From Woeseiaceae bacterium (GTDB lineage Bacteria > Pseudomonadota > Gammaproteobacteria > Steroidobacterales > Woeseiaceae): a stretch of DNA of 64,000 nucleotides. Both the position numbers and the translations under genes were made by a program. Below are positions 1-64,000 of the stretch, in pieces. The stretch lies in assembly GCA_028280615.1 (NCBI GenBank), contig JANQLK010000001.1, positions 23,793 through 87,792 of the forward strand, given 5' to 3'. A model generated the notes under the pieces. That model did no database searches, had not been told where the DNA came from, and saw only the letters and a program-made list of their open reading frames with translations. Numbering within the stretch: the stretch's first letter is position 1; each line of letters begins with the position of its first letter.

Positions 1-621
1 CTGCCGCCACTTCACGGAGCGCAGCTTCTCCTGGTCGGACATATTGCGGCGGCGAATGATATTGACGATCGTATCGTCGAGCATGCTGGCCGAGCGGTCC
101 ACGAGGATCAGCGTGCGTCTGCCATCGAGTTTCAGGCCGGTCAGGTACTGGCGCGCGCCCTGCCCCTGCTCGTCGAAGGTTCGGATCTTGGTGCCCTCGT
201 CCTGCTCCTCTTCGGCGGCCTGAATGAGCCGTGCCACCTCCTCCTCGAGCGACTTGATGTCCGACTGCAGCCGTTCGACCGCCTCGATCTGCGCAACCGT
301 GTCCTTGTCGTAGCGGGACAGTTCGAGCTTGAGTTCCTCGATCAGCGCCAGTATTTGCGCGATCTGGCCCTCGGCCGTTCGCTTCTGGTCGTCGAGCACC
401 TCGATCGTGTTCTTCGCGAGCACGAGGTTCTTGCGGCCCTCGAGGATCTCCCGCTCCAGCCGGGTCGTCTCGGCCATGAGGTTGGTCGGGTCCTGTTCGG
501 TCGTTTCGCGCACCTGCGCGTTGATGATCATGAAGAACAGGATCACGGCGCCGAAGCCACAGCTCATGCAGTCGAGAAACGACATGCTGAAGACCTCGAC
601 GGGGCGCCGCTTACGAGCCAT
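1..621 (-). CDS. Partial CDS (N-terminal ~207 aa; C-terminus lies beyond the window edge). Single-pass membrane protein with a TolR/ExbD-like basic N-terminus and an Asp-containing TM helix, then a long coiled coil and the start of a vWA-like domain.
   Basis: My own translation of the minus strand from ATG at 621 gives MARKRRPVEVFSMSFLDCMSCGFGAVILFFMIINAQ. A heptad-rich segment follows (IEELKLELSRYDKD...IKSLEEEVARLIQ), then RTLILVDRSASMLDD, where DRSAS fits the DxSxS MIDAS motif. It is absent from the ORF track because it runs off the window. Its start overlaps the upstream stop by 11 nt (ATGGCTCGTAA). Confidence 0.7.
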   Translation of the reverse strand, partial: MARKRRPVEVFSMSFLDCMSCGFGAVILFFMIINAQVRETTEQDPTNLMAETTRLEREILEGRKNLVLAKNTIEVLDDQKRTAEGQIAQILALIEELKLELSRYDKDTVAQIEAVERLQSDIKSLEEEVARLIQAAEEEQDEGTKIRTFDEQGQGARQYLTGLKLDGRRTLILVDRSASMLDDTIVNIIRRRNMSDQEKLRSVKWRQ

Positions 622-1975
622 CGGACGCCTCCGTCGTAATCAACCTGAGCTCGAACCCCGGCGTACCGACCCGGATGAGATCGCCGACCTGGAGCACCGC
701 GGAACCGTCGAAGCGATGACCGTTCAGGAACGTTCCGTAGCGGCTGTGATCGCGGACGACGCACTGTCCGTTCTCGACCGCCAGCGAACAGTGCTTGCGC
801 GACATGCCCGGCATCGCCTCGGGGAACTCGATATGCCGCTCACCCTGCGCCGGCTGTGAGCCCAGATTCAAGGGTTTGCCATTGATCGCGTAGGCCGTGT
901 TGCCGAACAGGACGTGTGTCGGTCGGCCACCCGCGGGCGTTTGCGCATCGCCGCCGACCTCGACGGGCGCCTGGTCCCAGGGCAGCTGGCGGACGAGGCT
1001 CACGCCGCCGCCCGGCGTGTGTTCCCGGGTGCGCTTGAGGGCGCCTCGGGCGGCCGCTCCGGTCTCGAGCAGGAACACCTCGCCGCCGACGCGGGCCTTG
1101 AGCATATCCGCCAGCCCGGGCAGCGATGCCGCGCGATCCGAGAGCTGAATCGCCGGCGTCTCGTCAGCCCGGCACAGCGTACGAAGCTGGCTGACGATCC
1201 GCTGGTAGACGGGCGCCGCCGCAGACACGAGCGCCAGGGCCTCGATGTCCGCCGTGTGTTCGATGCCGCGGTACTCGACGCCGACCGTAATCGTGCCGCC
1301 AGCCGACGCGTTGGCAAGCCAGCCCGGCAGGCGATCGAAGAGCAGCTGCTCGGTATCGGCCGTGTGCAGCGGATCGAATCGCGACTGCTGGACGAATGCC
1401 TCGGCCAGCGTGCGTATCCAGGCGTCGTAGAGGTGGCTCAGGCCAGCCGCTTCGACCAGCTCGGCCTTCTGCATTTGCGCCTGCCCCTCCTGGCCGATTC
1501 GGGTCATGAGCGTCGTGTGCAGGCTCAGGTCGACGTGCACGGGGGCGGCATCGACATACTGGCGGCGCGTCGCGGCGACGGCTGCGTCCACGAGCGACGC
1601 AACCGGAATACTGAGCTCGTTGCAAATCCCCAGGAACAGGCCCAGCTGCTCGGCCTGCATGTAGTGCGGCACGACGACCGTGACCCGGTCACCGTGCTGC
1701 CGGGCGACGGTCCAGAGCTGCTCGAGCTGCCGGCTGACGAGATCCGCGGACGACAGGTGGCGAAATCGATCGTCCGGCAGCGCATCCGTACTCAGGCTGG
1801 ACCAGAAATGCGAATGGATGCGGCGCGGCAGCATCCGCGCGTTGGCGTAGGCCTCTTTGCCCGTCGTAAGGCCGCCGTCCTCGAGCAGGGCGAAACCGGG
1901 CTCACGATAGACGACGGCCGAGTCGTTCAGTACGGATACGGCAGCATCGTTGATGTCGAGCGCAAGCAGCGTCAC
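611..1975 (-). CDS. Actin/Hsp70-like (ASKHA-fold-like, degenerate) N-terminal domain fused to a C-terminal FHA domain
   Basis: 454-aa ORF. The N-terminus LLALDINDAAVSVLN sits where Hsp70 has IGIDLGTTNS. The C-terminus MSRKHCSLAVENGQCVVRDHSRYGTFLNGHRFDGSAVLQVGDLIRVG carries FHA hallmarks (SRxH, NG, hydrophobic beta strands). Confidence 0.7.
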   Translation of the reverse strand: MTLLALDINDAAVSVLNDSAVVYREPGFALLEDGGLTTGKEAYANARMLPRRIHSHFWSSLSTDALPDDRFRHLSSADLVSRQLEQLWTVARQHGDRVTVVVPHYMQAEQLGLFLGICNELSIPVASLVDAAVAATRRQYVDAAPVHVDLSLHTTLMTRIGQEGQAQMQKAELVEAAGLSHLYDAWIRTLAEAFVQQSRFDPLHTADTEQLLFDRLPGWLANASAGGTITVGVEYRGIEHTADIEALALVSAAAPVYQRIVSQLRTLCRADETPAIQLSDRAASLPGLADMLKARVGGEVFLLETGAAARGALKRTREHTPGGGVSLVRQLPWDQAPVEVGGDAQTPAGGRPTHVLFGNTAYAINGKPLNLGSQPAQGERHIEFPEAMPGMSRKHCSLAVENGQCVVRDHSRYGTFLNGHRFDGSAVLQVGDLIRVGTPGFELRLITTEASDGS

Positions 1976-1991
1976 CCGGGACCCCTCGGCC

Positions 1992-2792
1992 TCAGTCGGC
2001 CTTCATGTGGCGAATCAGATTGACGTCGAGATACGTCTCGCTGTCGAAGACGAGCCGCTCCTGCAGGAGCTGCAGCTGATGTACGAGGAACATCAGGAAG
2101 ATACTGATCAACAGCGCAATGAACGTCGAGTTGAACGCGACACCAAGGCTCTGGGTCACGCCCGCGATGTCGCCCTGAACGGCCTTGTCGGCCTGCGCAA
2201 GCGCCTCGCCGATACCGCGAACGGTGCCGATGAAGCCGATCGAAGGGATGGCCCAGGAGATGTAGCGAATCATCGACAGCTCCGACTCGAGGCGCTCGGC
2301 TTCCGACTCGAACACCGTGTGCGTGCTGCTCGACACATCCTGGATGTTACGGGTCGAACTGAAACGGCGCAGCGCGTTGAGCAGCGCGCGCGGCAGCAAC
2401 ATCCGCTGACGGTCTTCGGGCAGCGCCTGGACCTGGCGTGCGAACTCGCGCGTGTCCTCGGGCAGTATTCGCATGCCTTCGGCGACCGGCACGAGGTCAG
2501 TTTCGAGCAGCCGGCGTTCCGACAGTATCGATGCGGCCTTGTAACCCATGATCGCGAGCGCCCATAGCATCAGGATGAAACAAGCCTCCTGCTCGAGGTC
2601 CTTGATCAGCACCCAGACGGAACGCTCGCGGACGTAGTCCGGGTCGGCCGCTGCGGCCGCGTTCTGTTCCTCGATGATTTGCGCCGCGTTGGGCCGCACC
2701 GCGGACACGTAAAACGCATGTACGACGATCACCGCGATGATCAGCGCGAACAGCTGGAATACGAATTCAATGGGAATGTTCTTTCTGTTCAT
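1992..2792 (-). CDS. MotA/TolQ/ExbB-family proton-channel-like membrane protein (atypical)
   Basis: 266-aa ORF with N-terminal TM helices, a cytoplasmic insert and C-terminal helices AIPSIGFIGTVRGIGEALAQ and FNSTFIALLISIFLMFLV. These compare with the canonical ExbB at 63614-64000 (LPLLGLLGTVSGMIKVF; ALVTTMAGLFTALSGLYF). Confidence 0.75.
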   Translation of the reverse strand: MNRKNIPIEFVFQLFALIIAVIVVHAFYVSAVRPNAAQIIEEQNAAAAADPDYVRERSVWVLIKDLEQEACFILMLWALAIMGYKAASILSERRLLETDLVPVAEGMRILPEDTREFARQVQALPEDRQRMLLPRALLNALRRFSSTRNIQDVSSSTHTVFESEAERLESELSMIRYISWAIPSIGFIGTVRGIGEALAQADKAVQGDIAGVTQSLGVAFNSTFIALLISIFLMFLVHQLQLLQERLVFDSETYLDVNLIRHMKAD

Positions 2793-2813
2793 CGGCAGGC
2801 TCTGCTTAACGAT

Positions 2814-3083
2814 TCAGATATCGGTCGGAAACGGTATCGACTGATCGGCATCGATTTCCTCGGTCGGACGAAAGTCCTCCTCCTCGATGTCGACGTAGGA
2901 CTCGTCGTCGATCACGAGTTCGTCGCCGGTCCCTGCGGCCTCTTCGGCCTCTTCGGCCTCGGCCGGCCCGTTCTCACCAGCGGCCGGCTCCTCGGCCGTC
3001 TCGTCATCGTCCTGCGGCAGCGCCTGCGCGCCGAGCGCCAGGCAGCCCAGGATCAGTAGCAGATAGACTCGTATGTCACGCAT
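2814..3083 (-). CDS. Small secreted (possibly lipidated) highly acidic protein
   Basis: 89-aa ORF. Signal peptide MRDIRVYLLLILGCLALGAQA (an ILGC lipobox-like motif or an AQA cleavage site). The mature part is extremely rich in D/E (DDDETAEEPAAGENGPAEAEEAEEAAGTGDELVIDDESYVDIEEEDF). It sits 22 nt upstream of the MotA-like gene. Confidence 0.55.
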   Translation of the reverse strand: MRDIRVYLLLILGCLALGAQALPQDDDETAEEPAAGENGPAEAEEAEEAAGTGDELVIDDESYVDIEEEDFRPTEEIDADQSIPFPTDI

Positions 3084-3181
3084 TGCAGTGCTCTCAAGCT
3101 TGTCTCCAGTATCGTTCGACCACCAGCCCCCGGAATTGTCGCATTAAATTGGCTGCAAGCGGTCCGCTTTCAGCTTCTCGC

Positions 3182-5605
3182 TTACTCCGCGTTGCGGACG
3201 ATCCGGAAGCCGACGTCGTCGCGCGCATCGGCGCCGTAATCGCGATAGCTCAGGCGCAGCTCGGTCATGCCGGCATGCCGCCAGCTGCCGCCGCGGATGA
3301 CGCGTGCGTTACCCGACGACGGTCCGACCGGGTCGACGACAGCCTGGGTCTGGCCGGGCGTCGGGACCGTGTAGTAATCGTTGACCCATTCGGCAACGTT
3401 GCCGCCGCCGTCGTAGAGCCCCAGGGCATTCGGGCGGAACGAGCCGACCGGCGCCGTCGACGTATAGCCGTCGTCGTAATTGAGCAGAATCGACGTCAGT
3501 ATGTCACCGCCGCTGCGATCCGCGAAGTTGCCCGCATCGCCTTTCGGAGGCCACTGGTCGCCCCAGGCGTACTTGGTCGTCGTCGGCCGGCCGGCGTAGC
3601 GCAGCGCCCATACCCACTCGGCTTCGGTCGGCAGCCGATAGCCGTTCGGGAACGGCAGGATCGCCTCATACTGACCGAACTTTTCCTCGTAGACGGGCGT
3701 GAGGCCCTCGCTGCGACTCAGGTGATTGCAGTACTCGGCAGCCTGCTGCCAGGTGACGGAGGCCACGGGGTTGCGGTCCCCGGCCAGCGATGCATGGGTC
3801 GCGCCACCCGAGTCGTGTTGCGCCTGGAAGGTTGCGAACTCACGGTTCGTCACTTCATGAATGCTGATGAAGTACGGCCTGGTCAGCGTGACGGGCACGA
3901 GCACCTCGTTGGCGCGCCGCCCCTGCACGCTTCGCGACGCACCCATCATGAACGTGCCCGGCTCGACGCGCCGCATGGTCTTGCCGTCCGGCGTTTCGAT
4001 CGTCGTCTGGATGCTGGCCCGCGCGATCTCCTGTTCCGAGCGCAGCCGTGCCGTCAGCGTCTGCGGATAACCCGGCCGCGGCGTCACGCTCTGGCTCCAC
4101 GAGGCGTAGCCGTCGCGGCGAACCTCGATGCGATGCGGCGCGGCGCTCAGGTTGAGCGTCGTGGTGCCGGTGCCGCGCAGCCTGCCGTCGACGAGCACCG
4201 ACGCGTCGGCGGGCTGCACGTTGACCGTCACGCGCCCCGTCTGTGCCGACAGGTCGACGGTAATCGCCTCGCTGGCCGCCGACCTGAGCCGCACCTGGCG
4301 CGAAGTCGAACCATAGCCGGCCTTGGAAAGGCCGATGCGATAGTCGATGTCGGGCGCGAGATCCAGCGTAATCGGCGACTGGCCGCGATAGCGGCCGTTG
4401 ACGAGAACATTGGCGCCGCGCGGGATCGTATTCACGCGTAGCCGGGCGTCCGCTTCCTCGAGCGTTATGAGCGGCAGACTCTTGGGCGAGTTGGCCACGG
4501 TCTCGACGGTGCCGTCCCATGCCTTGTAGCCCTCGGCCACCACGCTCAGCTGATGCTCACCCTCGACGAGTTCGATGACGGCCGGCGTCGTGCCGACGGC
4601 CTCCTCACCCGAGTAGATCGTCGCGCCCGCAGGCTCTGACGTGACGCTGACCTCCGCCCAGCGGGGCACGAGCTGCACGGCGAGGAGTTCCTCGCGGCCG
4701 AGGCCTTCGAACTGTATGACGTCGTCGTACGGCAGATAGCGCGCCGAGCGTACGCCTACGGTGTGACTGCCCGGCTGCAACTCGAATCCGGCAATTGGCG
4801 CCGCGCCGACCTCGTTGCCGTCGATCGACACGATCGCCTCGTCCTCGGCGTCGACGGCGACCGACAGCTTGCCCGGCAGCTTGCGGAGCGACACCGAGAC
4901 CGTCGTCGTCGGCTCATCGCGGACGACGAACGACTGACGCATGTCGTAGTAGCCGCGTTTTTCGACGTTGAGCGTATGCTCGCCCTGCCGCAGCAGCATA
5001 CGATCGCCGAGCGGCAGCTGAAACCAGCCGCCGCTTACGGACAGCGAGTCGACGTCGGCCGGCCGGACGTCGATCTCGACCGACTTCGCGGTAAACAACA
5101 GGTAGGACGCCGTGCCCAGGATCAGCGCGCCGGCGACGAGGACGTTCCGGAGCGCGTGATTGGCGGAACCGGTCTCGACGGGTTTGCTCTCGGTGGCGCG
5201 CTTGAAGGCCGTCGGCGCGATGGTTTCAGCCTCGGCCGCATCGGCTGCCGACGGCAGCTCGGGCGGCGCCGTCACATAGGCGCTGTCCTCGAGCCTGACC
5301 TCGAGTACGAGCTCTTCACCGAGCCGAACCGTGAGCCGGCTGCCGTAGTACCCGAGCTCGTCGCCGTCGGCCAGGCGTCGGCTCGCGGTCAACGCTTCAC
5401 CGTTGACCGTTGCACCCGAGTCGCGGCCGACCGACTGGACGAAAGGGGCATCGTCGAGAATATCGAGCATGACGACCGGGCTGCCACCCGGCCCGGGCAG
5501 GCGAAGATCGCTGTCGCTGCCCGTGCCGATCCGGAGCGGCAACTCATCGGCGGCGACGCGGCGCTCGCCCTCGACGTCGCGGATGATCAGGTGGTCGAGA
5601 CTCAA
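3182..5605 (-). CDS. FHA domain - TM helix - about 5 PEGA-like repeats - FGE/SUMF1 (formylglycine-generating-enzyme-like) domain that lacks the catalytic cysteines
   Basis: 807-aa ORF. N-terminal FHA-like segment (LRIGTGSDSDLRLPG...TVNGEAL...LADGDEL). TM helix ALRNVLVAGALILGTASYLLFTA. Repeated about 50-aa units (e.g. ARLRVNTIPRGANVLVNGRYRGQSPITL). C-terminal FGE-sulfatase signature GTFMMGAS...HEVTNREFATF...GYRLPTEAEWVWA...GNVAEWVNDYY...RVIRGGSWRH. The apparent TTG start overlaps the kinase stop (TTGA). Confidence 0.8.
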   Translation of the reverse strand: MSLDHLIIRDVEGERRVAADELPLRIGTGSDSDLRLPGPGGSPVVMLDILDDAPFVQSVGRDSGATVNGEALTASRRLADGDELGYYGSRLTVRLGEELVLEVRLEDSAYVTAPPELPSAADAAEAETIAPTAFKRATESKPVETGSANHALRNVLVAGALILGTASYLLFTAKSVEIDVRPADVDSLSVSGGWFQLPLGDRMLLRQGEHTLNVEKRGYYDMRQSFVVRDEPTTTVSVSLRKLPGKLSVAVDAEDEAIVSIDGNEVGAAPIAGFELQPGSHTVGVRSARYLPYDDVIQFEGLGREELLAVQLVPRWAEVSVTSEPAGATIYSGEEAVGTTPAVIELVEGEHQLSVVAEGYKAWDGTVETVANSPKSLPLITLEEADARLRVNTIPRGANVLVNGRYRGQSPITLDLAPDIDYRIGLSKAGYGSTSRQVRLRSAASEAITVDLSAQTGRVTVNVQPADASVLVDGRLRGTGTTTLNLSAAPHRIEVRRDGYASWSQSVTPRPGYPQTLTARLRSEQEIARASIQTTIETPDGKTMRRVEPGTFMMGASRSVQGRRANEVLVPVTLTRPYFISIHEVTNREFATFQAQHDSGGATHASLAGDRNPVASVTWQQAAEYCNHLSRSEGLTPVYEEKFGQYEAILPFPNGYRLPTEAEWVWALRYAGRPTTTKYAWGDQWPPKGDAGNFADRSGGDILTSILLNYDDGYTSTAPVGSFRPNALGLYDGGGNVAEWVNDYYTVPTPGQTQAVVDPVGPSSGNARVIRGGSWRHAGMTELRLSYRDYGADARDDVGFRIVRNAE

Positions 5606-7962
5606 ATGGGTTCCTCGCAGCGAACGACAATGGGCTGCATGTCGATTTCGGGCGCGACGCGAAACTCGAGGCGCACGTCCCGGAAACCGGGGCGACTGCC
5701 GACGGCAACGTAGGTCCCCGGGCGCAGCGATAGTTCGGTCGATGCAAAGCTGCCCAGTTTACCAACCCGGTAAATCGAGACGTCGGTCGCGTTGTCGCTG
5801 ACGATCTCGACGGTCAGCGGCGTCGCGGCGCGCTTGAGAAGCCTCGAGAGCTCGTCGCGGGCCGTCGTCAGCCGCGGCCCGATGTCGCCCTGCCGCGTGA
5901 TGTCGACAACGAGCGTCGTGGCCGCCTGCATCGTGCGCGGCGAACTCAGGCTGTCGGGATCTTCGATGTAGGCATCGATCTGCTCGTGCAGTTCGACCAT
6001 ACCGTCGGCGCGCGCGAGCCCTTGTTTCGCGAACTGGAGGTTACCGTCCAGCTTCAGTATCTCGCCGTAGGTCCCGGCCGCCGCCTGCCACTCCTCGGCG
6101 GCCTCCTGTTGCTTGGCTTGCGCCTCCAGCGCCATGATCTGCTTGAGCCTCAGGCCCTGGTCGACCTGCAGCAGGCCATCGGCCGGCTCGGGCGACGAAG
6201 GCTTGAGCTGCTGCGCAATTCTGAACGCCGCGCGCGCCGACAAGAGATCACCCTCGGCCAGCGCGTTGAGGCCCTCGCTCATGCGCGCGTCGAAGGCCAA
6301 TTGTCCGGCCGTCTCGCGGCTGCGCTCAAGCGCTTCGCGAGCGGGTTGCCACTCCGGATCGAGATCGAGCGCCGCTTCGAAGCGCTCGATCGCCGCGTCG
6401 AGCGCAAGCTCGCGCTCCAGTGACAGGCCTTCGTTGGTCATGGCAATGACGTCATCGAGATTCCTGGCTCGTGCGAGCCCTGCTCGGGCAGGACCGTGAC
6501 TCGGCGTGATCGCGACCGCGAGTTCGTAGAGCCGCAGCGCCTCCGCCGAGTCGGCCGCGTCGAGCGCCGTTTCGGCATCGGCGAGCGTCCGCTCGAACAC
6601 GCGGTCGACCTCCTCGAGCAGCGGCTCGACGAGCTCGATGGCCCGCTCGTAGTTTTCTTCGGCGAGCGCGAAGTCACGTTCGAGGTAGGCTTCGTCGCCT
6701 GACGCGTAGGCGTCTTTCGCCTGCTGCCATGCGACCCCGCCCCAGCGCTCGACCGCGCGCCCCTCCAGCGTCCGGGTCTTCGCCAGCAGTTCGCCGAGCG
6801 TCTCGTCGACCTGCTGACGGCTGAGTACGCGCTGATCTCTAGCCGGCCGCGATTCGGCGGCGGGCGCCTCGGAGTCCGGCTCGGACTCGGACCCAGGCAC
6901 GGATTCGGTTTCCGTCGCCGCGGCGGCGGGCTCGGCATCGGCAGGCGGCGCGCTGGTTTCGTTCACGGCGGACGGCAGCAGGAATACGACCCCGAGCAAC
7001 ACCGCGACCAGCACGGCCAGCGCGATGCCAACCGTTCGCGTGCTCAACCCGCCCTGCGGCGTCGACTGTGGGGCGGACGCTTTGGCCGGACGCGGGCCGC
7101 GATCGACGACGAGCTGATCGGCCGCGATCGTGGCGTCGCCGCCCGGCCCGGACAGGCCGAGCAGTTTGCGGCTCGCAGCGCCACCCTGAATACCGGCGTC
7201 CGCCAGCGCATCGACGACCGCTTCGGCATCGGGACGCGCGGCGGCATCCTTGTCGAGCATGGCCGCGACCAGCGACGTAACGGCAGGCCCGGGCGAGCTG
7301 CCGTCGTTCGACACGAGCGGGGGTGGCACGAGTTTCACGATGTCCTCGGCCGTCGTCGCCGAGCCGTACGGCGAGCGGCCGGCTACGAGCTCGTAGATCA
7401 GTCCACCGAGCGCGAAAACATCGTCCGCCGGCGTGGGCGCCTCGCCGGCGAGCTGCTGCGGCGACAGGGCGATCAGCGAACCGCCGCCGACGGGATCGCC
7501 GGCTGCCGCGGCCACGCCGAAATCGATCAGGTAGGGCGCACCGTTCTGATCGAACAGTACGTTCGCTGCCTTGATGTCCCGGTGAACGACGCCCTTGCCA
7601 TGCGCATAGCGAAGCGCATCCGCGACCAGCGCCATCGGCTTCAGGATCTCGTCCGCCGGCGCAGCGGATAGCGCGGACGCATCGGGTCCGTCGATGTACT
7701 GCATTGCATAGAACGGACCGTCGGCGTCTTCGTGAAACTCGAAGACGCGCGCGATATGCGCGTGCATGAGACGAACACTGAGCTGCCACTCGCGACGCAG
7801 CATGTCGGCGGGCAGTGCCGGATCCGTAACGATCTTGAGTGCGACGTCGGTACCGGTCATCCGGTCGCCGGCACGCCAGACCTCGGCAGTGCCCCCGGCC
7901 GCGAGCCGGTCCGCAAGAGTATACCGGTCTGCGAGCTTCAGACCGCTCTTCAGGTCACGCAT
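5602..7962 (-). CDS. Hanks-type Ser/Thr protein kinase with one TM helix and a periplasmic TPR region plus a C-terminal PEGA-like module
   Basis: 786-aa ORF. Kinase motifs are VALKIV, VVHRDIKAANVL and DFGVAAAAG. TM helix VGIALAVLVAVLLGVVFLLP. TPR-like helical repeats follow. C-terminal LTVEIVSDNATDVSIYRVGKLGS...LRPGTYVAVGSRPGF. Confidence 0.85.
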   Translation of the reverse strand: MRDLKSGLKLADRYTLADRLAAGGTAEVWRAGDRMTGTDVALKIVTDPALPADMLRREWQLSVRLMHAHIARVFEFHEDADGPFYAMQYIDGPDASALSAAPADEILKPMALVADALRYAHGKGVVHRDIKAANVLFDQNGAPYLIDFGVAAAAGDPVGGGSLIALSPQQLAGEAPTPADDVFALGGLIYELVAGRSPYGSATTAEDIVKLVPPPLVSNDGSSPGPAVTSLVAAMLDKDAAARPDAEAVVDALADAGIQGGAASRKLLGLSGPGGDATIAADQLVVDRGPRPAKASAPQSTPQGGLSTRTVGIALAVLVAVLLGVVFLLPSAVNETSAPPADAEPAAAATETESVPGSESEPDSEAPAAESRPARDQRVLSRQQVDETLGELLAKTRTLEGRAVERWGGVAWQQAKDAYASGDEAYLERDFALAEENYERAIELVEPLLEEVDRVFERTLADAETALDAADSAEALRLYELAVAITPSHGPARAGLARARNLDDVIAMTNEGLSLERELALDAAIERFEAALDLDPEWQPAREALERSRETAGQLAFDARMSEGLNALAEGDLLSARAAFRIAQQLKPSSPEPADGLLQVDQGLRLKQIMALEAQAKQQEAAEEWQAAAGTYGEILKLDGNLQFAKQGLARADGMVELHEQIDAYIEDPDSLSSPRTMQAATTLVVDITRQGDIGPRLTTARDELSRLLKRAATPLTVEIVSDNATDVSIYRVGKLGSFASTELSLRPGTYVAVGSRPGFRDVRLEFRVAPEIDMQPIVVRCEEPI

Positions 7963-7976
7963 TGCCGTTGAGCCAC

Positions 7977-9212
7977 CTACGACGTCGGCTCGGTGGCCCG
8001 GACCGGAGCCCCGACTTCGATCTCCTCGGTGAAACCGGTTTCGGCCTCGTAGAGTTCCCTGAGAATCTTGCGCCAGGACTCGTATTGCGCTGCGGCCGTG
8101 CCCGTGAGACGGCGCGCCTGGCCCTCGACGTTGACGACCATGGGAGCGGCCTCCGAGCCGAACGAAACGGCCAGTTCCTCAATGGCTTCGACGTGTATCG
8201 ACGCCTCCGTGTTGCGAGTGATACCGCCCATGATGGTATTCAAGCCCTCGGCGATACCGATATTCTGCAGGCTGCGCTTGACGTTCCGCTCCGTGCGGCT
8301 GCTGCTGTCGGTGTCGACGCTCAGCGACGCCGCGACGACCACGACACCCATGAGCGTCTGCAACGCAGCCGATCGCTTTACCTGCCGGTAGTTGACGGCT
8401 TCCTCGCGGGACGCCTTGCGATACGCGTGGTACGGAATCGCAATCCCGTAGTAGAAATTGGCGTAGTGCTCGTTCAGCATGTCGACGACCAGGCGGTCGC
8501 GTTCGCGGATTCGCCGCAGCCGGTCGACCGCCGGATCGTTATCGGCCGGCAACCGCGAAACCGTTACGATGCCGTCCTCGTCGGTGGCGAGGTGGTTGCC
8601 GTAGACCTGCGGTGACATGTCGCCGAAGAACTTGAGTTCCGAAATCTGCCGCAGGTCCTCAACGTAGTCGGTGCCGAGCGACTCCGCGTGAGCATGTATG
8701 TCGTTGGCGATATCGTTGAATACTTTCTGGTACGGATCCTGGCGCCGATCGCGGTTTTCGGAGTAGGACGACACGCCCGTCTGCGTTTCGTAGTCTTTCT
8801 CATACCATTCGCGGCCGCTCGTATCCGAAACCGTTACCTCGAGTTCGACGAACTCGCCGTCGGATTTCTTGATGCGAGCGTTGACGATGACGTCGGTGAA
8901 GGCGTCGGCGGACGGCAGCACGCGAACCGCGCCCCAGTGTCCCGTGCCCTGCATCGTGTTCTTGAGGTGGTAGGCAAGGTAGCGCGCCTCGGCCTCTCGA
9001 ATCTCGGTGTGTATGCGCGTTTTCTCGGGTTGGTTGTCCTCGGGGATACCCGCGTCGAACTCGATGATGCCGATGTCGAGCAGCCGCGATTCGGCCTTCT
9101 CGCCGTCAGCAACGACCAGCTCGGTCTCGTCCGCGTTGATTACTTCGTTGACCGTGCACCCGCCGGCGGCGAATGCCGCGGCAATCATGATTACAAGCCT
9201 TCTCGTCATCAT
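7977..9212 (-). CDS. Lipoprotein of unknown function
   Basis: 411-aa ORF. Signal peptide with lipobox MMTRRLVIMIAAAFAAGGC. There is an internal hydrophobic stretch LQTLMGVVVVAASLSV. I recognise no family. It lies 15 nt upstream of the kinase gene. Confidence 0.6.
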   Translation of the reverse strand: MMTRRLVIMIAAAFAAGGCTVNEVINADETELVVADGEKAESRLLDIGIIEFDAGIPEDNQPEKTRIHTEIREAEARYLAYHLKNTMQGTGHWGAVRVLPSADAFTDVIVNARIKKSDGEFVELEVTVSDTSGREWYEKDYETQTGVSSYSENRDRRQDPYQKVFNDIANDIHAHAESLGTDYVEDLRQISELKFFGDMSPQVYGNHLATDEDGIVTVSRLPADNDPAVDRLRRIRERDRLVVDMLNEHYANFYYGIAIPYHAYRKASREEAVNYRQVKRSAALQTLMGVVVVAASLSVDTDSSSRTERNVKRSLQNIGIAEGLNTIMGGITRNTEASIHVEAIEELAVSFGSEAAPMVVNVEGQARRLTGTAAAQYESWRKILRELYEAETGFTEEIEVGAPVRATEPTS

Positions 9213-9230
9213 CCTGGTTTGCTTAAGATC

Positions 9231-10580
9231 CTAGTTTGCTGTCGAAATCCCTTTGTACTTGCGGTACTCGTCCCAAAGCCGTTCGCGCAGCGCGGGGTCC
9301 TCTTCGACCAGCGCAGCCTCGCGCAGCTGGCGGGCAATGATATCGTCGTCGATCATGGACGGAACGTCGTCGGGCGTTCGCTCTTCGATCTGTTCTCGTG
9401 AGAGGCCCGCCATCGGTGAGGCCTGGCCACCGCCGACGGAACCGCTGCCGGAGCCGCCGCCCTCGCTGCCACCCATCGACGTCTGCGATCCGAGGCCGAT
9501 CAGTTCGCCCGCACCGCGTCCGCCCTCTTCTCCCTCGATGTCGAAGCCCTCCATGACCCGGCCGGCGCCGGCAATTGCGCGCTGTTCTTCCTGCAGGGTC
9601 TCGTCGAAACCGCCAATCGACTCGTCGAGCTCACGCCCGAGGCGGGCCGCGCGTTCTTCGGCGCTTTCGCCGGGAAACTCACCGACGCCACCGGCGCCGC
9701 CGGTTCCGGTCGTGCCGCCGCCCGGCGATCCGCCGCCGCCTCCGGACGCACCGCCTCCGGACGCACCGCCACCGGATGCACCGCCTCCGGAAGCACCTCC
9801 GCCGGAGGCACCACCGCCACCGGCCGCGCCGCCGCCGGACGATGAGGATGACGACTGGCTTTCGCTGGACGAGGAGCTTTCACTGGACGACGAACCGCCG
9901 CCACCGCCGCCGCCGATGCACTCGCCAGCCTGGCCCATGCCGCCGACGCCGCCCGGCAGCGCGCCACCGTCGCCGCACTCCCCGCTGCCGCCGTCTTCGT
10001 TCGGATCCGAGAACGGATCGTCTTCGCCTTCTCCTCCGCCGGAGCCGCCCGTCGCACCTGACTGGCCCTCGGCGCCGCCTCCCGCACCCTGCTCGCTCGG
10101 CGGCGGTGGAATTTCGCCGACGGATCCGCCGCCGCCCTGGCTGCCCGCGGAACTCTCAGCCCCACCGCCGGGCGCGCCGCCCTGCTGTGGAAAGCCACCG
10201 GACGCGCCGCCGCCCGATGGCGATTGACTACCGCCCGACGGCGACTGGCTGCCACCGGAGGGTGACTGACTGCCGCCCGACGGCGACTGACTACCGCCAG
10301 ACGGCGATTGGCTTCCGCCCGACGGGGACTGGCTGCCGCCCGACGGCGATTGACTGCCACCCGAGGGTGACTGGCTGCCGCCCGACGGAGGCGACGGTGG
10401 CGACGGTGGCGATGGCATGCCGCCACTGGGCGGCGACGGCATACCCGCAGGCGGCGTCGTCGGTCCTCCGGAACGAGTCATTGACGTATTGCAACCCGCA
10501 AGCACCAGCGTCGTGGCACTGACCAGTAGCAGCGGCTTGAGCCATGTCGCGTTGTTGCGCGCGTAATGTCTGGAATGCAT
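9231..10580 (-). CDS. Low-complexity Gly/Ser/Pro-rich lipoprotein with tandem peptide repeats and a conserved-looking helical C-terminus
   Basis: 449-aa ORF. Lipobox LVLAGC. Contains 8x GGSQSPS, 5x GGGAS, poly-Ser/Glu tracts and the C-terminal DDDIIARQLREAALVEEDPALRERLWDEYRKYKG. Confidence 0.65.
   Translation of the reverse strand: MHSRHYARNNATWLKPLLLVSATTLVLAGCNTSMTRSGGPTTPPAGMPSPPSGGMPSPPSPPSPPSGGSQSPSGGSQSPSGGSQSPSGGSQSPSGGSQSPSGGSQSPSGGSQSPSGGSQSPSGGGASGGFPQQGGAPGGGAESSAGSQGGGGSVGEIPPPPSEQGAGGGAEGQSGATGGSGGGEGEDDPFSDPNEDGGSGECGDGGALPGGVGGMGQAGECIGGGGGGGSSSSESSSSSESQSSSSSSGGGAAGGGGASGGGASGGGASGGGASGGGASGGGGGSPGGGTTGTGGAGGVGEFPGESAEERAARLGRELDESIGGFDETLQEEQRAIAGAGRVMEGFDIEGEEGGRGAGELIGLGSQTSMGGSEGGGSGSGSVGGGQASPMAGLSREQIEERTPDDVPSMIDDDIIARQLREAALVEEDPALRERLWDEYRKYKGISTAN
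9738..9812 (-). repeat. Five tandem 15-bp in-frame coding repeats (GGGAS x5)
   Basis: Plus-strand units are gcctccggacgcacc x2, gccaccggatgcacc, gcctccggaagcacc and tccgccggaggcacc. Confidence 0.85.
10215..10382 (-). repeat. Eight tandem 21-bp in-frame coding repeats (heptapeptide GGSQSPS x8)
   Basis: Plus-strand units are cgatggcgattgactaccgcc / cgacggcgactggctgccacc / ggagggtgactgactgccgcc and so on. The peptide repeat is identical in all 8 copies, and the DNA differs only at synonymous positions. Confidence 0.9.
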
Positions 10581-10805
10581 GTTTGAATGCCCTTTGCGAC
10601 GAAAGCTGGCGACGCCTTCGTTCGAGATTTCGCTACGGCCTGAAACGCCCGGCGGATAAGGATTTGAGCCGCGCGGCCGGCCCGGAGTTCCGTCGAATTA
10701 CGTCAAACGCCCGACGTGCCGACGCTCGTCCGATCAGGAATGACGATAATACGGGCCCGGCGGCCGATCAATACCTGATCCGCGTAGGCCGCTCCGGAAC
10801 GACAG

Positions 10806-11663
10806 CTAGGCCGGTTTCCTGAAGATTATCAGAGACATATCGTCGGGCTTGCTCGGTTCGCCCTGTGCCGCTGTCGCCATTCTGCGCTGAACTTCGGCAA
10901 CGACCGCATCCACGGCCGTATCGATGCTCCCCTTGCGCGTCATCTCGACGAGCTCGTCGAGATGGAGATTGTCCGTGACGCCGTCGCTTGCCAGCACGAC
11001 CGTGTCGCGCGCCTTGAGTTCGGCACTGGCGCCGACGTCGATACTCATGTCGGGCGTGCCGATGAAATTGGACACGAGGTGGCGGTCCCGGTGGTGCAAG
11101 GCATCGCGTTCATCGAGAAACCCGGCCTCGACGGCGAAGCCCGTCGGGGAATGCGCCGTGGTCTGCAGTCGAATCAGGCCGCGCTGACCGATCACGAGCG
11201 CCTCCGAGTCGCCGACCTGGTAGGTCCGCGCGAGGCGCCCCTCGATCGTGACCACGGTTAGCGTCGTCGCCGATCCGTTACTCAGGTCGCGAACGGCCGT
11301 GTTGGCCGCTTCGATGCCGTCGAGCACGGCCGTCCTCAGAAGCCGGGTCTGTTCCAGCGATGTCCTGAGCGATGCGGCCAGGGCATCGACGGCCGTACTC
11401 GATGCTCGCTTGCCGGCCGGCAGTCCGCCGGCGCCGTCGGCCACGACCAGGACCGCGGCCTGCGGTCCCCAGGGTATGGCCGCCACCGTATCCTCGTTTT
11501 CGGTCTCCTTCATGGGCGAGCGCCGCGTGTAGGCCACGAGCCTGCCGCCGGCGACCTCGAAAGACTGCCGGTCCGGCGCCACGGCGCCGTCGAGGACCAC
11601 GGTGCCGTCGGGCCTTTCCGCGCCGACGCTAGCCACGGCTGACGGGCTCCCGGCACCACGCAC
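10806..11663 (-). CDS. PP2C-family Ser/Thr protein phosphatase
   Basis: 285-aa ORF with VLVVADGAGGLPAGKRASSTAV, YQVGDSEALVIG and VVLASDGVTDNL. An alternative GTG start at 11636 would give an 8-nt overlap (GTGGCTAG) with the upstream kinase stop. Confidence 0.85.
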   Translation of the reverse strand: MRGAGSPSAVASVGAERPDGTVVLDGAVAPDRQSFEVAGGRLVAYTRRSPMKETENEDTVAAIPWGPQAAVLVVADGAGGLPAGKRASSTAVDALAASLRTSLEQTRLLRTAVLDGIEAANTAVRDLSNGSATTLTVVTIEGRLARTYQVGDSEALVIGQRGLIRLQTTAHSPTGFAVEAGFLDERDALHHRDRHLVSNFIGTPDMSIDVGASAELKARDTVVLASDGVTDNLHLDELVEMTRKGSIDTAVDAVVAEVQRRMATAAQGEPSKPDDMSLIIFRKPA

Positions 11664-12921
11664 AGTAATGCCAGTGCTCCCTGGCGATGCCCCATTTGCA
11701 GCGGCGGCAGCGGCTGCGGCTGCCGGGCAGCGGCCAGGGCTTGCGGACCTTGCTCCGGCACCACGGGCAGTAGCGCATGAACGGCATCAGGTCGCCCCGG
11801 CAACGGGGGTTTGCGCATTTGCTCGTGTAGCGCTTGTCGCGATAGCGGCGCGGCGTCTCTTCGACGAAGCCGGGCCCCCAGCACCAGGGGCAGTAGTCCC
11901 AGTCATTCTTGACTCCCCGCTCGCAGCGCGGGCAGCTCGAGCTTTCGCGTGACTCGACGCCGCGGGTCGGGTCCTCGACGCCGCACCACGGGCATGCGTG
12001 CATGCTTTCGGCAACGGGCCCCTCGCAGCGCCGGCAGGCATGCCGCGTGTCGAGCGCCGAGCGATACCGGCGCTGAAAATCTCGCCAGTCGGACCCGACC
12101 GTGTCGCCGGCCTCGAACCTGGCTCCCCGCGCGCGGCCGGGTTTCTGTTGCCTCGCGTGGCTGTTCAGGCGCTCGAAGTGCGCCAGCATCTCGATGCAGG
12201 TTCGGTAGCGCCTTGCAGGGTCGAGCTGAATGGCCTTGCGCAGCATCGCGACGAACTCCGGCCGCACGCGCGCGGTCAGCTTGTCGTAGCCCTTGAGCGG
12301 CCACTCGAACGGCCATTCCGGGAGTACCCCGGAGAACAGCCGGTAGATGACGAGGCCGGCCGAGAACACGTCGGACTGGAATTTCGGGCGGCCCATGGCC
12401 TGTTCCGGAGCGATGTAGTCGATCGTACCGGAGCCCGACGCCTTGAGCGTGCGCAGGCTGAGCTTCGCGAAACCGAAGTCCGCGAGCTTGAGACGGTTGC
12501 CCGGGAACAGGATGAAGTTCTCGGGCTTGACGTCGCAGTGGATAATCTTGTGCTCATGCGCATACGCCAGGCTCGCGAGCGCCTGGCCGGCCAGATCGAT
12601 GGCGCGGGCCGTCGAGATGCGGCGCTCGAGCCGGTCCGCCAGTGACTGCTCGCCGAGCTCCATGGCGATGACGAAATCGTCGCCGATGTATTCGGCATTG
12701 GTAACCGAGAGAATGTTCGGATGCCTGAGCCTGACGGCGACCTGCACCTCGTGCAGCAACTCCTCGTGATCCACGTCCTCACCGGCGCGCGGTACCTTGA
12801 GTGCAACGCGGCTTCGGTGGATCGTGTCGTAGGCGACGTACACCGTGGATAGCGGACCACTCGAGAGTCGCGACAGAATGCGATACTTGCCAATCTTCTG
12901 CCGTGCTTTCAGCAAGGACAT
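11629..12921 (-). CDS. Cytoplasmic Hanks-type Ser/Thr kinase (non-RD, HCD catalytic loop) with four tandem C-terminal zinc-ribbon motifs
   Basis: 430-aa ORF. Motifs are VALKVP, IIHCDVKPENFIL, LADFGFAK and GTIDYIAPEQ. The C-terminus holds CRRC..CPWC, CPRC..CPWC, CANPRC..CPWC and CRRC..CAWC. Confidence 0.85.
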   Translation of the reverse strand: MSLLKARQKIGKYRILSRLSSGPLSTVYVAYDTIHRSRVALKVPRAGEDVDHEELLHEVQVAVRLRHPNILSVTNAEYIGDDFVIAMELGEQSLADRLERRISTARAIDLAGQALASLAYAHEHKIIHCDVKPENFILFPGNRLKLADFGFAKLSLRTLKASGSGTIDYIAPEQAMGRPKFQSDVFSAGLVIYRLFSGVLPEWPFEWPLKGYDKLTARVRPEFVAMLRKAIQLDPARRYRTCIEMLAHFERLNSHARQQKPGRARGARFEAGDTVGSDWRDFQRRYRSALDTRHACRRCEGPVAESMHACPWCGVEDPTRGVESRESSSCPRCERGVKNDWDYCPWCWGPGFVEETPRRYRDKRYTSKCANPRCRGDLMPFMRYCPWCRSKVRKPWPLPGSRSRCRRCKWGIAREHWHYCAWCREPVSRG

Positions 12922-13031
12922 CCGGTCGTACGTCTACTGCGTTGAGGTTTCGCATCATTGGTTCTGGGCCGTGCGGAGTCAAGTCGAACGACGCTTGCTA
13001 CAATGCGCGCTTTTCTGCCAGGGGCATCGAG

Positions 13032-13406
13032 GTGGGCAAACCCGGCAACACCGGTTTTCGCCGTGTTATTCGCGCGACGCGCTACTCGGCGCAGGGCCTC
13101 GCGCACGCGTGGAAACACGAGGCCGCCTTCCGCCAGGAGCTCGTCGCCTCGGCGCTGTTGCTACCGGTTGCCTACTGGCTCGGCCAGACGCCCGTCGACA
13201 GGCTGTTGCTTATCGGTAGCTGCGGTCTCGTCCTGATCGTCGAGCTCCTGAATTCGGCCGTCGAGGCAGTGGTCGACCGAATTTCGGGAGAAGCCCACGA
13301 GTTATCGGGGAGGGCGAAGGATCTGGGCTCGGCCGCGGTGTTTTTGAGTCTGCTGTTGAGCGGCGCCGTGTGGGGCATCATCGCCTGGCAGCGTTTCATG
13401 CCCTGA
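13032..13406 (+). CDS. dgkA: Diacylglycerol kinase (prokaryotic DgkA)
   Basis: GFRRVIRATRYSAQGLAHAWKHEAAFRQE...VELLNSAVEAVVDRISGEAHELSGRAKDLGSAAV matches E. coli DgkA closely from memory. I chose the GTG start at 13032 so that the length is about 124 aa. Confidence 0.85.
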   Translation: MGKPGNTGFRRVIRATRYSAQGLAHAWKHEAAFRQELVASALLLPVAYWLGQTPVDRLLLIGSCGLVLIVELLNSAVEAVVDRISGEAHELSGRAKDLGSAAVFLSLLLSGAVWGIIAWQRFMP

Positions 13407-13518
13407 GGTCAAACGGCCGATTGCCCGCCCGTCGGGCAACGCCGGCACGGACCGGCGGACCGTTCCGTTGCGACGTCGAGGAATATGCCAGGGCCGGAGA
13501 GAAACTCCGGGGGGTCCG

Positions 13519-14046
13519 TCAGGCGGCGACAGCCAGGACCGTCGACGCGACGGTTGCGCCGAGCGCGCCGCCGGCGACAACGTCGCTCGGGTAGTGCAGC
13601 CCGAGGATCACCCGGGACGCCGCGATGAGCGCAGCGAACGGCGCGATGACGAACATCATTTCCGGGACGTGGCTCGAATACAGGACCGTGAAGCTGACGG
13701 CGTGCAAGGTGTGCCCGGACGGAAAACTGTAGCGATCGAGCGGCGCGGTCCCGCAGACGATCTCGCCATGCGTGACAAACGGCCGCTCGCGCACGAGACG
13801 GTGCTTCAGGAGCTTGTATACGCCGATGCCCAGCACGGCGGTAGCGACTGCCTGCGCGAGGAAGGCGGCTTGCGACCCGTCGAGCATGTACAGCGTCGCG
13901 AGGCCGAACAGCACCCACGCCGGGTAGTCCCCGAGACGGGACACGGCCGAGAAGAAGCCCTTCAGCGCGCGATTGCGGCTCAGCGCGTTGACGCGCAGGC
14001 AGAGACCGAGCTCGAGATCGTCGAAGTAATCGGTTACCACGCCCAA
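13519..14046 (-). CDS. PAP2-superfamily phosphatase (phosphatidic acid / lipid phosphatase type 2)
   Basis: 175-aa membrane ORF with PAP2 motifs KHRLVRERP, SFPSGH and SRVILGLHYPSDV. Confidence 0.8.
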   Translation of the reverse strand: MGVVTDYFDDLELGLCLRVNALSRNRALKGFFSAVSRLGDYPAWVLFGLATLYMLDGSQAAFLAQAVATAVLGIGVYKLLKHRLVRERPFVTHGEIVCGTAPLDRYSFPSGHTLHAVSFTVLYSSHVPEMMFVIAPFAALIAASRVILGLHYPSDVVAGGALGATVASTVLAVAA

Positions 14047-14139
14047 ACTCCAGTAACGACTTGCCGCGTATTGTGGCGATGATGTGCTTCAGCCGGATTA
14101 AGAGATTGTGGCAGCGGCATGACACACCGTTTGGTTTCG

Positions 14140-15639
<1,500 letters not shown>

Positions 15640-15654
15640 CGTCGCTTCCTCTCT

Positions 15655-16178
15655 CTAGCCGACAGGATACCCCCGAGCCGCCCGGACGGGTTCCCTTACG
15701 CGCATCCGCCTGCCGGCCTCGTCAGGCATGGGCATGCCTGCCTGGGCCGCCGCGAATGCGTCGATCCGGTCGCGAACGTCGTCGGGCCATGGCGAAACGC
15801 GCCGGGCATCGAGGTCCACGTGCAGGTTCATCCACTCGGCGGTCGCGGCGAGATAGCCCTCGGTCGCGCTGTACATTCGCATGAACTGGTGAATGCGCTT
15901 GGCGTCATAGGCAAGCACCTGGCTCGTGATGACGAAGCTCGCGTCGGCCAGCATCTCACGCTGCCAGGTGACGTGGCACTCGACCGCGAACGTCGAATTC
16001 GACCCGCTCTGAATGCGGTCGTCCGTGATGCCGAGGCGGCCCCAGAGGCTGTCGACGCCGAGGTCGAACGCCAGCACGTAGTAGGCGACGTTCATGTGGT
16101 CGTTGACGTCGATCCATTCGTCGAGGACGCGGCCCGAAAAGACTTCTGTGCCCTGCCACTCGAAAGGCCTCGCGTCGC

Positions 16179-16182
<4 letters not shown>
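15655..16182 (-). CDS. Hotdog-fold acyl-CoA thioesterase-like protein
   Basis: 175-aa ORF. RVLDEWIDVNDHMNVAYYVLAFD is typical of 4HBT/YbgC-like thioesterases. Its start overlaps the upstream stop by 4 nt. Confidence 0.6.
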
Positions 16183-18116
<1,934 letters not shown>

Positions 18117-18257
18117 CGGTCGCCTGCTTCGGTTTGCTATCCCGACAGTATCCATTTTCACACAATTGCGTGCACGCATTGACCGCGCCCGGAACTTAAC
18201 CCAGTCTTGACGGTCCGCGTTTGCTAACGGGTCAGAAAGCTTGGGAGGCCCCTGAAC

Positions 18258-18836
18258 ATGGACATCTTGTTCGCCGCCGTCGTCATCGCCTCGCTCGGCC
18301 TGCTGGGCGGCTGGTATTTCCTCAAAAAGCGCGCGCGCCCCGTGCCCGACGATCTCAAGCCGGGCCGGCCGCTGCCGGATTTTGCGGCGATCGATGAAGA
18401 CGGCAACGCGGTCCGCTCCGCCGATCTGCGCGGCGCGCCGTCGGTGCTGCTGTTCGTCCGCGGCAACTGGTGTCCGTTTTGCAGCTCGCAGGTCAGGAAC
18501 CTGACGAAGTACTACAAAGACATCGTCGATCTCGGCGCGAAACTCGTGCTCGTGACACCGAAGCCACTGCAGACGACCCGCCGCGTCGCCGAGTTCTTCG
18601 ACGTGGAGTTCGACTTCTGGCTCGACGAATCGCTCGCGATTGCCCGTCAGCTCGATCTCGTGCACACGGCCGGCGTGCCGTCGGGCTCGAAGGCCGAGTA
18701 CGGCGAGGATACGGTATGGCCGACGGCCCTGGTCGTTGACGCCGACGGCAAGATCGTGTTCGCGAACCTGTCGAAATTCATAGCGGACCGTCCTGACCCG
18801 AAGCACCTGCTGGCCGCTATTCGCTCGACGCTTTAG
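18258..18836 (+). CDS. Membrane-anchored AhpC/TSA (redoxin/peroxiredoxin-like) family protein
   Basis: 192-aa ORF with N-terminal TM helix ILFAAVVIASLGLLGGWYFL and the thioredoxin-fold motif LLFVRGNWCPFC. Confidence 0.75.
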   Translation: MDILFAAVVIASLGLLGGWYFLKKRARPVPDDLKPGRPLPDFAAIDEDGNAVRSADLRGAPSVLLFVRGNWCPFCSSQVRNLTKYYKDIVDLGAKLVLVTPKPLQTTRRVAEFFDVEFDFWLDESLAIARQLDLVHTAGVPSGSKAEYGEDTVWPTALVVDADGKIVFANLSKFIADRPDPKHLLAAIRSTL

Positions 18837-19881
18837 CGCTCCCGGCCGCGGCAATCAGGCGTCGCGCCTGCGCATCCGCTACGATGTTGGTCGGCTCGCC
18901 ACGCTGGTCCGCCTCGCGGAAGATACCGGTAAGACGCGGACCGATCTCCTCGACCAGCGCCATCACGCCGGCGTCATCGACGTCGCCGTAGTACTCGCAG
19001 GCAACGTTGATGATGCCGCCGCCATTGATGACGTAGTCGGGCGCATACAGGATGCCGGCGTCGGCCAGACGTCGCCCGTCGTCGGCCGTCTCCAGCTGGT
19101 TGTTGGCGCCGCCCGCAACGACCTTCGCGCGAAGTCTCGGGATGCTGCCGCGATTCAGGACCGCGCCGAGCGCGCACGGCGCGACGACGTCCACGTCCAT
19201 GAACAGCACGTCGTCGAGTTCCACCGCCTCGGCGCCGAAATCCTCGCACGCCCGTTGCACGCGGTCGCGGTCGATATCGGCGACGAACAGCCGCGCACCC
19301 GACTGCGCCAGTTCCTTGCACAGGTTGTAGCCGACGTTGCCGACGCCCTGCACGGCAACCCGCAACCCGTTTACGCCGTCGCGCCCGAGCCGGTGGCGCA
19401 CGGCGGCGCCGATGCCGCACATGACCCCGCGGGCCGTTTTCGGCGACGGGTCGCCGCCCGCCTTGCCATCGGCCGCCGGCAGGCCGGTCACGTATCGGGT
19501 GCGGGTCGCGATCGTCTGCATGATGGCGGGCGTCATGCCGACGTCCTCGGCGGTGATGTACGCGCCGTTCAACGTATCGACGAATTCGCCAAAGCGCGCG
19601 TACAGCGCGTCGCTGGAGGCAAAGCCGTCGTGCTCGACGATGACAGCCTTGCCGCCGCCGAAGCGGAGGCCCGCCATCGCGTTCTTGTAGCTCATCCCCT
19701 GGGACAGTCGCAGCACGTCGTAGATCGCCGCCTCGTCGCTCGCATAGGACCACTGCCGGACGCCACCGGCCGCGGGTCCGAGCGCCGTCGAGTGGATGGC
19801 GATGATCGCGGACAGACCGGTCTCCGGGTCTCTGCAGAAAAGCACGCGTTCGTGCTCGTCGAACGCGGGGTTGTCGAACAC
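18817..19881 (-). CDS. Leu/Phe/Val dehydrogenase (Glu/Leu/Phe/Val dehydrogenase family)
   Basis: 354-aa ORF with GPAAGGVRQWSY, YKNAMAGLRFGGGKAVI and the Rossmann motif VAVQGVGNVG. Confidence 0.85.
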   Translation of the reverse strand: MFDNPAFDEHERVLFCRDPETGLSAIIAIHSTALGPAAGGVRQWSYASDEAAIYDVLRLSQGMSYKNAMAGLRFGGGKAVIVEHDGFASSDALYARFGEFVDTLNGAYITAEDVGMTPAIMQTIATRTRYVTGLPAADGKAGGDPSPKTARGVMCGIGAAVRHRLGRDGVNGLRVAVQGVGNVGYNLCKELAQSGARLFVADIDRDRVQRACEDFGAEAVELDDVLFMDVDVVAPCALGAVLNRGSIPRLRAKVVAGGANNQLETADDGRRLADAGILYAPDYVINGGGIINVACEYYGDVDDAGVMALVEEIGPRLTGIFREADQRGEPTNIVADAQARRLIAAAGSAKASSE

Positions 19882-19883
19882 GC

Positions 19884-20579
19884 TCAGAACGGCACCTCGA
19901 CGCTCTTGCAGAGGAAACGCATCAGCGGATCGGCCGCGCGGAACGCAGTCTCGACGCGCCGCTTAAAACGCGGACTCCCGACCGCGGCGGGGTCGAGCGG
20001 CTTGACAGCGATGAAGCTCTTGCGTTTCAGGTCCTCGATACACTCGTGCGCCTTGTCGAACCCGCGCGGCGGCCGCGTCAGCGACTCGCCTTCGAGGCGG
20101 AAGTGCCGCCTGAAACCCGTATCGCCGACCGCACGCTTCCACTCGGCGGGCTTGGCCGCGATTCGCTCGCGGATCATTCGCAGGGGCTCGGACGCGGGCC
20201 GCCACATACCCGCGCCGAGAAAAACGTCGTCCGGCTCGATGTGGACGTAGTAGCCCGGCGCATGCACGTCCCTGGCGTCCTCGTGCCGGAACTGGATGCC
20301 GATATTGGTCTTGTACGGCAGCTTGTTTTTCGAGAATCGAGTGTCACGATACACGCGCATCAGCGAACCGCCGACGCGCGTCGGCAGTGCAACGAAACGC
20401 GGCGCGAACTCGCCGAGCGGCGCCTGCATCGCCTGGATGAACTCGAGCGCGACGTCGAGAACGTCGCTTTCGTAGCGCGATTTGTGCTCGGCGAACCACT
20501 CACGATTGTTGTTCGCTTCGAGCTCCTTGAGGAACTTCACCGTCCCCGGCCCGAAGCCCTGGAAGCGCACTTTGGTCAT
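19884..20579 (-). CDS. DUF2461 (TIGR02453)-like conserved protein
   Basis: 231-aa ORF. FLKELEANNNREWFAEHKSRYE and RVYRDTRFSKNKLPYKTN are typical of that family, from memory. Confidence 0.6.
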   Translation of the reverse strand: MTKVRFQGFGPGTVKFLKELEANNNREWFAEHKSRYESDVLDVALEFIQAMQAPLGEFAPRFVALPTRVGGSLMRVYRDTRFSKNKLPYKTNIGIQFRHEDARDVHAPGYYVHIEPDDVFLGAGMWRPASEPLRMIRERIAAKPAEWKRAVGDTGFRRHFRLEGESLTRPPRGFDKAHECIEDLKRKSFIAVKPLDPAAVGSPRFKRRVETAFRAADPLMRFLCKSVEVPF

Positions 20580-20583
20580 CGCC

Positions 20584-20746
20584 TAGTGTCCTGTTTGGTT
20601 AATTCGTTGACTGCAGTCGGCAGCGGACTTTCGTGTCCGGCAAGGCGCGGCGACGAGTAATAGCGAGCTATTGCGAGGAGCCGCAACGCCGCCGGGCGCG
20701 AAAAGACGCGGCGAATCAGTCAACGAATTAACCAAACAGGACACTA
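20584..20746. mobile_element. MITE-like non-autonomous element: perfect 30-bp terminal inverted repeats flanking about 103 bp of self-complementary sequence, with no coding capacity
   Basis: 20584-20613 tagtgtcctgtttggttaattcgttgactg is the exact reverse complement of 20717-20746 cagtcaacgaattaaccaaacaggacacta. The outermost TA on each side could be a TA target duplication. The arms are AT-richer than their surroundings. Confidence 0.6.
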
Positions 20747-21118
20747 CTGCCCGGCCTTGGGATTCGGATACATGTCGGATTCGTCTTCGCCCTCGCGAGG
20801 CGCGAGGCAGGTGAAGTCCTTCTCGACGAGGATGTCGAGCGTGCCGCCGTCGTCGAGCGGCTGCTCGGCATGGATCGACACCTGGTCGGAACCGGACCAT
20901 GCAAGTACGGTCGTCTCCGGAAGGCGCACGGTGATTGTCGATTCGGACAGGAAAGCCTGCGGCCGAATGTTCGCCGGACTGCTCTCCACGGCATAGGTCA
21001 GGTGCCGGCCACCCGGAAACGAGGTGCGGACGCTGACGACGCCTGAGGAACGAAGCTCACCGACCTCGCCCTGCATCAGGCGAAGGCGGATGGAGTTGTC
21101 GCGAATGCGCAGTTTCAC
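20744..21118 (-). CDS. Hypothetical protein (conserved-looking, function unknown)
   Basis: 124-aa ORF MKLRIRDNSIRLRLMQGEVGELRSSG with non-noise composition, co-directional with its neighbours. Its stop codon lies inside the right arm of the MITE-like repeat. Confidence 0.5.
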   Translation of the reverse strand: MKLRIRDNSIRLRLMQGEVGELRSSGVVSVRTSFPGGRHLTYAVESSPANIRPQAFLSESTITVRLPETTVLAWSGSDQVSIHAEQPLDDGGTLDILVEKDFTCLAPREGEDESDMYPNPKAGQ

Positions 21119-21195
21119 GGCGGGACCGGGTTCGTTGCTTGCGGCGGTGAATTAAAGCACGAATCGGGCAACGCGGCGATGCACGGCCAGCGCCG

Positions 21196-23499
21196 TCACT
21201 CGCGCCCCAGGTCCTCGCGGAGCGCCTCGAGATTCCGATCGTCCGGGAAGCTGGCCAGCAGCGTATCCGCGTACTCGATCGCGGCGTCGCGGTCGCCGGC
21301 GTCGCGCGCGATCGTTGCGAGCGCCCAGCCAATGTCGTAGCTGCCCGGGAATCGCCGCCAGGCGGCGTCCAGCCAAGCACGCGCCGAATCGCCCTGGCCC
21401 GTTGAATTCAGGCCGACGCCGGCCACGTAGGCGTAGCGCTCGTTGCCCGGCTCCAGTTCCGATGCCCGGATCAGGGCGTTGACTCCCGGGCCGGTATCGC
21501 CCGACCGGACGAGCAACAGCCCCAGCGCGTGGTGGAGTCCCGCCTCCTCGGGGTCGAGGTCGAGACCCTGTTCGAGAAGCGCCCGGCCGGCCGTATCGTC
21601 GCCGCGGGCCCGGAGCGCGTCGACGAGATTGGCGCGCGCCGGCGTGAAGCTCGGATTCAGCGCGAGCGCGTCCCGGTAGTGCGACTCGGCCTCGGCGGGC
21701 TTGCCCACGGCCATCGCAAAGTCGCCCAGGGCCGTTCGCGCCTCCGGCCGGTTGGCTGTGGCGCGTCTTGCGGCACGAAACTCGTCCGCCGCACTTTCGA
21801 AGTCGCTTAGCGCCTGCCCGCTCAGCATTCCGCGCACGTCGGCATAGGCCAGCGCGGCCTCGATCCGCACGGATCGCACGTTGTCGGCGAGCAGCTCGGT
21901 GCCGTTTTGAACGCGGTAGTCCGGCGGGAATCGGCCCAGTTGCCGGAGCGCCGCGATACGAACCAGCGGGTCCGGATCGGAGAGGCTCGAGACGATGAGG
22001 CCGACGTCGCGGCGTCCGAGCGGCGACGCCAGTTCCGCGATCGCCGTCGCACGCGCGATGCCCGGCGTGTCGGCGCTCGAGGCGACGGCGGTAAGCCGCT
22101 CGTTGGCGGCACCCCGCCGTGCCGCCTGAAGCGCCGAGGCGAACTCGGGGCGTTCGAACACCTCGGTCCCGTAGTGTTCGCGCATCGACGTGACGGCCCA
22201 TGCGGCCGTCCGGTCGACGTGGCAGGCGTTGCACGCGTTCGGCGTACCCAGGCTCACGCTCAGGTCGGGGCGCGGTACCCGGAAGCTGTGGTCGCGGCGA
22301 TCGTCGACGACCATGTAGGTGCGCGCAGGCATGTGGCAATCCACGCAGCCGGCCGCGCTAGCATCGTGGCCCGCGTGCGCGGGCGCGGCGAACCGGTCCG
22401 GCGCATGACAGGCCGAGCAGACCGCATTCGGATCGGCGCCCGCCGACAGCCGCGCGGCGTGAGGATCGTGACAGTCGGTACAGGTCACGCCCGCCTGGTA
22501 CATGCGGCTCTGCAGAAACGAGCCGTAGACGTAGACCTCGTCCTTGATCTGACCGTCGTCGAAGTACAGTCCCTCCTCGAGCAGCGCGGGCAGATGCGTG
22601 TCCGCGAGCCGTTTGCCGTGTTGGTAGCCGGCGCTGTTATAGCCGCGACGGGCGTGGCAGCGGCCGCAGGTCTCGGGCTGTTGCGGCACGCGCATCGCGA
22701 GTTCGCTGCGCTCGGCGATGCCGGTCTCGGGATTCATGATCCAGCGCGCACGCCCGCGATCATCGAGATCGACGACTAGTCCTGAGCGACTGTCGGCGAA
22801 CTCGTCCGCCCCGGCCTGCCGCACATGCTCGGACCCCGGGCCATGGCAGGCTTCGCAGCCGACCGACAGCTCGTCATAGCTCGTATTGAACGCGTCGGCC
22901 CCGGGATCGTAGTTGAGTTCGACGTTCGTCGAATGGCACTCGGCGCACATGTAGTTCCAGTTTTGCGCCGGACCGGTCCAGTAAAGCTCGTCACGCGGGC
23001 CGATGTACTCATCCGGGTACAGGTGAAACCAGCGCTGTCCGCCTTCCGATTCCGAACGCGTGTCCCACGCGAACGGCAGGGCCTGCAGGCGACCGCCCGG
23101 AAACTCCACGAGATACTGTTCGAGCGGCTCGACGCCGAACACCCATCGGACGACGTAGCGCTCGGGTCGGCCGTCGGGACCGGTGGTTTCGACGACGAAC
23201 TCGTCGCCGTCGGTCAGGAACCGGCTGGACTCGCCAAAGTAGACGTAGCTGGCGTTCCGGAAATCGCCGCTGACCGTGGACGGGGTCGCGGCCTGCATGG
23301 CGAGCTGGTGATGCGAGCCGAGCCAGCGATCATGCTCGGAGGTGTGGCAGGAGGCGCAGGCCGCGCTGCCTGCGTACTCGGCCGAGCGGCTTGTGGACGC
23401 GAATCGGGTGCCCGGCTCCGGCCGCTCCGCGCATGCGCCGAGCAACGCTATCAACGCGGGCCATACCCACCGCCACGAGTTGCCGCCGCCCGTCGGCAA
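21196..23499 (-). CDS. Octaheme c-type cytochrome lipoprotein fused to a C-terminal HEAT/TPR-repeat region
   Basis: 767-aa ORF. Lipobox ALLGAC. Eight CxxCH motifs (CASCH, CAECH, CEACH, CGRCH, CTDCH, CSACH, CVDCH, CNACH) lie in the first about 440 aa, followed by TPR-like repeats. Confidence 0.85.
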   Translation of the reverse strand: MPTGGGNSWRWVWPALIALLGACAERPEPGTRFASTSRSAEYAGSAACASCHTSEHDRWLGSHHQLAMQAATPSTVSGDFRNASYVYFGESSRFLTDGDEFVVETTGPDGRPERYVVRWVFGVEPLEQYLVEFPGGRLQALPFAWDTRSESEGGQRWFHLYPDEYIGPRDELYWTGPAQNWNYMCAECHSTNVELNYDPGADAFNTSYDELSVGCEACHGPGSEHVRQAGADEFADSRSGLVVDLDDRGRARWIMNPETGIAERSELAMRVPQQPETCGRCHARRGYNSAGYQHGKRLADTHLPALLEEGLYFDDGQIKDEVYVYGSFLQSRMYQAGVTCTDCHDPHAARLSAGADPNAVCSACHAPDRFAAPAHAGHDASAAGCVDCHMPARTYMVVDDRRDHSFRVPRPDLSVSLGTPNACNACHVDRTAAWAVTSMREHYGTEVFERPEFASALQAARRGAANERLTAVASSADTPGIARATAIAELASPLGRRDVGLIVSSLSDPDPLVRIAALRQLGRFPPDYRVQNGTELLADNVRSVRIEAALAYADVRGMLSGQALSDFESAADEFRAARRATANRPEARTALGDFAMAVGKPAEAESHYRDALALNPSFTPARANLVDALRARGDDTAGRALLEQGLDLDPEEAGLHHALGLLLVRSGDTGPGVNALIRASELEPGNERYAYVAGVGLNSTGQGDSARAWLDAAWRRFPGSYDIGWALATIARDAGDRDAAIEYADTLLASFPDDRNLEALREDLGRE

Positions 23500-23506
23500 G
23501 CTCTCG

Positions 23507-23719
23507 CTATTCCGCGATGACGTTCTCCGCCTGCGGGCCCTTCTGGCCCTGGGTAACTTCCATCGTTACCTTTTGTCCTTCTTTCAAGGTTTTGAATCCT
23601 TCCATCACGATCGCGCTGTGATGAACGAAAACGTCTTTGCCGTCCTCACGCTCAATGAACCCGAACCCTTTGTCGTCATTGAACCACTTGACGGTTCCCG
23701 AAATGCGTTGCTCTGACAT
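23507..23719 (-). CDS. Cold-shock protein (CspA family, CSD)
   Basis: [37 protein letters not shown] carries RNP1 KGFGFI and RNP2 VFVHH. I place the start at the internal ATG 23719, giving 70 aa. Confidence 0.93.
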
Positions 23720-23948
23720 GTTTACCTCAAACTGACGCTGACAACCGCTGACTTGAGCCGTTTTAGGGCTTCGTTTCGCGGCCCTCTTCATCCTACCACC
23801 GGAATTCCGGGGTCTTAAGGCGCGCCGGCCTGCCGAGGACCTTGGCGACAAGTTGCGAATGGAATTACATCGGCAATTTTAGGAGCTTAGCGCGATTGGC
23901 ACGCCGGCGGTGCGGCCAGCGAACGCCCGCCTCGGCCGTGCAGCGTGG

Positions 23949-25121
23949 TCAAATCTGCGCAAATCGGGCTGTTTGACGATGCCGCAAATGGCGTCGGCCG
24001 AGCCTCGCCGCGCTGTTGCAGCCAAGCAGCGCCATCGTTCGTTCGAATTCTTCCCTGAGTATGTCGAGCGCCCGACCGACACCGGCCTCGCCTCCCGCAG
24101 CAAGTCCCCACAGGTACGCGCGGCCCACGCTGACGGCGTCGGCGCCCGCCGCGAGTGCCTTGACGATATGGTTGCCGCGCCGAATTCCGCCGTCGCAGAT
24201 GATCTCGAGGCGATCGCCGAGCGCATCGGCGACATCGGCCACGCAGTCGATCGGCGCCGGCGCCGACTCGAGCTGGCGGCCGCCATGATTCGACAGCATG
24301 ACCGCCGTCGCGCCGGCATCGGCAGCCTTGCGGCAGTCGTCGACGGTTTGCACGCCTTTGATGACCAGCGGGCCGTCCCAGCGCGAACGCAGCCACTCGA
24401 CGTCGCCCCAGGTCAGCGAGCGTTCGAGTTCCCTGTCGATGAAGTCGCGAATACTGCCTTCGATTGACTGTGCCGCCACATCGCTGCGCGTGATGTTGAC
24501 CATCTCGAGGTCCTTGCGGACCAGCGCGCGATACAGCCACCCGGGGTGCCGCATGAAGCTCGCGGCCTGTTGGAGTCGCGATTTCGGGCTCGCCGAAAAA
24601 CCGTAGACGAAGTCGCGCTCGCGATTGCCGGCGACGGGCGTGTCGACGGTCAGGGCAAGCGCAACGTAGCCGGCCGCTTTGCAGCGTTCGATGAATTCCT
24701 CGGTCAACGCGCGATCGCGGAACACGTAGAGCTGGTAGAGCTTTGGGCCAGGCGATGCCTCTGCGGCCGCCTCGATCGTCGTCGTGCCCAGGGTGGACAG
24801 GCTATAGACCATGCCGTGGCGAGCGGCGGCTCTTGCCACGCCCGGTTCGCCGTCGGCGTGAAACAGGCGCGAGCCGCCGGTCGGCGAAATCATGACGGGC
24901 CAGTCGACCGGCTGGCCGAACAGCGTGCTCGCGGTGTCGATTCGCTCGACATTCGATAGCTGCGTGGGCAGCAGCTCGTAGTCGTCGAACGCGCGGGTAT
25001 TGCGCCTGAGCGTCAGCTCGTCGTCGGCACCGCCGTCGATGTAGTGGAAGACGGCTGCCGGCAGGCGCCGCCTCGCGAGCGTGCGCAGATCTTCGATGTT
25101 GTGCGCTTTGCTGACCCCCAT
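23949..25121 (-). CDS. FMN-dependent alpha-hydroxy-acid dehydrogenase/oxidase (LldD / glycolate oxidase family)
   Basis: 390-aa ORF with LPAAVFHYIDGGADDE, SNHGGRQLE and GGIRRGNHIVKALAAGADAV. Confidence 0.85.
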   Translation of the reverse strand: MGVSKAHNIEDLRTLARRRLPAAVFHYIDGGADDELTLRRNTRAFDDYELLPTQLSNVERIDTASTLFGQPVDWPVMISPTGGSRLFHADGEPGVARAAARHGMVYSLSTLGTTTIEAAAEASPGPKLYQLYVFRDRALTEEFIERCKAAGYVALALTVDTPVAGNRERDFVYGFSASPKSRLQQAASFMRHPGWLYRALVRKDLEMVNITRSDVAAQSIEGSIRDFIDRELERSLTWGDVEWLRSRWDGPLVIKGVQTVDDCRKAADAGATAVMLSNHGGRQLESAPAPIDCVADVADALGDRLEIICDGGIRRGNHIVKALAAGADAVSVGRAYLWGLAAGGEAGVGRALDILREEFERTMALLGCNSAARLGRRHLRHRQTARFAQI

Positions 25122-25212
25122 GCCGGGGACACTAGCATGAATCGCAAATTCGCCCGTGCTTGACTACAATAGCGCCAGCGGCATTCGCCGCCCTGACGAC
25201 TCCGGATGTTTC

Positions 25213-26292
25213 ATGCGTTCTACTGACAATCGACGTCGCGATCACGCGGTCGCGATCTGGCTGTTCCTGTGCTGCGGCCTCGTTTTCGCGATGGTCGTGC
25301 TCGGCGGATTCACGCGCCTCTCCGGCTCCGGCCTGTCGATGGCCGAATGGCGGCCCATCATGGGCAGCATCCCGCCGCTCAGCGAGGCCGAGTGGCAACG
25401 TGTCTTCGACATCTACAGGCAGACGCCCGAGTTCGTCAAGGTCAACGCGCACTTCGACGTCGAGGATTTCAAGGGCATATTCTGGCTCGAGTACCTGCAC
25501 CGCCTGCTGGGCCGTTTCATCGGCTTCGCATTCGCGCTGCCGCTTGCCTGGTTCGCGATCAAGGACCACATCACGCTGAGGCAGCTGCCGTGGTACCTGC
25601 TCCTGCTCGCGCTGGGCGGCGCGCAGGCCTTTATCGGCAAGATCATGGTCGCGAGCGGCCAGGTCGACGCGCCCGCGGTGAGTCATTATCGGCTGACCGC
25701 GCACCTGGCCGCGGCCTTTCTCGTCTACGCGCTCATGTTCTGGACCGCGATGAATCGCCTGCACGGCCCGCCGCAAGCACCTTCGCACCCGGCGGCCGGG
25801 CGATCGGCGATGCTGACCGGCCTGATCGGTGTAACGATCCTGTCAGGCGGCTTCGTCGCGGGACTCAAGGCCGGCAAGATCTACAATACGTTTCCCAAAA
25901 TGGGCGAGACCTGGCTGCCATCCGGCCTGAACGCGCTGACGCCCGCCTGGCGAAACCTGTTCGACAACCCGGCGACCGTGCAGTTTGATCACCGGCTGCT
26001 CGCGCTCGCGACGTTCACGCTCATCTTGCTGTTCGGGCTGGCGCTTTGGCGACGGGCGCTCGATCCGCGCGCACGGCGCGCCACGTTCTTCGTCATGTCG
26101 ACAGTGCTGCTGCAGGTGACGCTCGGTGTACTGACGCTCGTGCTGAACGTACCGGTCCTGCTCGCCGTTCTGCATCAGGCCACGGGGCTTCTGTTGCTGA
26201 CCTCGGCGCTGTACCTGACACACGCGCTCAGACATACGGCCGCCGAATCCGCGCCCGTCAGCGCGGGCGCCGCCGATCCCGCGGCCCAATAG
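25213..26292 (+). CDS. ctaA: Heme A synthase (COX15/CtaA)
   Basis: LGGFTRLSGSGLSMAEWRPIMGSIPPLSEAEW plus multiple TM helices with conserved His (HRLLG, HLAAAF, DHRLLA, HQATG). The start is either ATG 25213 or GTG 25156. Confidence 0.85.
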   Translation: MRSTDNRRRDHAVAIWLFLCCGLVFAMVVLGGFTRLSGSGLSMAEWRPIMGSIPPLSEAEWQRVFDIYRQTPEFVKVNAHFDVEDFKGIFWLEYLHRLLGRFIGFAFALPLAWFAIKDHITLRQLPWYLLLLALGGAQAFIGKIMVASGQVDAPAVSHYRLTAHLAAAFLVYALMFWTAMNRLHGPPQAPSHPAAGRSAMLTGLIGVTILSGGFVAGLKAGKIYNTFPKMGETWLPSGLNALTPAWRNLFDNPATVQFDHRLLALATFTLILLFGLALWRRALDPRARRATFFVMSTVLLQVTLGVLTLVLNVPVLLAVLHQATGLLLLTSALYLTHALRHTAAESAPVSAGAADPAAQ

Positions 26293-26339
26293 GGGCAAAT
26301 ACCGATGTGACCGCCCGTCGCCCTGGGTGAGGATGCGGT

Positions 26340-27746
26340 ATGGATACTCATGCGACTCCGGGCGAGCCTGGACGCGTCCGCTTCGAGCCGGAACTCATCC
26401 GGCAGTACGGCGGCCGCGGGCCACGTTACACGTCCTACCCGACCGCGCTGCAATTCAGTGAATCTTTCACGGCCGACACCTACAGGGAAAACGCCTCGGC
26501 GAGCAACGCCACGGCGCTGCCGCTGTCCTTGTACATCCATATTCCGTTCTGCCACGCGCTCTGCTACTACTGCGGCTGCAACAAGATCGTCACGCGCAAC
26601 GCGGCGCGCGTCGAGCGCTATCTCGCCTGCCTGAATCGCGAAATCGAGCTGCAGGCCGAACTGTTCGACAAGGCGCGCGACATCGAGCAGCTGCACTTCG
26701 GCGGCGGCACGCCGACCTATCTCGACAGCGAGCAGCTGACGGCGCTGATGCAAAAACTGGACGATGAGTTCGGACTCGACCGGACCGAGCGGCACGAGTT
26801 TTCGATCGAGGTTGACCCACGCACGGTGGACGCAGATCGGATTCGGGAGCTTGCCGACCTGGGCTTCAATCGCCTGAGCCTCGGTATCCAGGATTTCAAC
26901 CCGGGCGTCCAGGAGGCCATCAATCGAATCCAGACCGTGACCGACGTGCAGGCCATCGTCGATGCGGCGCGGCGTTCCGGCTTTCGATCGATTTCCTTCG
27001 ACCTGATCTACGGCCTGCCCCGGCAGAGCGCTGCAAGTTTCGAGAACACGCTGGCCGTGGTCAACGGCATGCGGCCTGACCGTCTCGCGGTGTACAACTA
27101 CGCCCACCTGCCGTCGCGATTCAAGGGCCAGCGCATGATCGATGCGGATGAGATCCCGACCCCGGACAGCAAGCTCGCGATCCTGCACTCGAGCATCGAC
27201 CGCCTCTGCGAGAGCGGCTACGAGTACGTCGGCATGGACCACTTCGCGCTGCCCGAAGACGACCTCGTCGTGGCGCGCAACAACGGCACGCTGCAGCGCA
27301 ACTTCCAGGGCTACTCGACCCACAGGCACACGGATCTCGTGGGACTCGGCGTCAGCTCGATCGGCAGCATCGGCCGGGTGTTCACGCAAAACGCGCTGAC
27401 GACAATGCAGTACGAAGCGATGCTCGAACGCGACCGGCTGCCGGTCGCGAAAGGGCTCGTCGTCGACGATGACGACCACATCCGGGGCGAAGTGATCCAG
27501 GAACTGATGTGCTACGACGGCGTGTCCTTCGACGCGTTCGACAGCGGCTTCGGCATCCGCTTCGAAGACTACTTCGGCGAGGAACTCGCGCGGCTTCAGC
27601 CCATGATCGACGACGGGCTCGTGGAGCGCGGTGCGCGATCGATATCGATCACGCCGCGCGGCCGGCTGCTGATCCGCAGCGTCGCGATGGCGTTCGATCG
27701 CTACCTGAACCAGACGGCGCCCGAAAACTACTCCAAGGCTATCTGA
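26340..27746 (+). CDS. hemN: Oxygen-independent coproporphyrinogen III oxidase (radical SAM)
   Basis: 468-aa ORF with RYTSYPTA, the radical-SAM motif HIPFCHALCYYCGCN, and HFGGGTPT. Confidence 0.92.
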   Translation: MDTHATPGEPGRVRFEPELIRQYGGRGPRYTSYPTALQFSESFTADTYRENASASNATALPLSLYIHIPFCHALCYYCGCNKIVTRNAARVERYLACLNREIELQAELFDKARDIEQLHFGGGTPTYLDSEQLTALMQKLDDEFGLDRTERHEFSIEVDPRTVDADRIRELADLGFNRLSLGIQDFNPGVQEAINRIQTVTDVQAIVDAARRSGFRSISFDLIYGLPRQSAASFENTLAVVNGMRPDRLAVYNYAHLPSRFKGQRMIDADEIPTPDSKLAILHSSIDRLCESGYEYVGMDHFALPEDDLVVARNNGTLQRNFQGYSTHRHTDLVGLGVSSIGSIGRVFTQNALTTMQYEAMLERDRLPVAKGLVVDDDDHIRGEVIQELMCYDGVSFDAFDSGFGIRFEDYFGEELARLQPMIDDGLVERGARSISITPRGRLLIRSVAMAFDRYLNQTAPENYSKAI

Positions 27747-27770
27747 AGAAACAGGGACTTCGGCGGGCCG

Positions 27771-28760
27771 TCAGACCTTTGTCAGCCAGCCGTGGCTGTC
27801 GTCCGCCTGACCGTACTGGACCGCCTGCAGCGCCTTGCGCAGCCTGTCGACGTTGGGCCCGGCAGCTGCATCGCGAACCGGTAGCTCCCTGCCCTCGTAC
27901 ACGAGCGTGCCGACCGGCGTCAGTGTCGCCGCCGTGCCAGACAACGCGGCTTCATAGCTCTCGACCCAGTCGAGCAGCTCGGTGACCGTGAACGTCCGCT
28001 CGTTGACGGTATAGCCCTGATCCGCCGCGAGCGTGAGAATCGACGCGCGGGTCATGCCGTGCAGAAACGACGTGTCGAGCGGCTTGGTGATGACCTCGTC
28101 GTCGTTGAGCAACAGGAAGTTTGCCGCGCCGGTTTCCTGCACGTCGCCGTTCGGGCAGAACAGCACCTGGTCGACGCCAAACTCGGCCTTGGCGTCGAGC
28201 GTCGGGCCCAGCGCGGCGGCGTAGTTGCCGCCCGTCTTGGTGCTGCCGAGCTGCTCCGTGGACCGCGAGCGCCGGTCTTCGACGAGCAGCTTGAGCGGCC
28301 GCACACCGCCCGCGAAGTAATCGCCGACGGGGGAGGCAAGGACGAACAGCGTCGCCTCGGTCGACGGTGACGCGGCCGCACCGATGTTGGGCAGCGTACC
28401 GATCAGCGTCGGCCGCAGGTACAGCGAACTCGGCGGCGCGGGAATCGCGTCGACGTGGGCGCGAACCAGGTCAATGACCATGTTCGCGAGCAGGTCGGTT
28501 TCCGGAACCGGCAGGCGCAGCGACTTTGCACTCTTTTGCATGCGCGCGACGTGGTCGTAGAGCCTGAAGATCCGCGCCGAGCCGTCCGCCCAGCGGTACG
28601 CTTTGAAGCCCTCGAAGCAGGTGCTTGCGTAGTGCAGCACGTGCGAGGCAGGGTGCATCGGCAGCGGCGCCAGCGGCTCGATCGCGGCCGGCCGCCACTG
28701 GCCGTCTTCGTACCTGGCGATGGCGAAGGTGTCACAAAACTCGGTGCCGAACTGACTCAT
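27771..28760 (-). CDS. ilvE: Branched-chain amino acid aminotransferase (class IV PLP enzyme)
   Basis: 329-aa ORF with HYASTCFEGFKAYR, LYLRPTLIG, TKTGGNYAA and FLHGMTR. Confidence 0.85.
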   Translation of the reverse strand: MSQFGTEFCDTFAIARYEDGQWRPAAIEPLAPLPMHPASHVLHYASTCFEGFKAYRWADGSARIFRLYDHVARMQKSAKSLRLPVPETDLLANMVIDLVRAHVDAIPAPPSSLYLRPTLIGTLPNIGAAASPSTEATLFVLASPVGDYFAGGVRPLKLLVEDRRSRSTEQLGSTKTGGNYAAALGPTLDAKAEFGVDQVLFCPNGDVQETGAANFLLLNDDEVITKPLDTSFLHGMTRASILTLAADQGYTVNERTFTVTELLDWVESYEAALSGTAATLTPVGTLVYEGRELPVRDAAAGPNVDRLRKALQAVQYGQADDSHGWLTKV

Positions 28761-28930
28761 GACTGCCCTGATCTTTTAGCGTCTCTTTCGCGGGGCCGTA
28801 ACTGTGCCACTAAGTTCCGGAGAGATACATACCCCGCGTGCGGTAGGCCTGGGCCGGCCGCCGCCGCCTGTCATTCGCGCCGCGGACTGCGGTAGTATCG
28901 TCGATCCGTTGAGACCGCCCGGAGAGCTCG

Positions 28931-29821
28931 ATGCGACAGGCAAACTTCGCCGTGCTGGCCCTATCCTCACTGCTCGCTTTGACGACCGCGATCCGCGCGC
29001 AGGAAGCCGAGATTACCTTCAAGTCAACCGAGCTCAGTCCCGGCTTCTTCATGATCGAAGCCGAAGGCGGCTTCGGCGGCGGCAACATGGCCGTACTGGT
29101 CGGCGACGAAATTGTCGCGATGATCGACAACGGCATAGTCCCCTTGAGCGACAAGTTGTTCGCGCACGCCCTCGAGACGACGGGCCGGCCGGTTGACGTG
29201 CTCGTCAACACCCACGTGCATGGCGACCACACGGGCGCCAACGTCAACTTTCGCGAGGCCGGAACCGTAATCTTCGCGCATGACAACATTCGCAAGCGAC
29301 TGCTGGCCGACGACTCGCCGACGGGCGGCCCGGGCGGCCTGCCCGACGTCACCTACGCCGAGGGCGTCAATTTCCATGTGGGCGACATCGAGGGACGCAT
29401 CCGGCACGTGCCGCTCGCGCATACCGACGGCGACTCCTGGGTGCACTTCCCGGCAATCAACATCATTCACGCGGGCGACGTGCTGTTCCACTCGCTGTTC
29501 CCGTACATCGACATCGACAACGGCGGAACGGTCGGCGGCTACCTGGCGGCGCAGCGCGAGATTCTCGCCGTCGCCGATGACGACACGCAGATCATTCCCG
29601 GTCACGGGATGCTGACCGACAAGGCCGGCATGCAGGCCGACCACGACATGCTGGCCAGGAGCTACGAGCGCGTGAGGCAGATGGTCGCCGATGGCATGGA
29701 TGCGGACGAGATCGTCGCGGCCGATCCGCTGGCCGAGTACGTCGCCGACTTCGACTGGAATTTCATCAGCGCCGAACGTCTGATTCGCACGATCTACCGC
29801 GATCTCGGCGCGAATAATTAG
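28931..29821 (+). CDS. Secreted MBL-fold metallo-hydrolase
   Basis: 296-aa ORF with a signal peptide (MRQANFAVLALSSLLALTTAIRA) and the HxHxDH motif NTHVHGDHTG. Confidence 0.8.
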   Translation: MRQANFAVLALSSLLALTTAIRAQEAEITFKSTELSPGFFMIEAEGGFGGGNMAVLVGDEIVAMIDNGIVPLSDKLFAHALETTGRPVDVLVNTHVHGDHTGANVNFREAGTVIFAHDNIRKRLLADDSPTGGPGGLPDVTYAEGVNFHVGDIEGRIRHVPLAHTDGDSWVHFPAINIIHAGDVLFHSLFPYIDIDNGGTVGGYLAAQREILAVADDDTQIIPGHGMLTDKAGMQADHDMLARSYERVRQMVADGMDADEIVAADPLAEYVADFDWNFISAERLIRTIYRDLGANN

Positions 29822-29840
29822 GGACTGCAAGGAGTACGCC

Positions 29841-31271
<1,431 letters not shown>

Positions 31272-31302
31272 AGGTCAGCAACGTCGTTCGGCACTCAGGC
31301 GC

Positions 31303-31929
31303 TCAATGGTCCTTAAGCATCAGCAGGTCCGTGAGACGATCCGACGAGTGCGTCGATAACGCGCTCGCGCGCGCATCGGCCAAATCGATGCGGTTGTGCC
31401 AGTACACGGGCATGCCAACGGCTGCCGCACCGCAGACGTCGTAGGGCGAACCCGCGACGTACAGTGTTCGTCCGGGCGCCGCTTCGAGTTCGTCGATTGC
31501 CCGCGCGTAGATTCTCCGGTCGGGCTTGTAGAACCCGGCGCGTTCTGCGGTCATCACGATGGCGAATTCGACGCCCAGCTTGTCGGCTGCCCGATGGCCG
31601 AGGTCCTCGGCACAGTTCGTCACGATGCCCACGCGAGCCGTCTCCGCGAGCTTCGCGACGATGGGTGGCGCCTCCGGCCAGAACTCCAGGTCGTCCCAGC
31701 GCTCCTCGAGCGTGTCGGCAAGCGAAGCGGGCAAGCCTACGGCGGCGGCGGACGCGCCAACCAGGCCGAGATACGGCTCGTATCGCGCCGCGGCAGCGGC
31801 AGCCTCGAGGAAGCTCTGCCGCCACCGCCGCCCGAGCGCGGGGTCGCCGGCGAGCTCATCCCACAGCGACCATGAATCGACGAGAGCCGACAGCAGGTCG
31901 AACAGGACGGCATCGCAGCGCTGTTGCAT
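31303..31929 (-). CDS. HAD-superfamily hydrolase
   Basis: 208-aa ORF with the N-terminal DAVLFDLLSALVDSW motif, VGIVTNC and a late GSPYD motif. Confidence 0.6.
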   Translation of the reverse strand: MQQRCDAVLFDLLSALVDSWSLWDELAGDPALGRRWRQSFLEAAAAAARYEPYLGLVGASAAAVGLPASLADTLEERWDDLEFWPEAPPIVAKLAETARVGIVTNCAEDLGHRAADKLGVEFAIVMTAERAGFYKPDRRIYARAIDELEAAPGRTLYVAGSPYDVCGAAAVGMPVYWHNRIDLADARASALSTHSSDRLTDLLMLKDH

Positions 31930-31972
31930 GGCTTCTCGACAAATCGCGTTGAGCAGGGTCAGCCCGTCGGGT

Positions 31973-33103
31973 TCACGACGTAAACATGATCAGGATGCCC
32001 GCGGCGACGGCCGAACCGATCACGCCTGCGACGTTCGGACCCATCGCGTGCATGAGCAGGATGTTCTGCGGGTTTTCCTCCTGGCCGACCCTGTTCGCGA
32101 CGCGCGCGGCCATCGGCACGGCCGACACGCCGGCGGCGCCGATCAGCGGATTGATTGCCTGCCTGGACACCGCATTCATGAGCTTGGCCATGAGCACGCC
32201 GCAGCCCGTGCCGATCGCGAACGCAACCATGCCGAGCACGAGGATGAACAGCGTGCTCGGATCGAGGAACTGTTCGGCCTGAAGCTTCGAGCCGACGGCC
32301 AGGCCTAAGAAAATGGTCACGATGTTGATCAATGCGTTCTGGGTCGTGTCCGACAGCCGCTCGACGACGCCGCACTCGCGCATCAGGTTGCCGAACGCGA
32401 GCATGCCAATGAGCGGCGCGGCCGTAGGCAGCAGCAGGGCGACGAGCAGCAAGAGCATGATCGGAAACACGATCTTCTCGGCTTTCGATACGTGGCGCAG
32501 CTGGACCATGCGGATCTTGCGCTCGGCCTCGGTCGTCAGCGCGCGCATGATCGGCGGTTGGATCATCGGCACGAGCGCCATGTAGGAATACGCCGCAACG
32601 GCGATGGCGCCGAGCAGCTGCGGCGCGAGCTGACCGGCGACATAGATCGCCGTCGGCCCGTCGGCGCCGCCGATGATACCGATCGCCGCGGCGTCTTTGA
32701 GCGAGAATTCGGCCCAGCCGAGCTCGGTCATCGCGAGCGCGCCGAGCAGCGTCGCGAAGATGCCGAACTGCGCGGCGGCGCCCAGAAACAGCGTGCGCGG
32801 GTTGGCGAGCAGCGGCCCGAAATCGGTCATCGCGCCGACGCCCATGAAGATGATCAGCGGGAAGGCACCGGTCTCGATCCCGACCCTGTAGGTCAGGTGC
32901 AGGAGACCGTCACCTGTCGCGATCTCGACGCCCGGGATGTTGCTCAACAGGCCGCCGAAGCCGATCGTCACGAGCAGCAGCGGCTCGAACTTCCGGACGA
33001 TCCCCAAGTACAGCAGCAGCAGGCAGATGCCCAGCATGACGAGCTGGCCGACCTCGATCTGCCGAAGGCCGGACCCCTGCCAGATTTCCCCGACGAGCTC
33101 CAT
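31973..33103 (-). CDS. oadB: Na+-translocating oxaloacetate decarboxylase beta subunit
   Basis: 376-aa polytopic membrane ORF with [12 protein letters not shown], and operon context with the alpha and gamma subunits. Confidence 0.88.
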
Positions 33104-33108
33104 CGTCG

Positions 33109-34899
33109 TCAGGCGATGGCGACGAGCGGGTCGCCGACGGCGATGACGTCTCCCTCGCTGACGTGCACGGCGGCGACGCTTCCCGCTTTGGGTGCCGCGA
33201 CCGCGGTTTCCATTTTCATGGCCTCGACGATCAACAGCGTATCGCCCTCGGCGACGGTGTCGCCGGGCTTGACGTTGACCTTGAAGACGTTGCCCGCCAG
33301 CACGGCTTCGACGTTTTCGCCTTCACCCGCAGGCGCCGCGCCAGGGGCGGCCGGCGCGGCGGCGGGCTGGACGCTCGTGACCGCGCCCTCGGGCGCCACT
33401 TCGACCGTATAAGCCTTGCCGTTGACACGCACCGAGTAGGTCTCGGGCCCACGTGCCGGAGCCGCCCCGGCTGGCGCCGACGCGGCCGGAGCCGGATCGG
33501 GTTCGGAACCCGGCACGGGCTCGAAGGCATCCGGGTTGTCACGGTTCGCGAGGAATTTGAGGCCGATCTGCGGAAACAGCGCGTAGGTCAGCACGTCGTC
33601 AATGACATCGTTGGCGAGGCGAATGCCCTTCTCGCCCGCGATTCTCCTGAGCTCCTTGGTCTGGTGTTCGACCTCGGGCTCGAGCAGGTCGGCCGGACGC
33701 ACGGTGATCGGCTCATCGCCTTCGAGCACTCTGGCCTGCAGCTCGGCATTGACCGGCGTCGGTGTCGCGCCGTACTCGCCCTTGAGGATGCCGGCGGTCT
33801 CCTTCGAGATCGTGGCGTAGCGGCTGCCGGACAGGACGTTGATCACGGCCTGCGTGCCCACGATCTGCGAGGTGGGCGTCACGAGCGGTAGCATGCCTAA
33901 GTCTTCGCGCACCTTCGGAATCTCCTCGAGCACGGCGTCGAGCTTGTCGCTCGCGTTCTGCTCGCGCAGCTGGTTTTCGAGGTTGGTCAGCATGCCGCCC
34001 GGCACCTGGGCTACGAGAATGCGCGAGTCGACGCCCTGCAGGCTGCCCTCGAACTTTGCGTACTTTTTGCGGACGTCGCGGAAGTAGCCCGCAACTTCTT
34101 CGATGGGTTTGATATCGAGCCCGGTGTCGCGGCCGGTGCCTTCGAGTATGGCGACGAGCGTCTCGGTCGGCGAATGGCCGTAGGTCATGCTCATCGACGA
34201 CACGGCCGTGTCGATCCGGTCGACGCCCGCCTCGGCCGCCTTGACCTGGGTGGCGATCGACAGGCCCGTCGTCGCGTGGGCGTGCAGGTGGAGGTCGATG
34301 TCGACGGTTTCCTTGAGGCGACTGACGAGTTCGTAGGCGTCATAGGGCCTGAGCAGGCCGGCCATGTCCTTGATGCAAATCGAGTGTGCGCCCATGTCCT
34401 CGATGCGTTTGCCGAGGTCGACCCACAGGTCGATCGTATGCACGGGACTCACGGTGTAGGACATCGTGCCCTGGGCATGTTTGCCGACCTCGAGCGTGGC
34501 CTTGATCGCGGTCTCGAGATTGCGAAGATCGTTCAGCGCATCGAAAATCCGGAACACGTCCATGCCGTTGACCGCGGCGCGCTCGACGAACTTGTAGACG
34601 AGATCGTCCGCGTAGTGGCGATAGCCCAGGATGTTCTGGCCCCGGAACAGCATCTGCATCGGCGTGTTCGGCATCGCGGCCTTGAGCCTGCGGAGCCGCT
34701 CCCACGGGTCTTCTCCGAGGTAGCGGATGCAGGCATCGAACGTCGCTCCGCCCCAGGTCTCGAGCGACCAGAAGCCGACCCTGTCGAGCTGTTCCGCGAT
34801 CGGCAGCATGTCGTCGATACGCAATCGGGTCGCGAACAGGCTCTGGTGGGCGTCGCGCAGGGCTAACTCGGTAATGCCGAGCGGCTTGTTTTCACTCAT
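33109..34899 (-). CDS. oadA: Oxaloacetate decarboxylase alpha subunit (carboxyltransferase + biotinyl carrier)
   Basis: 596-aa ORF with [17 protein letters not shown], the Ala/Pro linker, and the biotinylation motif EAMKMET. Confidence 0.92.
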
Positions 34900-34960
34900 G
34901 ATGGGGTCGCTTGATCGTTTGCGTATTGAGAGTCGGTTTCGAATCGCTGCCCGGCGGGCG

Positions 34961-35164
34961 TCAGCTACCGCGACGATAGGCGTCGATGGCCATTGCGATT
35001 GCAGCCACCTCCGCGTCGTCGATGCCGTCTTTCGGCGGGGCGGGACGATACACCAGGCGGGACATCAGGGACATGGCGAGCACCAGCGCCGTCAGAAAGA
35101 CGAACACTGTCCCCATACCGGCCAGCATCAGTGTCAGGCCCTCGGCCAGAAGATTGGATTGCAT
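34961..35164 (-). CDS. oadG: Oxaloacetate decarboxylase gamma subunit
   Basis: 67-aa single-[24 protein letters not shown], positioned directly upstream of oadA. Confidence 0.8.
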
Positions 35165-35351
35165 CGGTTGAACCGCAGGTCGCGACGTGGGGCGGGATTA
35201 TACGCAAACGCGGCGAAAATATATTCTGCGACGGCTTCCCGCAGCCTGCCCGAATGATCTACGCCGCACGGCTTGCCGAATCAAAACCCGGTAAACTTCC
35301 GCCGATCCGGCTCACTGTCCGTCAATCCAGCCCGTCCCGACGCCAAGCACG

Positions 35352-36959
35352 ATGATGTTTCGCTCAAAGGCAATGCTCCTGCCGCTGTGGCTCGCCGCCG
35401 CCGCGGCGGTCGCCGACGACGACCCGGAAGCGATCCCGGCCGATGCGCGGGTCGGCAGAGTCGTACTCGCCCGCGACAACGTGTTCGACCTGAGCGACCC
35501 CGAGACGGACGGTACTTTTTATCGATTTTTCAATCACTTTCATATCGTCACGCGCGAAGGCACGATCGAAAAGCAGCTCCTGTTCGCGCCCGGCGAGCGG
35601 TTCGACCCGCGGTTGCTCGAGGAGAGCGAGCGCGTTCTGCGGCGCAACAAGTATTTCTTCGACGCCGCGATCACTCCGGCGCTCAACGACGCGGGCGAGG
35701 TGGACGTCACGGTCAACACGCGCGATGTCTGGACCCTGGTACCCGAAGTCCAGCTGACCCGCAGCGGCGGCGAAAACACGACCGTGCTCGGCGTCGAGGA
35801 ATCGAATCTGTTCGGCTACGGCCACCGGGTGCTACTCACCTGGAGCGAGAACGTCGATCGGCGGTCGACGGCGTTCGAGTACAGCAATCCGCAAATCGGC
35901 ACGAGCTGGTTTCGCACCCGGCTCCGGGTCGCGGACAATTCCGACGGCGACACACTGCTATTCAACCTGGTCAAGCCGTTTCACGTGCTGGACGCGCGCC
36001 GCGCGGGCGGTTTCACGGTGTTCGAGAACGATCGCCGCCAGGCGCTCTACAACCTAGGCGAGGAGGCCGCCGAGTACCGCCAGGACCGGCGCCGGTTCTC
36101 TGCCTTCGCAGGCCTGTCGAAGGGCCTCACGGGCGGCTGGGTGCGACGCTGGACGGCCGGCGTCGTGTACGACGACAACGATTTCTCGGACGTGCCTGAA
36201 CCGATCCTGCCGCAGGCGATCCCTGCTGACCGGCGGCTCGTGTACCCGTTCCTGGGCGTGGAGTTGCTCGAGGACAGGTTCCAGAAGTCGGCGAACCGCA
36301 ACCAGATGGAGCGCTCCGAGGATTTCTACATGGGCACTCGGCTGTCGGCCACGCTCGGCTGGTCCGACACGAGTTTCGATGCCGACCGCGATGCCCTCGT
36401 CTACTCACTGTCGGGCAACCTGGGCTTCGGCACGCTGGACAAGCGAGCGCTGCTCCTGTCCGCTGTCGCGAGCGGCCGCCACGAAGACGAAGGCGCAGCC
36501 AACGCAACGCTGTCCGTGGACGCCCGCTACTATTCGAGCAACACCGACAAGCAGCTGTTTTTCGCGGTGCTGAACGCAACCGTCGGCGATAACCTCGACC
36601 TCGACAACCCGCTCGAGATCGGCGGCGACACGGGCCTGCGCGGCTATCCGCTGCGCTACCAGTCGGGCGATAGCCGCCTGTTGCTGACGCTCGAGCAGCG
36701 TTACTTCACGGACTGGTACCCGTTCAGCCTGTTTCGGGTCGGCGGCGCCGTGTTCCTCGACACCGGCCGGGTGTGGGGACGGGACCCGCTTGGCGGACCG
36801 AACCTCGGCTGGCTGACCGATCTGGGCTTCGGCTTCCGTTTCGCCCCGACGCGGCTCGGCACGCGCAAGATCGTTCACCTGGATATCGCGTTCCCGCTCG
36901 ACGGCGACCCGACGATTGACAGCGTCCAGGTACTACTGGAGCTGAAACAGAGCTTCTGA
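35352..36959 (+). CDS. Omp85/BamA-TamA-family outer-membrane protein (POTRA + surface-antigen barrel)
   Basis: 535-aa ORF with a signal peptide, a POTRA-like N-terminus (REGTIEKQLLFAPGERFDPRLLEESERVLR), GLRGYP, and a C-terminal aromatic residue (...LLELKQSF). Confidence 0.7.
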   Translation: MMFRSKAMLLPLWLAAAAAVADDDPEAIPADARVGRVVLARDNVFDLSDPETDGTFYRFFNHFHIVTREGTIEKQLLFAPGERFDPRLLEESERVLRRNKYFFDAAITPALNDAGEVDVTVNTRDVWTLVPEVQLTRSGGENTTVLGVEESNLFGYGHRVLLTWSENVDRRSTAFEYSNPQIGTSWFRTRLRVADNSDGDTLLFNLVKPFHVLDARRAGGFTVFENDRRQALYNLGEEAAEYRQDRRRFSAFAGLSKGLTGGWVRRWTAGVVYDDNDFSDVPEPILPQAIPADRRLVYPFLGVELLEDRFQKSANRNQMERSEDFYMGTRLSATLGWSDTSFDADRDALVYSLSGNLGFGTLDKRALLLSAVASGRHEDEGAANATLSVDARYYSSNTDKQLFFAVLNATVGDNLDLDNPLEIGGDTGLRGYPLRYQSGDSRLLLTLEQRYFTDWYPFSLFRVGGAVFLDTGRVWGRDPLGGPNLGWLTDLGFGFRFAPTRLGTRKIVHLDIAFPLDGDPTIDSVQVLLELKQSF

Positions 36960-36974
36960 GCGGCGAGTCGCTGC

Positions 36975-38177
36975 CTAGATCGTGCCGTCGCGCCTGAGCT
37001 TATCGAGCTCCGCGTCCTCAAGCCCCAGGAGTTCGCCGTAGACCTCGCGATTGTGTGCGCCGAGCTGCCACGACCCCGTCCAGCGGACCTCGCCCTGGGT
37101 CTTCGACATGCGCGGGAAGACACCGTGCATTTTGAGGCTCGGGAATTCCTCGGTAGGTGTATCGACGATCGCCTCGCGTGCCGCGAAGTGTTCGTCGGCA
37201 AGGATGTCCGGGACGCGGTTGATCCGGCCCGCCGGCACCCCGGCCCGCTGCATGATCGCGTCTACCTCGTCGACGCTTCTCTCGCGGGTCCACGCCGAGA
37301 TGATCTCGTCGATGGCCTGCATGTTCTCGCCGCGCGCGGCGTGACTCGAGAAGCGCTCGTCCGCGGCGAGTGCGGGCTGCCCCATCGCGTCGACGAGCCG
37401 CTTGAACACGCTGTCCTGGTTGGCGGCGATCAGGTACAGGCCGTCCTTGCACGGGTACAGGTTCGATGGCGAGATGCTCGGTAGGATCGCGCCCGAACGC
37501 TCGCGAACGTAGCCGTCGACCGTGTACTCGGGAATTGCCGACTCCATGACGTTCAGGACCGACTCGACGATCGATGCGTCGATGACCTGGCCCTCGCCCG
37601 TGCGATCACGGTGATGCAACGCCGCGAGCGCCGCGTTGCAGGCGAAGGTCGCGGCCAGCGTGTCGCCGATCGACAGTCCCGTGCGGCTCGGCGGCCGGTC
37701 CGGCTCGCCGCACAGATGGCGCATTCCACCGACCGCCTCGCCCACCGCGGCGTAGCCCGCGCGACCCGCATAGGGCCCGGTCTGCCCGTAGCCGGATACG
37801 CGGATCATGATCAGTCCTTCGTGATCGCGGCTCAGTTCGTCGTAGCTCATGCCCCAGCGCTCCATCGTGCCGGGCCGGAAGTTCTCGAGCAGCATGTCGG
37901 ACTTCGCGACGAGCCGTTTGACCAGCGACTGACCTTCCGGCGTACGCAGGTCTGCCGTCACGAGCCGCTTGTTGCGCGCCGCGACGGGCCACGCGACCGG
38001 GCTGCCGCCGCGGCCCCAGGCACGCAGCGGGTCGCCATGAACGGGCTCTTCGACCTTGATGACGTCGGCGCCCATGTCGGCGAGCAGCTGGCCACAATAG
38101 GGTCCCGCGATGATCTGGCCGAGTTCGATGACGCGAACGTCCGTCAGTGGGCCCTTGCGCTCGGCAGTGCTGCTCAT
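36975..38177 (-). CDS. Family III CoA-transferase (CaiB/BaiF)
   Basis: I place the start at the internal ATG 38177, MSSTAERKGPLTDVRVIELGQIIAGPYCGQLLADMGADVIKVE, giving about 400 aa. Confidence 0.85.
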   Translation of the reverse strand: MSSTAERKGPLTDVRVIELGQIIAGPYCGQLLADMGADVIKVEEPVHGDPLRAWGRGGSPVAWPVAARNKRLVTADLRTPEGQSLVKRLVAKSDMLLENFRPGTMERWGMSYDELSRDHEGLIMIRVSGYGQTGPYAGRAGYAAVGEAVGGMRHLCGEPDRPPSRTGLSIGDTLAATFACNAALAALHHRDRTGEGQVIDASIVESVLNVMESAIPEYTVDGYVRERSGAILPSISPSNLYPCKDGLYLIAANQDSVFKRLVDAMGQPALAADERFSSHAARGENMQAIDEIISAWTRERSVDEVDAIMQRAGVPAGRINRVPDILADEHFAAREAIVDTPTEEFPSLKMHGVFPRMSKTQGEVRWTGSWQLGAHNREVYGELLGLEDAELDKLRRDGTI

Positions 38178-38959
38178 GGGATTCGATCGATGCGACGCCA
38201 GTTGCGCGTCGGTGACCGCCGCTGCCGCCAGCCGTGATAGGGATGCCGGTCCAGCAGCCTGCGATCGCGAAACAGCAGTACGAGGATCGCACCGGCCAGG
38301 AATCCGCCGACGTGCGCCCAGAAAGCGACGCCGCCGCCGGTCGCACCGATCGAGCCTACGCCACCCAGGAGCTGCAGGACGATCCAGTAGCCGAGCATCA
38401 CGACGGCCGGCACGGCGAATGTCGTTACGAATAAGCCCAGGAACAACAGCATGTGCACGTGCACGCGCGGGTAGAGGACGATGTAGGCGCCCATGACCCC
38501 GCCGATGGCGCCCGACGCCCCGACCATCGGGATTGCCGACTCGGGATTGAAGGCGAGCTGCAGGAAAGCCGCCGCGAGGCCGCAAACCAGGTAGAAAACC
38601 GCGAAGCGAACGTGGCCCATCGAGTCCTCGACGTTATTGCCGAAGATCCACAGGAACCACAGGTTGCCGATCAGGTGAAACCAGCCGCCGTGCAGGAACA
38701 TCGAGCTGAACACGGTCGGCCAGGCAGCGCCCGAACTCAAGGGGCAGTACAGGCCCGGCGCAAGTTGCACGCGGCTGCCGGCCGGCAAGGCGCCGACGAG
38801 TTCCCCGGGAATGAAGCCGAGCTGGCAGATCGACGCAGACAGCCGCGGCTCCGCGCCCATGCCCTGCACGACGACCCACGCGAATACATTGACAGCAATG
38901 ATCGCGATTGTCGTGATCGGCGTAAGGAAGGTCGGGTTGTCGTCGCGAATCGGGAACAT
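38174..38959 (-). CDS. Rhomboid-family intramembrane serine protease
   Basis: I place the start at the internal ATG 38959, MFPIRDDNPT. Motifs are HGGWFHLIGNLWFLWIFG and GASGAIGGVMGAY. It shows an ATGA overlap with the CoA-transferase start. Confidence 0.85.
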   Translation of the reverse strand: MFPIRDDNPTFLTPITTIAIIAVNVFAWVVVQGMGAEPRLSASICQLGFIPGELVGALPAGSRVQLAPGLYCPLSSGAAWPTVFSSMFLHGGWFHLIGNLWFLWIFGNNVEDSMGHVRFAVFYLVCGLAAAFLQLAFNPESAIPMVGASGAIGGVMGAYIVLYPRVHVHMLLFLGLFVTTFAVPAVVMLGYWIVLQLLGGVGSIGATGGGVAFWAHVGGFLAGAILVLLFRDRRLLDRHPYHGWRQRRSPTRNWRRIDRIP

Positions 38960-39008
38960 TCGAACTATTCTGCCGGAATACGGACTAAAAATGACCGGGG
39001 GAATAATA

Positions 39009-40865
39009 ATGACGAAGCATCTTCGGGTACTGGCCTGCCTGTTCCTGTGCGCCTGCGGGAGCAGCGGCGGGGACAATAGCGGCGGAGGCAACGGCACCGG
39101 CAATCCACCTCCGGCGGCTACGCCGCCGGTCCGCGATACGGCCGCGGTCGAAGCGTTCAGCAGTAGCATCAGCGACCTGCCGATCGACGAATACTATGAG
39201 GCAGCCTACCTGGGCCTGATCTCGCGCACGCCGCAGGACATCGTCTGGCTCGGGCTCGAGGAGGAGGCAGACATTGCCGACGACGCGCTCAACAGCCTGG
39301 CCGAAGGCTACCTCCTCGATACGACCGAGATGTTCGGCATTGCTCTCGACGTACTCAGGGCCTACGACCGCGATGCGCTCGACGCGAGTGCCAGAATCGA
39401 TTACGACGTCTTCGAGTGGTACCTGAGCGACGAAATCGAGCGCGCGAGTTTCCCCGCTTTCGGTTTTCCCGCCACCTACGGCAATTTCGGAGTGCCCACG
39501 CGCCTGCAACGATTCTTCACCGATATTCATCCGCTGGATACGGCGGCAGACGCCGAGGCCTGGATCGCGCGCCTGGCAGAGGTCGACCGACAGCTCGACG
39601 AACTCGCAGGCCTCCTGCGGCGGCAGGCGGACGCCGGCGTCATCGAGCCGCGCGTCACGTTCGAGTTTTCCGCCAACCAGCTCAGCCAGCTGCTCACCGG
39701 CACGCCGCTCGACTCGCCGTACGTCACGGCGTTCAGCGACCGCATCGCGGACATCGCCGAGCTCGATGACGCCGGCCGGACCGACCTGATCGAGCGTGTC
39801 ACCGACCTAGTCACCAGCGAAGTGCTGCCCGCCTACCAACGGCTGGTCGACACGATGAACGAACTGTTGCCGAGGGCTTCCTCGTCGATCGGCGTCAGCC
39901 AGTTCGCGAACGGCGATGCCTACTACGCCTACGAACTCCGCCACCACACGACCACGAACCTGACGCCGGTCGAAGTGCACGAAATCGGGCTCGCCGAACT
40001 CGATCGCATCCGGGCGGAGATGAGCGTGCTGTTCGACGAACTCAACTACCCGCAGAACGAAACCCTGTTCGAACTCTTCGAGCGGGTCGCGGACGACGGC
40101 GGAACGGTATCGGCCGCCGACGGGCTCGCTACGTTCGAGAGCATCATCGCGAGTGCCGAAGCCATGCTCACGGACGGTTTCGACATCGCGCCGTCGACGC
40201 CCGTCGTCGTAACACCGGACCCCTTCGGTGGCTTCTACATCGGCCCGTCTTTGGACGGCTCGCGGCCCGGCGCGTTTTACGCAGGCACCGAGATCAGTCA
40301 GCCCTACTACCTGATGCCGTCGTTGACCTACCACGAGGCTCTTCCGGGCCATCACATGCAAATCGGTATCGCAGCCGACCAGGACGTGCCGACGTTCCGC
40401 AAGGTGGTCCGCAGCACCGGCTACGTCGAGGGTTGGGCGCTGTATGCGGAGCGCCTGGCCGCGGAACTGGGCTGGTACGACAACGATATCTACGGCGATC
40501 TCGGCCGCCTGCAGTACGAGGCGCTCCGGGCCGCGAGGCTCGTGCTCGATACGGGCATCCATTCCTCGGAGTACGACTTCAGCTTCGACCGGGCCGTCCA
40601 GTTCAACAATCAGAGTACCGGTTTCTCCATCAACTCGTCGCAGGGTGCGGCGGCGCGCTACAGCATCTCGCCGGGGCAGGCCTCGGGTTACCTGATCGGC
40701 ATGCTGCGTATCCTCGAAGAGCGCGAGCGGGCACGGACGGCCCTCGGCAGCGACTTCAGCCTCATAGCCTTTCATCGCGCCGTGCTGACGGCGGGCAGCG
40801 TGCCGCTCGACGTATTGCCAACCGTGGTCGATGCCTATATCGCCGAGGTTCAGGGCGGGGGCTAG
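39009..40865 (+). CDS. DUF885-family lipoprotein (putative metallopeptidase-like)
   Basis: I place the start at ATG 39009, MTKHLRVLACLFLCACGSS (lipobox). It has the DUF885-type motif YHEALPGHHMQ. Confidence 0.75.
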   Translation: MTKHLRVLACLFLCACGSSGGDNSGGGNGTGNPPPAATPPVRDTAAVEAFSSSISDLPIDEYYEAAYLGLISRTPQDIVWLGLEEEADIADDALNSLAEGYLLDTTEMFGIALDVLRAYDRDALDASARIDYDVFEWYLSDEIERASFPAFGFPATYGNFGVPTRLQRFFTDIHPLDTAADAEAWIARLAEVDRQLDELAGLLRRQADAGVIEPRVTFEFSANQLSQLLTGTPLDSPYVTAFSDRIADIAELDDAGRTDLIERVTDLVTSEVLPAYQRLVDTMNELLPRASSSIGVSQFANGDAYYAYELRHHTTTNLTPVEVHEIGLAELDRIRAEMSVLFDELNYPQNETLFELFERVADDGGTVSAADGLATFESIIASAEAMLTDGFDIAPSTPVVVTPDPFGGFYIGPSLDGSRPGAFYAGTEISQPYYLMPSLTYHEALPGHHMQIGIAADQDVPTFRKVVRSTGYVEGWALYAERLAAELGWYDNDIYGDLGRLQYEALRAARLVLDTGIHSSEYDFSFDRAVQFNNQSTGFSINSSQGAAARYSISPGQASGYLIGMLRILEERERARTALGSDFSLIAFHRAVLTAGSVPLDVLPTVVDAYIAEVQGGG

Positions 40866-41037
40866 TGGGCCGCCCGGAGGGGCGACTCAGGTGTCCGCGC
40901 GCGTTTCTCCGAAGCCTCAGTTCGGCGATTTCTGGTCTATCCGCACTTTCCGATACGCGTTCTCGCATCACGCAATTGCCGCCCCCGGGCGGCGGCGTTA
41001 CCGTGCCTGCCGACTTCGCCTATTGGGACATTGTTCA

Positions 41038-41634
41038 ATGAAAAAACTAGCCTTCACGAGCCTCGTGCTCGCCATCGCGGCCGGCCCCGCCATCGGCGCC
41101 GAAGCCGGTGACTGGACGTTCCGCGCGGGCCCCTACCTCGTCTCGCCGAAATCGGATAACAGTGACGTCGTCTCGGTCGATGACGGCGCGAGCCTGGGCT
41201 TCACGATCAGCTACAACTACAGCGACAACTGGGCAATCGAGTTGCTGGCGGCGACGCCGTTCAGTCACGACATCGACCTGGTCGGCGGCGGCAAGGTGGG
41301 TGAGACCAAACACCTGCCCCCGACGCTGTCGGTGCAGTACCACTGGGTCAACCAGACAGCCTTCAGCCCGTACGTCGGCATCGGCCTGAACTACACGACT
41401 TTCTTCGACGAAAGCACCGAGGGCGCGCTGGCTGGCTCGAACCTGAGCCTCGACGACTCGTTCGGTTTCGCAAGCCAGCTCGGCGCGAACTTCCGGCTGA
41501 ACGACCGCTGGGACCTCAATATCGACATTCGCTGGATCAACATCGAAACCGATGCGACGCTCGATGGCGCCGATCTAGGCACGGTCGAGATCGATCCGGT
41601 CGTCGGAGGCATCAACCTGGGTTACCGGTTCTAG
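41038..41634 (+). CDS. ompW: Outer-membrane protein OmpW
   Basis: I place the start at ATG 41038, MKKLAFTSLVLAIAAGPAIGAEAGDW. It has LAATPFSHDI, PYVGIGLNYTTFF and the C-terminal GINLGYRF. Confidence 0.9.
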   Translation: MKKLAFTSLVLAIAAGPAIGAEAGDWTFRAGPYLVSPKSDNSDVVSVDDGASLGFTISYNYSDNWAIELLAATPFSHDIDLVGGGKVGETKHLPPTLSVQYHWVNQTAFSPYVGIGLNYTTFFDESTEGALAGSNLSLDDSFGFASQLGANFRLNDRWDLNIDIRWINIETDATLDGADLGTVEIDPVVGGINLGYRF

Positions 41635-41662
41635 CCGCAACCGGATCCGGTCCTGCCCACAG

Positions 41663-41699
41663 AAGGCCGCGCCTCTCACGAGGCGCCGCCTTTTGATTT
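41663..41699 (+). terminator. Candidate Rho-independent terminator downstream of ompW
   Basis: aaggccgcgcctc-tcac-gaggcgccgcctt forms a 13-bp stem with one mismatch, followed by ttgattt. Confidence 0.6.
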
Positions 41700-41739
41700 G
41701 TGATGAAATACCGGCCCCCCGGCAGAGGATTCATCGCGC

Positions 41740-42954
41740 ATGGACCTTGGTATCAGCGAACGCGTCGAGCCGCTACTCGAGGCCGTCAGGACCTTTATCG
41801 CCGACCGTGTCGTTCCGGTTGACGAAGAGTTCCTCGCCGAGGTCGGCGTGGGCGGCCGGTGGACACTCACCGAGCGGCAGCAGGAGATTCTCGACGACCT
41901 GAAGTCGGCGGCCCGTGAGCAGGGCCTGTGGAATTTCTGGCTGACCGACAGCGAGCGCGGCTTCGGCCTGACGACCGTCGAATACGCCTACCTCGCCGAG
42001 GAAACCGGGCGCTCGCACCTCGCGGCCGAGGCCTTCAACTGCAGCGCGCCCGATACCGGCAACATGGAGGTCCTCGAACGCTACGGCAGCGCGGCGCAAA
42101 AAACCGAGTGGCTCGAGCCGCTCTTGAACGGCGAGATTCGATCCGCCTACGCCATGACCGAACCGGGCGTGGCCAGCTCCGATGCCACCAACATCTCGAC
42201 CAGCGCCGTGCTCGACAGCGGCGAGTGGCTCATCAACGGCGAGAAGACCTACATCTCGGGCGCCGGCGATCCGCGCTGCAAGGTCATGATCTGCATGTGC
42301 CGGACGAGCGACGACGACGGCCGTCATGCGCAACACTCGCAAATCCTGATCCCGATGGATTCGCCCGGCGTGGAGGTGGTCCGGCCGATGCACGTGTTCG
42401 CGTCCGACGACGCGCCGCACGGTCACATGCACATCCGCATGACGGATGTGCGCGTGCCCGAGGCGAACGTCATCTTAGGCCCCGGTCGCGGCTTCGAGAT
42501 CGCGCAGGGCCGGCTCGGTCCGGGCCGGATTCATCACTGCATGCGCGCGATCGGCATGGCCGAACGTGCGCTCGAACTGATGTGCCGCCGCTCGGTATCG
42601 CGCACGGCGTTCGGCAAACCGTTGGCGAAACTCGGCGGCAACTTCGATCGTATCGCCGAGGCGCGCATGAACATCGACATGGCCCGGCTGTTGACTCTGA
42701 GGACCGCGCACGTCATCGATACCCAGGGCGTGCGCGTCGCCCGCACCTGGATCTCCAAAATCAAGGCAACGGTGCCAGCCATCACGATTCGCGTAATAGA
42801 CGACGCAATCCAGATGCATGGCGCCGCCGGCCTGTCGCAGGATTTCCCGCTCGCGTCGATGTACACGGCGGCGCGGACCCTGAGACTCGCGGACGGCCCC
42901 GACGAGGTGCATCGCATGGTCGTCGCGCGCGACGAACTGGGCCGGTACCTCTAG
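41740..42954 (+). CDS. Acyl-CoA dehydrogenase
   Basis: 404-aa ORF with YAMTEPGVASSDATNI, INGEKTYISGA and QMHGAAGLS. Confidence 0.88.
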   Translation: MDLGISERVEPLLEAVRTFIADRVVPVDEEFLAEVGVGGRWTLTERQQEILDDLKSAAREQGLWNFWLTDSERGFGLTTVEYAYLAEETGRSHLAAEAFNCSAPDTGNMEVLERYGSAAQKTEWLEPLLNGEIRSAYAMTEPGVASSDATNISTSAVLDSGEWLINGEKTYISGAGDPRCKVMICMCRTSDDDGRHAQHSQILIPMDSPGVEVVRPMHVFASDDAPHGHMHIRMTDVRVPEANVILGPGRGFEIAQGRLGPGRIHHCMRAIGMAERALELMCRRSVSRTAFGKPLAKLGGNFDRIAEARMNIDMARLLTLRTAHVIDTQGVRVARTWISKIKATVPAITIRVIDDAIQMHGAAGLSQDFPLASMYTAARTLRLADGPDEVHRMVVARDELGRYL

Positions 42955-42964
42955 GTCCTCAAGC

Positions 42965-43426
42965 GTGCCGACCCGTATTCCGGCATCCGAGCTCGGCAAC
43001 CTTGCCGGCCGTGAACTCGAACCGTCGTCCTGGTTCAGGATCACCCAGGAGCGCGTCAACCAGTTCGCCGACGCCACCAACGACCACCAGTTCATCCACG
43101 TGAGTCCACTGAAGGCGCGATTTACGCCGTTTGGCGGCCCGATCGCGCATGGCTTTCTGTCGCTGTCCATGCTGTCGTTTCTGACCGCCGAGCACGCGCT
43201 GGTTCCGGAAAACGTTAAGATGGTACTCAACTACGGCTCGGACCGGGTTCGATTCCTCACGCCCGTGAAAGTGGGCCAGCGCATCCGCGCCTGCCAGCGC
43301 GTCGTGCAGACCAGCGAGAAGAAGCCCGGGCAGTGGCTCGTCAAGACCGATGTCAGCGTCGAAATCGAGGGTGAGGAGACGCCCGCCCTCGTCGCCGAAA
43401 TGCTGGCACTTCTCATTCTCAAGTAA
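42965..43426 (+). CDS. MaoC-like (R)-specific enoyl-CoA hydratase / hotdog dehydratase
   Basis: 153-aa ORF (GTG start) with [13 protein letters not shown] and IAHGFLSLS. Confidence 0.8.
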
Positions 43427-43457
43427 CGACCGGCAAGCGCCGGACAGGACAGTGACC

Positions 43458-44639
43458 ATGCGCGAAGCAGTAATCGTATCGACCGCACGCACGCCGATCG
43501 GCAAGGCCTACCGCGGCGCATTCAACAATACCGAGGCGCCGACGCTCGGCGGCCACGCGGTCCGGCATGCCGTCGAGCGTGCCGGCCTCGAGCCCGCGGA
43601 GGTCGAGGACGTCGTCATGGGCTGCGCGATGCCGCAGGGCACACAGGGACTGAACGTGACCCGCCAGGTCGCGCTCGCCGCGGGCCTGCCCGTCACGACG
43701 GCCGCGATGACCGTCGACCGGCAGTGCTCGTCGGGCATGATGGCAATCGCGACCGCCGCAAAGAGCATCGTTTGCGACAACGTGGACATCGTGGTCGGCG
43801 GCGGACTCGAGTCGATCAGCCTGGTGCAGAACGAGCACATGAATACGTTCCGGGCAACCGACCCGAATGTGATCGCGCTGCACGAACACACCTACATGCC
43901 CATGATCGATACGGCCGAAGTCGTCGCGGCGCGCTACGGCGTAAGCCGTGAGATCCAGGACGAGTACGCGCTGTCGAGCCAGGAGCGTACGGCGGCCGCG
44001 CAGGCCGAGGGCAGACTCGACGACGAGATCGTGCCGGTTTCCGCAACCATGGGCGTCATGGACAAGGAGAGCGGCGAGATCTCGTTCGTCGACGTTACGC
44101 TCGACAAGGACGAGGGCAACCGCCCGTCCACGACGCTCGACGGACTCGCGGCCCTGAAACCCGTCCGTGACAACGGCTACATTACAGCCGGTAATGCCAG
44201 CCAGCTATCTGACGGCGCGTCGGCCAGCGTCGTCATGGAAGCCTCGCTCGCCGCGAAGCGCGGTCTCGAGCCGCTGGGCGTCTATCGCGGCACGGCCGTC
44301 GCCGGCTGCGAGCCCGACGAGATGGGCATCGGGCCCATATTCGCGGTGCCGCGGCTCCTGGAACGGACCGGGCTCACGATGGACGACATCGACCTGTGGG
44401 AGCTCAACGAGGCCTTCGCGGTGCAGGTCGTCTACTGCCGCGACACGCTCGGCATTCCCGGTGAACGGCTCAACGTAGACGGCGGCGCGATTTCCATCGG
44501 CCACCCCTACGGCATGTCGGGAGCGCGCATGGTCGGGCACGCGCTGATCGAGGGTAAGCGCCGCGGTGCGAGATACGTCGTTTGCACGATGTGCATCGGC
44601 GGCGGCCAGGGTGCCGCGTCCCTGTTCGAGATCGCGTGA
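43458..44639 (+). CDS. Acetyl-CoA C-acyltransferase (thiolase)
   Basis: I place the start at ATG 43458, [22 protein letters not shown]. It has [12 protein letters not shown] and [19 protein letters not shown]. Confidence 0.92.
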
Positions 44640-45631
44640 TGCGGGCGCTGGTCTGCAAAGAGCTCGGCAGCACCGATGATCTCGTCATCGAGGAGCAGCC
44701 GGACCCGCAGGCGGGACCCGGTGAGGTCGTCGTCGATATCCACGCGGCCGGGATCAACTTTCCGGACCTGCTGGTTGTGGCGGGCAAGTACCAGGACCGG
44801 AGCGAACCGCCGTTCGTGCCGGGCAACGAGGCGGCCGGCATTATCGAAAGCGTCGGCGACGGCGTCGAGCACCTGAAACCCGGCGACCGCGTCGTCGCGA
44901 TGCCGCGCGGCGGCGCATTCGCCGAGAAACTTGCGATCAGCGCGCTTAAGGTCGCTCCGCTGCCCGATGCGCTCGACCTCGTGGCCGGGGCCGGCTTCGC
45001 GGTTACCTACGGCACGAGCTACCACGCGCTTACGCAGTGCGCGGAACTTAAGCCCGGCGAGACCGTGCTGGTGCTGGGCGCCGCGGGCGGGGTCGGCATC
45101 GCCGCGGTCGCCCTCGCCCGCGCGATGGGTGCCCGCGTCATCGCCGCGGCCAGCGACGATCGCAAGCTCGATTTCGCGCGCAAGGCAGGTGCCGAGGAAA
45201 CGATCAACTACAGCGAGGGATCGCTCAAGGAGTCCGCAAAGTCGCTGACGGATGGCAAGGGCGTCGACGTGGTCGTCGACCCGGTCGGCGGCAGCCTCGC
45301 ACTCGAGGCCATGCGCGCGCTCGCCTGGCACGGCCGGCACCTCGTGATTGGCTTCGCGGGAGGCGACATACCGGCGTTCCCGGGCAACATCGCGCTGCTC
45401 AAGGAAGCGAAGATCGTGGGCGTCTGGTGGGGCACCTGGGTCGCGCGGCACCTGGACCAGCACGCCGGGAACATGCGTGAGCTGGCGGCCATGCTCGAGG
45501 ACGGAACGCTCGCGCCGCCGGACAACCGGACCTATGCGCTGACCGAGTACCGCGCGGCATTTCGCCAGCTCAGCGAGCGGCGCGCGCTCGGCAAGGTCAT
45601 CCTGACGATGAAGGATCCGGACGGTCCGTGA
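44639..45631 (+). CDS. NADPH:quinone oxidoreductase / zinc-type alcohol dehydrogenase-like (MDR family)
   Basis: I place the start at ATG 44639 (overlapping the thiolase TGA), [10 protein letters not shown]. It has GINFPD, VPGNEAAGI and VLGAAGGVG. Confidence 0.85.
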   Translation: MRALVCKELGSTDDLVIEEQPDPQAGPGEVVVDIHAAGINFPDLLVVAGKYQDRSEPPFVPGNEAAGIIESVGDGVEHLKPGDRVVAMPRGGAFAEKLAISALKVAPLPDALDLVAGAGFAVTYGTSYHALTQCAELKPGETVLVLGAAGGVGIAAVALARAMGARVIAAASDDRKLDFARKAGAEETINYSEGSLKESAKSLTDGKGVDVVVDPVGGSLALEAMRALAWHGRHLVIGFAGGDIPAFPGNIALLKEAKIVGVWWGTWVARHLDQHAGNMRELAAMLEDGTLAPPDNRTYALTEYRAAFRQLSERRALGKVILTMKDPDGP

Positions 45632-46416
45632 ATCTGGCCCTGAGCATCGCGGCGCTCCTGCTCGGACCGTTCGTCTACGCGGCGGGTCGCCGCCGTCCGT
45701 CGATCCGGCAGCTCCTGGACGGCTTCGTTCTGGTTGCCGTCTCGGGCATCGTCTGCGTGTACATCGTCCCGGAGGCGATCGTTGGCGGTGGCAACTATGC
45801 CGTCGCATCGCTGGTGCTCGGACTCCTGTTCCCGGTCGTCATCGAGAGAGTATTCCACCATTCGATGCACAAGGCGCACGTCGTGATCGTTTTGCTCGCG
45901 GCGCTGGCGCTCGTCGCGCACGCAATCATCGACGGGATCGCCCTGTTGCCGCAGCGCGAGGCCGGGCGCGCCGTATCCGGCATCCTGGGCTTCGAGGCCG
46001 GCAACGAGCTTGCGCTCGGCGTCATATTGCACCGGCTGCCCGTCGGCATGGCGATCTGGTGGTCCGTGCGGCCGACCTTCGGCATCGCGCCGGCACTCGC
46101 GACGTTCGCGCTGATCGTTATCGCGAGCAGCATCGCCTACCTGCTGGGCGGCGACGCCGTTGCCTGGGCCGAAACCCGGGAGATTGCGCTGTTCCAGGCG
46201 TTTGTCGCGGGATCGCTCGTACACGTGGTCGCGTTCGGGGTCAGCCACGAGCATGACGGCGATCACAAATCCGGTGGCAACGCCTGGGCCTACCGGGTAG
46301 GTATTCTGCTCGCGATGTTCATACTGTTCACGGTGCCTCGTCTGCACGAGGGAGACGATACCCGCGAGAAGCTAGGCGCCCAGGAAGTCGAGCAGCTCGG
46401 GAATCCGGGACTTTAG
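45628..46416 (+). CDS. ZIP-like metal-transporter-family membrane protein (tentative)
   Basis: 262-aa polytopic ORF (GTG start overlapping the upstream TGA) with HAIIDGIALL, HRLPVGMAIW and the His-rich HEHDGDH. Confidence 0.5.
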   Translation: MNLALSIAALLLGPFVYAAGRRRPSIRQLLDGFVLVAVSGIVCVYIVPEAIVGGGNYAVASLVLGLLFPVVIERVFHHSMHKAHVVIVLLAALALVAHAIIDGIALLPQREAGRAVSGILGFEAGNELALGVILHRLPVGMAIWWSVRPTFGIAPALATFALIVIASSIAYLLGGDAVAWAETREIALFQAFVAGSLVHVVAFGVSHEHDGDHKSGGNAWAYRVGILLAMFILFTVPRLHEGDDTREKLGAQEVEQLGNPGL

Positions 46417-47598
46417 CTTGAAGTAGCCCTTCCCGGCGTGCGGCCACGCGCGCTCGTCGTAACCGCGGCGCACACGCCTGAGCTCGATGCCCTCCCCGGC
46501 CAGTCTGGACGCGGCCCGCTCCAGGAGCTCCGCGACGGGGCCGACCGGCGCAAAGGCCGTCACTATCGCGCCGAGGTCGTGGCGTCCGGCAAACTCGAGC
46601 AGTGCGTCTTCCCAGCGGCTGGACTCCAGAAACTCTGCCTCGCGCCCCGCGCACTCGCCGGCGCGCGCGGCGCCGTCCTGGACTGCGCTGGCGGCGAAGG
46701 CGGCCGCGGCCTGGCCAATCGCCAGCGGCGATCGAAGCGACGGTGCCGACATGCCGATGACGGCTTTGGGCTCCGCGGGGAGGTCGAGTGGCAATCCGAT
46801 ACAGTCTTCCTCGGTCACGAGCAGACCGAAGTCGCCGTCGATCGCCATGCTGTCGGCAGCGCCCAGCGGGACGAAATCGTGACGGGCCTCCTCGATTAGC
46901 GGTGCTGCGGTCGCCGCCAGCTGGCCGGCCGGGTTGAACCGGTCGTTGGTATAGCTCGTGATGTTGGACACGCGTGCAAGATAGGTTTTGCCCTTGGTGT
47001 GCAGGCCGGCGACCCAGCGCCAGCTGAGCGTGTTCGACGCCGGGTCGCCGTCGAGCAGGTGCCGCAGAAAGAAATCGGCGCCGAGCTGCCAGGGCAACTC
47101 GAGCGTGAAAACCCAGATGGACGCGAACCACATGCGTGCATGGTTGTGCAGGTAGCCGGTTCGGACGAGTTCGTCCGTCCAGGCGTCGAAGCAGTCGATT
47201 CCGGTCGCCCCGGTAATGGCGCGGTCGTACGCCGCGCACGCGTCGGCGTCCGACTCGAGGGCGGCGATGCATGCGTTGACGTCGCGGCGGTAGTCATGCC
47301 AGACCGAGGGATGCTGTTCCAGCCACCCTTTGAAGTAGGCCCGCCAGAACACCTCTTGCACGAATTTGTCGGCCGCCTCGCGGGAGTGCCGTTCGAGAAC
47401 GGCCGCGAGTACTTCCGACTCGAGAACAAGCCGGTGACGAATGAACGGCGACAGGGTCGAGACGTTGTCGCGATCTTCGGGGCCGAGGTCGAAATTGCGG
47501 CGCTCGGCGTAGGCGCGGCCGGCGCGGGGCAGAAAGTCGGCGAGCGTTTCGAGTCCGCGCGACCGTGTTGCGTCCGGTATCGGGTTTTGGATCAGCAT
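46372..47598 (-). CDS. Photolyase/cryptochrome-related FAD-binding protein with an atypical (apparently permuted) domain order
   Basis: I place the start at ATG 47598, MLIQNPIPD. FAD_binding_7-like motifs occur at the N-terminus (STLSPFIRHRL, EVFWRAYF, TGYLHNHARMWFASIW, DGDPASNTLSWRWVAG). An extra about 150-aa alpha/beta-like C-terminal region follows. Confidence 0.7.
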   Translation of the reverse strand: MLIQNPIPDATRSRGLETLADFLPRAGRAYAERRNFDLGPEDRDNVSTLSPFIRHRLVLESEVLAAVLERHSREAADKFVQEVFWRAYFKGWLEQHPSVWHDYRRDVNACIAALESDADACAAYDRAITGATGIDCFDAWTDELVRTGYLHNHARMWFASIWVFTLELPWQLGADFFLRHLLDGDPASNTLSWRWVAGLHTKGKTYLARVSNITSYTNDRFNPAGQLAATAAPLIEEARHDFVPLGAADSMAIDGDFGLLVTEEDCIGLPLDLPAEPKAVIGMSAPSLRSPLAIGQAAAAFAASAVQDGAARAGECAGREAEFLESSRWEDALLEFAGRHDLGAIVTAFAPVGPVAELLERAASRLAGEGIELRRVRRGYDERAWPHAGKGYFKLKSRIPELLDFLGA

Positions 47599-47796
47599 GC
47601 TCGTTCTCCGGTTGGCGCCGGGACGGCTGGGGAGGGTTGCCGGCCCCGGTGACGTTGGCGGCGGCGAGAAAAGAGCCGGCAGGACAAGCTGCCGGCTCGA
47701 GGGTCGCAGGGACGGGGAACGGGGGATGAGAGTCAGTCCCTGCGGGTCGTTCAAACCGCTGCGCGACCTAAGCTAAGGGTACGCGGTCGCGGCTTT

Positions 47797-47839
47797 TTGT
47801 CAATATTTTGACTAGGATTTACATCGACAATATTGCAAC
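47797..47839. promoter_or_regulatory. AT-rich candidate operator/promoter region between the MerR-family gene and the photolyase-like gene
   Basis: The palindrome gtcaa-tatt-ttgac lies at 47799-47812 and the perfect palindrome caatattg at 47828-47835. Both contain CAATATT, spaced 27 bp apart. Confidence 0.4.
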
Positions 47840-47855
47840 AAAATGTATCCGGACC

Positions 47856-48836
47856 TCAGTATTCCAGGTTCTCGGTAGCGGCCACTCGCTCGAGCGCCCG
47901 CTCGATCATGCTGCGGGCGGCGGCCGACGTCCGGTGCAGGTAGCGGTGCAGGGCAGCGTCCTCGTCGTCCCGATTCGCGCATTGGGCCGAGTACACCTCG
48001 AATGCGCTGAGTGCGCTGACGAGCTGGGCCAGGTGCTGCGGGCACTCGCAGTCGATCGACGTGCTGGCCATGCCGAGCCTGGCCAGCTGTTGCTGCGAGA
48101 ACCGGCGCGCGGGTATTGGCCCCTCGAGGTCCCAGTCATCGGCACCCGCGGTCGTCGCCGGTGGACGTGCCGACCGGGACGGCACGCGTGAGTAGACGCG
48201 GACGACCGCAGCGTGTACGTCGTCGAGGCTGAGCGGCGAGCGCGTGAGCACGATGTCCTGGGCGCGCAGACGCTCGACGTCACCGCTGCGGCCGAATCCG
48301 TACACGAGGATGCCCCGTGGCGCTTCGCCGAGTTTCATGAGCTTGCGAAGTTCCCTGACGGCTTCGTCGTCGAGCACGGGCACCTCGACGATGACGACGT
48401 CGACCGTCTCGCGCTCGAGATCGGCGGCCAGCTGGCTGGCGCCGCCATTCGCGAGCGCGATCTTGAGCGGCGCAAGCCGCGTCTCCGCCTTCTTCAGATG
48501 CGTCGGTAGAAGCTCGCCCAGCACCGCGACGCGGATCGTGTCCGGGAGCTCCGCACTGGCCAGGGCGGTGATGCGCTCGGCCCGCTCGCGGAGATCGTCG
48601 ATGTCGTTGTTGGCGATCATGCCGATGGACAGTCCGCTGTCTGTCAACTGTTTCAACAGGCCGAGCTTCTCGACGTCGCGGAGGTTGTAGATTCGCCGCC
48701 CGTTCGCGGCCCGCTCGGCAACCACGGCGCCGTAGCGCCGCTCCCAGACGCGAATCGTATGGTCGGTCAGACCGGTCAGACGAGCTACCGCCCCAATTCC
48801 GTACCTTTCCGGTTTTTGCGTTGCATGTGCCGTCAT
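47856..48836 (-). CDS. MerR-family transcriptional regulator with a receiver/B12-binding-like middle domain and a Cys-containing C-terminal domain
   Basis: I place the start at ATG 48836, MTAHATQKPERYGIGAVARLTGLTDHTIRVWERRYG (MerR HTH). The middle is IRVAVLGE...VDVVIVEVPVLDDEAVRELRKL. The C-terminus is IDCECPQHL...YSAQC. Confidence 0.75.
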   Translation of the reverse strand: MTAHATQKPERYGIGAVARLTGLTDHTIRVWERRYGAVVAERAANGRRIYNLRDVEKLGLLKQLTDSGLSIGMIANNDIDDLRERAERITALASAELPDTIRVAVLGELLPTHLKKAETRLAPLKIALANGGASQLAADLERETVDVVIVEVPVLDDEAVRELRKLMKLGEAPRGILVYGFGRSGDVERLRAQDIVLTRSPLSLDDVHAAVVRVYSRVPSRSARPPATTAGADDWDLEGPIPARRFSQQQLARLGMASTSIDCECPQHLAQLVSALSAFEVYSAQCANRDDEDAALHRYLHRTSAAARSMIERALERVAATENLEY

Positions 48837-48911
48837 GTGTCTGGCCTGCTCCTGTTTGCTTCCGGGTTGTCGGGTGATCACACCCGGCGCCACCGGCCGT
48901 CGTTTCAGTGT

Positions 48912-48946
48912 ACTGTACAGTTTATAATTAGACAAATATTAGACAA
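48912..48946. promoter_or_regulatory. Candidate regulatory repeats upstream of the MerR-family gene
   Basis: A 10-bp palindrome actgtacagt lies at 48912-48921. Two direct copies of attagacaa lie at 48927-48935 and 48938-48946, with 11-bp periodicity. Confidence 0.35.
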
Positions 48947-49001
48947 TTTCAGCGCGCCGGACGAGGCTGACGCGCGCGGTCGCGAGTGCAGTTTGGGCAG
49001 C

Positions 49002-49823
49002 CTATGGGCGCTGGCAAGCCGGGCAATAAAAGAGCTTGCGACTGCCTGACGTGGTTTGCTCGATCGGCGTGCCGCAGCGATGGCACGGCAAGCCGCGCCG
49101 GCCGAATGCGTGGAAGCGGCGCCGCTGGAAGCTCAGGCCCTCGGCTTCGAGCCGCGCGGCCATCCCGGGCGGCACCGTGAGCCCGCGTGTCCGGTACGAC
49201 CGCCTGGGGATTCGCAGCGTCTCGCGCGCCAATGCCCGGCATTCGTCGGTGGTGAGCTCGCGAGGCTTCCGGGCGTGATGCAGGCTAGCTACCCAAAGGA
49301 TTTCCGATCGCAGATAGTTGCCGAGCCCGGCGAGGAACGACTGGTCGAGATACAGCGCGCCCAGCGAGCGGCCCGCGAAATGCCCGTCATTCAAACGCGT
49401 TGCCACGGCGGCCGCATCGAGCGACGGGTCAAGGATGTCCGGCCCGAGCTTCGACAGGAAGCGATGGCGGGCGACCCCGTCCTGATCGAGCACTTCAATG
49501 TCTGACGCGCTGTACAGCAGCGCGCTGTGGGTGTCGGTGTGCAGGGCCGCGCGGAGCTGCCGCCCTGTCTTCGGCATTCGCGGTCGGCGCATGACGTACC
49601 AGCGACCGTACAGCTGGTTGTGTGAGTACAGCGTGAGGCCGTTGTCGAAGCGCGTCAGCATCGCCTTGCCGTGAGTGTCCACGGCGGTCACGATGGAACC
49701 CTCAAGCTGTGCCTCGAAACGCTCGATGGACGGCAGCGCAAGCTTAGCCTCGGTGACGCGCTTGCCGACGAGAACGCGCGCGACACGATCCGCCGCGCGG
49801 CGTATTTCAGGACCTTCGGGCAC
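49002..49823 (-). CDS. nei: Endonuclease VIII (Fpg/Nei-family DNA glycosylase)
   Basis: 273-aa ORF with the N-terminal MPEGPEIRR and the C-terminal zinc finger CHRCGTPIEQTTSGSRKLFYCPACQ. Confidence 0.88.
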   Translation of the reverse strand: MPEGPEIRRAADRVARVLVGKRVTEAKLALPSIERFEAQLEGSIVTAVDTHGKAMLTRFDNGLTLYSHNQLYGRWYVMRRPRMPKTGRQLRAALHTDTHSALLYSASDIEVLDQDGVARHRFLSKLGPDILDPSLDAAAVATRLNDGHFAGRSLGALYLDQSFLAGLGNYLRSEILWVASLHHARKPRELTTDECRALARETLRIPRRSYRTRGLTVPPGMAARLEAEGLSFQRRRFHAFGRRGLPCHRCGTPIEQTTSGSRKLFYCPACQRP

Positions 49824-49983
49824 TTGGGGAGACTCTCCCCAGAACCCGCTCGCGGCGGCAGCGGGCCGAGCAGTACTTGACGTTTTTCCAATCCCGCGCC
49901 CATTTGCGCCGCCAGCGGAACGGACGGCCGCACACCGCGCAGTCCTTGCTCGGCAGCTGCGGCTTCAAGTGCACGTCGGCGTC

Positions 49984-50529
49984 TTACTCGCTGGCGTCGA
50001 GTGCCGTCCTGATCGACGCAAGCAGCTGCCTGTCATCCGGCTGTGTGCGCGGGCTGAACTCGGCGATGAGCTCGCCGTCGCGGCCGATCAGATATTTGTG
50101 AAAGTTCCAGGTCGGGTAGGTGCCGGACGCGTCGGCAAGACCCGCGAAGAACGGATGGGCGTTGTTCTTTTTGACCGTGGTCTTTTCGAACATCGGGAAC
50201 TTGATGCTGTAGGTCAGGCGGCAAAACTCCTGGATCTGCTCCTCGGTACCGGGCTCCTGGCCCATGAAGTCGTTGGACGGAAACCCGAGTACGACGAGAC
50301 CGTCGTCCTGATATTCCTCGTACAGGCTCTCGAGGCCTTCGTACTGCGGCGTATTCCCGCACTTGGACGCCGTGTTGACGACGAGGACGACTTTGCCACC
50401 GTACGCCTCGGCAAGATTGACGGATTCGTCCGATGCAAGCCGGCGAAAATCCTGGTCGAGCAGGCCGGACTCGGCGGCCAAGGAAGTCGTAGCGGTCATG
50501 AGTAACAGTGCTCCGGTGAGAAGACGCAT
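49984..50529 (-). CDS. Secreted glutathione peroxidase
   Basis: I place the start at ATG 50529, MRLLTGALLLMTATTSLAA. It has VNTASKCGNTPQY and LGFPSNDFMGQEPG. Confidence 0.88.
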   Translation of the reverse strand: MRLLTGALLLMTATTSLAAESGLLDQDFRRLASDESVNLAEAYGGKVVLVVNTASKCGNTPQYEGLESLYEEYQDDGLVVLGFPSNDFMGQEPGTEEQIQEFCRLTYSIKFPMFEKTTVKKNNAHPFFAGLADASGTYPTWNFHKYLIGRDGELIAEFSPRTQPDDRQLLASIRTALDASE

Positions 50530-50624
50530 GAGTGGGTTTCCTGTATTGGTATCAAGCGAAGTGTGGTGTAGCGCCAGCGCCATTTCCACTCGGCCTTTGT
50601 AACGTTTCGTATCATGCCGTGGCC

Positions 50625-51092
50625 ATGATCGCGCGCTCGATACAGACTTTACTCCTCATGAACGATCGTCGCCTGTATACCTTACTGACGCTGACCGGGG
50701 CGACGCCGTTTCTCGCCGCGGCCCTTCTTCCGCCGCTCGGCTACGCGGCGGTCGACCCGTTCGGCAGCCTCGTGGACGCGGGCCTGAGCTACGGACTCGC
50801 GATCATCTGCTTTCTCGCGGGCATCCACTGGGCGACCTACCTCTACGGTGTCAGGACCGATACCGGCAACCTGCTCATCGTAAGCAACCTGATCGTACTC
50901 GCCGTGTGGGTCCCCTACCTGTTTGCCCCCGTCCCCGTCGTGGCCGGCTGCATGATCGCGGCTTTTCTCGCACTCCTGTTCATCGACTTTCGGCTCAAGG
51001 GCAAGGGCGTCATCGAAGGCCACTACCTTGCCATCCGCTCGACGGCAACGACCCTCGTCGTGGTCTCGCTGGCATTCATCGCCGTAACCTGA
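50625..51092 (+). CDS. DUF3429-like small membrane protein
   Basis: About 155-aa ORF with four hydrophobic helices and FLAGIHW. The start is uncertain (50625 or 50660). Confidence 0.5.
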   Translation: MIARSIQTLLLMNDRRLYTLLTLTGATPFLAAALLPPLGYAAVDPFGSLVDAGLSYGLAIICFLAGIHWATYLYGVRTDTGNLLIVSNLIVLAVWVPYLFAPVPVVAGCMIAAFLALLFIDFRLKGKGVIEGHYLAIRSTATTLVVVSLAFIAVT

Positions 51093-52094
51093 ATGGCAAG
51101 GATCGCGATCATTGGCGCCGGACTCGCCGGGCTGCACGTCGCGCGCGAACTCGGCCGCGCGAACGATGTCACCGTGCTCGAAAAGTCGCGCGGCGCCGGC
51201 GGCCGATTGGCAACGCGCCGCGCACTCGACTGGCAGTTCGATCACGGCGCGCAGTTCTTCACGGCGCGCACCCAGGCGTTCAGGACGTTTCTCGAGCCGC
51301 TCGTCGCCGACGGCATCGTGGCGCACTGGCCCGCGCGCTTCGCCGAAATCACGGGCACGGAAATCACCGCCGAGCGGCTGTGGTCCGACGACTACCCTCA
51401 CTACGCAGGCCTCCCCGGAATGAACGCGATCGGCGAGTACCTGGCGGCCGATGTCGACCTCTGCCTCGGCGCGCGTGTCGAACGCCTCGTGCGGAACGCT
51501 GCCGGCTGGTCGCTCCTGTTCGGGGATGGCGGGACAACCGAGAGTTTCGATTGGGTCGTCGTCACGGCGCCCGCGGCGCAGACCGGAAAACTGCTGCCGG
51601 CCGACTCGCCGCTCGCGGAGACCGCGTGCGATGCGCCGATGAGAAGCTGCTTCGCGCTCATGCTCGGCTTCGAATCCTCCCCCGCGCTCTCGTTCGATGC
51701 CGCGCTCGTCCGCGGTCGCGACATCAGCTGGATTTCCGTCGACAGCAGCAAGCCGGGGCGCGGCGGCAAGGCGTCGATCGTCGTTCACGCGACCAATGCG
51801 TGGGCGGATGCCAACCTCGAACGGCCGCTCGACGAGGTTCGCGAGCATATGCTGGGCGAGTTCGAACTCGCGACCGGGTTCGACGCGTCGGACGCCGCAC
51901 ACGTCGACGTGCAGCGCTGGCGCTACGCCAACATCGACAAGCAGGCCGCCAGGCCCGTACAGATCGATGCCTCCCGGCAGCTGGGCATCTGCGGCGACTG
52001 GCTCATTCGCGGACGCGTCGAAAGCGCGTTCACGAGTGCCGAGCGCCTGCTCGCTGCGCTCCAATCAGAGCTATCGGCGGGCGGCGGCCCTTGA
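51093..52094 (+). CDS. NAD(P)/FAD-dependent oxidoreductase (renalase/amine-oxidase-like)
   Basis: 333-aa ORF with the N-terminal dinucleotide fold IAIIGAGLAGLHVARELGRANDVTVLEKSRGAGGRLATR. Confidence 0.75.
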   Translation: MARIAIIGAGLAGLHVARELGRANDVTVLEKSRGAGGRLATRRALDWQFDHGAQFFTARTQAFRTFLEPLVADGIVAHWPARFAEITGTEITAERLWSDDYPHYAGLPGMNAIGEYLAADVDLCLGARVERLVRNAAGWSLLFGDGGTTESFDWVVVTAPAAQTGKLLPADSPLAETACDAPMRSCFALMLGFESSPALSFDAALVRGRDISWISVDSSKPGRGGKASIVVHATNAWADANLERPLDEVREHMLGEFELATGFDASDAAHVDVQRWRYANIDKQAARPVQIDASRQLGICGDWLIRGRVESAFTSAERLLAALQSELSAGGGP

Positions 52095-52194
52095 GCGCCC
52101 CGACCGGGACTCGAACTGGCCGCCCGACTCGCCTACACTGCGCAGGGCTCGACGGCCCGCCCTGCATCATCCCACCGAATCAAGGCACCTCGCC

Positions 52195-52686
52195 ATGTCC
52201 ACCAACAGTTCCGACGCGTCGCTCAGGCAGTGCCTGAGCCACTTCGCAACCGGCGTGACCGTCGTCACCTGCGCCGACGATGCCGGCCGCCCCTGCGGCA
52301 TCACGGCAAACAGTTTCAGCTCGGTGTCACTCGAACCGCCGCTCGTACTCTGGAACATCGCGAAGTCGTCGAACTCGCTGGAAGCGTTCCTCAAGGCGCG
52401 CCATTTCGCGTTTCACGTGCTATCGGAACGGCAGGAGCCACTGTCCGAGCACTTCGCGCGAACCGATCACACGCGCTTCGATCACATCGACTTCGAGATG
52501 TCCGACGAGGGCGTGCCGATCCTCCCCGGCTGCATCGCCGTCATGCGGTGCTCGATCTTCAAGACGCACGACTGCGGCGATCACCACATCATCATCGGCC
52601 GGGTTGAACGCTTCGAATTCGGCGACGGCGACCCGCTGCTCTTTTTTCGCAGCCGCTACCGATCGATTGCCGACGACCGATCCTGA
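52195..52686 (+). CDS. Flavin reductase-domain protein
   Basis: I place the start at ATG 52195, MSTNSSDASLRQCLSHFATGVTVVT. It has GITANSFSSVSLEPPLVLWNI. Confidence 0.85.
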   Translation: MSTNSSDASLRQCLSHFATGVTVVTCADDAGRPCGITANSFSSVSLEPPLVLWNIAKSSNSLEAFLKARHFAFHVLSERQEPLSEHFARTDHTRFDHIDFEMSDEGVPILPGCIAVMRCSIFKTHDCGDHHIIIGRVERFEFGDGDPLLFFRSRYRSIADDRS

Positions 52687-52838
52687 GTGACCAGTCTCGG
52701 GCTTGCGATGAGTCCGCGGCGGAACTTTGCTAAGCTACGGCCCTCACCGATCAAACACCGACGAGCCGCGCCAGCCAGGCGTTTCGGGCTCGCGGGCCGG
52801 CTCGATCCATGCCGGTCGAATACCTGAAGGAGCGCAGC

Positions 52839-53267
52839 ATGAGCCAGGCCAAGTCAGGCGACACCGTCAAGATTCACTACACCGGCACACTCGCCGACGG
52901 CACCGAGTTCGACAGCTCGGCCGGCCGCGACCCGCTGGAGTTCGCGCTCGGCAGCGGCCAGGTCATCCCGGGCTTCGACCGCGCCGTTGACGGCATGGCC
53001 ATTGGCGAGAGCAAGTCGGTCACGATCGAGCCCGAGGACGCCTACGGCGAGCGCCACGAGCAGCTGGTCCAGGAAGTGCCCAGGAGCGCGCTGCCGGACG
53101 ACATGGAGGCCGAGGTCGGCATGCAGCTTCAGAGCCAGTCGCCCGACGGTCAGGTCTTCCAGCTGGTCGTGACGGCCATCGGCGATGACAGCATCACGGT
53201 CGACGGCAATCATCCGCTGGCGGGGCACGCGCTGAACTTCGACATCGAGCTCGTCGCTATCGGCTGA
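52839..53267 (+). CDS. FKBP-type peptidyl-prolyl cis-trans isomerase (SlyD/SlpA-like, with IF insert)
   Basis: I place the start at ATG 52839, preceded by gaagga. It has VKIHYTGTLADGTEFDSS, GSGQVIPGFDRAV and NHPLAGHALNFDIELV. Confidence 0.88.
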   Translation: MSQAKSGDTVKIHYTGTLADGTEFDSSAGRDPLEFALGSGQVIPGFDRAVDGMAIGESKSVTIEPEDAYGERHEQLVQEVPRSALPDDMEAEVGMQLQSQSPDGQVFQLVVTAIGDDSITVDGNHPLAGHALNFDIELVAIG

Positions 53268-55326
53268 GCCCGTCGGCTTTGCTGTCCTCGCGGTACTTCT
53301 CGAACCACGCAAGGATGTGATCGACCTTGGCAATCAGCTGGCTCGGCCGCTTCGCGATGTTGTGTGACGCGCCGGGGACTTCGACCAGCGCCGTGTCGAT
53401 GTCGCGGATCTTGAGCGCACTGTATAGCTGCTTGGCCTCCGACAGCGGTGTACGGCGGTCGTCCGTTCCCACCATGACGAGCGTCGGCGTCTCGATATTG
53501 CCGACCAGCGACACGGGCGAGAACGCCATGTAGTCCTCGATACTCTCCCAGGGCTGGCCCGGATAGCGGTAGTCCGCATAGGCGAAGTAGTTGTCGGCCG
53601 TCAGCGTCTTCGACACCCAGTTCATGACCGGCTTGATCACGGCCGCCGCTTTGAAGCGATTGTTCTTGCCGACGATCCACGCCGTCATGATGCCGCCGGC
53701 GCTGCCGCCCGTAACGTACAGCTGGTCTTCCGACGTCAATCCGCGCTCGATGAGTTCGTCGACGCCGTCCATGACGTCCTGGTAATCGTCGCCCGGGTAG
53801 TCGTGATACAGAAGATTACCGAACGCCTCGCCGTAGCCCGTACTGCCGCGCGGGTTGGGGTAGAAGACGACGTAGCCCGCGCTCGCGTAGAGCTGCAGCT
53901 CGGGCGAAAAACGCGGCCCGTAGTTGGAGATGGGCCCGCCGTGATTCTCGACCAGCAGCGGATAGCGCTTGCCCTCCTCGTAGCCCGGCGGCTTGATGAT
54001 CCAGCCCTGGACGCGGTTGTCGTCGGTCGTCGCCTCGTACCAGATCTCCTCGACGACGCCGAACTCGCGCTGGTTCATGAGGTCTGCGTTGAATGCGGTG
54101 AGCTCGATCGCATCGCCGCGGCCGCGCGACACGAAGGCGAGTTCCGCCGGCCGGTAGGGCGTGACCTGCGTGTAGGCGATGCCGTCGTCGCCGCCAACCG
54201 AGAAACTGCCGCCGCCGTAGGGGCGGCCGATCGTCGTCCCGCCGAGCCGGGTCGCGACGTCGCGGCGATTGCCGCTGAGCGACACGTAGCCGATTCGCGT
54301 ATCGCCCTCGTTGTCGTACTGGAAGTACAGTCCGCCGTTGTCTTCAGCCCAGGCGAGCGCCGACACCGAGCGGTCGAAGTCGCTCATGAGCTCGCGCTTG
54401 CCGCTGCCGTCTGTGTTCATGACGTTGAGCTTCGTGAGCTGGTAGGTCTGGACGCGATCCTCGTAGCTCAGCCAGGCGATGCGCCTGCCGTCGGGCGAGA
54501 CGACCGGGTCGTGGTCCGGACCGTTGCGATCGGTAAGCGCCTCGGTCTCACCGCTGTCGACGTCGACGCGATAGATCTCGGAGTTGCGGTAGTTGCGTTC
54601 CCAGTCGTCGTTGCGGTTTGCCGAGAAGACCAGCGCCTCACCGTCCGCCGTCCAGGCCGGTCTGCCGTCGTGCTGGAAGTCACCGCTCGTGACCTGTCGC
54701 GGCGTGCCGCCGAGCGCGGAAACGACGAACAGGTGCTTGAAGCCGGGCTCGATGTAGCCCGAGCCGTCGCGTTCGTAGTACAGGCGCGTCGTCACGCGCG
54801 GCTCCTCGGCCCACTCGGCGTCTTTCGGTTTCGACGGCGCATCGACGAGTATTGGCGGCTTCTCGGGTACGAGCATCGAGAACGCAAGGTGCCCGCCCGC
54901 CGGCGACCAGCTCAATCCCGCGGGTGAACGATCGAGCTGCGTGAGTCGCGTGAGCTTGCCGCTCTCGACCCAGTAGACGAAGATCTCGCTGCCCTCGTCC
55001 GTGGTGCTCGTGAACGCCACGCGATCGCCGTCCGGCGACCAGGCGGCACCGGACTCGTCCACGTCCCGCCCGGTAAGCGGAACGTTGCCCGAGCCGTCGG
55101 CACCGATCAGCCACAGCCGCGACGCGCTGCCGTCGTTCATGACGTCCATGGAATTGCGCTCGTAGACGATGCGGCGCCCGTCGGGCGAAACGACGGGATT
55201 CGACACCCACTGCAGCGCGAACACGTCCATGCGCTCGAACGGCGTTTGCTCGGCGATGGCGTCGGAGACGGGCAGGGTTGCTACGACGAATGCAGCGACG
55301 AGCAGGATGCGGATTGGGCGGGTCAT
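53257..55326 (-). CDS. Secreted S9-family serine peptidase (beta-propeller + prolyl-oligopeptidase catalytic domain)
   Basis: I place the start at ATG 55326, MTRPIRILLVAAFVVATLPVSDA. It has TolB-like repeats (SPDGRRI, SPDGDRVAF) and the catalytic motif GGSAGGIM. Confidence 0.88.
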   Translation of the reverse strand: MTRPIRILLVAAFVVATLPVSDAIAEQTPFERMDVFALQWVSNPVVSPDGRRIVYERNSMDVMNDGSASRLWLIGADGSGNVPLTGRDVDESGAAWSPDGDRVAFTSTTDEGSEIFVYWVESGKLTRLTQLDRSPAGLSWSPAGGHLAFSMLVPEKPPILVDAPSKPKDAEWAEEPRVTTRLYYERDGSGYIEPGFKHLFVVSALGGTPRQVTSGDFQHDGRPAWTADGEALVFSANRNDDWERNYRNSEIYRVDVDSGETEALTDRNGPDHDPVVSPDGRRIAWLSYEDRVQTYQLTKLNVMNTDGSGKRELMSDFDRSVSALAWAEDNGGLYFQYDNEGDTRIGYVSLSGNRRDVATRLGGTTIGRPYGGGSFSVGGDDGIAYTQVTPYRPAELAFVSRGRGDAIELTAFNADLMNQREFGVVEEIWYEATTDDNRVQGWIIKPPGYEEGKRYPLLVENHGGPISNYGPRFSPELQLYASAGYVVFYPNPRGSTGYGEAFGNLLYHDYPGDDYQDVMDGVDELIERGLTSEDQLYVTGGSAGGIMTAWIVGKNNRFKAAAVIKPVMNWVSKTLTADNYFAYADYRYPGQPWESIEDYMAFSPVSLVGNIETPTLVMVGTDDRRTPLSEAKQLYSALKIRDIDTALVEVPGASHNIAKRPSQLIAKVDHILAWFEKYREDSKADGLSR

Positions 55327-55521
55327 GCGGGCTCCGATGCGATGGGAAGATCGGCAGTGTAACGGCTTGCAGGTCGACGGCGAACTCAGACCTGATCCCC
55401 GGCGACTACGACCGCGACGCCGCAGCTGAGACAGCGCCATTCCGCTTCCGATTAGGTACCAAACTTAAAGTGATTTCTAGTTTAGTTTCCGCGGTAACGC
55501 CGGCGGCGCCGGCTGAGACGG

Positions 55522-56601
55522 CTATTGGACGGGCGTAATCCGGATGACGCTCCCGTTGTCGCTGTCGGTCAGCACGTACAGCGCGCCGTCCGGGCCTGAG
55601 CGGATATCGCGCAGGCGTTCGCCGATCTCCTCGAACACGCGTTCGTCGGCAACGATGCGACCGCCGTCGATTTCGAGGCGCCGCACCGCCCGTTCGACGA
55701 GCGCCGTGACGAACAGGTCGCCCCGCCATTCCGGGAACAGGTCGCCCGAGTAGACGGTCATGCCCGACGGCGCGATCGACGGCGTCCAGACGAGGATCGG
55801 CTGGCGCATGCCGTCGAGCTCCGTGTACGGCGTGATTGCTGCGAACGTGTAGTCGCGACCGTGCGTAATCGCGGGCCAGCCGTAGTTGACGCCGGGTTCG
55901 ACAAGGTTGACCTCGTCGCCGCCGCGCGGACCGTGCTCGTTGAGGTAGATCGTGCCGTCCTCAGTCTGGACGATGCCCTGCGCATTGCGATGACCGAAGG
56001 AATAGATTTCGGGCCGCGCGCCGTGCACTGCCACGAACGGGTTGTCCTCGGGAACCGCACCCGACGACTCGATCCGGATGACCTTGCCGAGATGGCTGTC
56101 GAGTTGCTGCGCCTGCTCGCGATCGTCGAAGCCCTCGCCGACCGTCACGAGCAGCGTCCCGTCGGCCGCGAGCAGCATGCGGCCGCCGTAGTGATGCGGC
56201 GTCGATTTGACCGGGCTCGCCGTGAACAGCACCTCGAGATCGACGAGCGCGGCATCGACCAGCCTCGCGCGCGCCACGCGCGTCGAATTCGCCTTCGCGT
56301 CACCGTGCGCATAGGACAGATAGACGGTCTGGTTGTCGTCGAACCCGGGGTCGGGCAGGACCTCGAACAGACCGCCCTGCCCGGCGACGTAGACGTCCGG
56401 AACACCGGCCACGGGCTCGGGCTCAAGCCGGCCGTCGACGATGCGCCGCAGCCTGCCATCGCGCTCGGTCACGAGCATCGAGCCGTCGGGCAGGAACGCG
56501 AGCGACCACGGGTAGCTCAATCCATCAGCGACGGTCTCATAGCGGACATCGGCGGCCTGCGCGACCGACGCGAACAGAAGCAGCAGCAGAAGGGCGCGCA
56601 T
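55522..56601 (-). CDS. PQQ-dependent soluble sugar dehydrogenase (YliI/sorbosone dehydrogenase family)
   Basis: I place the start at ATG 56601, MRALLLLLLFASVAQA. It has LSYPWSLAFLPDGSMLVTERDGRLR, GHRNAQG and HGPRGGDE. Confidence 0.85.
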   Translation of the reverse strand: MRALLLLLLFASVAQAADVRYETVADGLSYPWSLAFLPDGSMLVTERDGRLRRIVDGRLEPEPVAGVPDVYVAGQGGLFEVLPDPGFDDNQTVYLSYAHGDAKANSTRVARARLVDAALVDLEVLFTASPVKSTPHHYGGRMLLAADGTLLVTVGEGFDDREQAQQLDSHLGKVIRIESSGAVPEDNPFVAVHGARPEIYSFGHRNAQGIVQTEDGTIYLNEHGPRGGDEVNLVEPGVNYGWPAITHGRDYTFAAITPYTELDGMRQPILVWTPSIAPSGMTVYSGDLFPEWRGDLFVTALVERAVRRLEIDGGRIVADERVFEEIGERLRDIRSGPDGALYVLTDSDNGSVIRITPVQ

Positions 56602-57047
56602 CACGGAGCCTCGCCGTCTACCGCCGTAAACCGCGCATATACCCATCCCCCCGCGGCGCCCGCGAGCGTCTGCAGAGTCATCCCGGCGGCGGTTCGCGCG
56701 CCGCCGATCGGCATCAGTCCGAGCTGCCATTCGATGATGTGCAATTCGACCAGGTACGCCGAGCCGCCCGCGAGCACGAACCAGGTGAGTCGCGGCAGCC
56801 GGCCAAGCCGCGACAGGAGGCTCGCTATCACGAACGCCGGCAGCAGGCAGGCCGCCGCGGCCGGCACCAGCACCGCGAGTATCGGCAGGTCGGAGAAGGT
56901 CATGCCGATGCGTGTCGCGAACGGGACGTCGACGCCGATGTCGGCAAGCCCTGCGATTACGACCTGGGTCGAGAACGCCGAGGCCAGCGTCGCGGTGGTC
57001 AGGACGGCGGCAATGAAACCGATCACGATTCGCGAGCTGCGCGGCAT
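56601..57047 (-). CDS. Hypothetical polytopic membrane protein
   Basis: 148-aa ORF with four hydrophobic segments. It shows start/stop overlap with the downstream dehydrogenase gene. Confidence 0.5.
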   Translation of the reverse strand: MPRSSRIVIGFIAAVLTTATLASAFSTQVVIAGLADIGVDVPFATRIGMTFSDLPILAVLVPAAAACLLPAFVIASLLSRLGRLPRLTWFVLAGGSAYLVELHIIEWQLGLMPIGGARTAAGMTLQTLAGAAGGWVYARFTAVDGEAP

Positions 57048-57063
57048 CGAAACATTTTAGCCG

Positions 57064-57645
57064 CTACAGGCTGTCCGTTGCCGTATCCCAGAGGATATAG
57101 GCGCCGACGAGGATCATCGTCGTGCTCGCGAAGCGGTGCGCGAATCGCTGGCCCCTGGGCGATGACGCCAGGGCCCTGCCGGCGCGGCGGGTCAGCGTCA
57201 GCATGAGCACGAGCCAGGCGAGTGCCGCAAGCAGGAAACCCAGCAGTAGCCCGATGCGGCTCGCCCGCGCGGACTCGGCGAACAGCGGCGCGAGCGCCGC
57301 GATCGTGTCGGTGCTGTTGGCGATCAGGAGCGCGGCGATCGTCAGCGCGCCGGTCCCGGATTGGCCCTGCTCGGCAGCCGCCGGGCCCCTGACCGCCAGC
57401 CTGAGGCCCAGTGCGATCGGAACGATGCCCAGGTAGCCGAGCTGTTCGGGCACGATGACCTCCGCCAGCAGCGTGCCCGAAGCCGACAGCGCGAGAACGA
57501 CCGCCGCCGCGATCAGCATGCCGATGGCCGCGGACCGGCGCCGCACCGCATCGGAGCCTGTGCCCACGACGATGACGAGATTGTCCACGTTGGTCGCGGC
57601 GTAGGACAGCATGCCGAGGAAGACCGCCGTGGCCAGCGCGCTCAC
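57064..57645 (-). CDS. CadD-like (cadmium-resistance-transporter family) membrane protein; start uncertain
   Basis: AATNVDNLVIVVG is the N-terminal motif typical of CadD-type proteins, and the ORF has multiple TM helices. I chose GTG 57645; ATG 57612 is also possible. The 5' part of the track ORF overlaps the DUF427 gene. Confidence 0.5.
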   Translation of the reverse strand: MSALATAVFLGMLSYAATNVDNLVIVVGTGSDAVRRRSAAIGMLIAAAVVLALSASGTLLAEVIVPEQLGYLGIVPIALGLRLAVRGPAAAEQGQSGTGALTIAALLIANSTDTIAALAPLFAESARASRIGLLLGFLLAALAWLVLMLTLTRRAGRALASSPRGQRFAHRFASTTMILVGAYILWDTATDSL

Positions 57646-57673
57646 GGCGGCGGCCGGGCGCTGAAACGTCGAG

Positions 57674-58186
57674 CTACCAATGCCCCGTGCCCGGCTCGCC
57701 CTTGACGGGACCGGCGATGTCGCCCGTGATCCAGCCTGCGTAGAAGCCGCCGGGCTGCGGCCGGACCCGCTCATCGCCCAGGTAGCACTCCAGGCGGCCC
57801 GGGTAGAACCCCAGGTAGCCGCGGATAGGCTCGAAGGCGCGTGTCGGCGACTCGTAGCTGAACGCCACGGGTACGGCGGACACGTCGTCGGCGAGGGCCC
57901 AGTAGCTGGCTTCGCCCTTCCATTCGCAGTACGACTGCCCGGCCACGCGCACGAGTACGTCATCGGCTACGTCGGCAGGCGGCAGATAGTAGGTCGGCGG
58001 GCTGGCTGTCTCCAGTACGCGCCGGGCCGTGTCGCTGCGAGCGACCGGCCGTCCGTGACGCTCGATGCGCACCGGGCGCGTCGCATCGGCAATGATCGGC
58101 GGGCGCGGATAGTCCCAGACGGATTCCTGGCCCTCGCCAGGCGTTTCGGCGAAGCTCGGCCGCTTCTGTCCCGTGAACTCCCACAT
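57674..58186 (-). CDS. DUF427-like protein
   Basis: I place the start at ATG 58186, MWEFTGQKRPSFAE. It has YYLPPADV and YCEWKGEASYWAL. Confidence 0.55.
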   Translation of the reverse strand: MWEFTGQKRPSFAETPGEGQESVWDYPRPPIIADATRPVRIERHGRPVARSDTARRVLETASPPTYYLPPADVADDVLVRVAGQSYCEWKGEASYWALADDVSAVPVAFSYESPTRAFEPIRGYLGFYPGRLECYLGDERVRPQPGGFYAGWITGDIAGPVKGEPGTGHW

Positions 58187-58302
58187 AGCGGCCAGAGTGT
58201 AAGACCGGCGGACCGTCGCGGTCGAGCTTCGCCCGGGCATTCGACACGGGGCACTGCGGGCTTGGGCTCGAAAAGCCCGATGCGAGCTGTCGGTAAGACC
58301 CC

Positions 58303-58330
58303 TTGAAGTTCTGCAGCCCGTTCCTATAAT
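58303..58330 (+). promoter_or_regulatory. Candidate sigma70 promoter of the gbsR-cydAB unit
   Basis: TTGAAG (58303-58308), a 16-nt spacer, then TATAAT (58325-58330), about 30 nt upstream of ATG 58361. Confidence 0.55.
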
Positions 58331-58360
58331 TTCAGCAATTCTTGAAACCCGTGAAGTCCA

Positions 58361-58924
58361 ATGAACGTCACTTCGTACCAGCAATCCTTCATCCTGCATT
58401 TCGGCGAAATGGGCAGCCGCTGGGGCATCAACCGCACGGTCGGGCAAATCTACGCCCTGCTCTACCTGAGCGAGGCGCCGCTCAATGCGGATCAGATCTG
58501 CGATGCGCTCGAGATGTCACGTTCCAACGTCAGCATGGGCCTGAAGGAGCTCAAGTCGTGGAACCTCGTGCGGCTGCAGCATTTGCCGGGCGACCGGCGC
58601 GAGTACTTCTCGACGCCCGAGGACACCTGGGAAATCCTGAAGACGCTGGTCGAGGAGCGGCGCAAGCGGGAGATCGACCCCACGCTGAGCATGCTCAGGA
58701 GTTCGCTCATGGACGAGCCCGACAACGAGCGCGATCGCTACGCAACGGCGCGCCTCAACGAGATGCTCGAACTGATCGAACTGCTGACCGGCTGGTTCGA
58801 CGAGATGCAGGACCTCGACCGCGACACCGTCGTCTCGCTGATGAAGCTTGGCGGCGGCGTCAAGAAGCTCATTTCGACCGGCCATCGGCTGCGCGGCAAA
58901 CGCGCGGAATCCAAAACCCATTAA
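58361..58924 (+). CDS. GbsR/MarR-family transcriptional regulator
   Basis: 187-aa ORF. FGEMGSRWGINRTVGQIYALLYLSEAPLNADQICDALEMSRSNVSMGLKELKSWNLV is a winged helix-turn-helix. Confidence 0.8.
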   Translation: MNVTSYQQSFILHFGEMGSRWGINRTVGQIYALLYLSEAPLNADQICDALEMSRSNVSMGLKELKSWNLVRLQHLPGDRREYFSTPEDTWEILKTLVEERRKREIDPTLSMLRSSLMDEPDNERDRYATARLNEMLELIELLTGWFDEMQDLDRDTVVSLMKLGGGVKKLISTGHRLRGKRAESKTH

Positions 58925-58942
58925 TTCACCGGACACCTGTCT

Positions 58943-60331
58943 ATGGACCTGACCGACGCGCTGATGCTGTCGCGTATCCAGTTCGCCGCGAACATCAGCT
59001 TTCACATCCTGTTTCCGATGATCTCGATCTCGCTGACCTGGATGCTCTTGTTCTTCAAGCTGCGCTTCAACGCGACCGGCGATAGCAAGTGGATGAACGC
59101 CTACCGCCTGTGGGTGAAGGTGTTCGCGCTGACGTTTGCCCTCGGCGTGGTGAGCGGCGTGACGATGAGCTTCCAGTTCGGCACCAACTGGCCCGGCTTC
59201 ATGGAGAAAGTCGGCAACGTCGCGGGTCCGCTGCTCGCGTACGAAGTCCTGACCGCGTTCTTCCTCGAGGCGACTTTCTTAAGCATCATGCTGTTCGGCT
59301 TCAAGCGCGTGAGCAATCGAATACACACGCTCGCGACGGCGCTGGTCGCCGTCGGCACGACGCTGTCGGCGTTCTTCATTCTGTCGCTGAATTCGTGGAT
59401 GCACACGCCGGTCGGCTTCGAGATCCGCGACGGCATCGTGCACGGCACGGACTGGTTCGCGATCCTGTTCAATCCGTCGTTCGGCTACCGCTTCGTGCAC
59501 TCGATGATCGCCTCGTTCCTGACCGTGGCCTTCCTGATGACCGGCCTGTCGGCCTATCGCCTGCTGCGCGGCGACCGAACGCCCGCCGTGGCGGCGACGC
59601 TGCGCGTCGGCCTCGTGCTGGCCGCGGTGCTCACGCCGCTGCAGATCGTTGCCGGCGACCTGCACGGCCTCAACACGCTCGAGCACCAGCCGGCGAAGGT
59701 CGCGGCGATGGAGGGACTTTGGGAAACCCGGGAGGGCGCACCGCTGGTCCTGTTCGGTCTGCCCGACGCTGACACTCGGAGCAATCGTTTCGCCATCGAG
59801 ATCCCGAAGCTCGCGTCGCTGATCCTGACCCACGATCCGGACGGCGTCGTCGAGGGCATCGACGCCTTCGAGGACCAGCATCCACCCGTTGCCGCCGTGT
59901 TCTGGTCGTTCCGGATCATGGTCGGCACGGGACTCCTGATGCTGCTCGTCGCATGGCTCGGCGTTTACTTCACGCGCCGGGGCTCACACCCGCCACGCTG
60001 GCTGAACCGCACGCTCGTCGCGATGACGTTCTCGGGCTGGGTAGCGGTCCTGAGCGGCTGGTACACCACCGAGATCGGCCGCCAGCCGTATCTCGTTGCC
60101 GGTGTGCTGCGGACGTCCGACGCGGTCACGGCCGTACCGGCCGCGAACATCGGCACGACACTGGCGATCTACCTGACGCTGTACGCGGTGCTCATCGTGG
60201 CCTACATCTCGGTCGTTTTTTATCTGGCGAGGCAGGCCGGCAGCGCGGGCGCGAAAGCGGCCGAGCCCGTCGCGCATGGCCCGGGCGTCCTGCCGTCCGG
60301 CGCAGCCGCGAGCGCTTACGACGATGCTTGA
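58943..60331 (+). CDS. cydA: Cytochrome bd-type quinol oxidase subunit I (short Q-loop, CIO-like)
   Basis: 462-aa ORF with LSRIQFAANISFHILFP, GNVAGPLLAYEVLTAFFLEATFL and WYTTEIGRQPY. Confidence 0.92.
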   Translation: MDLTDALMLSRIQFAANISFHILFPMISISLTWMLLFFKLRFNATGDSKWMNAYRLWVKVFALTFALGVVSGVTMSFQFGTNWPGFMEKVGNVAGPLLAYEVLTAFFLEATFLSIMLFGFKRVSNRIHTLATALVAVGTTLSAFFILSLNSWMHTPVGFEIRDGIVHGTDWFAILFNPSFGYRFVHSMIASFLTVAFLMTGLSAYRLLRGDRTPAVAATLRVGLVLAAVLTPLQIVAGDLHGLNTLEHQPAKVAAMEGLWETREGAPLVLFGLPDADTRSNRFAIEIPKLASLILTHDPDGVVEGIDAFEDQHPPVAAVFWSFRIMVGTGLLMLLVAWLGVYFTRRGSHPPRWLNRTLVAMTFSGWVAVLSGWYTTEIGRQPYLVAGVLRTSDAVTAVPAANIGTTLAIYLTLYAVLIVAYISVVFYLARQAGSAGAKAAEPVAHGPGVLPSGAAASAYDDA

Positions 60332-61358
60332 TACGCTGCCCAACCTGGCCGAGCCCGCCGGCTGGCTGCCGCTCGCGTTCATGGTCGTGATGGGCCTCGC
60401 GATCCTCGCCTATGTCATCCTCGACGGCTACGACCTGGGCGTCGGCATGCTGTTTCCGCTGGCCGGCGACGACGACAAGGATCGTATGATCGCGTCAATC
60501 GGGCCGTTCTGGGACGCCAACGAAACCTGGCTCGTGCTCGGCGTCGGCATCCTGCTGGTGGCGTTCCCCGCCGCGCATGGGCTGGTCCTCGGCGAGCTGT
60601 ACCTGCCCGTCACGGCGATGCTCATGGGCCTGATCCTGCGCGGCGTCGCGTTCGACTTCCGCGTCAAGGCCCGCGCCGATCACCAGCAGGCCTGGAACCG
60701 TGCATTCTTTGCGGGTTCGCTGCTCACGGCGCTCGCCCAGGGCTACATGCTCGGCCGGCTGGTCACGGGTTTTTCGGACGGCGCCGGGAATACGCTGTTC
60801 GCCGCGTTGATCGGCGTGTCGCTGGCATCGGGCTACGTCGCGCTAGGCGCTACGTGGCTCATCATCAAGACATCGAACGGACTGCAGCGCGCGGCGGTTC
60901 GCTGGGCGGTCCGCTCCTTGCTGCTGCTGGGCGTTGGCGTCGCCGCCGTGTCGATCGCGACGCCGCTGATCAGCGAGCGCCTGTTCGACAAGTGGTTCGG
61001 ACTCGAGAACGTGCTGATGCTGTGGCCGATTCCGGCCATGACCCTGGTGCTGTTCCTGGTCGCCTACCGGTCCCTGAAGCGCCTGCCGCACAGGCTCGAC
61101 CGCGGCAACGACTACGGCGACTGGGTGCCGTTCGGCGCGACGGTCGGCATCTTCATGCTGGCGTTTCACGGGCTCGCGTACAGCCTGTTCCCGTATCTCG
61201 TGCTCGATCGCCTGACAATCTGGGAGGCCGCGGCCGCGCCCGAATCGCTGATGATCGTTTTCGTCGGCGCGATGATCGTGCTTCCGGTCATCGTCGCCTA
61301 CTCGGTGTTCGCCTACCGGGTGTTCGCGGGCAAGGCGACCAGTCTCGAGTACTATTGA
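60324..61358 (+). CDS. cydB: Cytochrome bd-type quinol oxidase subunit II
   Basis: I place the start at ATG 60324 (overlapping the cydA stop), MLDTLPNLAEPAGW. It has ILDGYDLGVGML and GPFWDANETWLV. Confidence 0.9.
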   Translation: MLDTLPNLAEPAGWLPLAFMVVMGLAILAYVILDGYDLGVGMLFPLAGDDDKDRMIASIGPFWDANETWLVLGVGILLVAFPAAHGLVLGELYLPVTAMLMGLILRGVAFDFRVKARADHQQAWNRAFFAGSLLTALAQGYMLGRLVTGFSDGAGNTLFAALIGVSLASGYVALGATWLIIKTSNGLQRAAVRWAVRSLLLLGVGVAAVSIATPLISERLFDKWFGLENVLMLWPIPAMTLVLFLVAYRSLKRLPHRLDRGNDYGDWVPFGATVGIFMLAFHGLAYSLFPYLVLDRLTIWEAAAAPESLMIVFVGAMIVLPVIVAYSVFAYRVFAGKATSLEYY

Positions 61359-61370
61359 CGAAAATAGAGA

Positions 61371-62564
61371 TCAGGACTCGTCGAGTTCGCGCAGCAGCCC
61401 GCGAACCTGGCCGCGCAGTTCGTCGTCGCGCTCGGCGAGCAGGAAGTACTCGCGCGCCGTTTGCTTGTCGCCCGAACGCATCGCGGTGAGGCCGGCCAAC
61501 AGCTGCAGTCGGGCGACGTCCTCCTCGTCGACGTCGCCCGTACCCAGCGCTTTCTCGAAGCCTTCGTAGGCCTGCTCCCATTCGGCGTCCTCGAAGTGGA
61601 TGCCCGCAAGGAACTCGTAGGTATCCGCGTCCGGCTCGGCGGTCACCGAGTTCCACAGCGCGGCCTTGGCGTTGTCACGCTCGCGCGCCAGCATCCACAT
61701 GTCGCCGAGCGTGCGCCAGGTTTCCGCATTCTTCTCGATCGATTCCTCCTCGATCCACTGCTCGAGCAGGCGCGCCGCTTTTTCCGGCACGGCCACGTGA
61801 CCGTACAGCGAGGCGATCCGGCGCAGGTCGTCTTCCTTGCTCAAGACACCGTTCTGGTACGCGATCGCGAATGCCGAAAGCGCCTGCGCGTAGTCCTCGC
61901 GGCGCATGTGATGGCTGGCCAGCAGGCGCCAGTAGTCTTCGCTCGCGGGATCGCGATCGAGCAGCTGCGTGGCGACGGCGAGTGCATCGTCGTAGCGGCC
62001 GACATCGAACAGGATCTGGTACTGCAAGCGAACCCAGTTGTCGGGCGGGTTCGACCGGCCGTCGATGGCGCGCGTGATGAACTCGACGGCCTCGTCGAGA
62101 TTGCCGGACATGTAGTTCGCGTACGACACCGAGAACAGCTGCCCCGGCGTGGGCTCGACCGTCGTCGTGGCGAGCCACTCGTCGAACATGCGCTTCGCCA
62201 GTTCGAACTCGTCGTCCGCCATGACGATCTGGCCGTAGAAAAGCTTCAGGTTCGCGAGCAGCTCCTCCGGCAGGCGGGGCTGTGCCAGCGCCGCTTCGAG
62301 CGCGGGCCGCGCGCGTTCGGACTGCCCCATCATGACCGCGGTATGCGCGAGGTATTGCTTGCACAGCGCGAAATCGTACGGCCTGTCGGCGTTGTCCTCG
62401 GACAGGGCCTCGAGCATTGCGATCGCGTCCTCGTAGCGATCCTCCTCCCACAGCTCCTGCACGTCCATGAGTTTCAGGAACGTGGACCGGCTGGCCTTGG
62501 GCGCTTCCTGCGCGATGGCGGAGGCTGCGAGGCAGAGCGCTGTCAGTGTCAGAAGCAAACGCAT
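61371..62564 (-). CDS. Secreted TPR-repeat protein associated with the TonB system
   Basis: 397-aa ORF with signal peptide MRLLLTLTALCLAASAIA and TPR-like helical repeats throughout. It lies immediately downstream of tonB. Confidence 0.7.
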   Translation of the reverse strand: MRLLLTLTALCLAASAIAQEAPKASRSTFLKLMDVQELWEEDRYEDAIAMLEALSEDNADRPYDFALCKQYLAHTAVMMGQSERARPALEAALAQPRLPEELLANLKLFYGQIVMADDEFELAKRMFDEWLATTTVEPTPGQLFSVSYANYMSGNLDEAVEFITRAIDGRSNPPDNWVRLQYQILFDVGRYDDALAVATQLLDRDPASEDYWRLLASHHMRREDYAQALSAFAIAYQNGVLSKEDDLRRIASLYGHVAVPEKAARLLEQWIEEESIEKNAETWRTLGDMWMLARERDNAKAALWNSVTAEPDADTYEFLAGIHFEDAEWEQAYEGFEKALGTGDVDEEDVARLQLLAGLTAMRSGDKQTAREYFLLAERDDELRGQVRGLLRELDES

Positions 62565-62568
62565 GCGT

Positions 62569-63198
62569 TCAGTCCTCCTCGTCGAGGACGAAGGTCACCT
62601 TGGTGATCGAGACCACTCGCGCGGGCTTGCCGTCGCGAATCTGCGGCTGGTACTTCCAGCGCAGGACGGCGCGGCGCGCCGAGCGCTCGAACATGTTTGG
62701 CGGTTCCGCGCGCAGCACTTCCGGATCCTCGACCGAGCCGGTCTCGGTGACGATGAAGCGCAGAATGACGAAGCCCTCGGTCCCGTCCATGAGCGCCTTG
62801 GTCGGATAGTCGGGCGGTACCCGCACGAGCGGCGTCAACTCGCGCGCGATCTGGATGTCGCCGCCCAGGTCGAGGCCGAGATCCACGTCGAAATCGGGCA
62901 CATCGAACTGCAGGTCGGCCGAGCCCGAACTGGTCGCCTGCAGTCTTTGGAGGTCACGCTGGACCTCGCTCTGAGGCTTTTGCGGCGCGTTGGGGTCGCG
63001 TCGCGAGCGGACCTCGCGCGATTCCTCCTGCATGCGAATGAAGTTCGAGATGTCGGGCGACTGGGTTTCGGTCAGGCGGATGCGCTTGCTGCCGACCATG
63101 TATTCGATCAGTGTGAACAGGACGACGTTGGCGACCAGGGCGGCCAACACGATCGTCGGCATGCGCAGCGCCGGGTTGATCGTTGCCAGCGCTCTCAT
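62569..63198 (-). CDS. tonB: Energy transducer TonB
   Basis: 209-aa ORF with an N-terminal TM helix and the C-terminal TonB domain PDYPTKALMDGTEGFVILRFIVTETGSV...AVLRWKYQP. Confidence 0.85.
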   Translation of the reverse strand: MRALATINPALRMPTIVLAALVANVVLFTLIEYMVGSKRIRLTETQSPDISNFIRMQEESREVRSRRDPNAPQKPQSEVQRDLQRLQATSSGSADLQFDVPDFDVDLGLDLGGDIQIARELTPLVRVPPDYPTKALMDGTEGFVILRFIVTETGSVEDPEVLRAEPPNMFERSARRAVLRWKYQPQIRDGKPARVVSITKVTFVLDEED

Positions 63199-63200
63199 CG

Positions 63201-63614
63201 TTACTGGCCGGGCGGCGTCGCGGCGACGGCGACGTTATCGACGCCGGCCAGCCGCGCCTGGTCGAGAACCTCGATGACGAGGCCCGTACGCGAGGAATCG
63301 TCGGCCAGGATCACGACCGAACCCTCCGGATTCTCGGCGTGCAGCCGCTCGACGTGGCCGCGTACGCTCCGCGGGTCGACGCGCTGCCGATCCACCCAGA
63401 CCTCGCCGTTCTCGGTGACCGCAATCATGATATTGGCCTGCTGCTTGGTCTGCGCCGTGCGCGCGCTGGGCCGTTCGATTTCGACGCCCGCCTCCTTGAC
63501 GAACGACGCATTGACGGCGAAGAAGATCAGCAGGATGAAGACCATGTCGATCAGCGGGGTGATGTTGAGCGCCGAGGCTTCGCCCTCGGTTTGCAGATGG
63601 TCGCGTGTCGCCAC
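63201..63614 (-). CDS. exbD: Biopolymer transport protein ExbD/TolR
   Basis: GTG start at 63614, overlapping the exbB TAG by 1 nt. It has ALNITPLIDMVFILLIFFAV (conserved TM Asp) and VILADDSSRTGLVIEVLD. Confidence 0.85.
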   Translation of the reverse strand: MATRDHLQTEGEASALNITPLIDMVFILLIFFAVNASFVKEAGVEIERPSARTAQTKQQANIMIAVTENGEVWVDRQRVDPRSVRGHVERLHAENPEGSVVILADDSSRTGLVIEVLDQARLAGVDNVAVAATPPGQ

Positions 63615-64000
63615 TATCGATCCTCCACGAGTTCGGCCTCGAAACGACGGGCGGTGTCCTGAGCCCGCGACTCGAGGTCGGATACGAAGTACAGTCCGGA
63701 CAGGGCCGTGAACAGGCCGGCCATCGTCGTGACCAGCGCCTCGGAAATGCCGGAGGCCATGCCGCGCGTGTTGCCGGTGCCGAACACGGTGATGACGTCG
63801 AAGACCTTGATCATGCCGGAGACCGTCCCGAGCAGACCCAGCAGCGGCAGGATCGTCGTCAGCGCGTTGAGCGCCGGCAGGTTGCGATTCGCCTCGGCGC
63901 GGAAGTCGTCGACCAGCGCCTGGACGCGGCGGAACGACTGCACGCGGCCCGGCGTCTTGCCCTTTTGCCATTCATCGGCAAGCTCGCGTTGGAACCGCGG
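63614..64000 (-). CDS. exbB: MotA/TolQ/ExbB proton channel (partial; N-terminus beyond the window edge)
   Basis: LPLLGLLGTVSGMIKVF and GISEALVTTMAGLFTALSGLYF. The reading frame stays open to position 64000. Confidence 0.85.
   Translation of the reverse strand, partial: PRFQRELADEWQKGKTPGRVQSFRRVQALVDDFRAEANRNLPALNALTTILPLLGLLGTVSGMIKVFDVITVFGTGNTRGMASGISEALVTTMAGLFTALSGLYFVSDLESRAQDTARRFEAELVEDR

Follow-up and report, generated by a model that had tools for sequence, protein, structure and literature searches.

A conserved Woeseiaceae operon joins a TolQ/MotA-like motor to a kinase, phospho-threonine readers and envelope proteins

The window analysed here (64,000 nucleotides of the Woeseiaceae contig JANQLK010000001.1) begins within an operon that is real and strongly conserved among Woeseiaceae of marine sediments, and that unites a TolQ/MotA-like motor with envelope proteins, a kinase and readers of phospho-threonine. 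The channel, vWA, kinase, FHA and envelope genes are inherited together. As a preceding sequence-only reading had noted, no T6SS core or ter genes accompany them, and family-model and PADLOC searches and the gene tables revealed no known defence system either. The phosphorylation-linked, ion-motive-force-driven trans-envelope machine proposed in that reading is therefore still the best interpretation, although the conflict or defence role offered beside surveillance and signalling is disfavoured. We give about even weight to the more specific proposal that the locus encodes a conserved proton-driven, phosphorylation-regulated machine, spanning the cell envelope and doing a housekeeping job. 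Its role would most likely lie in maintenance or surveillance of the outer membrane or envelope, not in defence.

ORF calling recovered all ten minus-strand frames at their reported positions (Table 1), together with the reported gaps of 225 nt and, at 3084-3181, of 98 nt. The remaining genes are separated by 14-21 nt or overlap, by 35 nt (g1/g2), 4 nt (g5/g6, where the TTG start of g6 overlaps the g5 stop codon) and 11 nt (g9/g10). These start/stop overlaps suggest translational coupling, and the site scan found no minus-strand terminator-like sites within the cluster. The same scan gave one sigma-70-like site where chance alone would give 1.5, which makes it weak evidence for a promoter. Beyond it lies dgkA (DAGK_prokar 4.6e-36) on the opposite strand, and the cluster therefore begins at g1. 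At the other end it runs past position 1, as supposed: g10 is cut by the window end, and relatives show the remainder. They also show that the cluster has 11 genes rather than ten, the vWA protein having a paralogous partner, g11, beyond position 1. The 225-nt spacer contains no promoter-like or terminator-like site on the minus strand according to the scan; it may hold an internal promoter, and a comparison of 67 loci shows that gene content varies on its g1-g2 side and is conserved on its g3 side. Nearly all earlier domain calls stood, except for a C-terminal PEGA domain in g5 and an FHA domain in g6 that proved degenerate.

Table 1. Features of the cluster in the order of transcription, with positions in the window
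Feature	Position	Strand	Description	Evidence
Promoter match	12954..12982	-	sigma-70-like	33 nt upstream of g1 start; 9/12 consensus positions
g1	11629..12921	-	soluble Hanks-type Ser/Thr kinase, four C-terminal zinc ribbons	Pkinase 6e-34, DZR 8e-8
g2	10806..11663	-	PP2C-type Ser/Thr phosphatase	PP2C_2 4.9e-15; start overlaps g1 end
Spacer	10581..10805	-	between g1-g2 and g3-g11	225 nt
g3	9231..10580	-	lipoprotein with Gly/Ser/Pro-rich linker	lipobox LAGC, Asn at +2
g4	7977..9212	-	core lipoprotein, orphan family, ~410 aa	Cys19 conserved in at least 90% of sequences
g5	5602..7962	-	membrane Hanks-type kinase	Pkinase 2.5e-28; TM helix 311-329
g6	3182..5605	-	bitopic FHA-like/TM/PEGA/FGE-sulfatase-like protein	PEGA 2.9e-47, FGE-sulfatase 3.5e-42
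g7	2814..3083	-	small secreted acidic protein	signal peptide, Asp/Glu-rich linker
g8	1992..2792	-	MotA/TolQ/ExbB-like channel subunit, 4 predicted TM helices	MotA_ExbB 7e-15
g9	611..1975	-	cytoplasmic, Hsp70 NBD fold (~1-320) and canonical FHA (~350-450)	FHA 3e-11; AlphaFold2 and Foldseek
g10	1..621	-	N-terminal 207 of 367 aa, cut by window end	translation and full-length orthologs

The cluster is truly inherited as a unit. Of the 67 related loci whose flanks are complete, 66 have a colinear core g4-g11, in relatives with as little as about 33% identity, and the eight distant loci keep the same nine core genes at GC contents of 35-71%, with g9 about 35% identical. Synteny of the MotA-like, FHA and vWA genes, which had been suggested as a check, thus extends to distant relatives. 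Co-occurrence was borne out in part: the kinase g5 and the FGE-like g6 travel with the motor, but the kinase g1 and the PP2C gene do not always do so. The locus was found in 323 species-representative genomes, and a plasmid search gave no match. Downstream flanks are alike (Pterin_4a, PALP, acetolactate synthase) in most relatives examined, two distant loci included. Such conserved gene order and similar flanks across a broad lineage indicate a vertically inherited housekeeping locus.

The pair g1-g2 consists of lineage-specific accessory genes outside this core. It lies upstream of the core in 57 of the 67 loci and is missing in 10, among them all eight distant loci, where no cognate phosphatase was found; g2 is absent from loci L064, L075 and L085-L092. 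Both proteins had been correctly identified. A motif check of g1 found an HCD catalytic loop, which makes it a non-RD kinase, as well as DFG and APE, and the translation shows its four zinc ribbons of the CxxC...CxxC type. Apart from its PP2C_2 match, g2 matched the Stp1/IreP model (1.4e-27), under the cut-off of that model. The analogies with the T6SS threonine-phosphorylation pathway and the TerY-P triad, however, were built on this pair, which does not belong to the conserved core.

Selective constraint is highest on the motor parts g8, g10 and g11. The best-conserved protein of the system is g8, rightly described before as MotA/ExbB-like, with a median identity of 87% in close loci. In distant loci the identity is 69% for g8, 55% for g11 and 50% for g10, compared with about 35-41% for g4, g5, g6 and g9. 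Both lumen Thr residues of TolQ, which we take to be T145 and T178, are kept in g8: in a profile alignment with TolQ (8odt), the Thr of its GTV and NST motifs align opposite those of the TolQ GTV and "AT" motifs. The cytoplasmic loop of g8 has three conserved T-x-x-hydrophobic motifs, at T114, T147 and T157, and the second reads TRNI in 99% of 83 sequences.

Across relatives g8 travels with g10 and g11, in agreement with the proposed pairing of a MotA/TolQ-like channel with TolR-like-TM/coiled-coil/vWA proteins. Within the window, g10 has a basic N-terminal tail, then an ExbD/TolR-like trans-pore helix that carries an invariant Asp (SFLDCMSCGFGA), and then a coiled coil of ~110 residues. Its vWA domain is cut off after ~35 residues, among them the MIDAS motif DRSASM. 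The earlier description of g10 therefore holds from the window as far as the vWA start, and the full domain comes from orthologs. In relatives (L002/L003), the full-length g10 of 367 aa is followed by its paralog g11 (~330 aa, MIDAS DTSGSM). The membrane helix and the coiled coil occur in both paralogs, as does a vWA domain whose MIDAS is intact, and an alignment of 14 sequences shows invariant D17 and DxSxS MIDAS in each, with the helix motif SFLDCxxCGFGA. The vWA matches in Pfam are weak (VWA_2 3.7e-6 at best, in L002) and under the cut-off in several orthologs. Profile HMM searches found no ExbD, TolR or MotB domain in any cluster product; the ExbD-like helix of g10 and g11, which no HMM detects, is recognised by motif and analogy only.

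The membrane kinase g5 combines a cytoplasmic RD kinase domain, a single TM helix and a periplasmic region of ~455 aa. The catalytic Lys, the H-x-D loop (HRD in g5) and DFG are present in both kinases, g5 and g1. Of the features claimed for g5, the kinase and TM helix were found, the periplasmic TPR gave weak matches (TPR_2 2.5e-6), and PEGA was undetected by Pfam. This gene is conserved in every distant locus, but its homolog in the L092 lineage is a pseudokinase, and therefore phosphorylation is not universally required.

The neighbouring g6 had been read as FHA-TM-PEGAx5-FGE-like. Its TM helix (155-173) and FGE-sulfatase domain were found, and Pfam detected four PEGA stretches in the periplasmic stalk. 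The cytoplasmic N-terminal FHA-like domain, by contrast, is weakly supported (Pfam E 0.017, under the cut-off; 66% probability and E 5.7e-5 against the g9 FHA by hhalign). It has neither the Arg nor the His of the pThr pocket, and two distant relatives lack the domain altogether. A TxxPhi motif at T112 is 100% conserved. The translation of the C-terminal "RGGSW..." region has no Cys pair, and the FGE-sulfatase-like head is non-catalytic and C-type-lectin-like.

For g9, the proposed actin/Hsp70-like-FHA architecture was upheld. Its AlphaFold2 model (pLDDT 91.6, pTM 0.88) matched the NBDs of DnaK, Ssz1 and mortalin in Foldseek, with E down to 5e-17 and target TM-scores of 0.65-0.75, and a profile search of the PDB also found Hsp70, weakly. 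The FHA domain has invariant S392, H395 and N418. In an alignment with DnaK, the NBD appears to have lost two loops of Hsp70, the glycine-rich phosphate-2 and adenosine loops, and so ATP binding may be lost.

The remaining core components are exported, and all three had been characterised correctly. Tandem repeats of 21 nt and 15 nt encode the long disordered linker of g3. Only its short, acidic, helical C-terminus is conserved among relatives, whose total length varies from 155 to 535 aa, and g3 has no match in Pfam or NCBIfam. The lipoprotein g4, with a hydrophobic, Gly-rich internal segment (281-299), is an orphan: Pfam and PDB searches, profile search included, found no relative, and its 2016 homologs are all annotated as "hypothetical". 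It is present in 8/8 distant loci at a median identity of 38.5%. In g7, 28 of 89 aa are Asp or Glu, and the C-terminal motif F-x-P-[ST]-[EDQ]-...-F-P-x-D-I-COOH is near-invariant among 17 aligned orthologs, three of them from distant loci; Pfam and NCBIfam models gave no match.

How might these parts work together? We propose that g8 forms a pentamer-type channel whose pore is filled by a g10/g11 heterodimer, probably in a 5:2 stoichiometry, without an ExbD, TolR or MotB gene. Each of g10 and g11 would contribute a trans-pore helix with a proton-binding Asp, a coiled coil and a periplasmic MIDAS vWA head. Driven by proton flow, this two-stranded axle would rotate or move like a piston, and the vWA heads would pass force to partners close to the peptidoglycan or the outer membrane. 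Candidate periplasmic partners, all encoded in the operon, are the F-P-x-D-I tail of g7, the PEGA stalk and FGE-like head of g6, and the lipoproteins g3 and g4. Acidic residues are the usual MIDAS ligands, so the acidic tail makes g7 a likely vWA partner. On the cytoplasmic side, g5, with its periplasmic TPR sensor, would phosphorylate Thr residues, candidate sites being the g8 loop motifs T-x-x-I/V/F (T114, T147, T157) and T112 of g6, which is invariant. With its canonical FHA, g9 may dock on these phospho-Thr sites while its Hsp70-NBD-like body scaffolds or gates the motor. There are precedents for such parts in the Agl-Glt motor, where an FHA domain is predicted to attach to the AglR pentamer on its cytoplasmic side (PMC11761067), and in the T6SS kinase PpkA, whose vWA domain is periplasmic and interacts with TagR (PMC3224232). 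In most Woeseiaceae-type loci, g1 and g2 would form an extra on/off layer added upstream.

An unlikely, though not negligible, alternative is envelope-damage signalling of the T6SS threonine-phosphorylation type (TagQRST-PpkA-PppA-Fha1). Here the lipoproteins and the FGE-like periplasmic protein would activate the TM kinase, whose signal is read by FHA proteins; the motor would serve only to energise or reset the sensor, with the actual output to be sought elsewhere in the genome. The component logic is the same, with a periplasmic-sensor kinase, an FHA reader, a PP2C (in Woeseiaceae), lipoproteins and a periplasmic vWA domain. TagR belongs to the FGE-sulfatase family. The periplasmic vWA domain of the T6SS kinase PpkA interacts with TagR (PMC3224232), which is periplasmic, TagQ being an outer-membrane lipoprotein (PMC10482370). 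Constraint, however, peaks in the motor parts and not in the sensor or kinase parts; the pseudokinase lineage and the absence of PP2C from distant loci also argue against this scheme. T6SS core genes are absent nearby, the TagH/VI_FHA model scored 17.5 bits against a cut-off of 120, and the cluster encodes no transcription factor or other output domain.

Somewhat less probable is a surface-motility or adhesion machine like Myxococcus Agl-Glt or Bacteroidetes gliding, in which the motor would drive vWA adhesin-like heads and a GldJ/GldK-like FGE scaffold, moving or anchoring surface structures of sediment-particle-attached bacteria. Agl-Glt joins a TolQR-like motor, the FHA-bearing TM protein GltG, whose FHA domain is predicted to bind the AglR pentamer from the cytoplasmic side, TPR proteins, lipoproteins and the vWA adhesin CglB (PMC11761067), and a gliding role has been speculated for a related vWA force-transducer family (PMC12204202). 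The best NCBIfam match of g6 is the T9SS/gliding ring lipoprotein GldK/PorK (1.7e-29), with GldJ also matched; yet 103 bits, far under the cut-off of 350, reflect the shared FGE fold only. Neither the window nor ±10 kb around about 90 loci contains GltA-K, an outer-membrane beta-barrel, GldL/M/N or a T9SS gene, and vWA proteins anchored in the inner membrane, their coiled coil being ~110 residues long, would probably fall short of the cell surface.

Far less credible is a Zorya-like system for anti-phage defence or conflict, whose MotA-like motor would sense phage perturbation of the envelope and trigger a kinase-based response. Zorya does have a MotAB-like 5:2 motor, and kinase, PP2C and vWA together recall the TerY-P triad. 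Matches of g1 and g5 to PADLOC defence kinase models (PD-T4-6, mad6, MkoA) and NCBIfam MADS6 are generic kinase-domain matches far under the cut-offs (MADS6 120 bits against 460), g6-g10 have no PADLOC match, and no nuclease, protease, NADase or other effector gene lies in the locus. The vertical inheritance described above and the absence of plasmid matches are likewise not those of a defence island. Chance juxtaposition of unrelated same-strand genes, which the 225-nt and 98-nt gaps and the dispensable g1-g2 might suggest, is effectively refuted for g3-g11 by the colinearity over such divergence and by the start/stop overlaps.

The envelope-spanning machine that we prefer was earlier said to match no named system. 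This is true of the full system, which like its function is undescribed, but its motor core is known from computer prediction, published in 2025 (Mol Biol Evol, PMC12204202). That work predicted TolQ-like pentamers with paired "trans-pore-helix vWA" (TPH-vWA) proteins, from a family with a TolQ-like gene, a heterologous TPH-vWA gene pair and no tolR/exbD; its AF3 models place a conserved Asp in a ring of Thr. It gave no function and mentioned neither a kinase nor an FHA domain. Compared with the description of that family (Idiomarina seed family), the motor core found here is the same in architecture.

ORF calls placed ten minus-strand genes (g1 to g10, numbered along transcription) at exactly the coordinates that the sequence-only reading had given. 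The cluster is real, and its anatomy is largely as described there. Apart from spacers of 225 and 98 nt, the genes are separated by 14-21 nt or overlap at their start and stop codons, and a scan detected no minus-strand terminator-like site interrupting the cluster. We place its beginning at g1 because a promoter-like site lies upstream of this gene, followed by the divergent dgkA and, past it, by ordinary metabolic genes. The DAGK_prokar domain spans only residues 94-194 of the longest dgkA ORF, and the real start of this gene is probably near position 13080. The G+C content of the window is 63-69%, and the tRNA and Rfam scans found no members. The part of the cluster past position 1 was reconstructed via the loci of relatives; an exact look-up of g9 matched only a 3-kb Logan contig. 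The window also contains a 767-aa ORF in which multihaem cytochrome c motifs (Cytochrome_C7, paired CXXCH, an MtrC/MtrF-like domain) are joined to HEAT and TPR repeats, an unusual fusion with no relation to the cluster.

Coordinates of the cluster, its neighbours and features of related loci (L002, L003 and L092 are related loci; all other positions refer to the window)
Feature	Position	Strand	Remark
Ten-gene cluster, g1-g10	1-12921	-	
Spacer, 98 nt	3084-3181		
Tandem array in g3	9736-9841		15 nt x 6.9 copies, in frame, encodes (GGGAS)n linker
Tandem array in g3	10209-10388		21 nt x 8.6 copies, in frame, encodes (GGSQSPS)n linker
Spacer, 225 nt	10581-10805		
dgkA, diacylglycerol kinase	12801-13406	+	divergent from cluster promoter region
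Sigma-70-like site	12954-12982		upstream of g1, weak match
767-aa ORF	21196-23499	-	cytochrome c motifs, HEAT and TPR repeats
OmpA-family protein	L003:13629-14363		
OmpA-family protein	L002:15681-16400		
OmpA-family protein	L092:17290-18027		
Distant g5 homolog	L092:4205-6484		GCA_029287575.1, pseudokinase

Proteins similar to g9 number 2241 representatives (50% clustering) at E<=1e-3 and 641 at E<=1e-30, and they match along their whole length to identities as low as about 30%. Among species-representative genomes, a scan gave 323 loci. The best 80 of these 323 all belong to metagenome-assembled genomes labelled Woeseiaceae, Gammaproteobacteria, Proteobacteria/Pseudomonadota or uncultured bacterium; a Steroidobacteraceae label was seen on one g9-like cluster member only. 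In 66 of the 67 loci with full flanks, g4, g5, g6, g8, g9, g10 and g11 (the last a paralog of g10 lying past position 1) follow each other in the same order, so the arrangement is not a chance one. Eight distant loci were obtained via g9 homologs 31-38% identical to the window g9 by alignment (median 35% by tblastn), and their GC content ranges from 35% to 71%. All eight share nine genes, which encode a g3-like protein, g4, a kinase, a PEGA-FGE protein, a small acidic protein, a MotA-like protein, an Hsp70-like-FHA protein and two vWA proteins.

The downstream flank, with Pterin_4a, PALP and acetolactate synthase genes, recurs in most relatives examined, two distant loci among them, and speaks for vertical inheritance at a chromosomal position that has stayed largely the same. 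For example, locus L088 on a TARA ocean metagenome scaffold carries the complete nine-gene core in a planktonic marine genome of 35% GC, and its downstream flank is that of Woeseiaceae with 66% GC. The system is therefore old in the lineage and has survived a large compositional change. A plasmid collection searched with g10 gave no match.

The first two genes behave differently from this core. The g1 and g2 pair, coding for a kinase and a PP2C phosphatase, is present in 57 of the 67 loci and is absent from two close and all eight distant ones. Both are lineage-specific additions, joined to the core at the 225-nt spacer. The sequence-only reading had compared the cluster with known kinase plus PP2C systems; this analogy rested on g1 and g2, which are accessory genes, and is not retained here. 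How much distinction has accumulated in the remaining genes? The median identity to the window copies in the distant loci is 69% for g8, 55% for g11 and 50% for g10, and only 35-41% for g4, g5, g6 and g9. Constraint is highest on the motor.

The motor consists of g8, g10 and g11. The g8 protein matches PF01618 at 7e-15 and is MotA/ExbB/TolQ-like; only g9 lies between g8 and g10, an order kept in 66 of 67 loci. In a profile alignment with Escherichia coli TolQ (PDB 8odt), T190 (GTV) and T223 (NST) of g8 align with the threonines of the TolQ GTV and 'AT' motifs, which we take to be T145 and T178 in TolQ numbering. Both residues are invariant among g8 orthologs.

In the window g10 has a basic tail, the helix FSMSFLDCMSCGFGAVILFF, a coiled coil and the MIDAS DRSASM, after which the window ends. 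In the close relatives L002-L004, whose g9 is 64-75% identical to that of the window, g10 has 367 aa and is followed by g11 of ~330 aa. Wherever a locus has enough sequence, these two paralogs stand side by side, with ~22-24% identity to each other; the window itself shows g10 only. Among 14 aligned g10/g11 sequences, D17 within the membrane-helix segment SFLDCxxCGFGA is invariant, as is the DxSxS MIDAS, and the window g10 has D17 too. This segment resembles 'PLLDVL' of TolR and 'PFIDVM' of ExbD. The N-terminal Arg/Lys cluster would, by the positive-inside rule, put the N-terminus of both proteins in the cytoplasm, and consequently the coiled coil of ~110 residues and the vWA head are predicted to be periplasmic. 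Searches of g1-g11 with Pfam and NCBIfam revealed no ExbD, TolR, MotB or OmpA-like domain. An OmpA-family peptidoglycan-binding protein is encoded 0.2-4 kb downstream of g11 in several loci, not in all; the L002 and L003 versions join the OmpA domain to a coiled coil and a glycine-zipper/DUF456 region. The motor has no peptidoglycan-binding domain of its own, and this protein might be a partner loosely linked to it.

The protein encoded between the motor genes, g9, was modelled with AlphaFold2. A run with a shallow alignment (pLDDT 58) was superseded by one with a diverse 68-sequence alignment, which reached pLDDT 91.6 and pTM 0.88. Foldseek against the PDB matched this model to nucleotide-binding domains (NBDs) of the Hsp70 family (DnaK, Ssz1, mortalin, GRP78) with E-values of 5e-17 to 1e-14 and target TM-scores of 0.65-0.75 for NBD-only chains; the sequence profile also finds Hsp70 NBDs, weakly. 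The earlier assignment as 'actin/Hsp70-like' was thus right and can be narrowed to Hsp70-like. A canonical FHA domain sits in place of the Hsp70 substrate-binding domain. The canonical Hsp70 ATP-binding loops (DxGTT, DLGGGT and the adenosine GG) were not recovered in g9 by hhalign to E. coli DnaK, an alignment of low confidence, in which the phosphate-2 loop reads as the conserved motif D-L-S-L-H153 and the adenosine GG is lost. Since the phosphate-2 and adenosine loops are apparently not kept in this low-confidence alignment, g9 may be a scaffold and not an ATPase.

Possible docking sites for the g9 FHA domain lie in g8 and g6. The cytoplasmic loop of g8, placed by homology to the TolQ loop preceding TM2, has conserved T-x-x-hydrophobic motifs at T114 (TREF), T147 (TRNI, in 99% of 83 sequences) and T157 (THTV), and T112 of g6 is invariant between its FHA-like domain and the TM helix. 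The sequence pT-x-x-I/L is a common FHA preference, and these four threonines are for this reason candidate sites for g9 binding.

The two kinases, g1 and g5, keep their catalytic residues. The Hanks-type kinase g1 has an HCD (non-RD) catalytic loop and four CxxC...CxxC zinc ribbons, and g2 was identified as a PP2C phosphatase by domain search. The second kinase, g5, is of the RD type, spans the membrane with a single TM helix and has TPR repeats in the periplasm; a domain search did not detect the C-terminal PEGA that had been proposed. In one distant lineage (L092) the g5 homolog is a pseudokinase, having changed the catalytic Lys to Arg, HRD to HRS and DFG to GFA, and the remaining operon with a canonical g9 FHA domain is kept. 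Besides catalysis, g5 must therefore have a scaffolding role.

Two lipoproteins belong to the cluster. The first, g3, has an LAGC lipobox and a Gly/Ser/Pro-rich middle which includes two in-frame tandem arrays. Its length across relatives is about 155 to 535 aa, so that the linker is evolutionarily plastic. The second, g4, has zero relatives in Pfam, NCBIfam or the PDB even by profile search, and a homolog search returned only unnamed proteins 60-92% identical to it.

In g6, domain searches recognise four PEGA domains (Pfam) and an FGE-sulfatase domain, and the protein has a single TM helix. The active site of FGE contains a pair of catalytic Cys residues; as read from its sequence, the g6 domain is without this pair. 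At the N-terminus, the FHA domain of the sequence-only reading can be kept as FHA-like only (Pfam E 0.017, hhalign probability 66% against the g9 FHA): its S-R-x-H pocket lacks the Arg and the His, and two distant relatives lack the whole domain. The acidic protein g7 has a signal peptide and ends in a near-invariant F-x-P-[ST]-[EDQ]-...-F-P-x-D-I-COOH, found by alignment in three distant loci as well. Such a conserved terminus is the mark of a short linear binding motif. Because MIDAS sites typically bind an acidic side chain, g7 is a candidate ligand of the vWA heads.

The nearest precedent is a computational prediction of TolQ-like motors with paired trans-pore-helix vWA (TPH-vWA) proteins, seeded on Idiomarina loihiensis (PMC12204202, Mol Biol Evol 2025, Fig. 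4c-d). The TPH-vWA proteins have a TolR/ExbD-like trans-pore helix with a conserved Asp, occur 'predominantly in heterologous pairs', are placed by AF3 inside the TolQ-like pentamer beside a ring of Thr residues, and are found mainly in Proteobacteria and Verrucomicrobia (PMC12204202). Our locus shares with them a TolQ/MotA-like gene linked to vWA genes without tolR, exbD or motB, a heterologous vWA pair with the ExbD/TolR-type Asp in the N-terminal helix, conserved lumen Thr residues and occurrence in Proteobacteria. Judged by these described features, every defining property of the predicted motors that we tested recurs at the locus. The main text of PMC12204202 makes no mention of kinases, FHA domains, FGE-like or Hsp70-like proteins ('kinase' does not occur, and the sole match to 'FHA' is 'FhaC'), and the paper is also silent on PEGA domains, an acidic peptide and lipoproteins, all of which are co-conserved with the motor here. 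A literature search found no follow-up paper.

The mechanical part of the hypothesis of the sequence-only reading, an ion-motive-force-driven and phosphorylation-linked trans-envelope machine, is retained, and its defence part is not: the inheritance pattern and the lack of effectors disfavour it. For the mechanical part we can offer a tentative model, possible though doubtful. The cluster would encode an uncharacterised class of rotary 5:2 motor gated directly by Ser/Thr phosphorylation, and its rotating axle would be a heterodimer carrying two metal-dependent vWA 'hands' across the periplasm. TxxI-type motifs in the cytoplasmic loop of the MotA-like subunit would be substrates of the membrane Hanks-type kinase, the Hsp70-fold/FHA protein would clamp onto these motifs once phosphorylated, and the motor would mechanically probe or remodel the outer envelope of Woeseiaceae.

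Ion-driven 5:2 motors (MotAB, ExbBD, TolQR, GldLM, AglRQS, ZorAB) increasingly appear as a general source of power for processes at the bacterial envelope. We know of no other such motor controlled by eukaryote-like phospho-signalling, and if the model is true this one would be the first. The locus is a conserved and genetically compact case in which ExbD/TolR-type subunits are replaced by a vWA-headed stalk pair. Co-inherited with the motor are a Hanks-type kinase, two FHA-type modules, an Hsp70-fold protein, a non-catalytic FGE-like protein, a secreted acidic peptide and two lipoproteins, a full parts list that is absent from the 2025 description. It offers concrete sites for testing: Asp17 of g10 and g11, the MIDAS serines, T114, T147 and T157 of g8, T112 of g6 and the F-P-x-D-I tail of g7. 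Woeseiaceae are among the most abundant bacterial groups of marine sediments. Given this dominance and the 323 species-representative genomes with the locus, its function likely matters for the envelope biology of a lineage that is little studied and ecologically important.

Several other known systems resemble the locus in part. The T6SS threonine-phosphorylation pathway of Pseudomonas aeruginosa (PpkA-PppA-Fha1-TagQRST) likewise has a transmembrane Hanks-type kinase, a PP2C, an FHA reader, a periplasmic vWA domain, lipoprotein(s), a periplasmic accessory protein and a logic of envelope-state sensing. Its component TagR probably belongs to the FGE-sulfatase family. The vWA domain of that pathway is the periplasmic one of the kinase PpkA (PMC3224232), TagQ is an outer-membrane lipoprotein and TagR a periplasmic co-receptor (PMC10482370). 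In our locus, however, the vWA domains are on the motor subunits and not on the kinase, PP2C does not belong to the conserved core, the FHA domain shares a polypeptide with an Hsp70-like one, and a proton motor is present. No TssA-M, Hcp or VgrG was found in the window flank and within ±10 kb of the related loci, and the VI_FHA model for TagH/Fha1-type proteins scored 17.5 bits against a cut-off of 120.

The Agl-Glt machinery of Myxococcus, which serves gliding at focal adhesions, has a 5:2 motor of the TolQR type plugged by the AglQ/AglS heterodimer, and GltG is predicted to bind with its FHA domain to the cytoplasmic side of the pentamer (PMC11761067). The likeness extends to TPR proteins, lipoproteins and a vWA protein. 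In contrast, our locus has no detectable Glt homologs or outer-membrane barrels, its vWA domains are tethered to the inner membrane on the plug subunits, and a kinase is present. The GldKLMN (PorKLMN) module of T9SS and gliding also sets a non-catalytic periplasmic protein of the FGE-sulfatase fold beside a 5:2 proton motor whose inner subunit extends a long periplasmic arm. Here a TM helix (not a lipobox) and a PEGA stalk hold g6 in the inner membrane, so that it is no outer-membrane lipoprotein ring, and g8 is MotA/TolQ-like and not GldL-like. The g6 score with the GldK/PorK model is 103 bits against a cut-off of 350, and the locus has no GldM or GldN and no linked gldLMN genes.

Tol-Pal and Ton systems have a proton channel of the MotA/TolQ/ExbB family in the inner membrane with an Asp-bearing helix in its pore, and transmit force across the periplasm to outer-membrane-associated partners including lipoproteins. 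The locus is without the TolR/ExbD periplasmic domain, TolA/TonB, TolB and Pal; instead, the in-pore subunits themselves bear the long stalk and the vWA head, g8 has an additional N-terminal TM helix (four in total, as in MotA), and a layer of kinase and FHA proteins is present. The equivalog models of TolQ (30 bits, cut-off 221) and ExbB (22 bits, cut-off 135) scored below their thresholds, and TolR, TolA, TolB and Pal domains were not found in the cluster products by Pfam and NCBIfam.

Zorya is similar in its non-flagellar use of a MotAB-family motor (ZorAB) with a long coiled-coil element. Its coiled coil is a cytoplasmic tail on ZorA, ZorB bears a peptidoglycan-binding domain, and it requires the effectors ZorC/D/E, none of which was found at our vertically inherited locus. 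With PADLOC, g3, g4 and g6-g10 had no match to catalogued defence, g1 and g5 matched generic kinase models only, and g2 gave one weak PP2C match (PDC-M21C, 1.6e-5). The TerY-P triad is rejected: 10 loci retain the vWA genes but lack the PP2C and the soluble kinase, the vWA proteins are anchored in the membrane and their head is predicted to be periplasmic, and there are no ter genes. The MoxR-vWA/GTPase conflict systems (PMC7159879) have different core genes, and 'MotA' occurs nowhere in that paper.

We regard the T6SS threonine-phosphorylation pathway, Agl-Glt, GldKLMN and Zorya as analogous to the locus and do not assign it to any of them. For the motor core there is the computational precedent of 2025 (PMC12204202). 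What appears to be undescribed is the full set of nine genes, together with its layer of phospho-signalling, the FHA protein of Hsp70 fold, the conserved acidic peptide and the candidate phospho-sites.

Follow-up and report, generated by a model that had tools for sequence, protein, structure and literature searches.

In the Woeseiaceae genome studied here, a gene for a MotA/ExbB-like channel subunit lies close to a gene whose product begins with an aspartate-bearing transmembrane (TM) helix and continues into a coiled coil and a vWA domain, which raises the question of whether these proteins form an ion-driven motor or the channel finds its partner elsewhere. The original prediction, made from the letters of a 64,000-nt window (the whole stretch of DNA analysed), favored a motor and described an atypical stator-like pair. 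We consider it probable that what lies here is the downstream portion of a conserved module that spans the envelope and centers on a proton-driven motor of the 5:2 type. The motor type itself is not new and was predicted computationally in PMC12204202 (2025).

The channel subunit and its surroundings

Judged from its sequence, the 266-aa protein encoded at 1992–2792 (− strand) is a MotA/TolQ/ExbB-family subunit carrying both pore threonines. The motif IGFIGTVRGI, on which its assignment as MotA/ExbB-like had been based, was located in this reading frame, and the protein matches PF01618 (MotA_ExbB) in Pfam with E = 7e-15 (55.3 bits against a cut-off of 22.9). Alignment places T190 in GFIGTVRGI (nt 2211–2237) and T223 in AFNSTF (nt 2121–2138) opposite T145 and T178 of Escherichia coli TolQ (8odt_A), respectively. 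In the Mot, Exb, and Tol motors the threonine ring and an Asp form the essential proton pathway (PMC10666116). Hydropathy indicates four hydrophobic helices and a cytoplasmic loop of about 85 aa, and among 69 orthologs TM3 (0.93) and TM4 (0.86) show the highest conservation of the protein. We propose it as the pentameric A subunit. The motif used for comparison, LGLLGTVSGM, was found in the canonical ExbB of the ExbB/ExbD pair at 63201–64000 (−), the ExbD of which contains NITPLIDMVF.

As had been claimed, no ordinary ExbD, TolR, or MotB gene accompanies the channel gene. A phmmer search (E < 1e-5) with the window's single ExbD as query detected no ExbD homolog across the roughly 1.4 Mb of loci and none within about 10 kb, and the same query found no further ExbD in the window besides the canonical pair 60 kb away. 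Directly past position 1, where a separate ExbD- or MotB-like gene would have spoken against the prediction, orthologous loci carry vWA-B, a paralog of the edge-cut gene (vWA-A) with the same Asp helix; its presence next to this window is predicted from those loci. The vWA-A and vWA-B genes adjoin in all loci with coverage. Directly downstream of vWA-B lie a YiaD/PdsO-type OmpA protein, small lipoproteins, or unrelated genes, and no MotB-type subunit is found among these gene families. The OmpA-domain gene of the Woeseiaceae, which is absent in other lineages, encodes a YiaD/PdsO-type protein with a signal peptide and a glycine zipper and without a TM Asp.

Between the channel gene and vWA-A, and unmentioned in the original prediction, lies a gene for a 454-aa cytoplasmic protein (611–1975, −), the stop of which overlaps the vWA-A start; this position departs from the usual adjacent AB arrangement. 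The N-terminal 340 residues or so have the predicted fold of an Hsp70/DnaK nucleotide-binding domain (NBD; actin-like ATPase) with degenerate phosphate loops: the AlphaFold2 model (pLDDT 84.6) matches DnaK/Hsp70 NBDs in Foldseek with E of about 1e-16 and TM-scores of 0.65–0.74, which are normalized to targets that are NBD-only chains. An FHA domain follows at residues 383–437 (Pfam, E = 3.2e-11). The NBD-like gene occurs in 55 of the 58 loci that are fully covered. The proposed stator pair is thus supported as an A subunit with a putative Asp-helix B-type protein, though it is not a simple pair: there are two B paralogs and an additional gene between A and B.

The Asp helix, the stalk, and the vWA head

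The vWA-A gene (1–621, −) starts at 621 with MARKRRPVEVFSMSFLDCMSCGFGAVILFFMII and is read for 207 codons, which cover the basic tail, the Asp helix, the coiled-coil stalk, and the start of the vWA domain. Its C-terminal half is predicted from orthologous loci, in which the full-length proteins measure 353–365 aa. The basic N-terminus and the TM helix with an embedded Asp are both present as described: the helix, which we propose as the proton-carrying one inside the MotA-like pentamer, comprises residues 10–33 (VFSMSFLDCMSCGFGAVILFFMII, nt 523–594), with the Asp17 codon at 571–573. The basic tail before the helix and the acidic segment after it predict an N-in topology, and by the positive-inside rule the vWA stalks and heads would be periplasmic.

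Across 84 vWA-A sequences with identity down to 30%, F15, D17, G24, and L28 are invariant; C21, G22, F23, and A25 are near-invariant, and the motif FSxSFLDxMxCGFGA persists at about 30% overall identity. The Asp is retained in 82 of 83 vWA-A copies and in 80 of 81 vWA-B copies, the sole exceptions being an N-terminally truncated copy and a likely assembly error, respectively. Searches for a relationship of the Asp helix to ExbD, TolR, or MotB gave no match in Pfam at E up to 10 and no stator chain in a PDB profile search, and hhalign returned a probability of 5% with only seven columns aligned around the Asp. The helix is TolR/ExbD-like only as architecture (invariant Asp17, N-in), with no detectable sequence homology.

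It could be that this helix is a mere anchor, that the vWA proteins are tethered periplasmic scaffolds or adhesins of Ser/Thr-kinase/FHA signaling, and that the MotA-like protein uses a B subunit from elsewhere (e.g. the genome's ExbD or TolR) or is a channel by itself. We regard this as unlikely. The missing similarity to ExbD, TolR, and MotB speaks for it, but plain TM anchors encoded in the same operons are conserved at only 0.48 (kinase) and 0.39 (PEGA/FGE protein), whereas the Asp helix is the best-conserved segment of both vWA proteins (0.76 in A, 0.87 in B). The membrane-embedded Asp and G24, both invariant, and the four near-invariant residues at positions 21–23 and 25 also argue against an anchor. 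A canonical ExbB/ExbD is available in the same genome, yet these two genes adjoin and make their own pair; likewise, the Hsp70-like/FHA gene stands between the MotA-like gene and the vWA genes, yet MotA-like and vWA genes co-occur in 58 of 58 loci across phyla.

The heptad-rich coiled coil of about 110 aa expected behind the TM helix was borne out as a helical stalk, predicted to be periplasmic, at residues ~34–150 (nt 172–522, −). Hydrophobic periodicity over residues 38–150 of vWA-A is strongest at 3.5 residues, and the AlphaFold2 model of a full-length ortholog (P0010) consists of a single helix at 10–137 (pLDDT 93–97 for residues 51–130), a linker, and a vWA fold at 168–355. Spacing from the Asp to the MIDAS is constant at 154–158 residues in vWA-A (78 loci), and stalk length in vWA-B is likewise constant at 141–145; conservation of the stalk sequence is only 0.54 despite this constant length. 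The MIDAS motif DRSAS is present as described, at residues 175–179 (nt 85–99, −), and in 84 diverse sequences S175 and D282 (P0010 numbering) are invariant, with D173 and S177 kept in at least 90%. We assign the C-terminal domain to the vWA fold from PF13519, precomputed on many full-length proteins among 2400 vWA-A homologs, together with the MIDAS residues, a VWA_2 match of P0010 below the cut-off (E = 5.7e-5, 24.1 bits against 27), and a Foldseek search of the P0010 model in which vWA folds top the list at E of only about 2e-3; the assignment is weak by both sequence score and Foldseek E-value. The vWA B-type proteins have neither a peptidoglycan-binding domain nor a recognizable plug segment.

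Conservation and composition of the module

Relatives of the vWA protein occur in at least 593 species-level genomes. Synteny was compared in the best 80 loci from such genomes, which belong to Gammaproteobacteria, Desulfobacterales, Myxococcales, Acidobacteriota, and Kiritimatiellia. The order MotA-like, (Hsp70-like), vWA-A, vWA-B is kept across these 80 genomes, accompanied by a TPR protein, a PEGA/FGE protein, and lipoproteins, and the MotA-like proteins of the compared loci are 50–100% identical. All 58 fully covered loci contain the MotA-like protein, vWA-A, vWA-B, PEGA, FGE, and the TPR region. Kinase and FHA occur together in 34 of them, FHA only in 11, and neither in 13; none has the kinase only.

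Upstream of the channel gene, and likewise on the − strand, the first gene encodes an 89-aa acidic protein with a signal peptide (2814–3083), detected in most Woeseiaceae-type loci. It is followed by an 807-aa bitopic PEGA/FGE protein (3182–5605), assigned with Pfam, an NCBIfam-type profile, and a domain table, in which a weak FHA-like cytoplasmic N-terminus (E = 0.016) precedes one TM helix and a periplasmic part with five PEGA repeats (E = 2.9e-47) and an FGE-sulfatase domain (E = 3.5e-42) resembling GldK/PorK. The next gene (5602–7962) encodes a 786-aa Ser/Thr kinase (Pkinase E = 2.5e-28) with one TM helix, a periplasmic TPR region, and a C-terminal beta-sandwich. Every copy of the module has the periplasmic half of this protein, and 34 of 58 loci have its kinase half as well; a homolog without the kinase (L085) aligns to residues 540–786 with E = 4e-32. 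Two predicted lipoproteins without known domains follow, one of 411 aa (7977–9212, lipobox AAGGC) with a conserved position in the module and one of 449 aa (9231–10580, lipobox LAGC) that is the module's first gene outside Woeseiaceae. A PP2C-type protein phosphatase (10806–11663; PP2C_2 E = 4.9e-15) was seen upstream of the module in no loci other than those of Woeseiaceae type (L001 and the upstream fragments L009, L010, L016, and L024), and a second Ser/Thr kinase with a double zinc ribbon (11629–12921; Pkinase E = 6.2e-34, DZR E = 8.3e-8) probably belongs to the local regulatory set.

The proposed motor and known systems

That the Asp-helix/stalk/vWA proteins would fill the role of B-type partner to the MotA-like channel, as originally suggested, is supported by the conserved Asp, the pore threonines, synteny in 58 of 58 loci, the absence of ExbD, and the independent AF3 modeling in PMC12204202. 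Our structure predictions were of monomers, and from the above we infer an assembly in which five MotA-like subunits would surround a heterodimer of the vWA-A and vWA-B Asp helices. Proton flow via the Thr-ring/Asp site would make pentamer and dimer rotate relative to each other, as happens in MotAB, ExbBD, and TolQR, and the fixed-length helix, extending some 100 residues (about 15 nm) beyond the membrane, would set the height at which the two MIDAS-bearing heads bind a partner, for which the co-conserved lipoproteins, the PEGA/FGE protein, and the TPR protein are candidates. The dimer might be held in place by its heads while the pentamer turns, or it might itself turn and pull its ligand. 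In the Woeseiaceae lineage, the TPR protein carries a fused Ser/Thr kinase that may gate assembly or activity by phosphorylation; the PP2C phosphatase and the FHA domains, strong on the Hsp70-like protein and weak on the PEGA/FGE protein, could join in this regulation. Outer-membrane tethering, surface movement, and secretion are candidate tasks.

The closest known family is that of PMC12204202, in which TPH-vWA proteins with a conserved Asp are paired with tolQ homologs, heterologous pairs occur, and an AF3 model has the two Asp residues enclosed by the Thr ring. Going by that paper's description of the family (Idiomarina loihiensis seed), our loci have in common with it the N-terminal TM tether with a conserved Asp on vWA proteins, tight tolQ-like synteny without tolR, exbD, or motB, the heterologous pairs, and an occurrence in Proteobacteria and the Verrucomicrobia-related PVC group. 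The arrangement that the original prediction called unusual is thus already in print. The words kinase, PEGA, sulfatase, Hsp70, DnaK, and coiled are absent from the text of PMC12204202; the wider conserved module, the fixed-length coiled-coil stalk, and the kinase/FHA overlay, all found here, are therefore not described there.

With TolQ–TolR(–TolA) and ExbB–ExbD(–TonB) the proposed motor shares an A subunit that belongs to the same Pfam family and has both pore threonines, N-in B-type proteins whose single TM helix carries its Asp toward the cytoplasmic end, and, in its inferred role, the passing of proton-motive force to the outer envelope. Unlike in those systems, the B helix lacks sequence similarity to TolR/ExbD and the ExbD periplasmic domain, there are two different B paralogs, and a TolA/TonB-type transducer with an SHLS helix is not present as a protein of its own, the B subunit itself bearing stalk and head. 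Four helices seem to make up the A subunit, not three as in TolQ and ExbB. This topology is that of MotA–MotB and PomA–PomB (PMC10666116), in which a stretch of about 16 hydrophobic residues likewise comes after the Asp of the B helix; in contrast to these, the cytoplasmic loop is short, and the B proteins lack an OmpA-like peptidoglycan-binding domain.

Another reading keeps the same motor and has it drive secretion or gliding in an apparatus like T9SS (PorLM with the FGE-fold PorK ring) or Agl-Glt, in place of a Tol-like tether; we give it little credence. The 5:2 motor with a B-type subunit forming a long periplasm-spanning dimer recalls GldL–GldM/PorL–PorM, and the universally co-conserved PEGA/FGE protein matches GldK (TIGR03525) with E = 1.7e-29, but at 103 bits against a cut-off of 350 this reflects the generic FGE fold, and the protein is anchored in the inner membrane with PEGA repeats and is not a lipoprotein as PorK/GldK are. 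GldL and GldM come from other protein families and carry different charged residues, in line with the original remark that T9SS is a parallel of different architecture. The Myxococcus AglR5–AglQ/AglS motor offers a precedent for a heterodimeric B pair in a TolQ-like pentamer and for docking of an FHA-TMH protein (GltG), and its force path includes the vWA-domain protein CglB (PMC11761067); AglQ and AglS, however, are TolR-like without vWA, and CglB is a separate outer-membrane lipoprotein. Although at least two lipoproteins are co-conserved in our module, it has no conserved outer-membrane barrel gene, and homologs of GldL, GldM, GldN, SprA, and Glt proteins were not detected.

A Zorya-like or other anti-phage conflict system reusing a MotA-like channel together with vWA, kinase, and FHA parts, the last three being common in such systems (PMC7159879), is highly improbable: Zorya, the other parallel named at the outset, does reuse a MotA-like/MotB-like 5:2 core outside motility, but the channel helices match ZorA only marginally (E of about 1e-3 to 3e-2; PADLOC, NCBIfam), the long cytoplasmic ZorA tail, a ZorB-type peptidoglycan-binding B subunit, and ZorC, ZorD, and ZorE are lacking, the other proteins have no significant PADLOC match, and 2.9 million viral contigs held no relatives, whereas both the order of the genes and their sequences are conserved from phylum to phylum, the components are mostly periplasmic or lipoproteins, and in Woeseiaceae the cluster is flanked by syntenic housekeeping genes.

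The operon and its proposed channel subunit

The minus strand at the left end of the window carries the final part of a long operon. It comprises, from upstream to downstream, a Ser/Thr kinase with a double zinc ribbon (11629–12921), a PP2C phosphatase (10806–11663), two predicted lipoproteins lacking known domains (9231–10580 and 7977–9212), a protein combining a kinase domain, one TM helix and a TPR region (5602–7962), a bitopic protein in which five PEGA repeats are combined with an FGE-sulfatase domain (3182–5605), a small acidic secreted protein (2814–3083), a 266-residue member of the MotA/TolQ/ExbB family (1992–2792), a 454-residue protein with a C-terminal FHA domain (611–1975) and the vWA gene vWA-A (621–1), which is cut by the window edge. 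The stop codon of the 454-residue gene overlaps the ATG of vWA-A. This gene, lying between the MotA-like and vWA-A genes, went unmentioned in the original prediction, whose quoted sequence strings were all found in the window and whose central observation, a MotA/ExbB-like protein encoded close to a TM helix with an embedded Asp that leads into a coiled coil and a vWA motif, is confirmed.

The 266-residue protein had been read as a MotA/ExbB-like channel, and it matches Pfam PF01618 (MotA_ExbB) above the curated threshold over its two C-terminal channel helices (residues 135–248; E = 7e-15; score 55.3 bits, cut-off 22.9). T190 (GFIGTVRGI) and T223 (FNSTF) align with T145 and T178 of Escherichia coli TolQ (8odt_A); in Mot, Exb and Tol motors the path that protons must take is formed by a threonine ring together with the B-subunit aspartate (PMC10666116). 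Conservation of GTVRGI and FNST reaches at least 95% among 72 aligned sequences, and across 69 orthologs (50–100% identical) the most conserved segments are TM3 (0.93) and TM4 (0.86). Hydropathy suggests two extra N-terminal helices; the protein would then have four helices laid out as in MotA, and its cytoplasmic loop would be short (~85 residues). The window also contains a canonical ExbB and ExbD pair (63201–64000, minus strand), whose ExbD finds matches among the solved structures of ExbD and TolR (E = 1e-8 to 6e-5). The MotA-like protein is a distant paralog of this ExbB (63.6–64.0 kb, cut by the window edge); phmmer found no connection between the two at E < 1.

The Asp helix, stalk and head of the vWA proteins

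The part of vWA-A inside the window spans 207 codons. They encode the tail MARKRRP, a hydrophobic helix (VFSMSFLDCMSCGFGAVILFFMII) that contains Asp17, a helical region whose hydrophobic periodicity is 3.5 residues and the segment LILVDRSASM, so that each element claimed for this protein (basic N-terminus, TM helix with embedded Asp, heptad helix and DRSAS MIDAS motif, the last at nt 85–99) can be read in the translated gene. The rest of vWA-A, and its paralog vWA-B, were deduced from orthologous loci; a 95.5-kb NCBI contig encodes proteins with 100% identity to the MotA-like and FHA proteins of the window. Full-length vWA-A relatives are 353–365 residues long, and a library-wide search recovered 1523 representatives at 50% clustering. 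The AlphaFold2 model of the full-length ortholog P0010 consists of a continuous helix (residues 10–137), a disordered linker and an alpha/beta domain (168–355). Foldseek places vWA folds at the top of the matches to the C-terminal domain, with weak E values (2e-3 to 4e-2); the VWA_2 profile scores 24.1 bits on P0010, under its 27-bit cut-off, and PF13519/PF13768 are precomputed on many vWA-A homologs. Among 84 vWA-A sequences the MIDAS residues S175 and D282 (P0010 numbering) are invariant, D173, S177 and G257 occur in at least 90%, and the consensus at the MIDAS Thr position is GGTSL.

The next gene in the orthologous loci encodes vWA-B, a paralog of 329–332 residues that starts MSKRRRNVDAFSLSFLDCICCGFGAIILL, likewise contains a coiled coil and has DTSGS as its MIDAS motif; it follows vWA-A in every orthologous locus with coverage. 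The TM Asp is kept in 82 of 83 A copies and 80 of 81 B copies. The exceptional A copy (locus L014) is truncated at its N-terminus. The sole B copy without the Asp, at ~7014–8498 of locus L028, looks like a compensated frameshift or local assembly error in a third-party MAG and not like a genuine variant; it reads FSLSFLGSIRRGCGA in place of FSLSFLDCICCGFGA.

One possibility is that the Asp helix of these proteins serves only as a membrane anchor. The kinase and the PEGA/FGE protein encoded in the same loci each have a single TM anchor, and these anchors provided an internal control: conservation is 0.76 (vWA-A) and 0.87 (vWA-B) for the Asp helix versus 0.48 (kinase) and 0.39 (PEGA/FGE protein) for the control anchors, and the helix is the best-conserved part of both vWA proteins. 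Across 84 vWA-A representatives with identities down to 30%, F15, D17, G24 and L28 never vary, and L16, C21, G22 and A25 hardly do. D17 lies six residues inside the hydrophobic stretch, near the cytoplasmic end of a single TM helix that is predicted from its charge distribution to be oriented N-in. This conservation, taken with a buried Asp that never varies and with the small-residue motif CGFGA, points to a specific partner within the membrane; the obvious candidate is the equally conserved TM3/TM4 of the MotA-like protein.

The original prediction had further called the helix “TolR/ExbD-like.” The part of this description that stands is the single, predicted N-in helix with an invariant Asp; sequence similarity was not recovered. 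A Pfam scan of seven N-terminal peptides at E values up to 10 gave nothing relevant and no ExbD/TolR (PF02472) match, and a helix-profile search of the PDB returned no ExbD, TolR or MotB chain, only a chance CGFG match in NDUFB4. HMM–HMM comparison did not bear out the similarity either: when the helix was compared with an alignment of ExbD/TolR TM segments drawn from PDB matches, hhalign reported a probability of 5% and paired SFLDCMS with PLIDMVF alone, Asp on Asp. We do not claim descent from ExbD, TolR or MotB: the helix resembles theirs in architecture and context, not by demonstrable descent.

Could a conventional B subunit be encoded just beyond position 1? The original prediction had allowed for this case, and the orthologous loci speak against it, as the genes that come next there are vWA-B and then an OmpA-type, lipoprotein or unrelated gene. 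In Woeseiaceae, vWA-B is followed by a 241-residue OmpA-domain protein, which we rejected as a MotB substitute because it has a signal peptide, lacks a TM Asp, resembles PdsO/YiaD and is confined to this family; it also contains a glycine zipper, and its closest families are PdsO/YiaD-type outer-membrane proteins. Outside Woeseiaceae the gene is replaced by one or two predicted lipoproteins or by unrelated genes; the lipoproteins are conserved, ~210–240 residues long and without known domain (loci L035, L050, L073 and L076; L085, 12003–13276). A phmmer search with the single ExbD of the window (E < 1e-5) found no ExbD in any locus within ~10 kb on either side, a search that would miss divergent ExbD/TolR proteins and MotB proteins.

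Between membrane and head, the distance from the Asp to the MIDAS is nearly constant: 154–158 residues in vWA-A and 141–145 in vWA-B over 78 loci (85–573 in the window), with the stretch in vWA-A always 10–17 residues longer. Because the length is so constant though stalk sequence is only moderately conserved (0.54), the stalk appears to be under a length constraint, which suggests a spacer or ruler that must reach a fixed height. At 0.15 nm per residue, the ~100 helical residues past the membrane correspond to an estimated height of roughly 15 nm. Co-variation of the A and B stalk lengths was considered as a test for a heterodimer and discarded (r = −0.06), since the lengths do not vary; the result was reread as the length constraint.

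A conserved module around the predicted motor genes

Relatives of the vWA protein occur in at least 593 genomes in a scan using one genome per species. The best 80 loci belong to Woeseiaceae, other Gammaproteobacteria, Desulfobacterales, Myxococcales, Acidobacteriota and Kiritimatiellia, and the order of the genes does not change among them: lipoprotein, lipoprotein, TPR(+kinase), PEGA/FGE, MotA-like, Hsp70-like(+FHA), vWA-A and vWA-B. Domain presence was counted in 58 fully covered loci. The TPR region, PEGA, FGE, MotA-like protein, vWA-A and vWA-B are each present in all 58, and the Hsp70-like gene in 55. Kinase and FHA occur together in 34 loci, FHA without a kinase in cis in 11 and neither in 13, while no locus (0/58) has the kinase without FHA. 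Because the two co-vary in this manner, phospho-regulation looks as if it had been added to an older module that had no kinase. The distant locus L085 (34% identity) confirms this pattern, with a TPR protein lacking the kinase and an Hsp70-like protein lacking FHA. In the present genome the PP2C and second Ser/Thr kinase genes (10806–12921, minus strand) lie directly upstream of the module; PP2C is also found there in other Woeseiaceae loci, and unrelated genes take that place in other lineages. Two loci with this environmental gene cluster, L067 and L076, belong to bins assigned to Klebsiella pneumoniae and Enterobacteriaceae, assignments that look doubtful (possible mis-binning or mislabelling).

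The Hsp70-like protein is the 454-residue product of 611–1975. In its predicted model (pLDDT 84.6) the N-terminal ~340 residues adopt the fold of an Hsp70/DnaK nucleotide-binding domain (Foldseek E ~1e-16), with target-normalised TM-scores of 0.65–0.74 against NBD-only Hsp70/DnaK chains. The canonical phosphate loops DxGTT and DLGGGT appear to be replaced by LDINDAA and VDLSLHT, positions judged by eye rather than by residue-level alignment; the family retains N9, D10, D149 and H153 without exception. ATPase activity is uncertain given the apparent loop replacements, and the protein may be a pseudo-ATPase or scaffold.

In the PEGA/FGE protein (3182–5605), the FGE domain has its best NCBIfam match in PorK/GldK, the ring lipoprotein of T9SS (E = 1.7e-29, under the cut-off). 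A weak FHA match (E = 0.016) was seen at its N-terminus in the window, and none in three other lineages. PEGA repeats have been described as peptidoglycan-associating (PMC7159879), so this protein could supply the wall anchor absent from the B subunits.

Known motors and a possible envelope machine

A motor of the kind proposed for this locus has recently been predicted. TPH-vWA proteins carry a TM-tethered vWA domain and a conserved Asp, co-occur tightly with tolQ homologs in the absence of tolR/exbD, and mostly occur as heterologous pairs; in AF3 models the Asp pair lies within a threonine ring (PMC12204202, 2025). Likewise, here a tethered vWA protein with a conserved Asp is encoded beside a tolQ homolog, with no tolR, exbD or motB found in synteny, and the vWA genes form a heterologous pair, as seen from vWA-B in the orthologous loci. 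Every testable feature matches, the comparison being made by described features rather than with the Idiomarina loihiensis seed sequence. Conservation, synteny and an independent model in the literature support the interpretation as a putative vWA-headed proton motor. The text of PMC12204202 makes no mention of kinase, PEGA, sulfatase, Hsp70, DnaK or coiled, and no other description of the wider module was found in the literature searched; vWA-type partners fall outside a 2025 mBio survey of MotAB (PMC12505986). Three results appear to extend the published picture: the conserved module that surrounds the proposed motor, the co-variation of kinase and FHA, and the fixed length of the stalk.

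Beyond Tol/Ton, the closest working analogy is the myxobacterial Agl-Glt system, in which an AglR pentamer is combined with a heterodimer of AglQ and AglS; an FHA-TMH protein docks on this motor, and the system includes a vWA adhesin (PMC11761067). A second parallel is T9SS, with its PorLM motor and the FGE-fold PorK. Unlike MotB/PomB, both vWA-A and vWA-B end in vWA domains instead of a C-terminal OmpA-like peptidoglycan-binding domain, and unlike ExbD/TolR, the predicted periplasmic part of vWA-A is a coiled coil plus vWA. Zorya (ZorAB) differs as well, since ZorA has a long C-terminal tail and ZorB a peptidoglycan-binding domain, whereas the A subunit here has just 266 residues. ZorA matches were only marginal and limited to the channel helices, no ZorC/D or ZorE genes and no other PADLOC families were detected and a search of viral contigs found no relative, so a defence system is an unlikely reading. 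Assignment to vWA-MoxR or ternary conflict systems was dismissed, as their description (PMC7159879) does not mention MotA, ExbB or TolQ.

It is conceivable, and we put it forward tentatively as somewhat short of probable, that the motor is only the central part of an envelope machine of 8–12 genes that has not been described before, phosphorylation-switched in many lineages and with a new outer-envelope task. Its universal parts would be a pentamer of the MotA-like protein, a pair of vWA-headed B subunits whose stalks are fixed in length, the bitopic PEGA/FGE protein and the TPR protein of the periplasm; the conserved lipoproteins and a cytoplasmic partner resembling an Hsp70 ATPase would be near-universal. 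In many lineages a regulatory layer of eukaryote-type Ser/Thr kinase, FHA domains and PP2C would let phosphorylation switch assembly or activity of the 5:2 motor, and the task itself might be tethering, surface movement or secretion. To our knowledge, all characterised 5:2 proton motors (Mot, Exb, Tol, Agl, Gld, Zor) transmit work via a peptidoglycan-binding B subunit or a separate transducer. Here the Asp helix is fused straight to a predicted rigid stalk and metal-dependent binding head, a different coupling design that, if it works as we infer, would be the most direct known coupling of proton flow to a periplasmic ligand. The family is widespread, with at least 593 species-level genomes of abundant sediment and soil bacteria carrying it. 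The PEGA/FGE, TPR and Hsp70-like proteins and the lipoproteins are candidate targets or controllers of the motor, and the kinase/FHA co-variation bears on motor control.

Current annotations (“VWA domain-containing,” “FHA domain-containing” and “MotA/TolQ/ExbB proton channel family” protein) obscure the link among these genes. Many public gene calls (P0002, P0008, P0012, P0020 and others among the homologs) also start vWA-A at the internal Met of MSFLDC, which removes the conserved basic tail and puts the Asp at residue 5. Because the RR...FS upstream of this Met is conserved, we place the true start 12 codons earlier (in locus L002, 10001 vs 9965).
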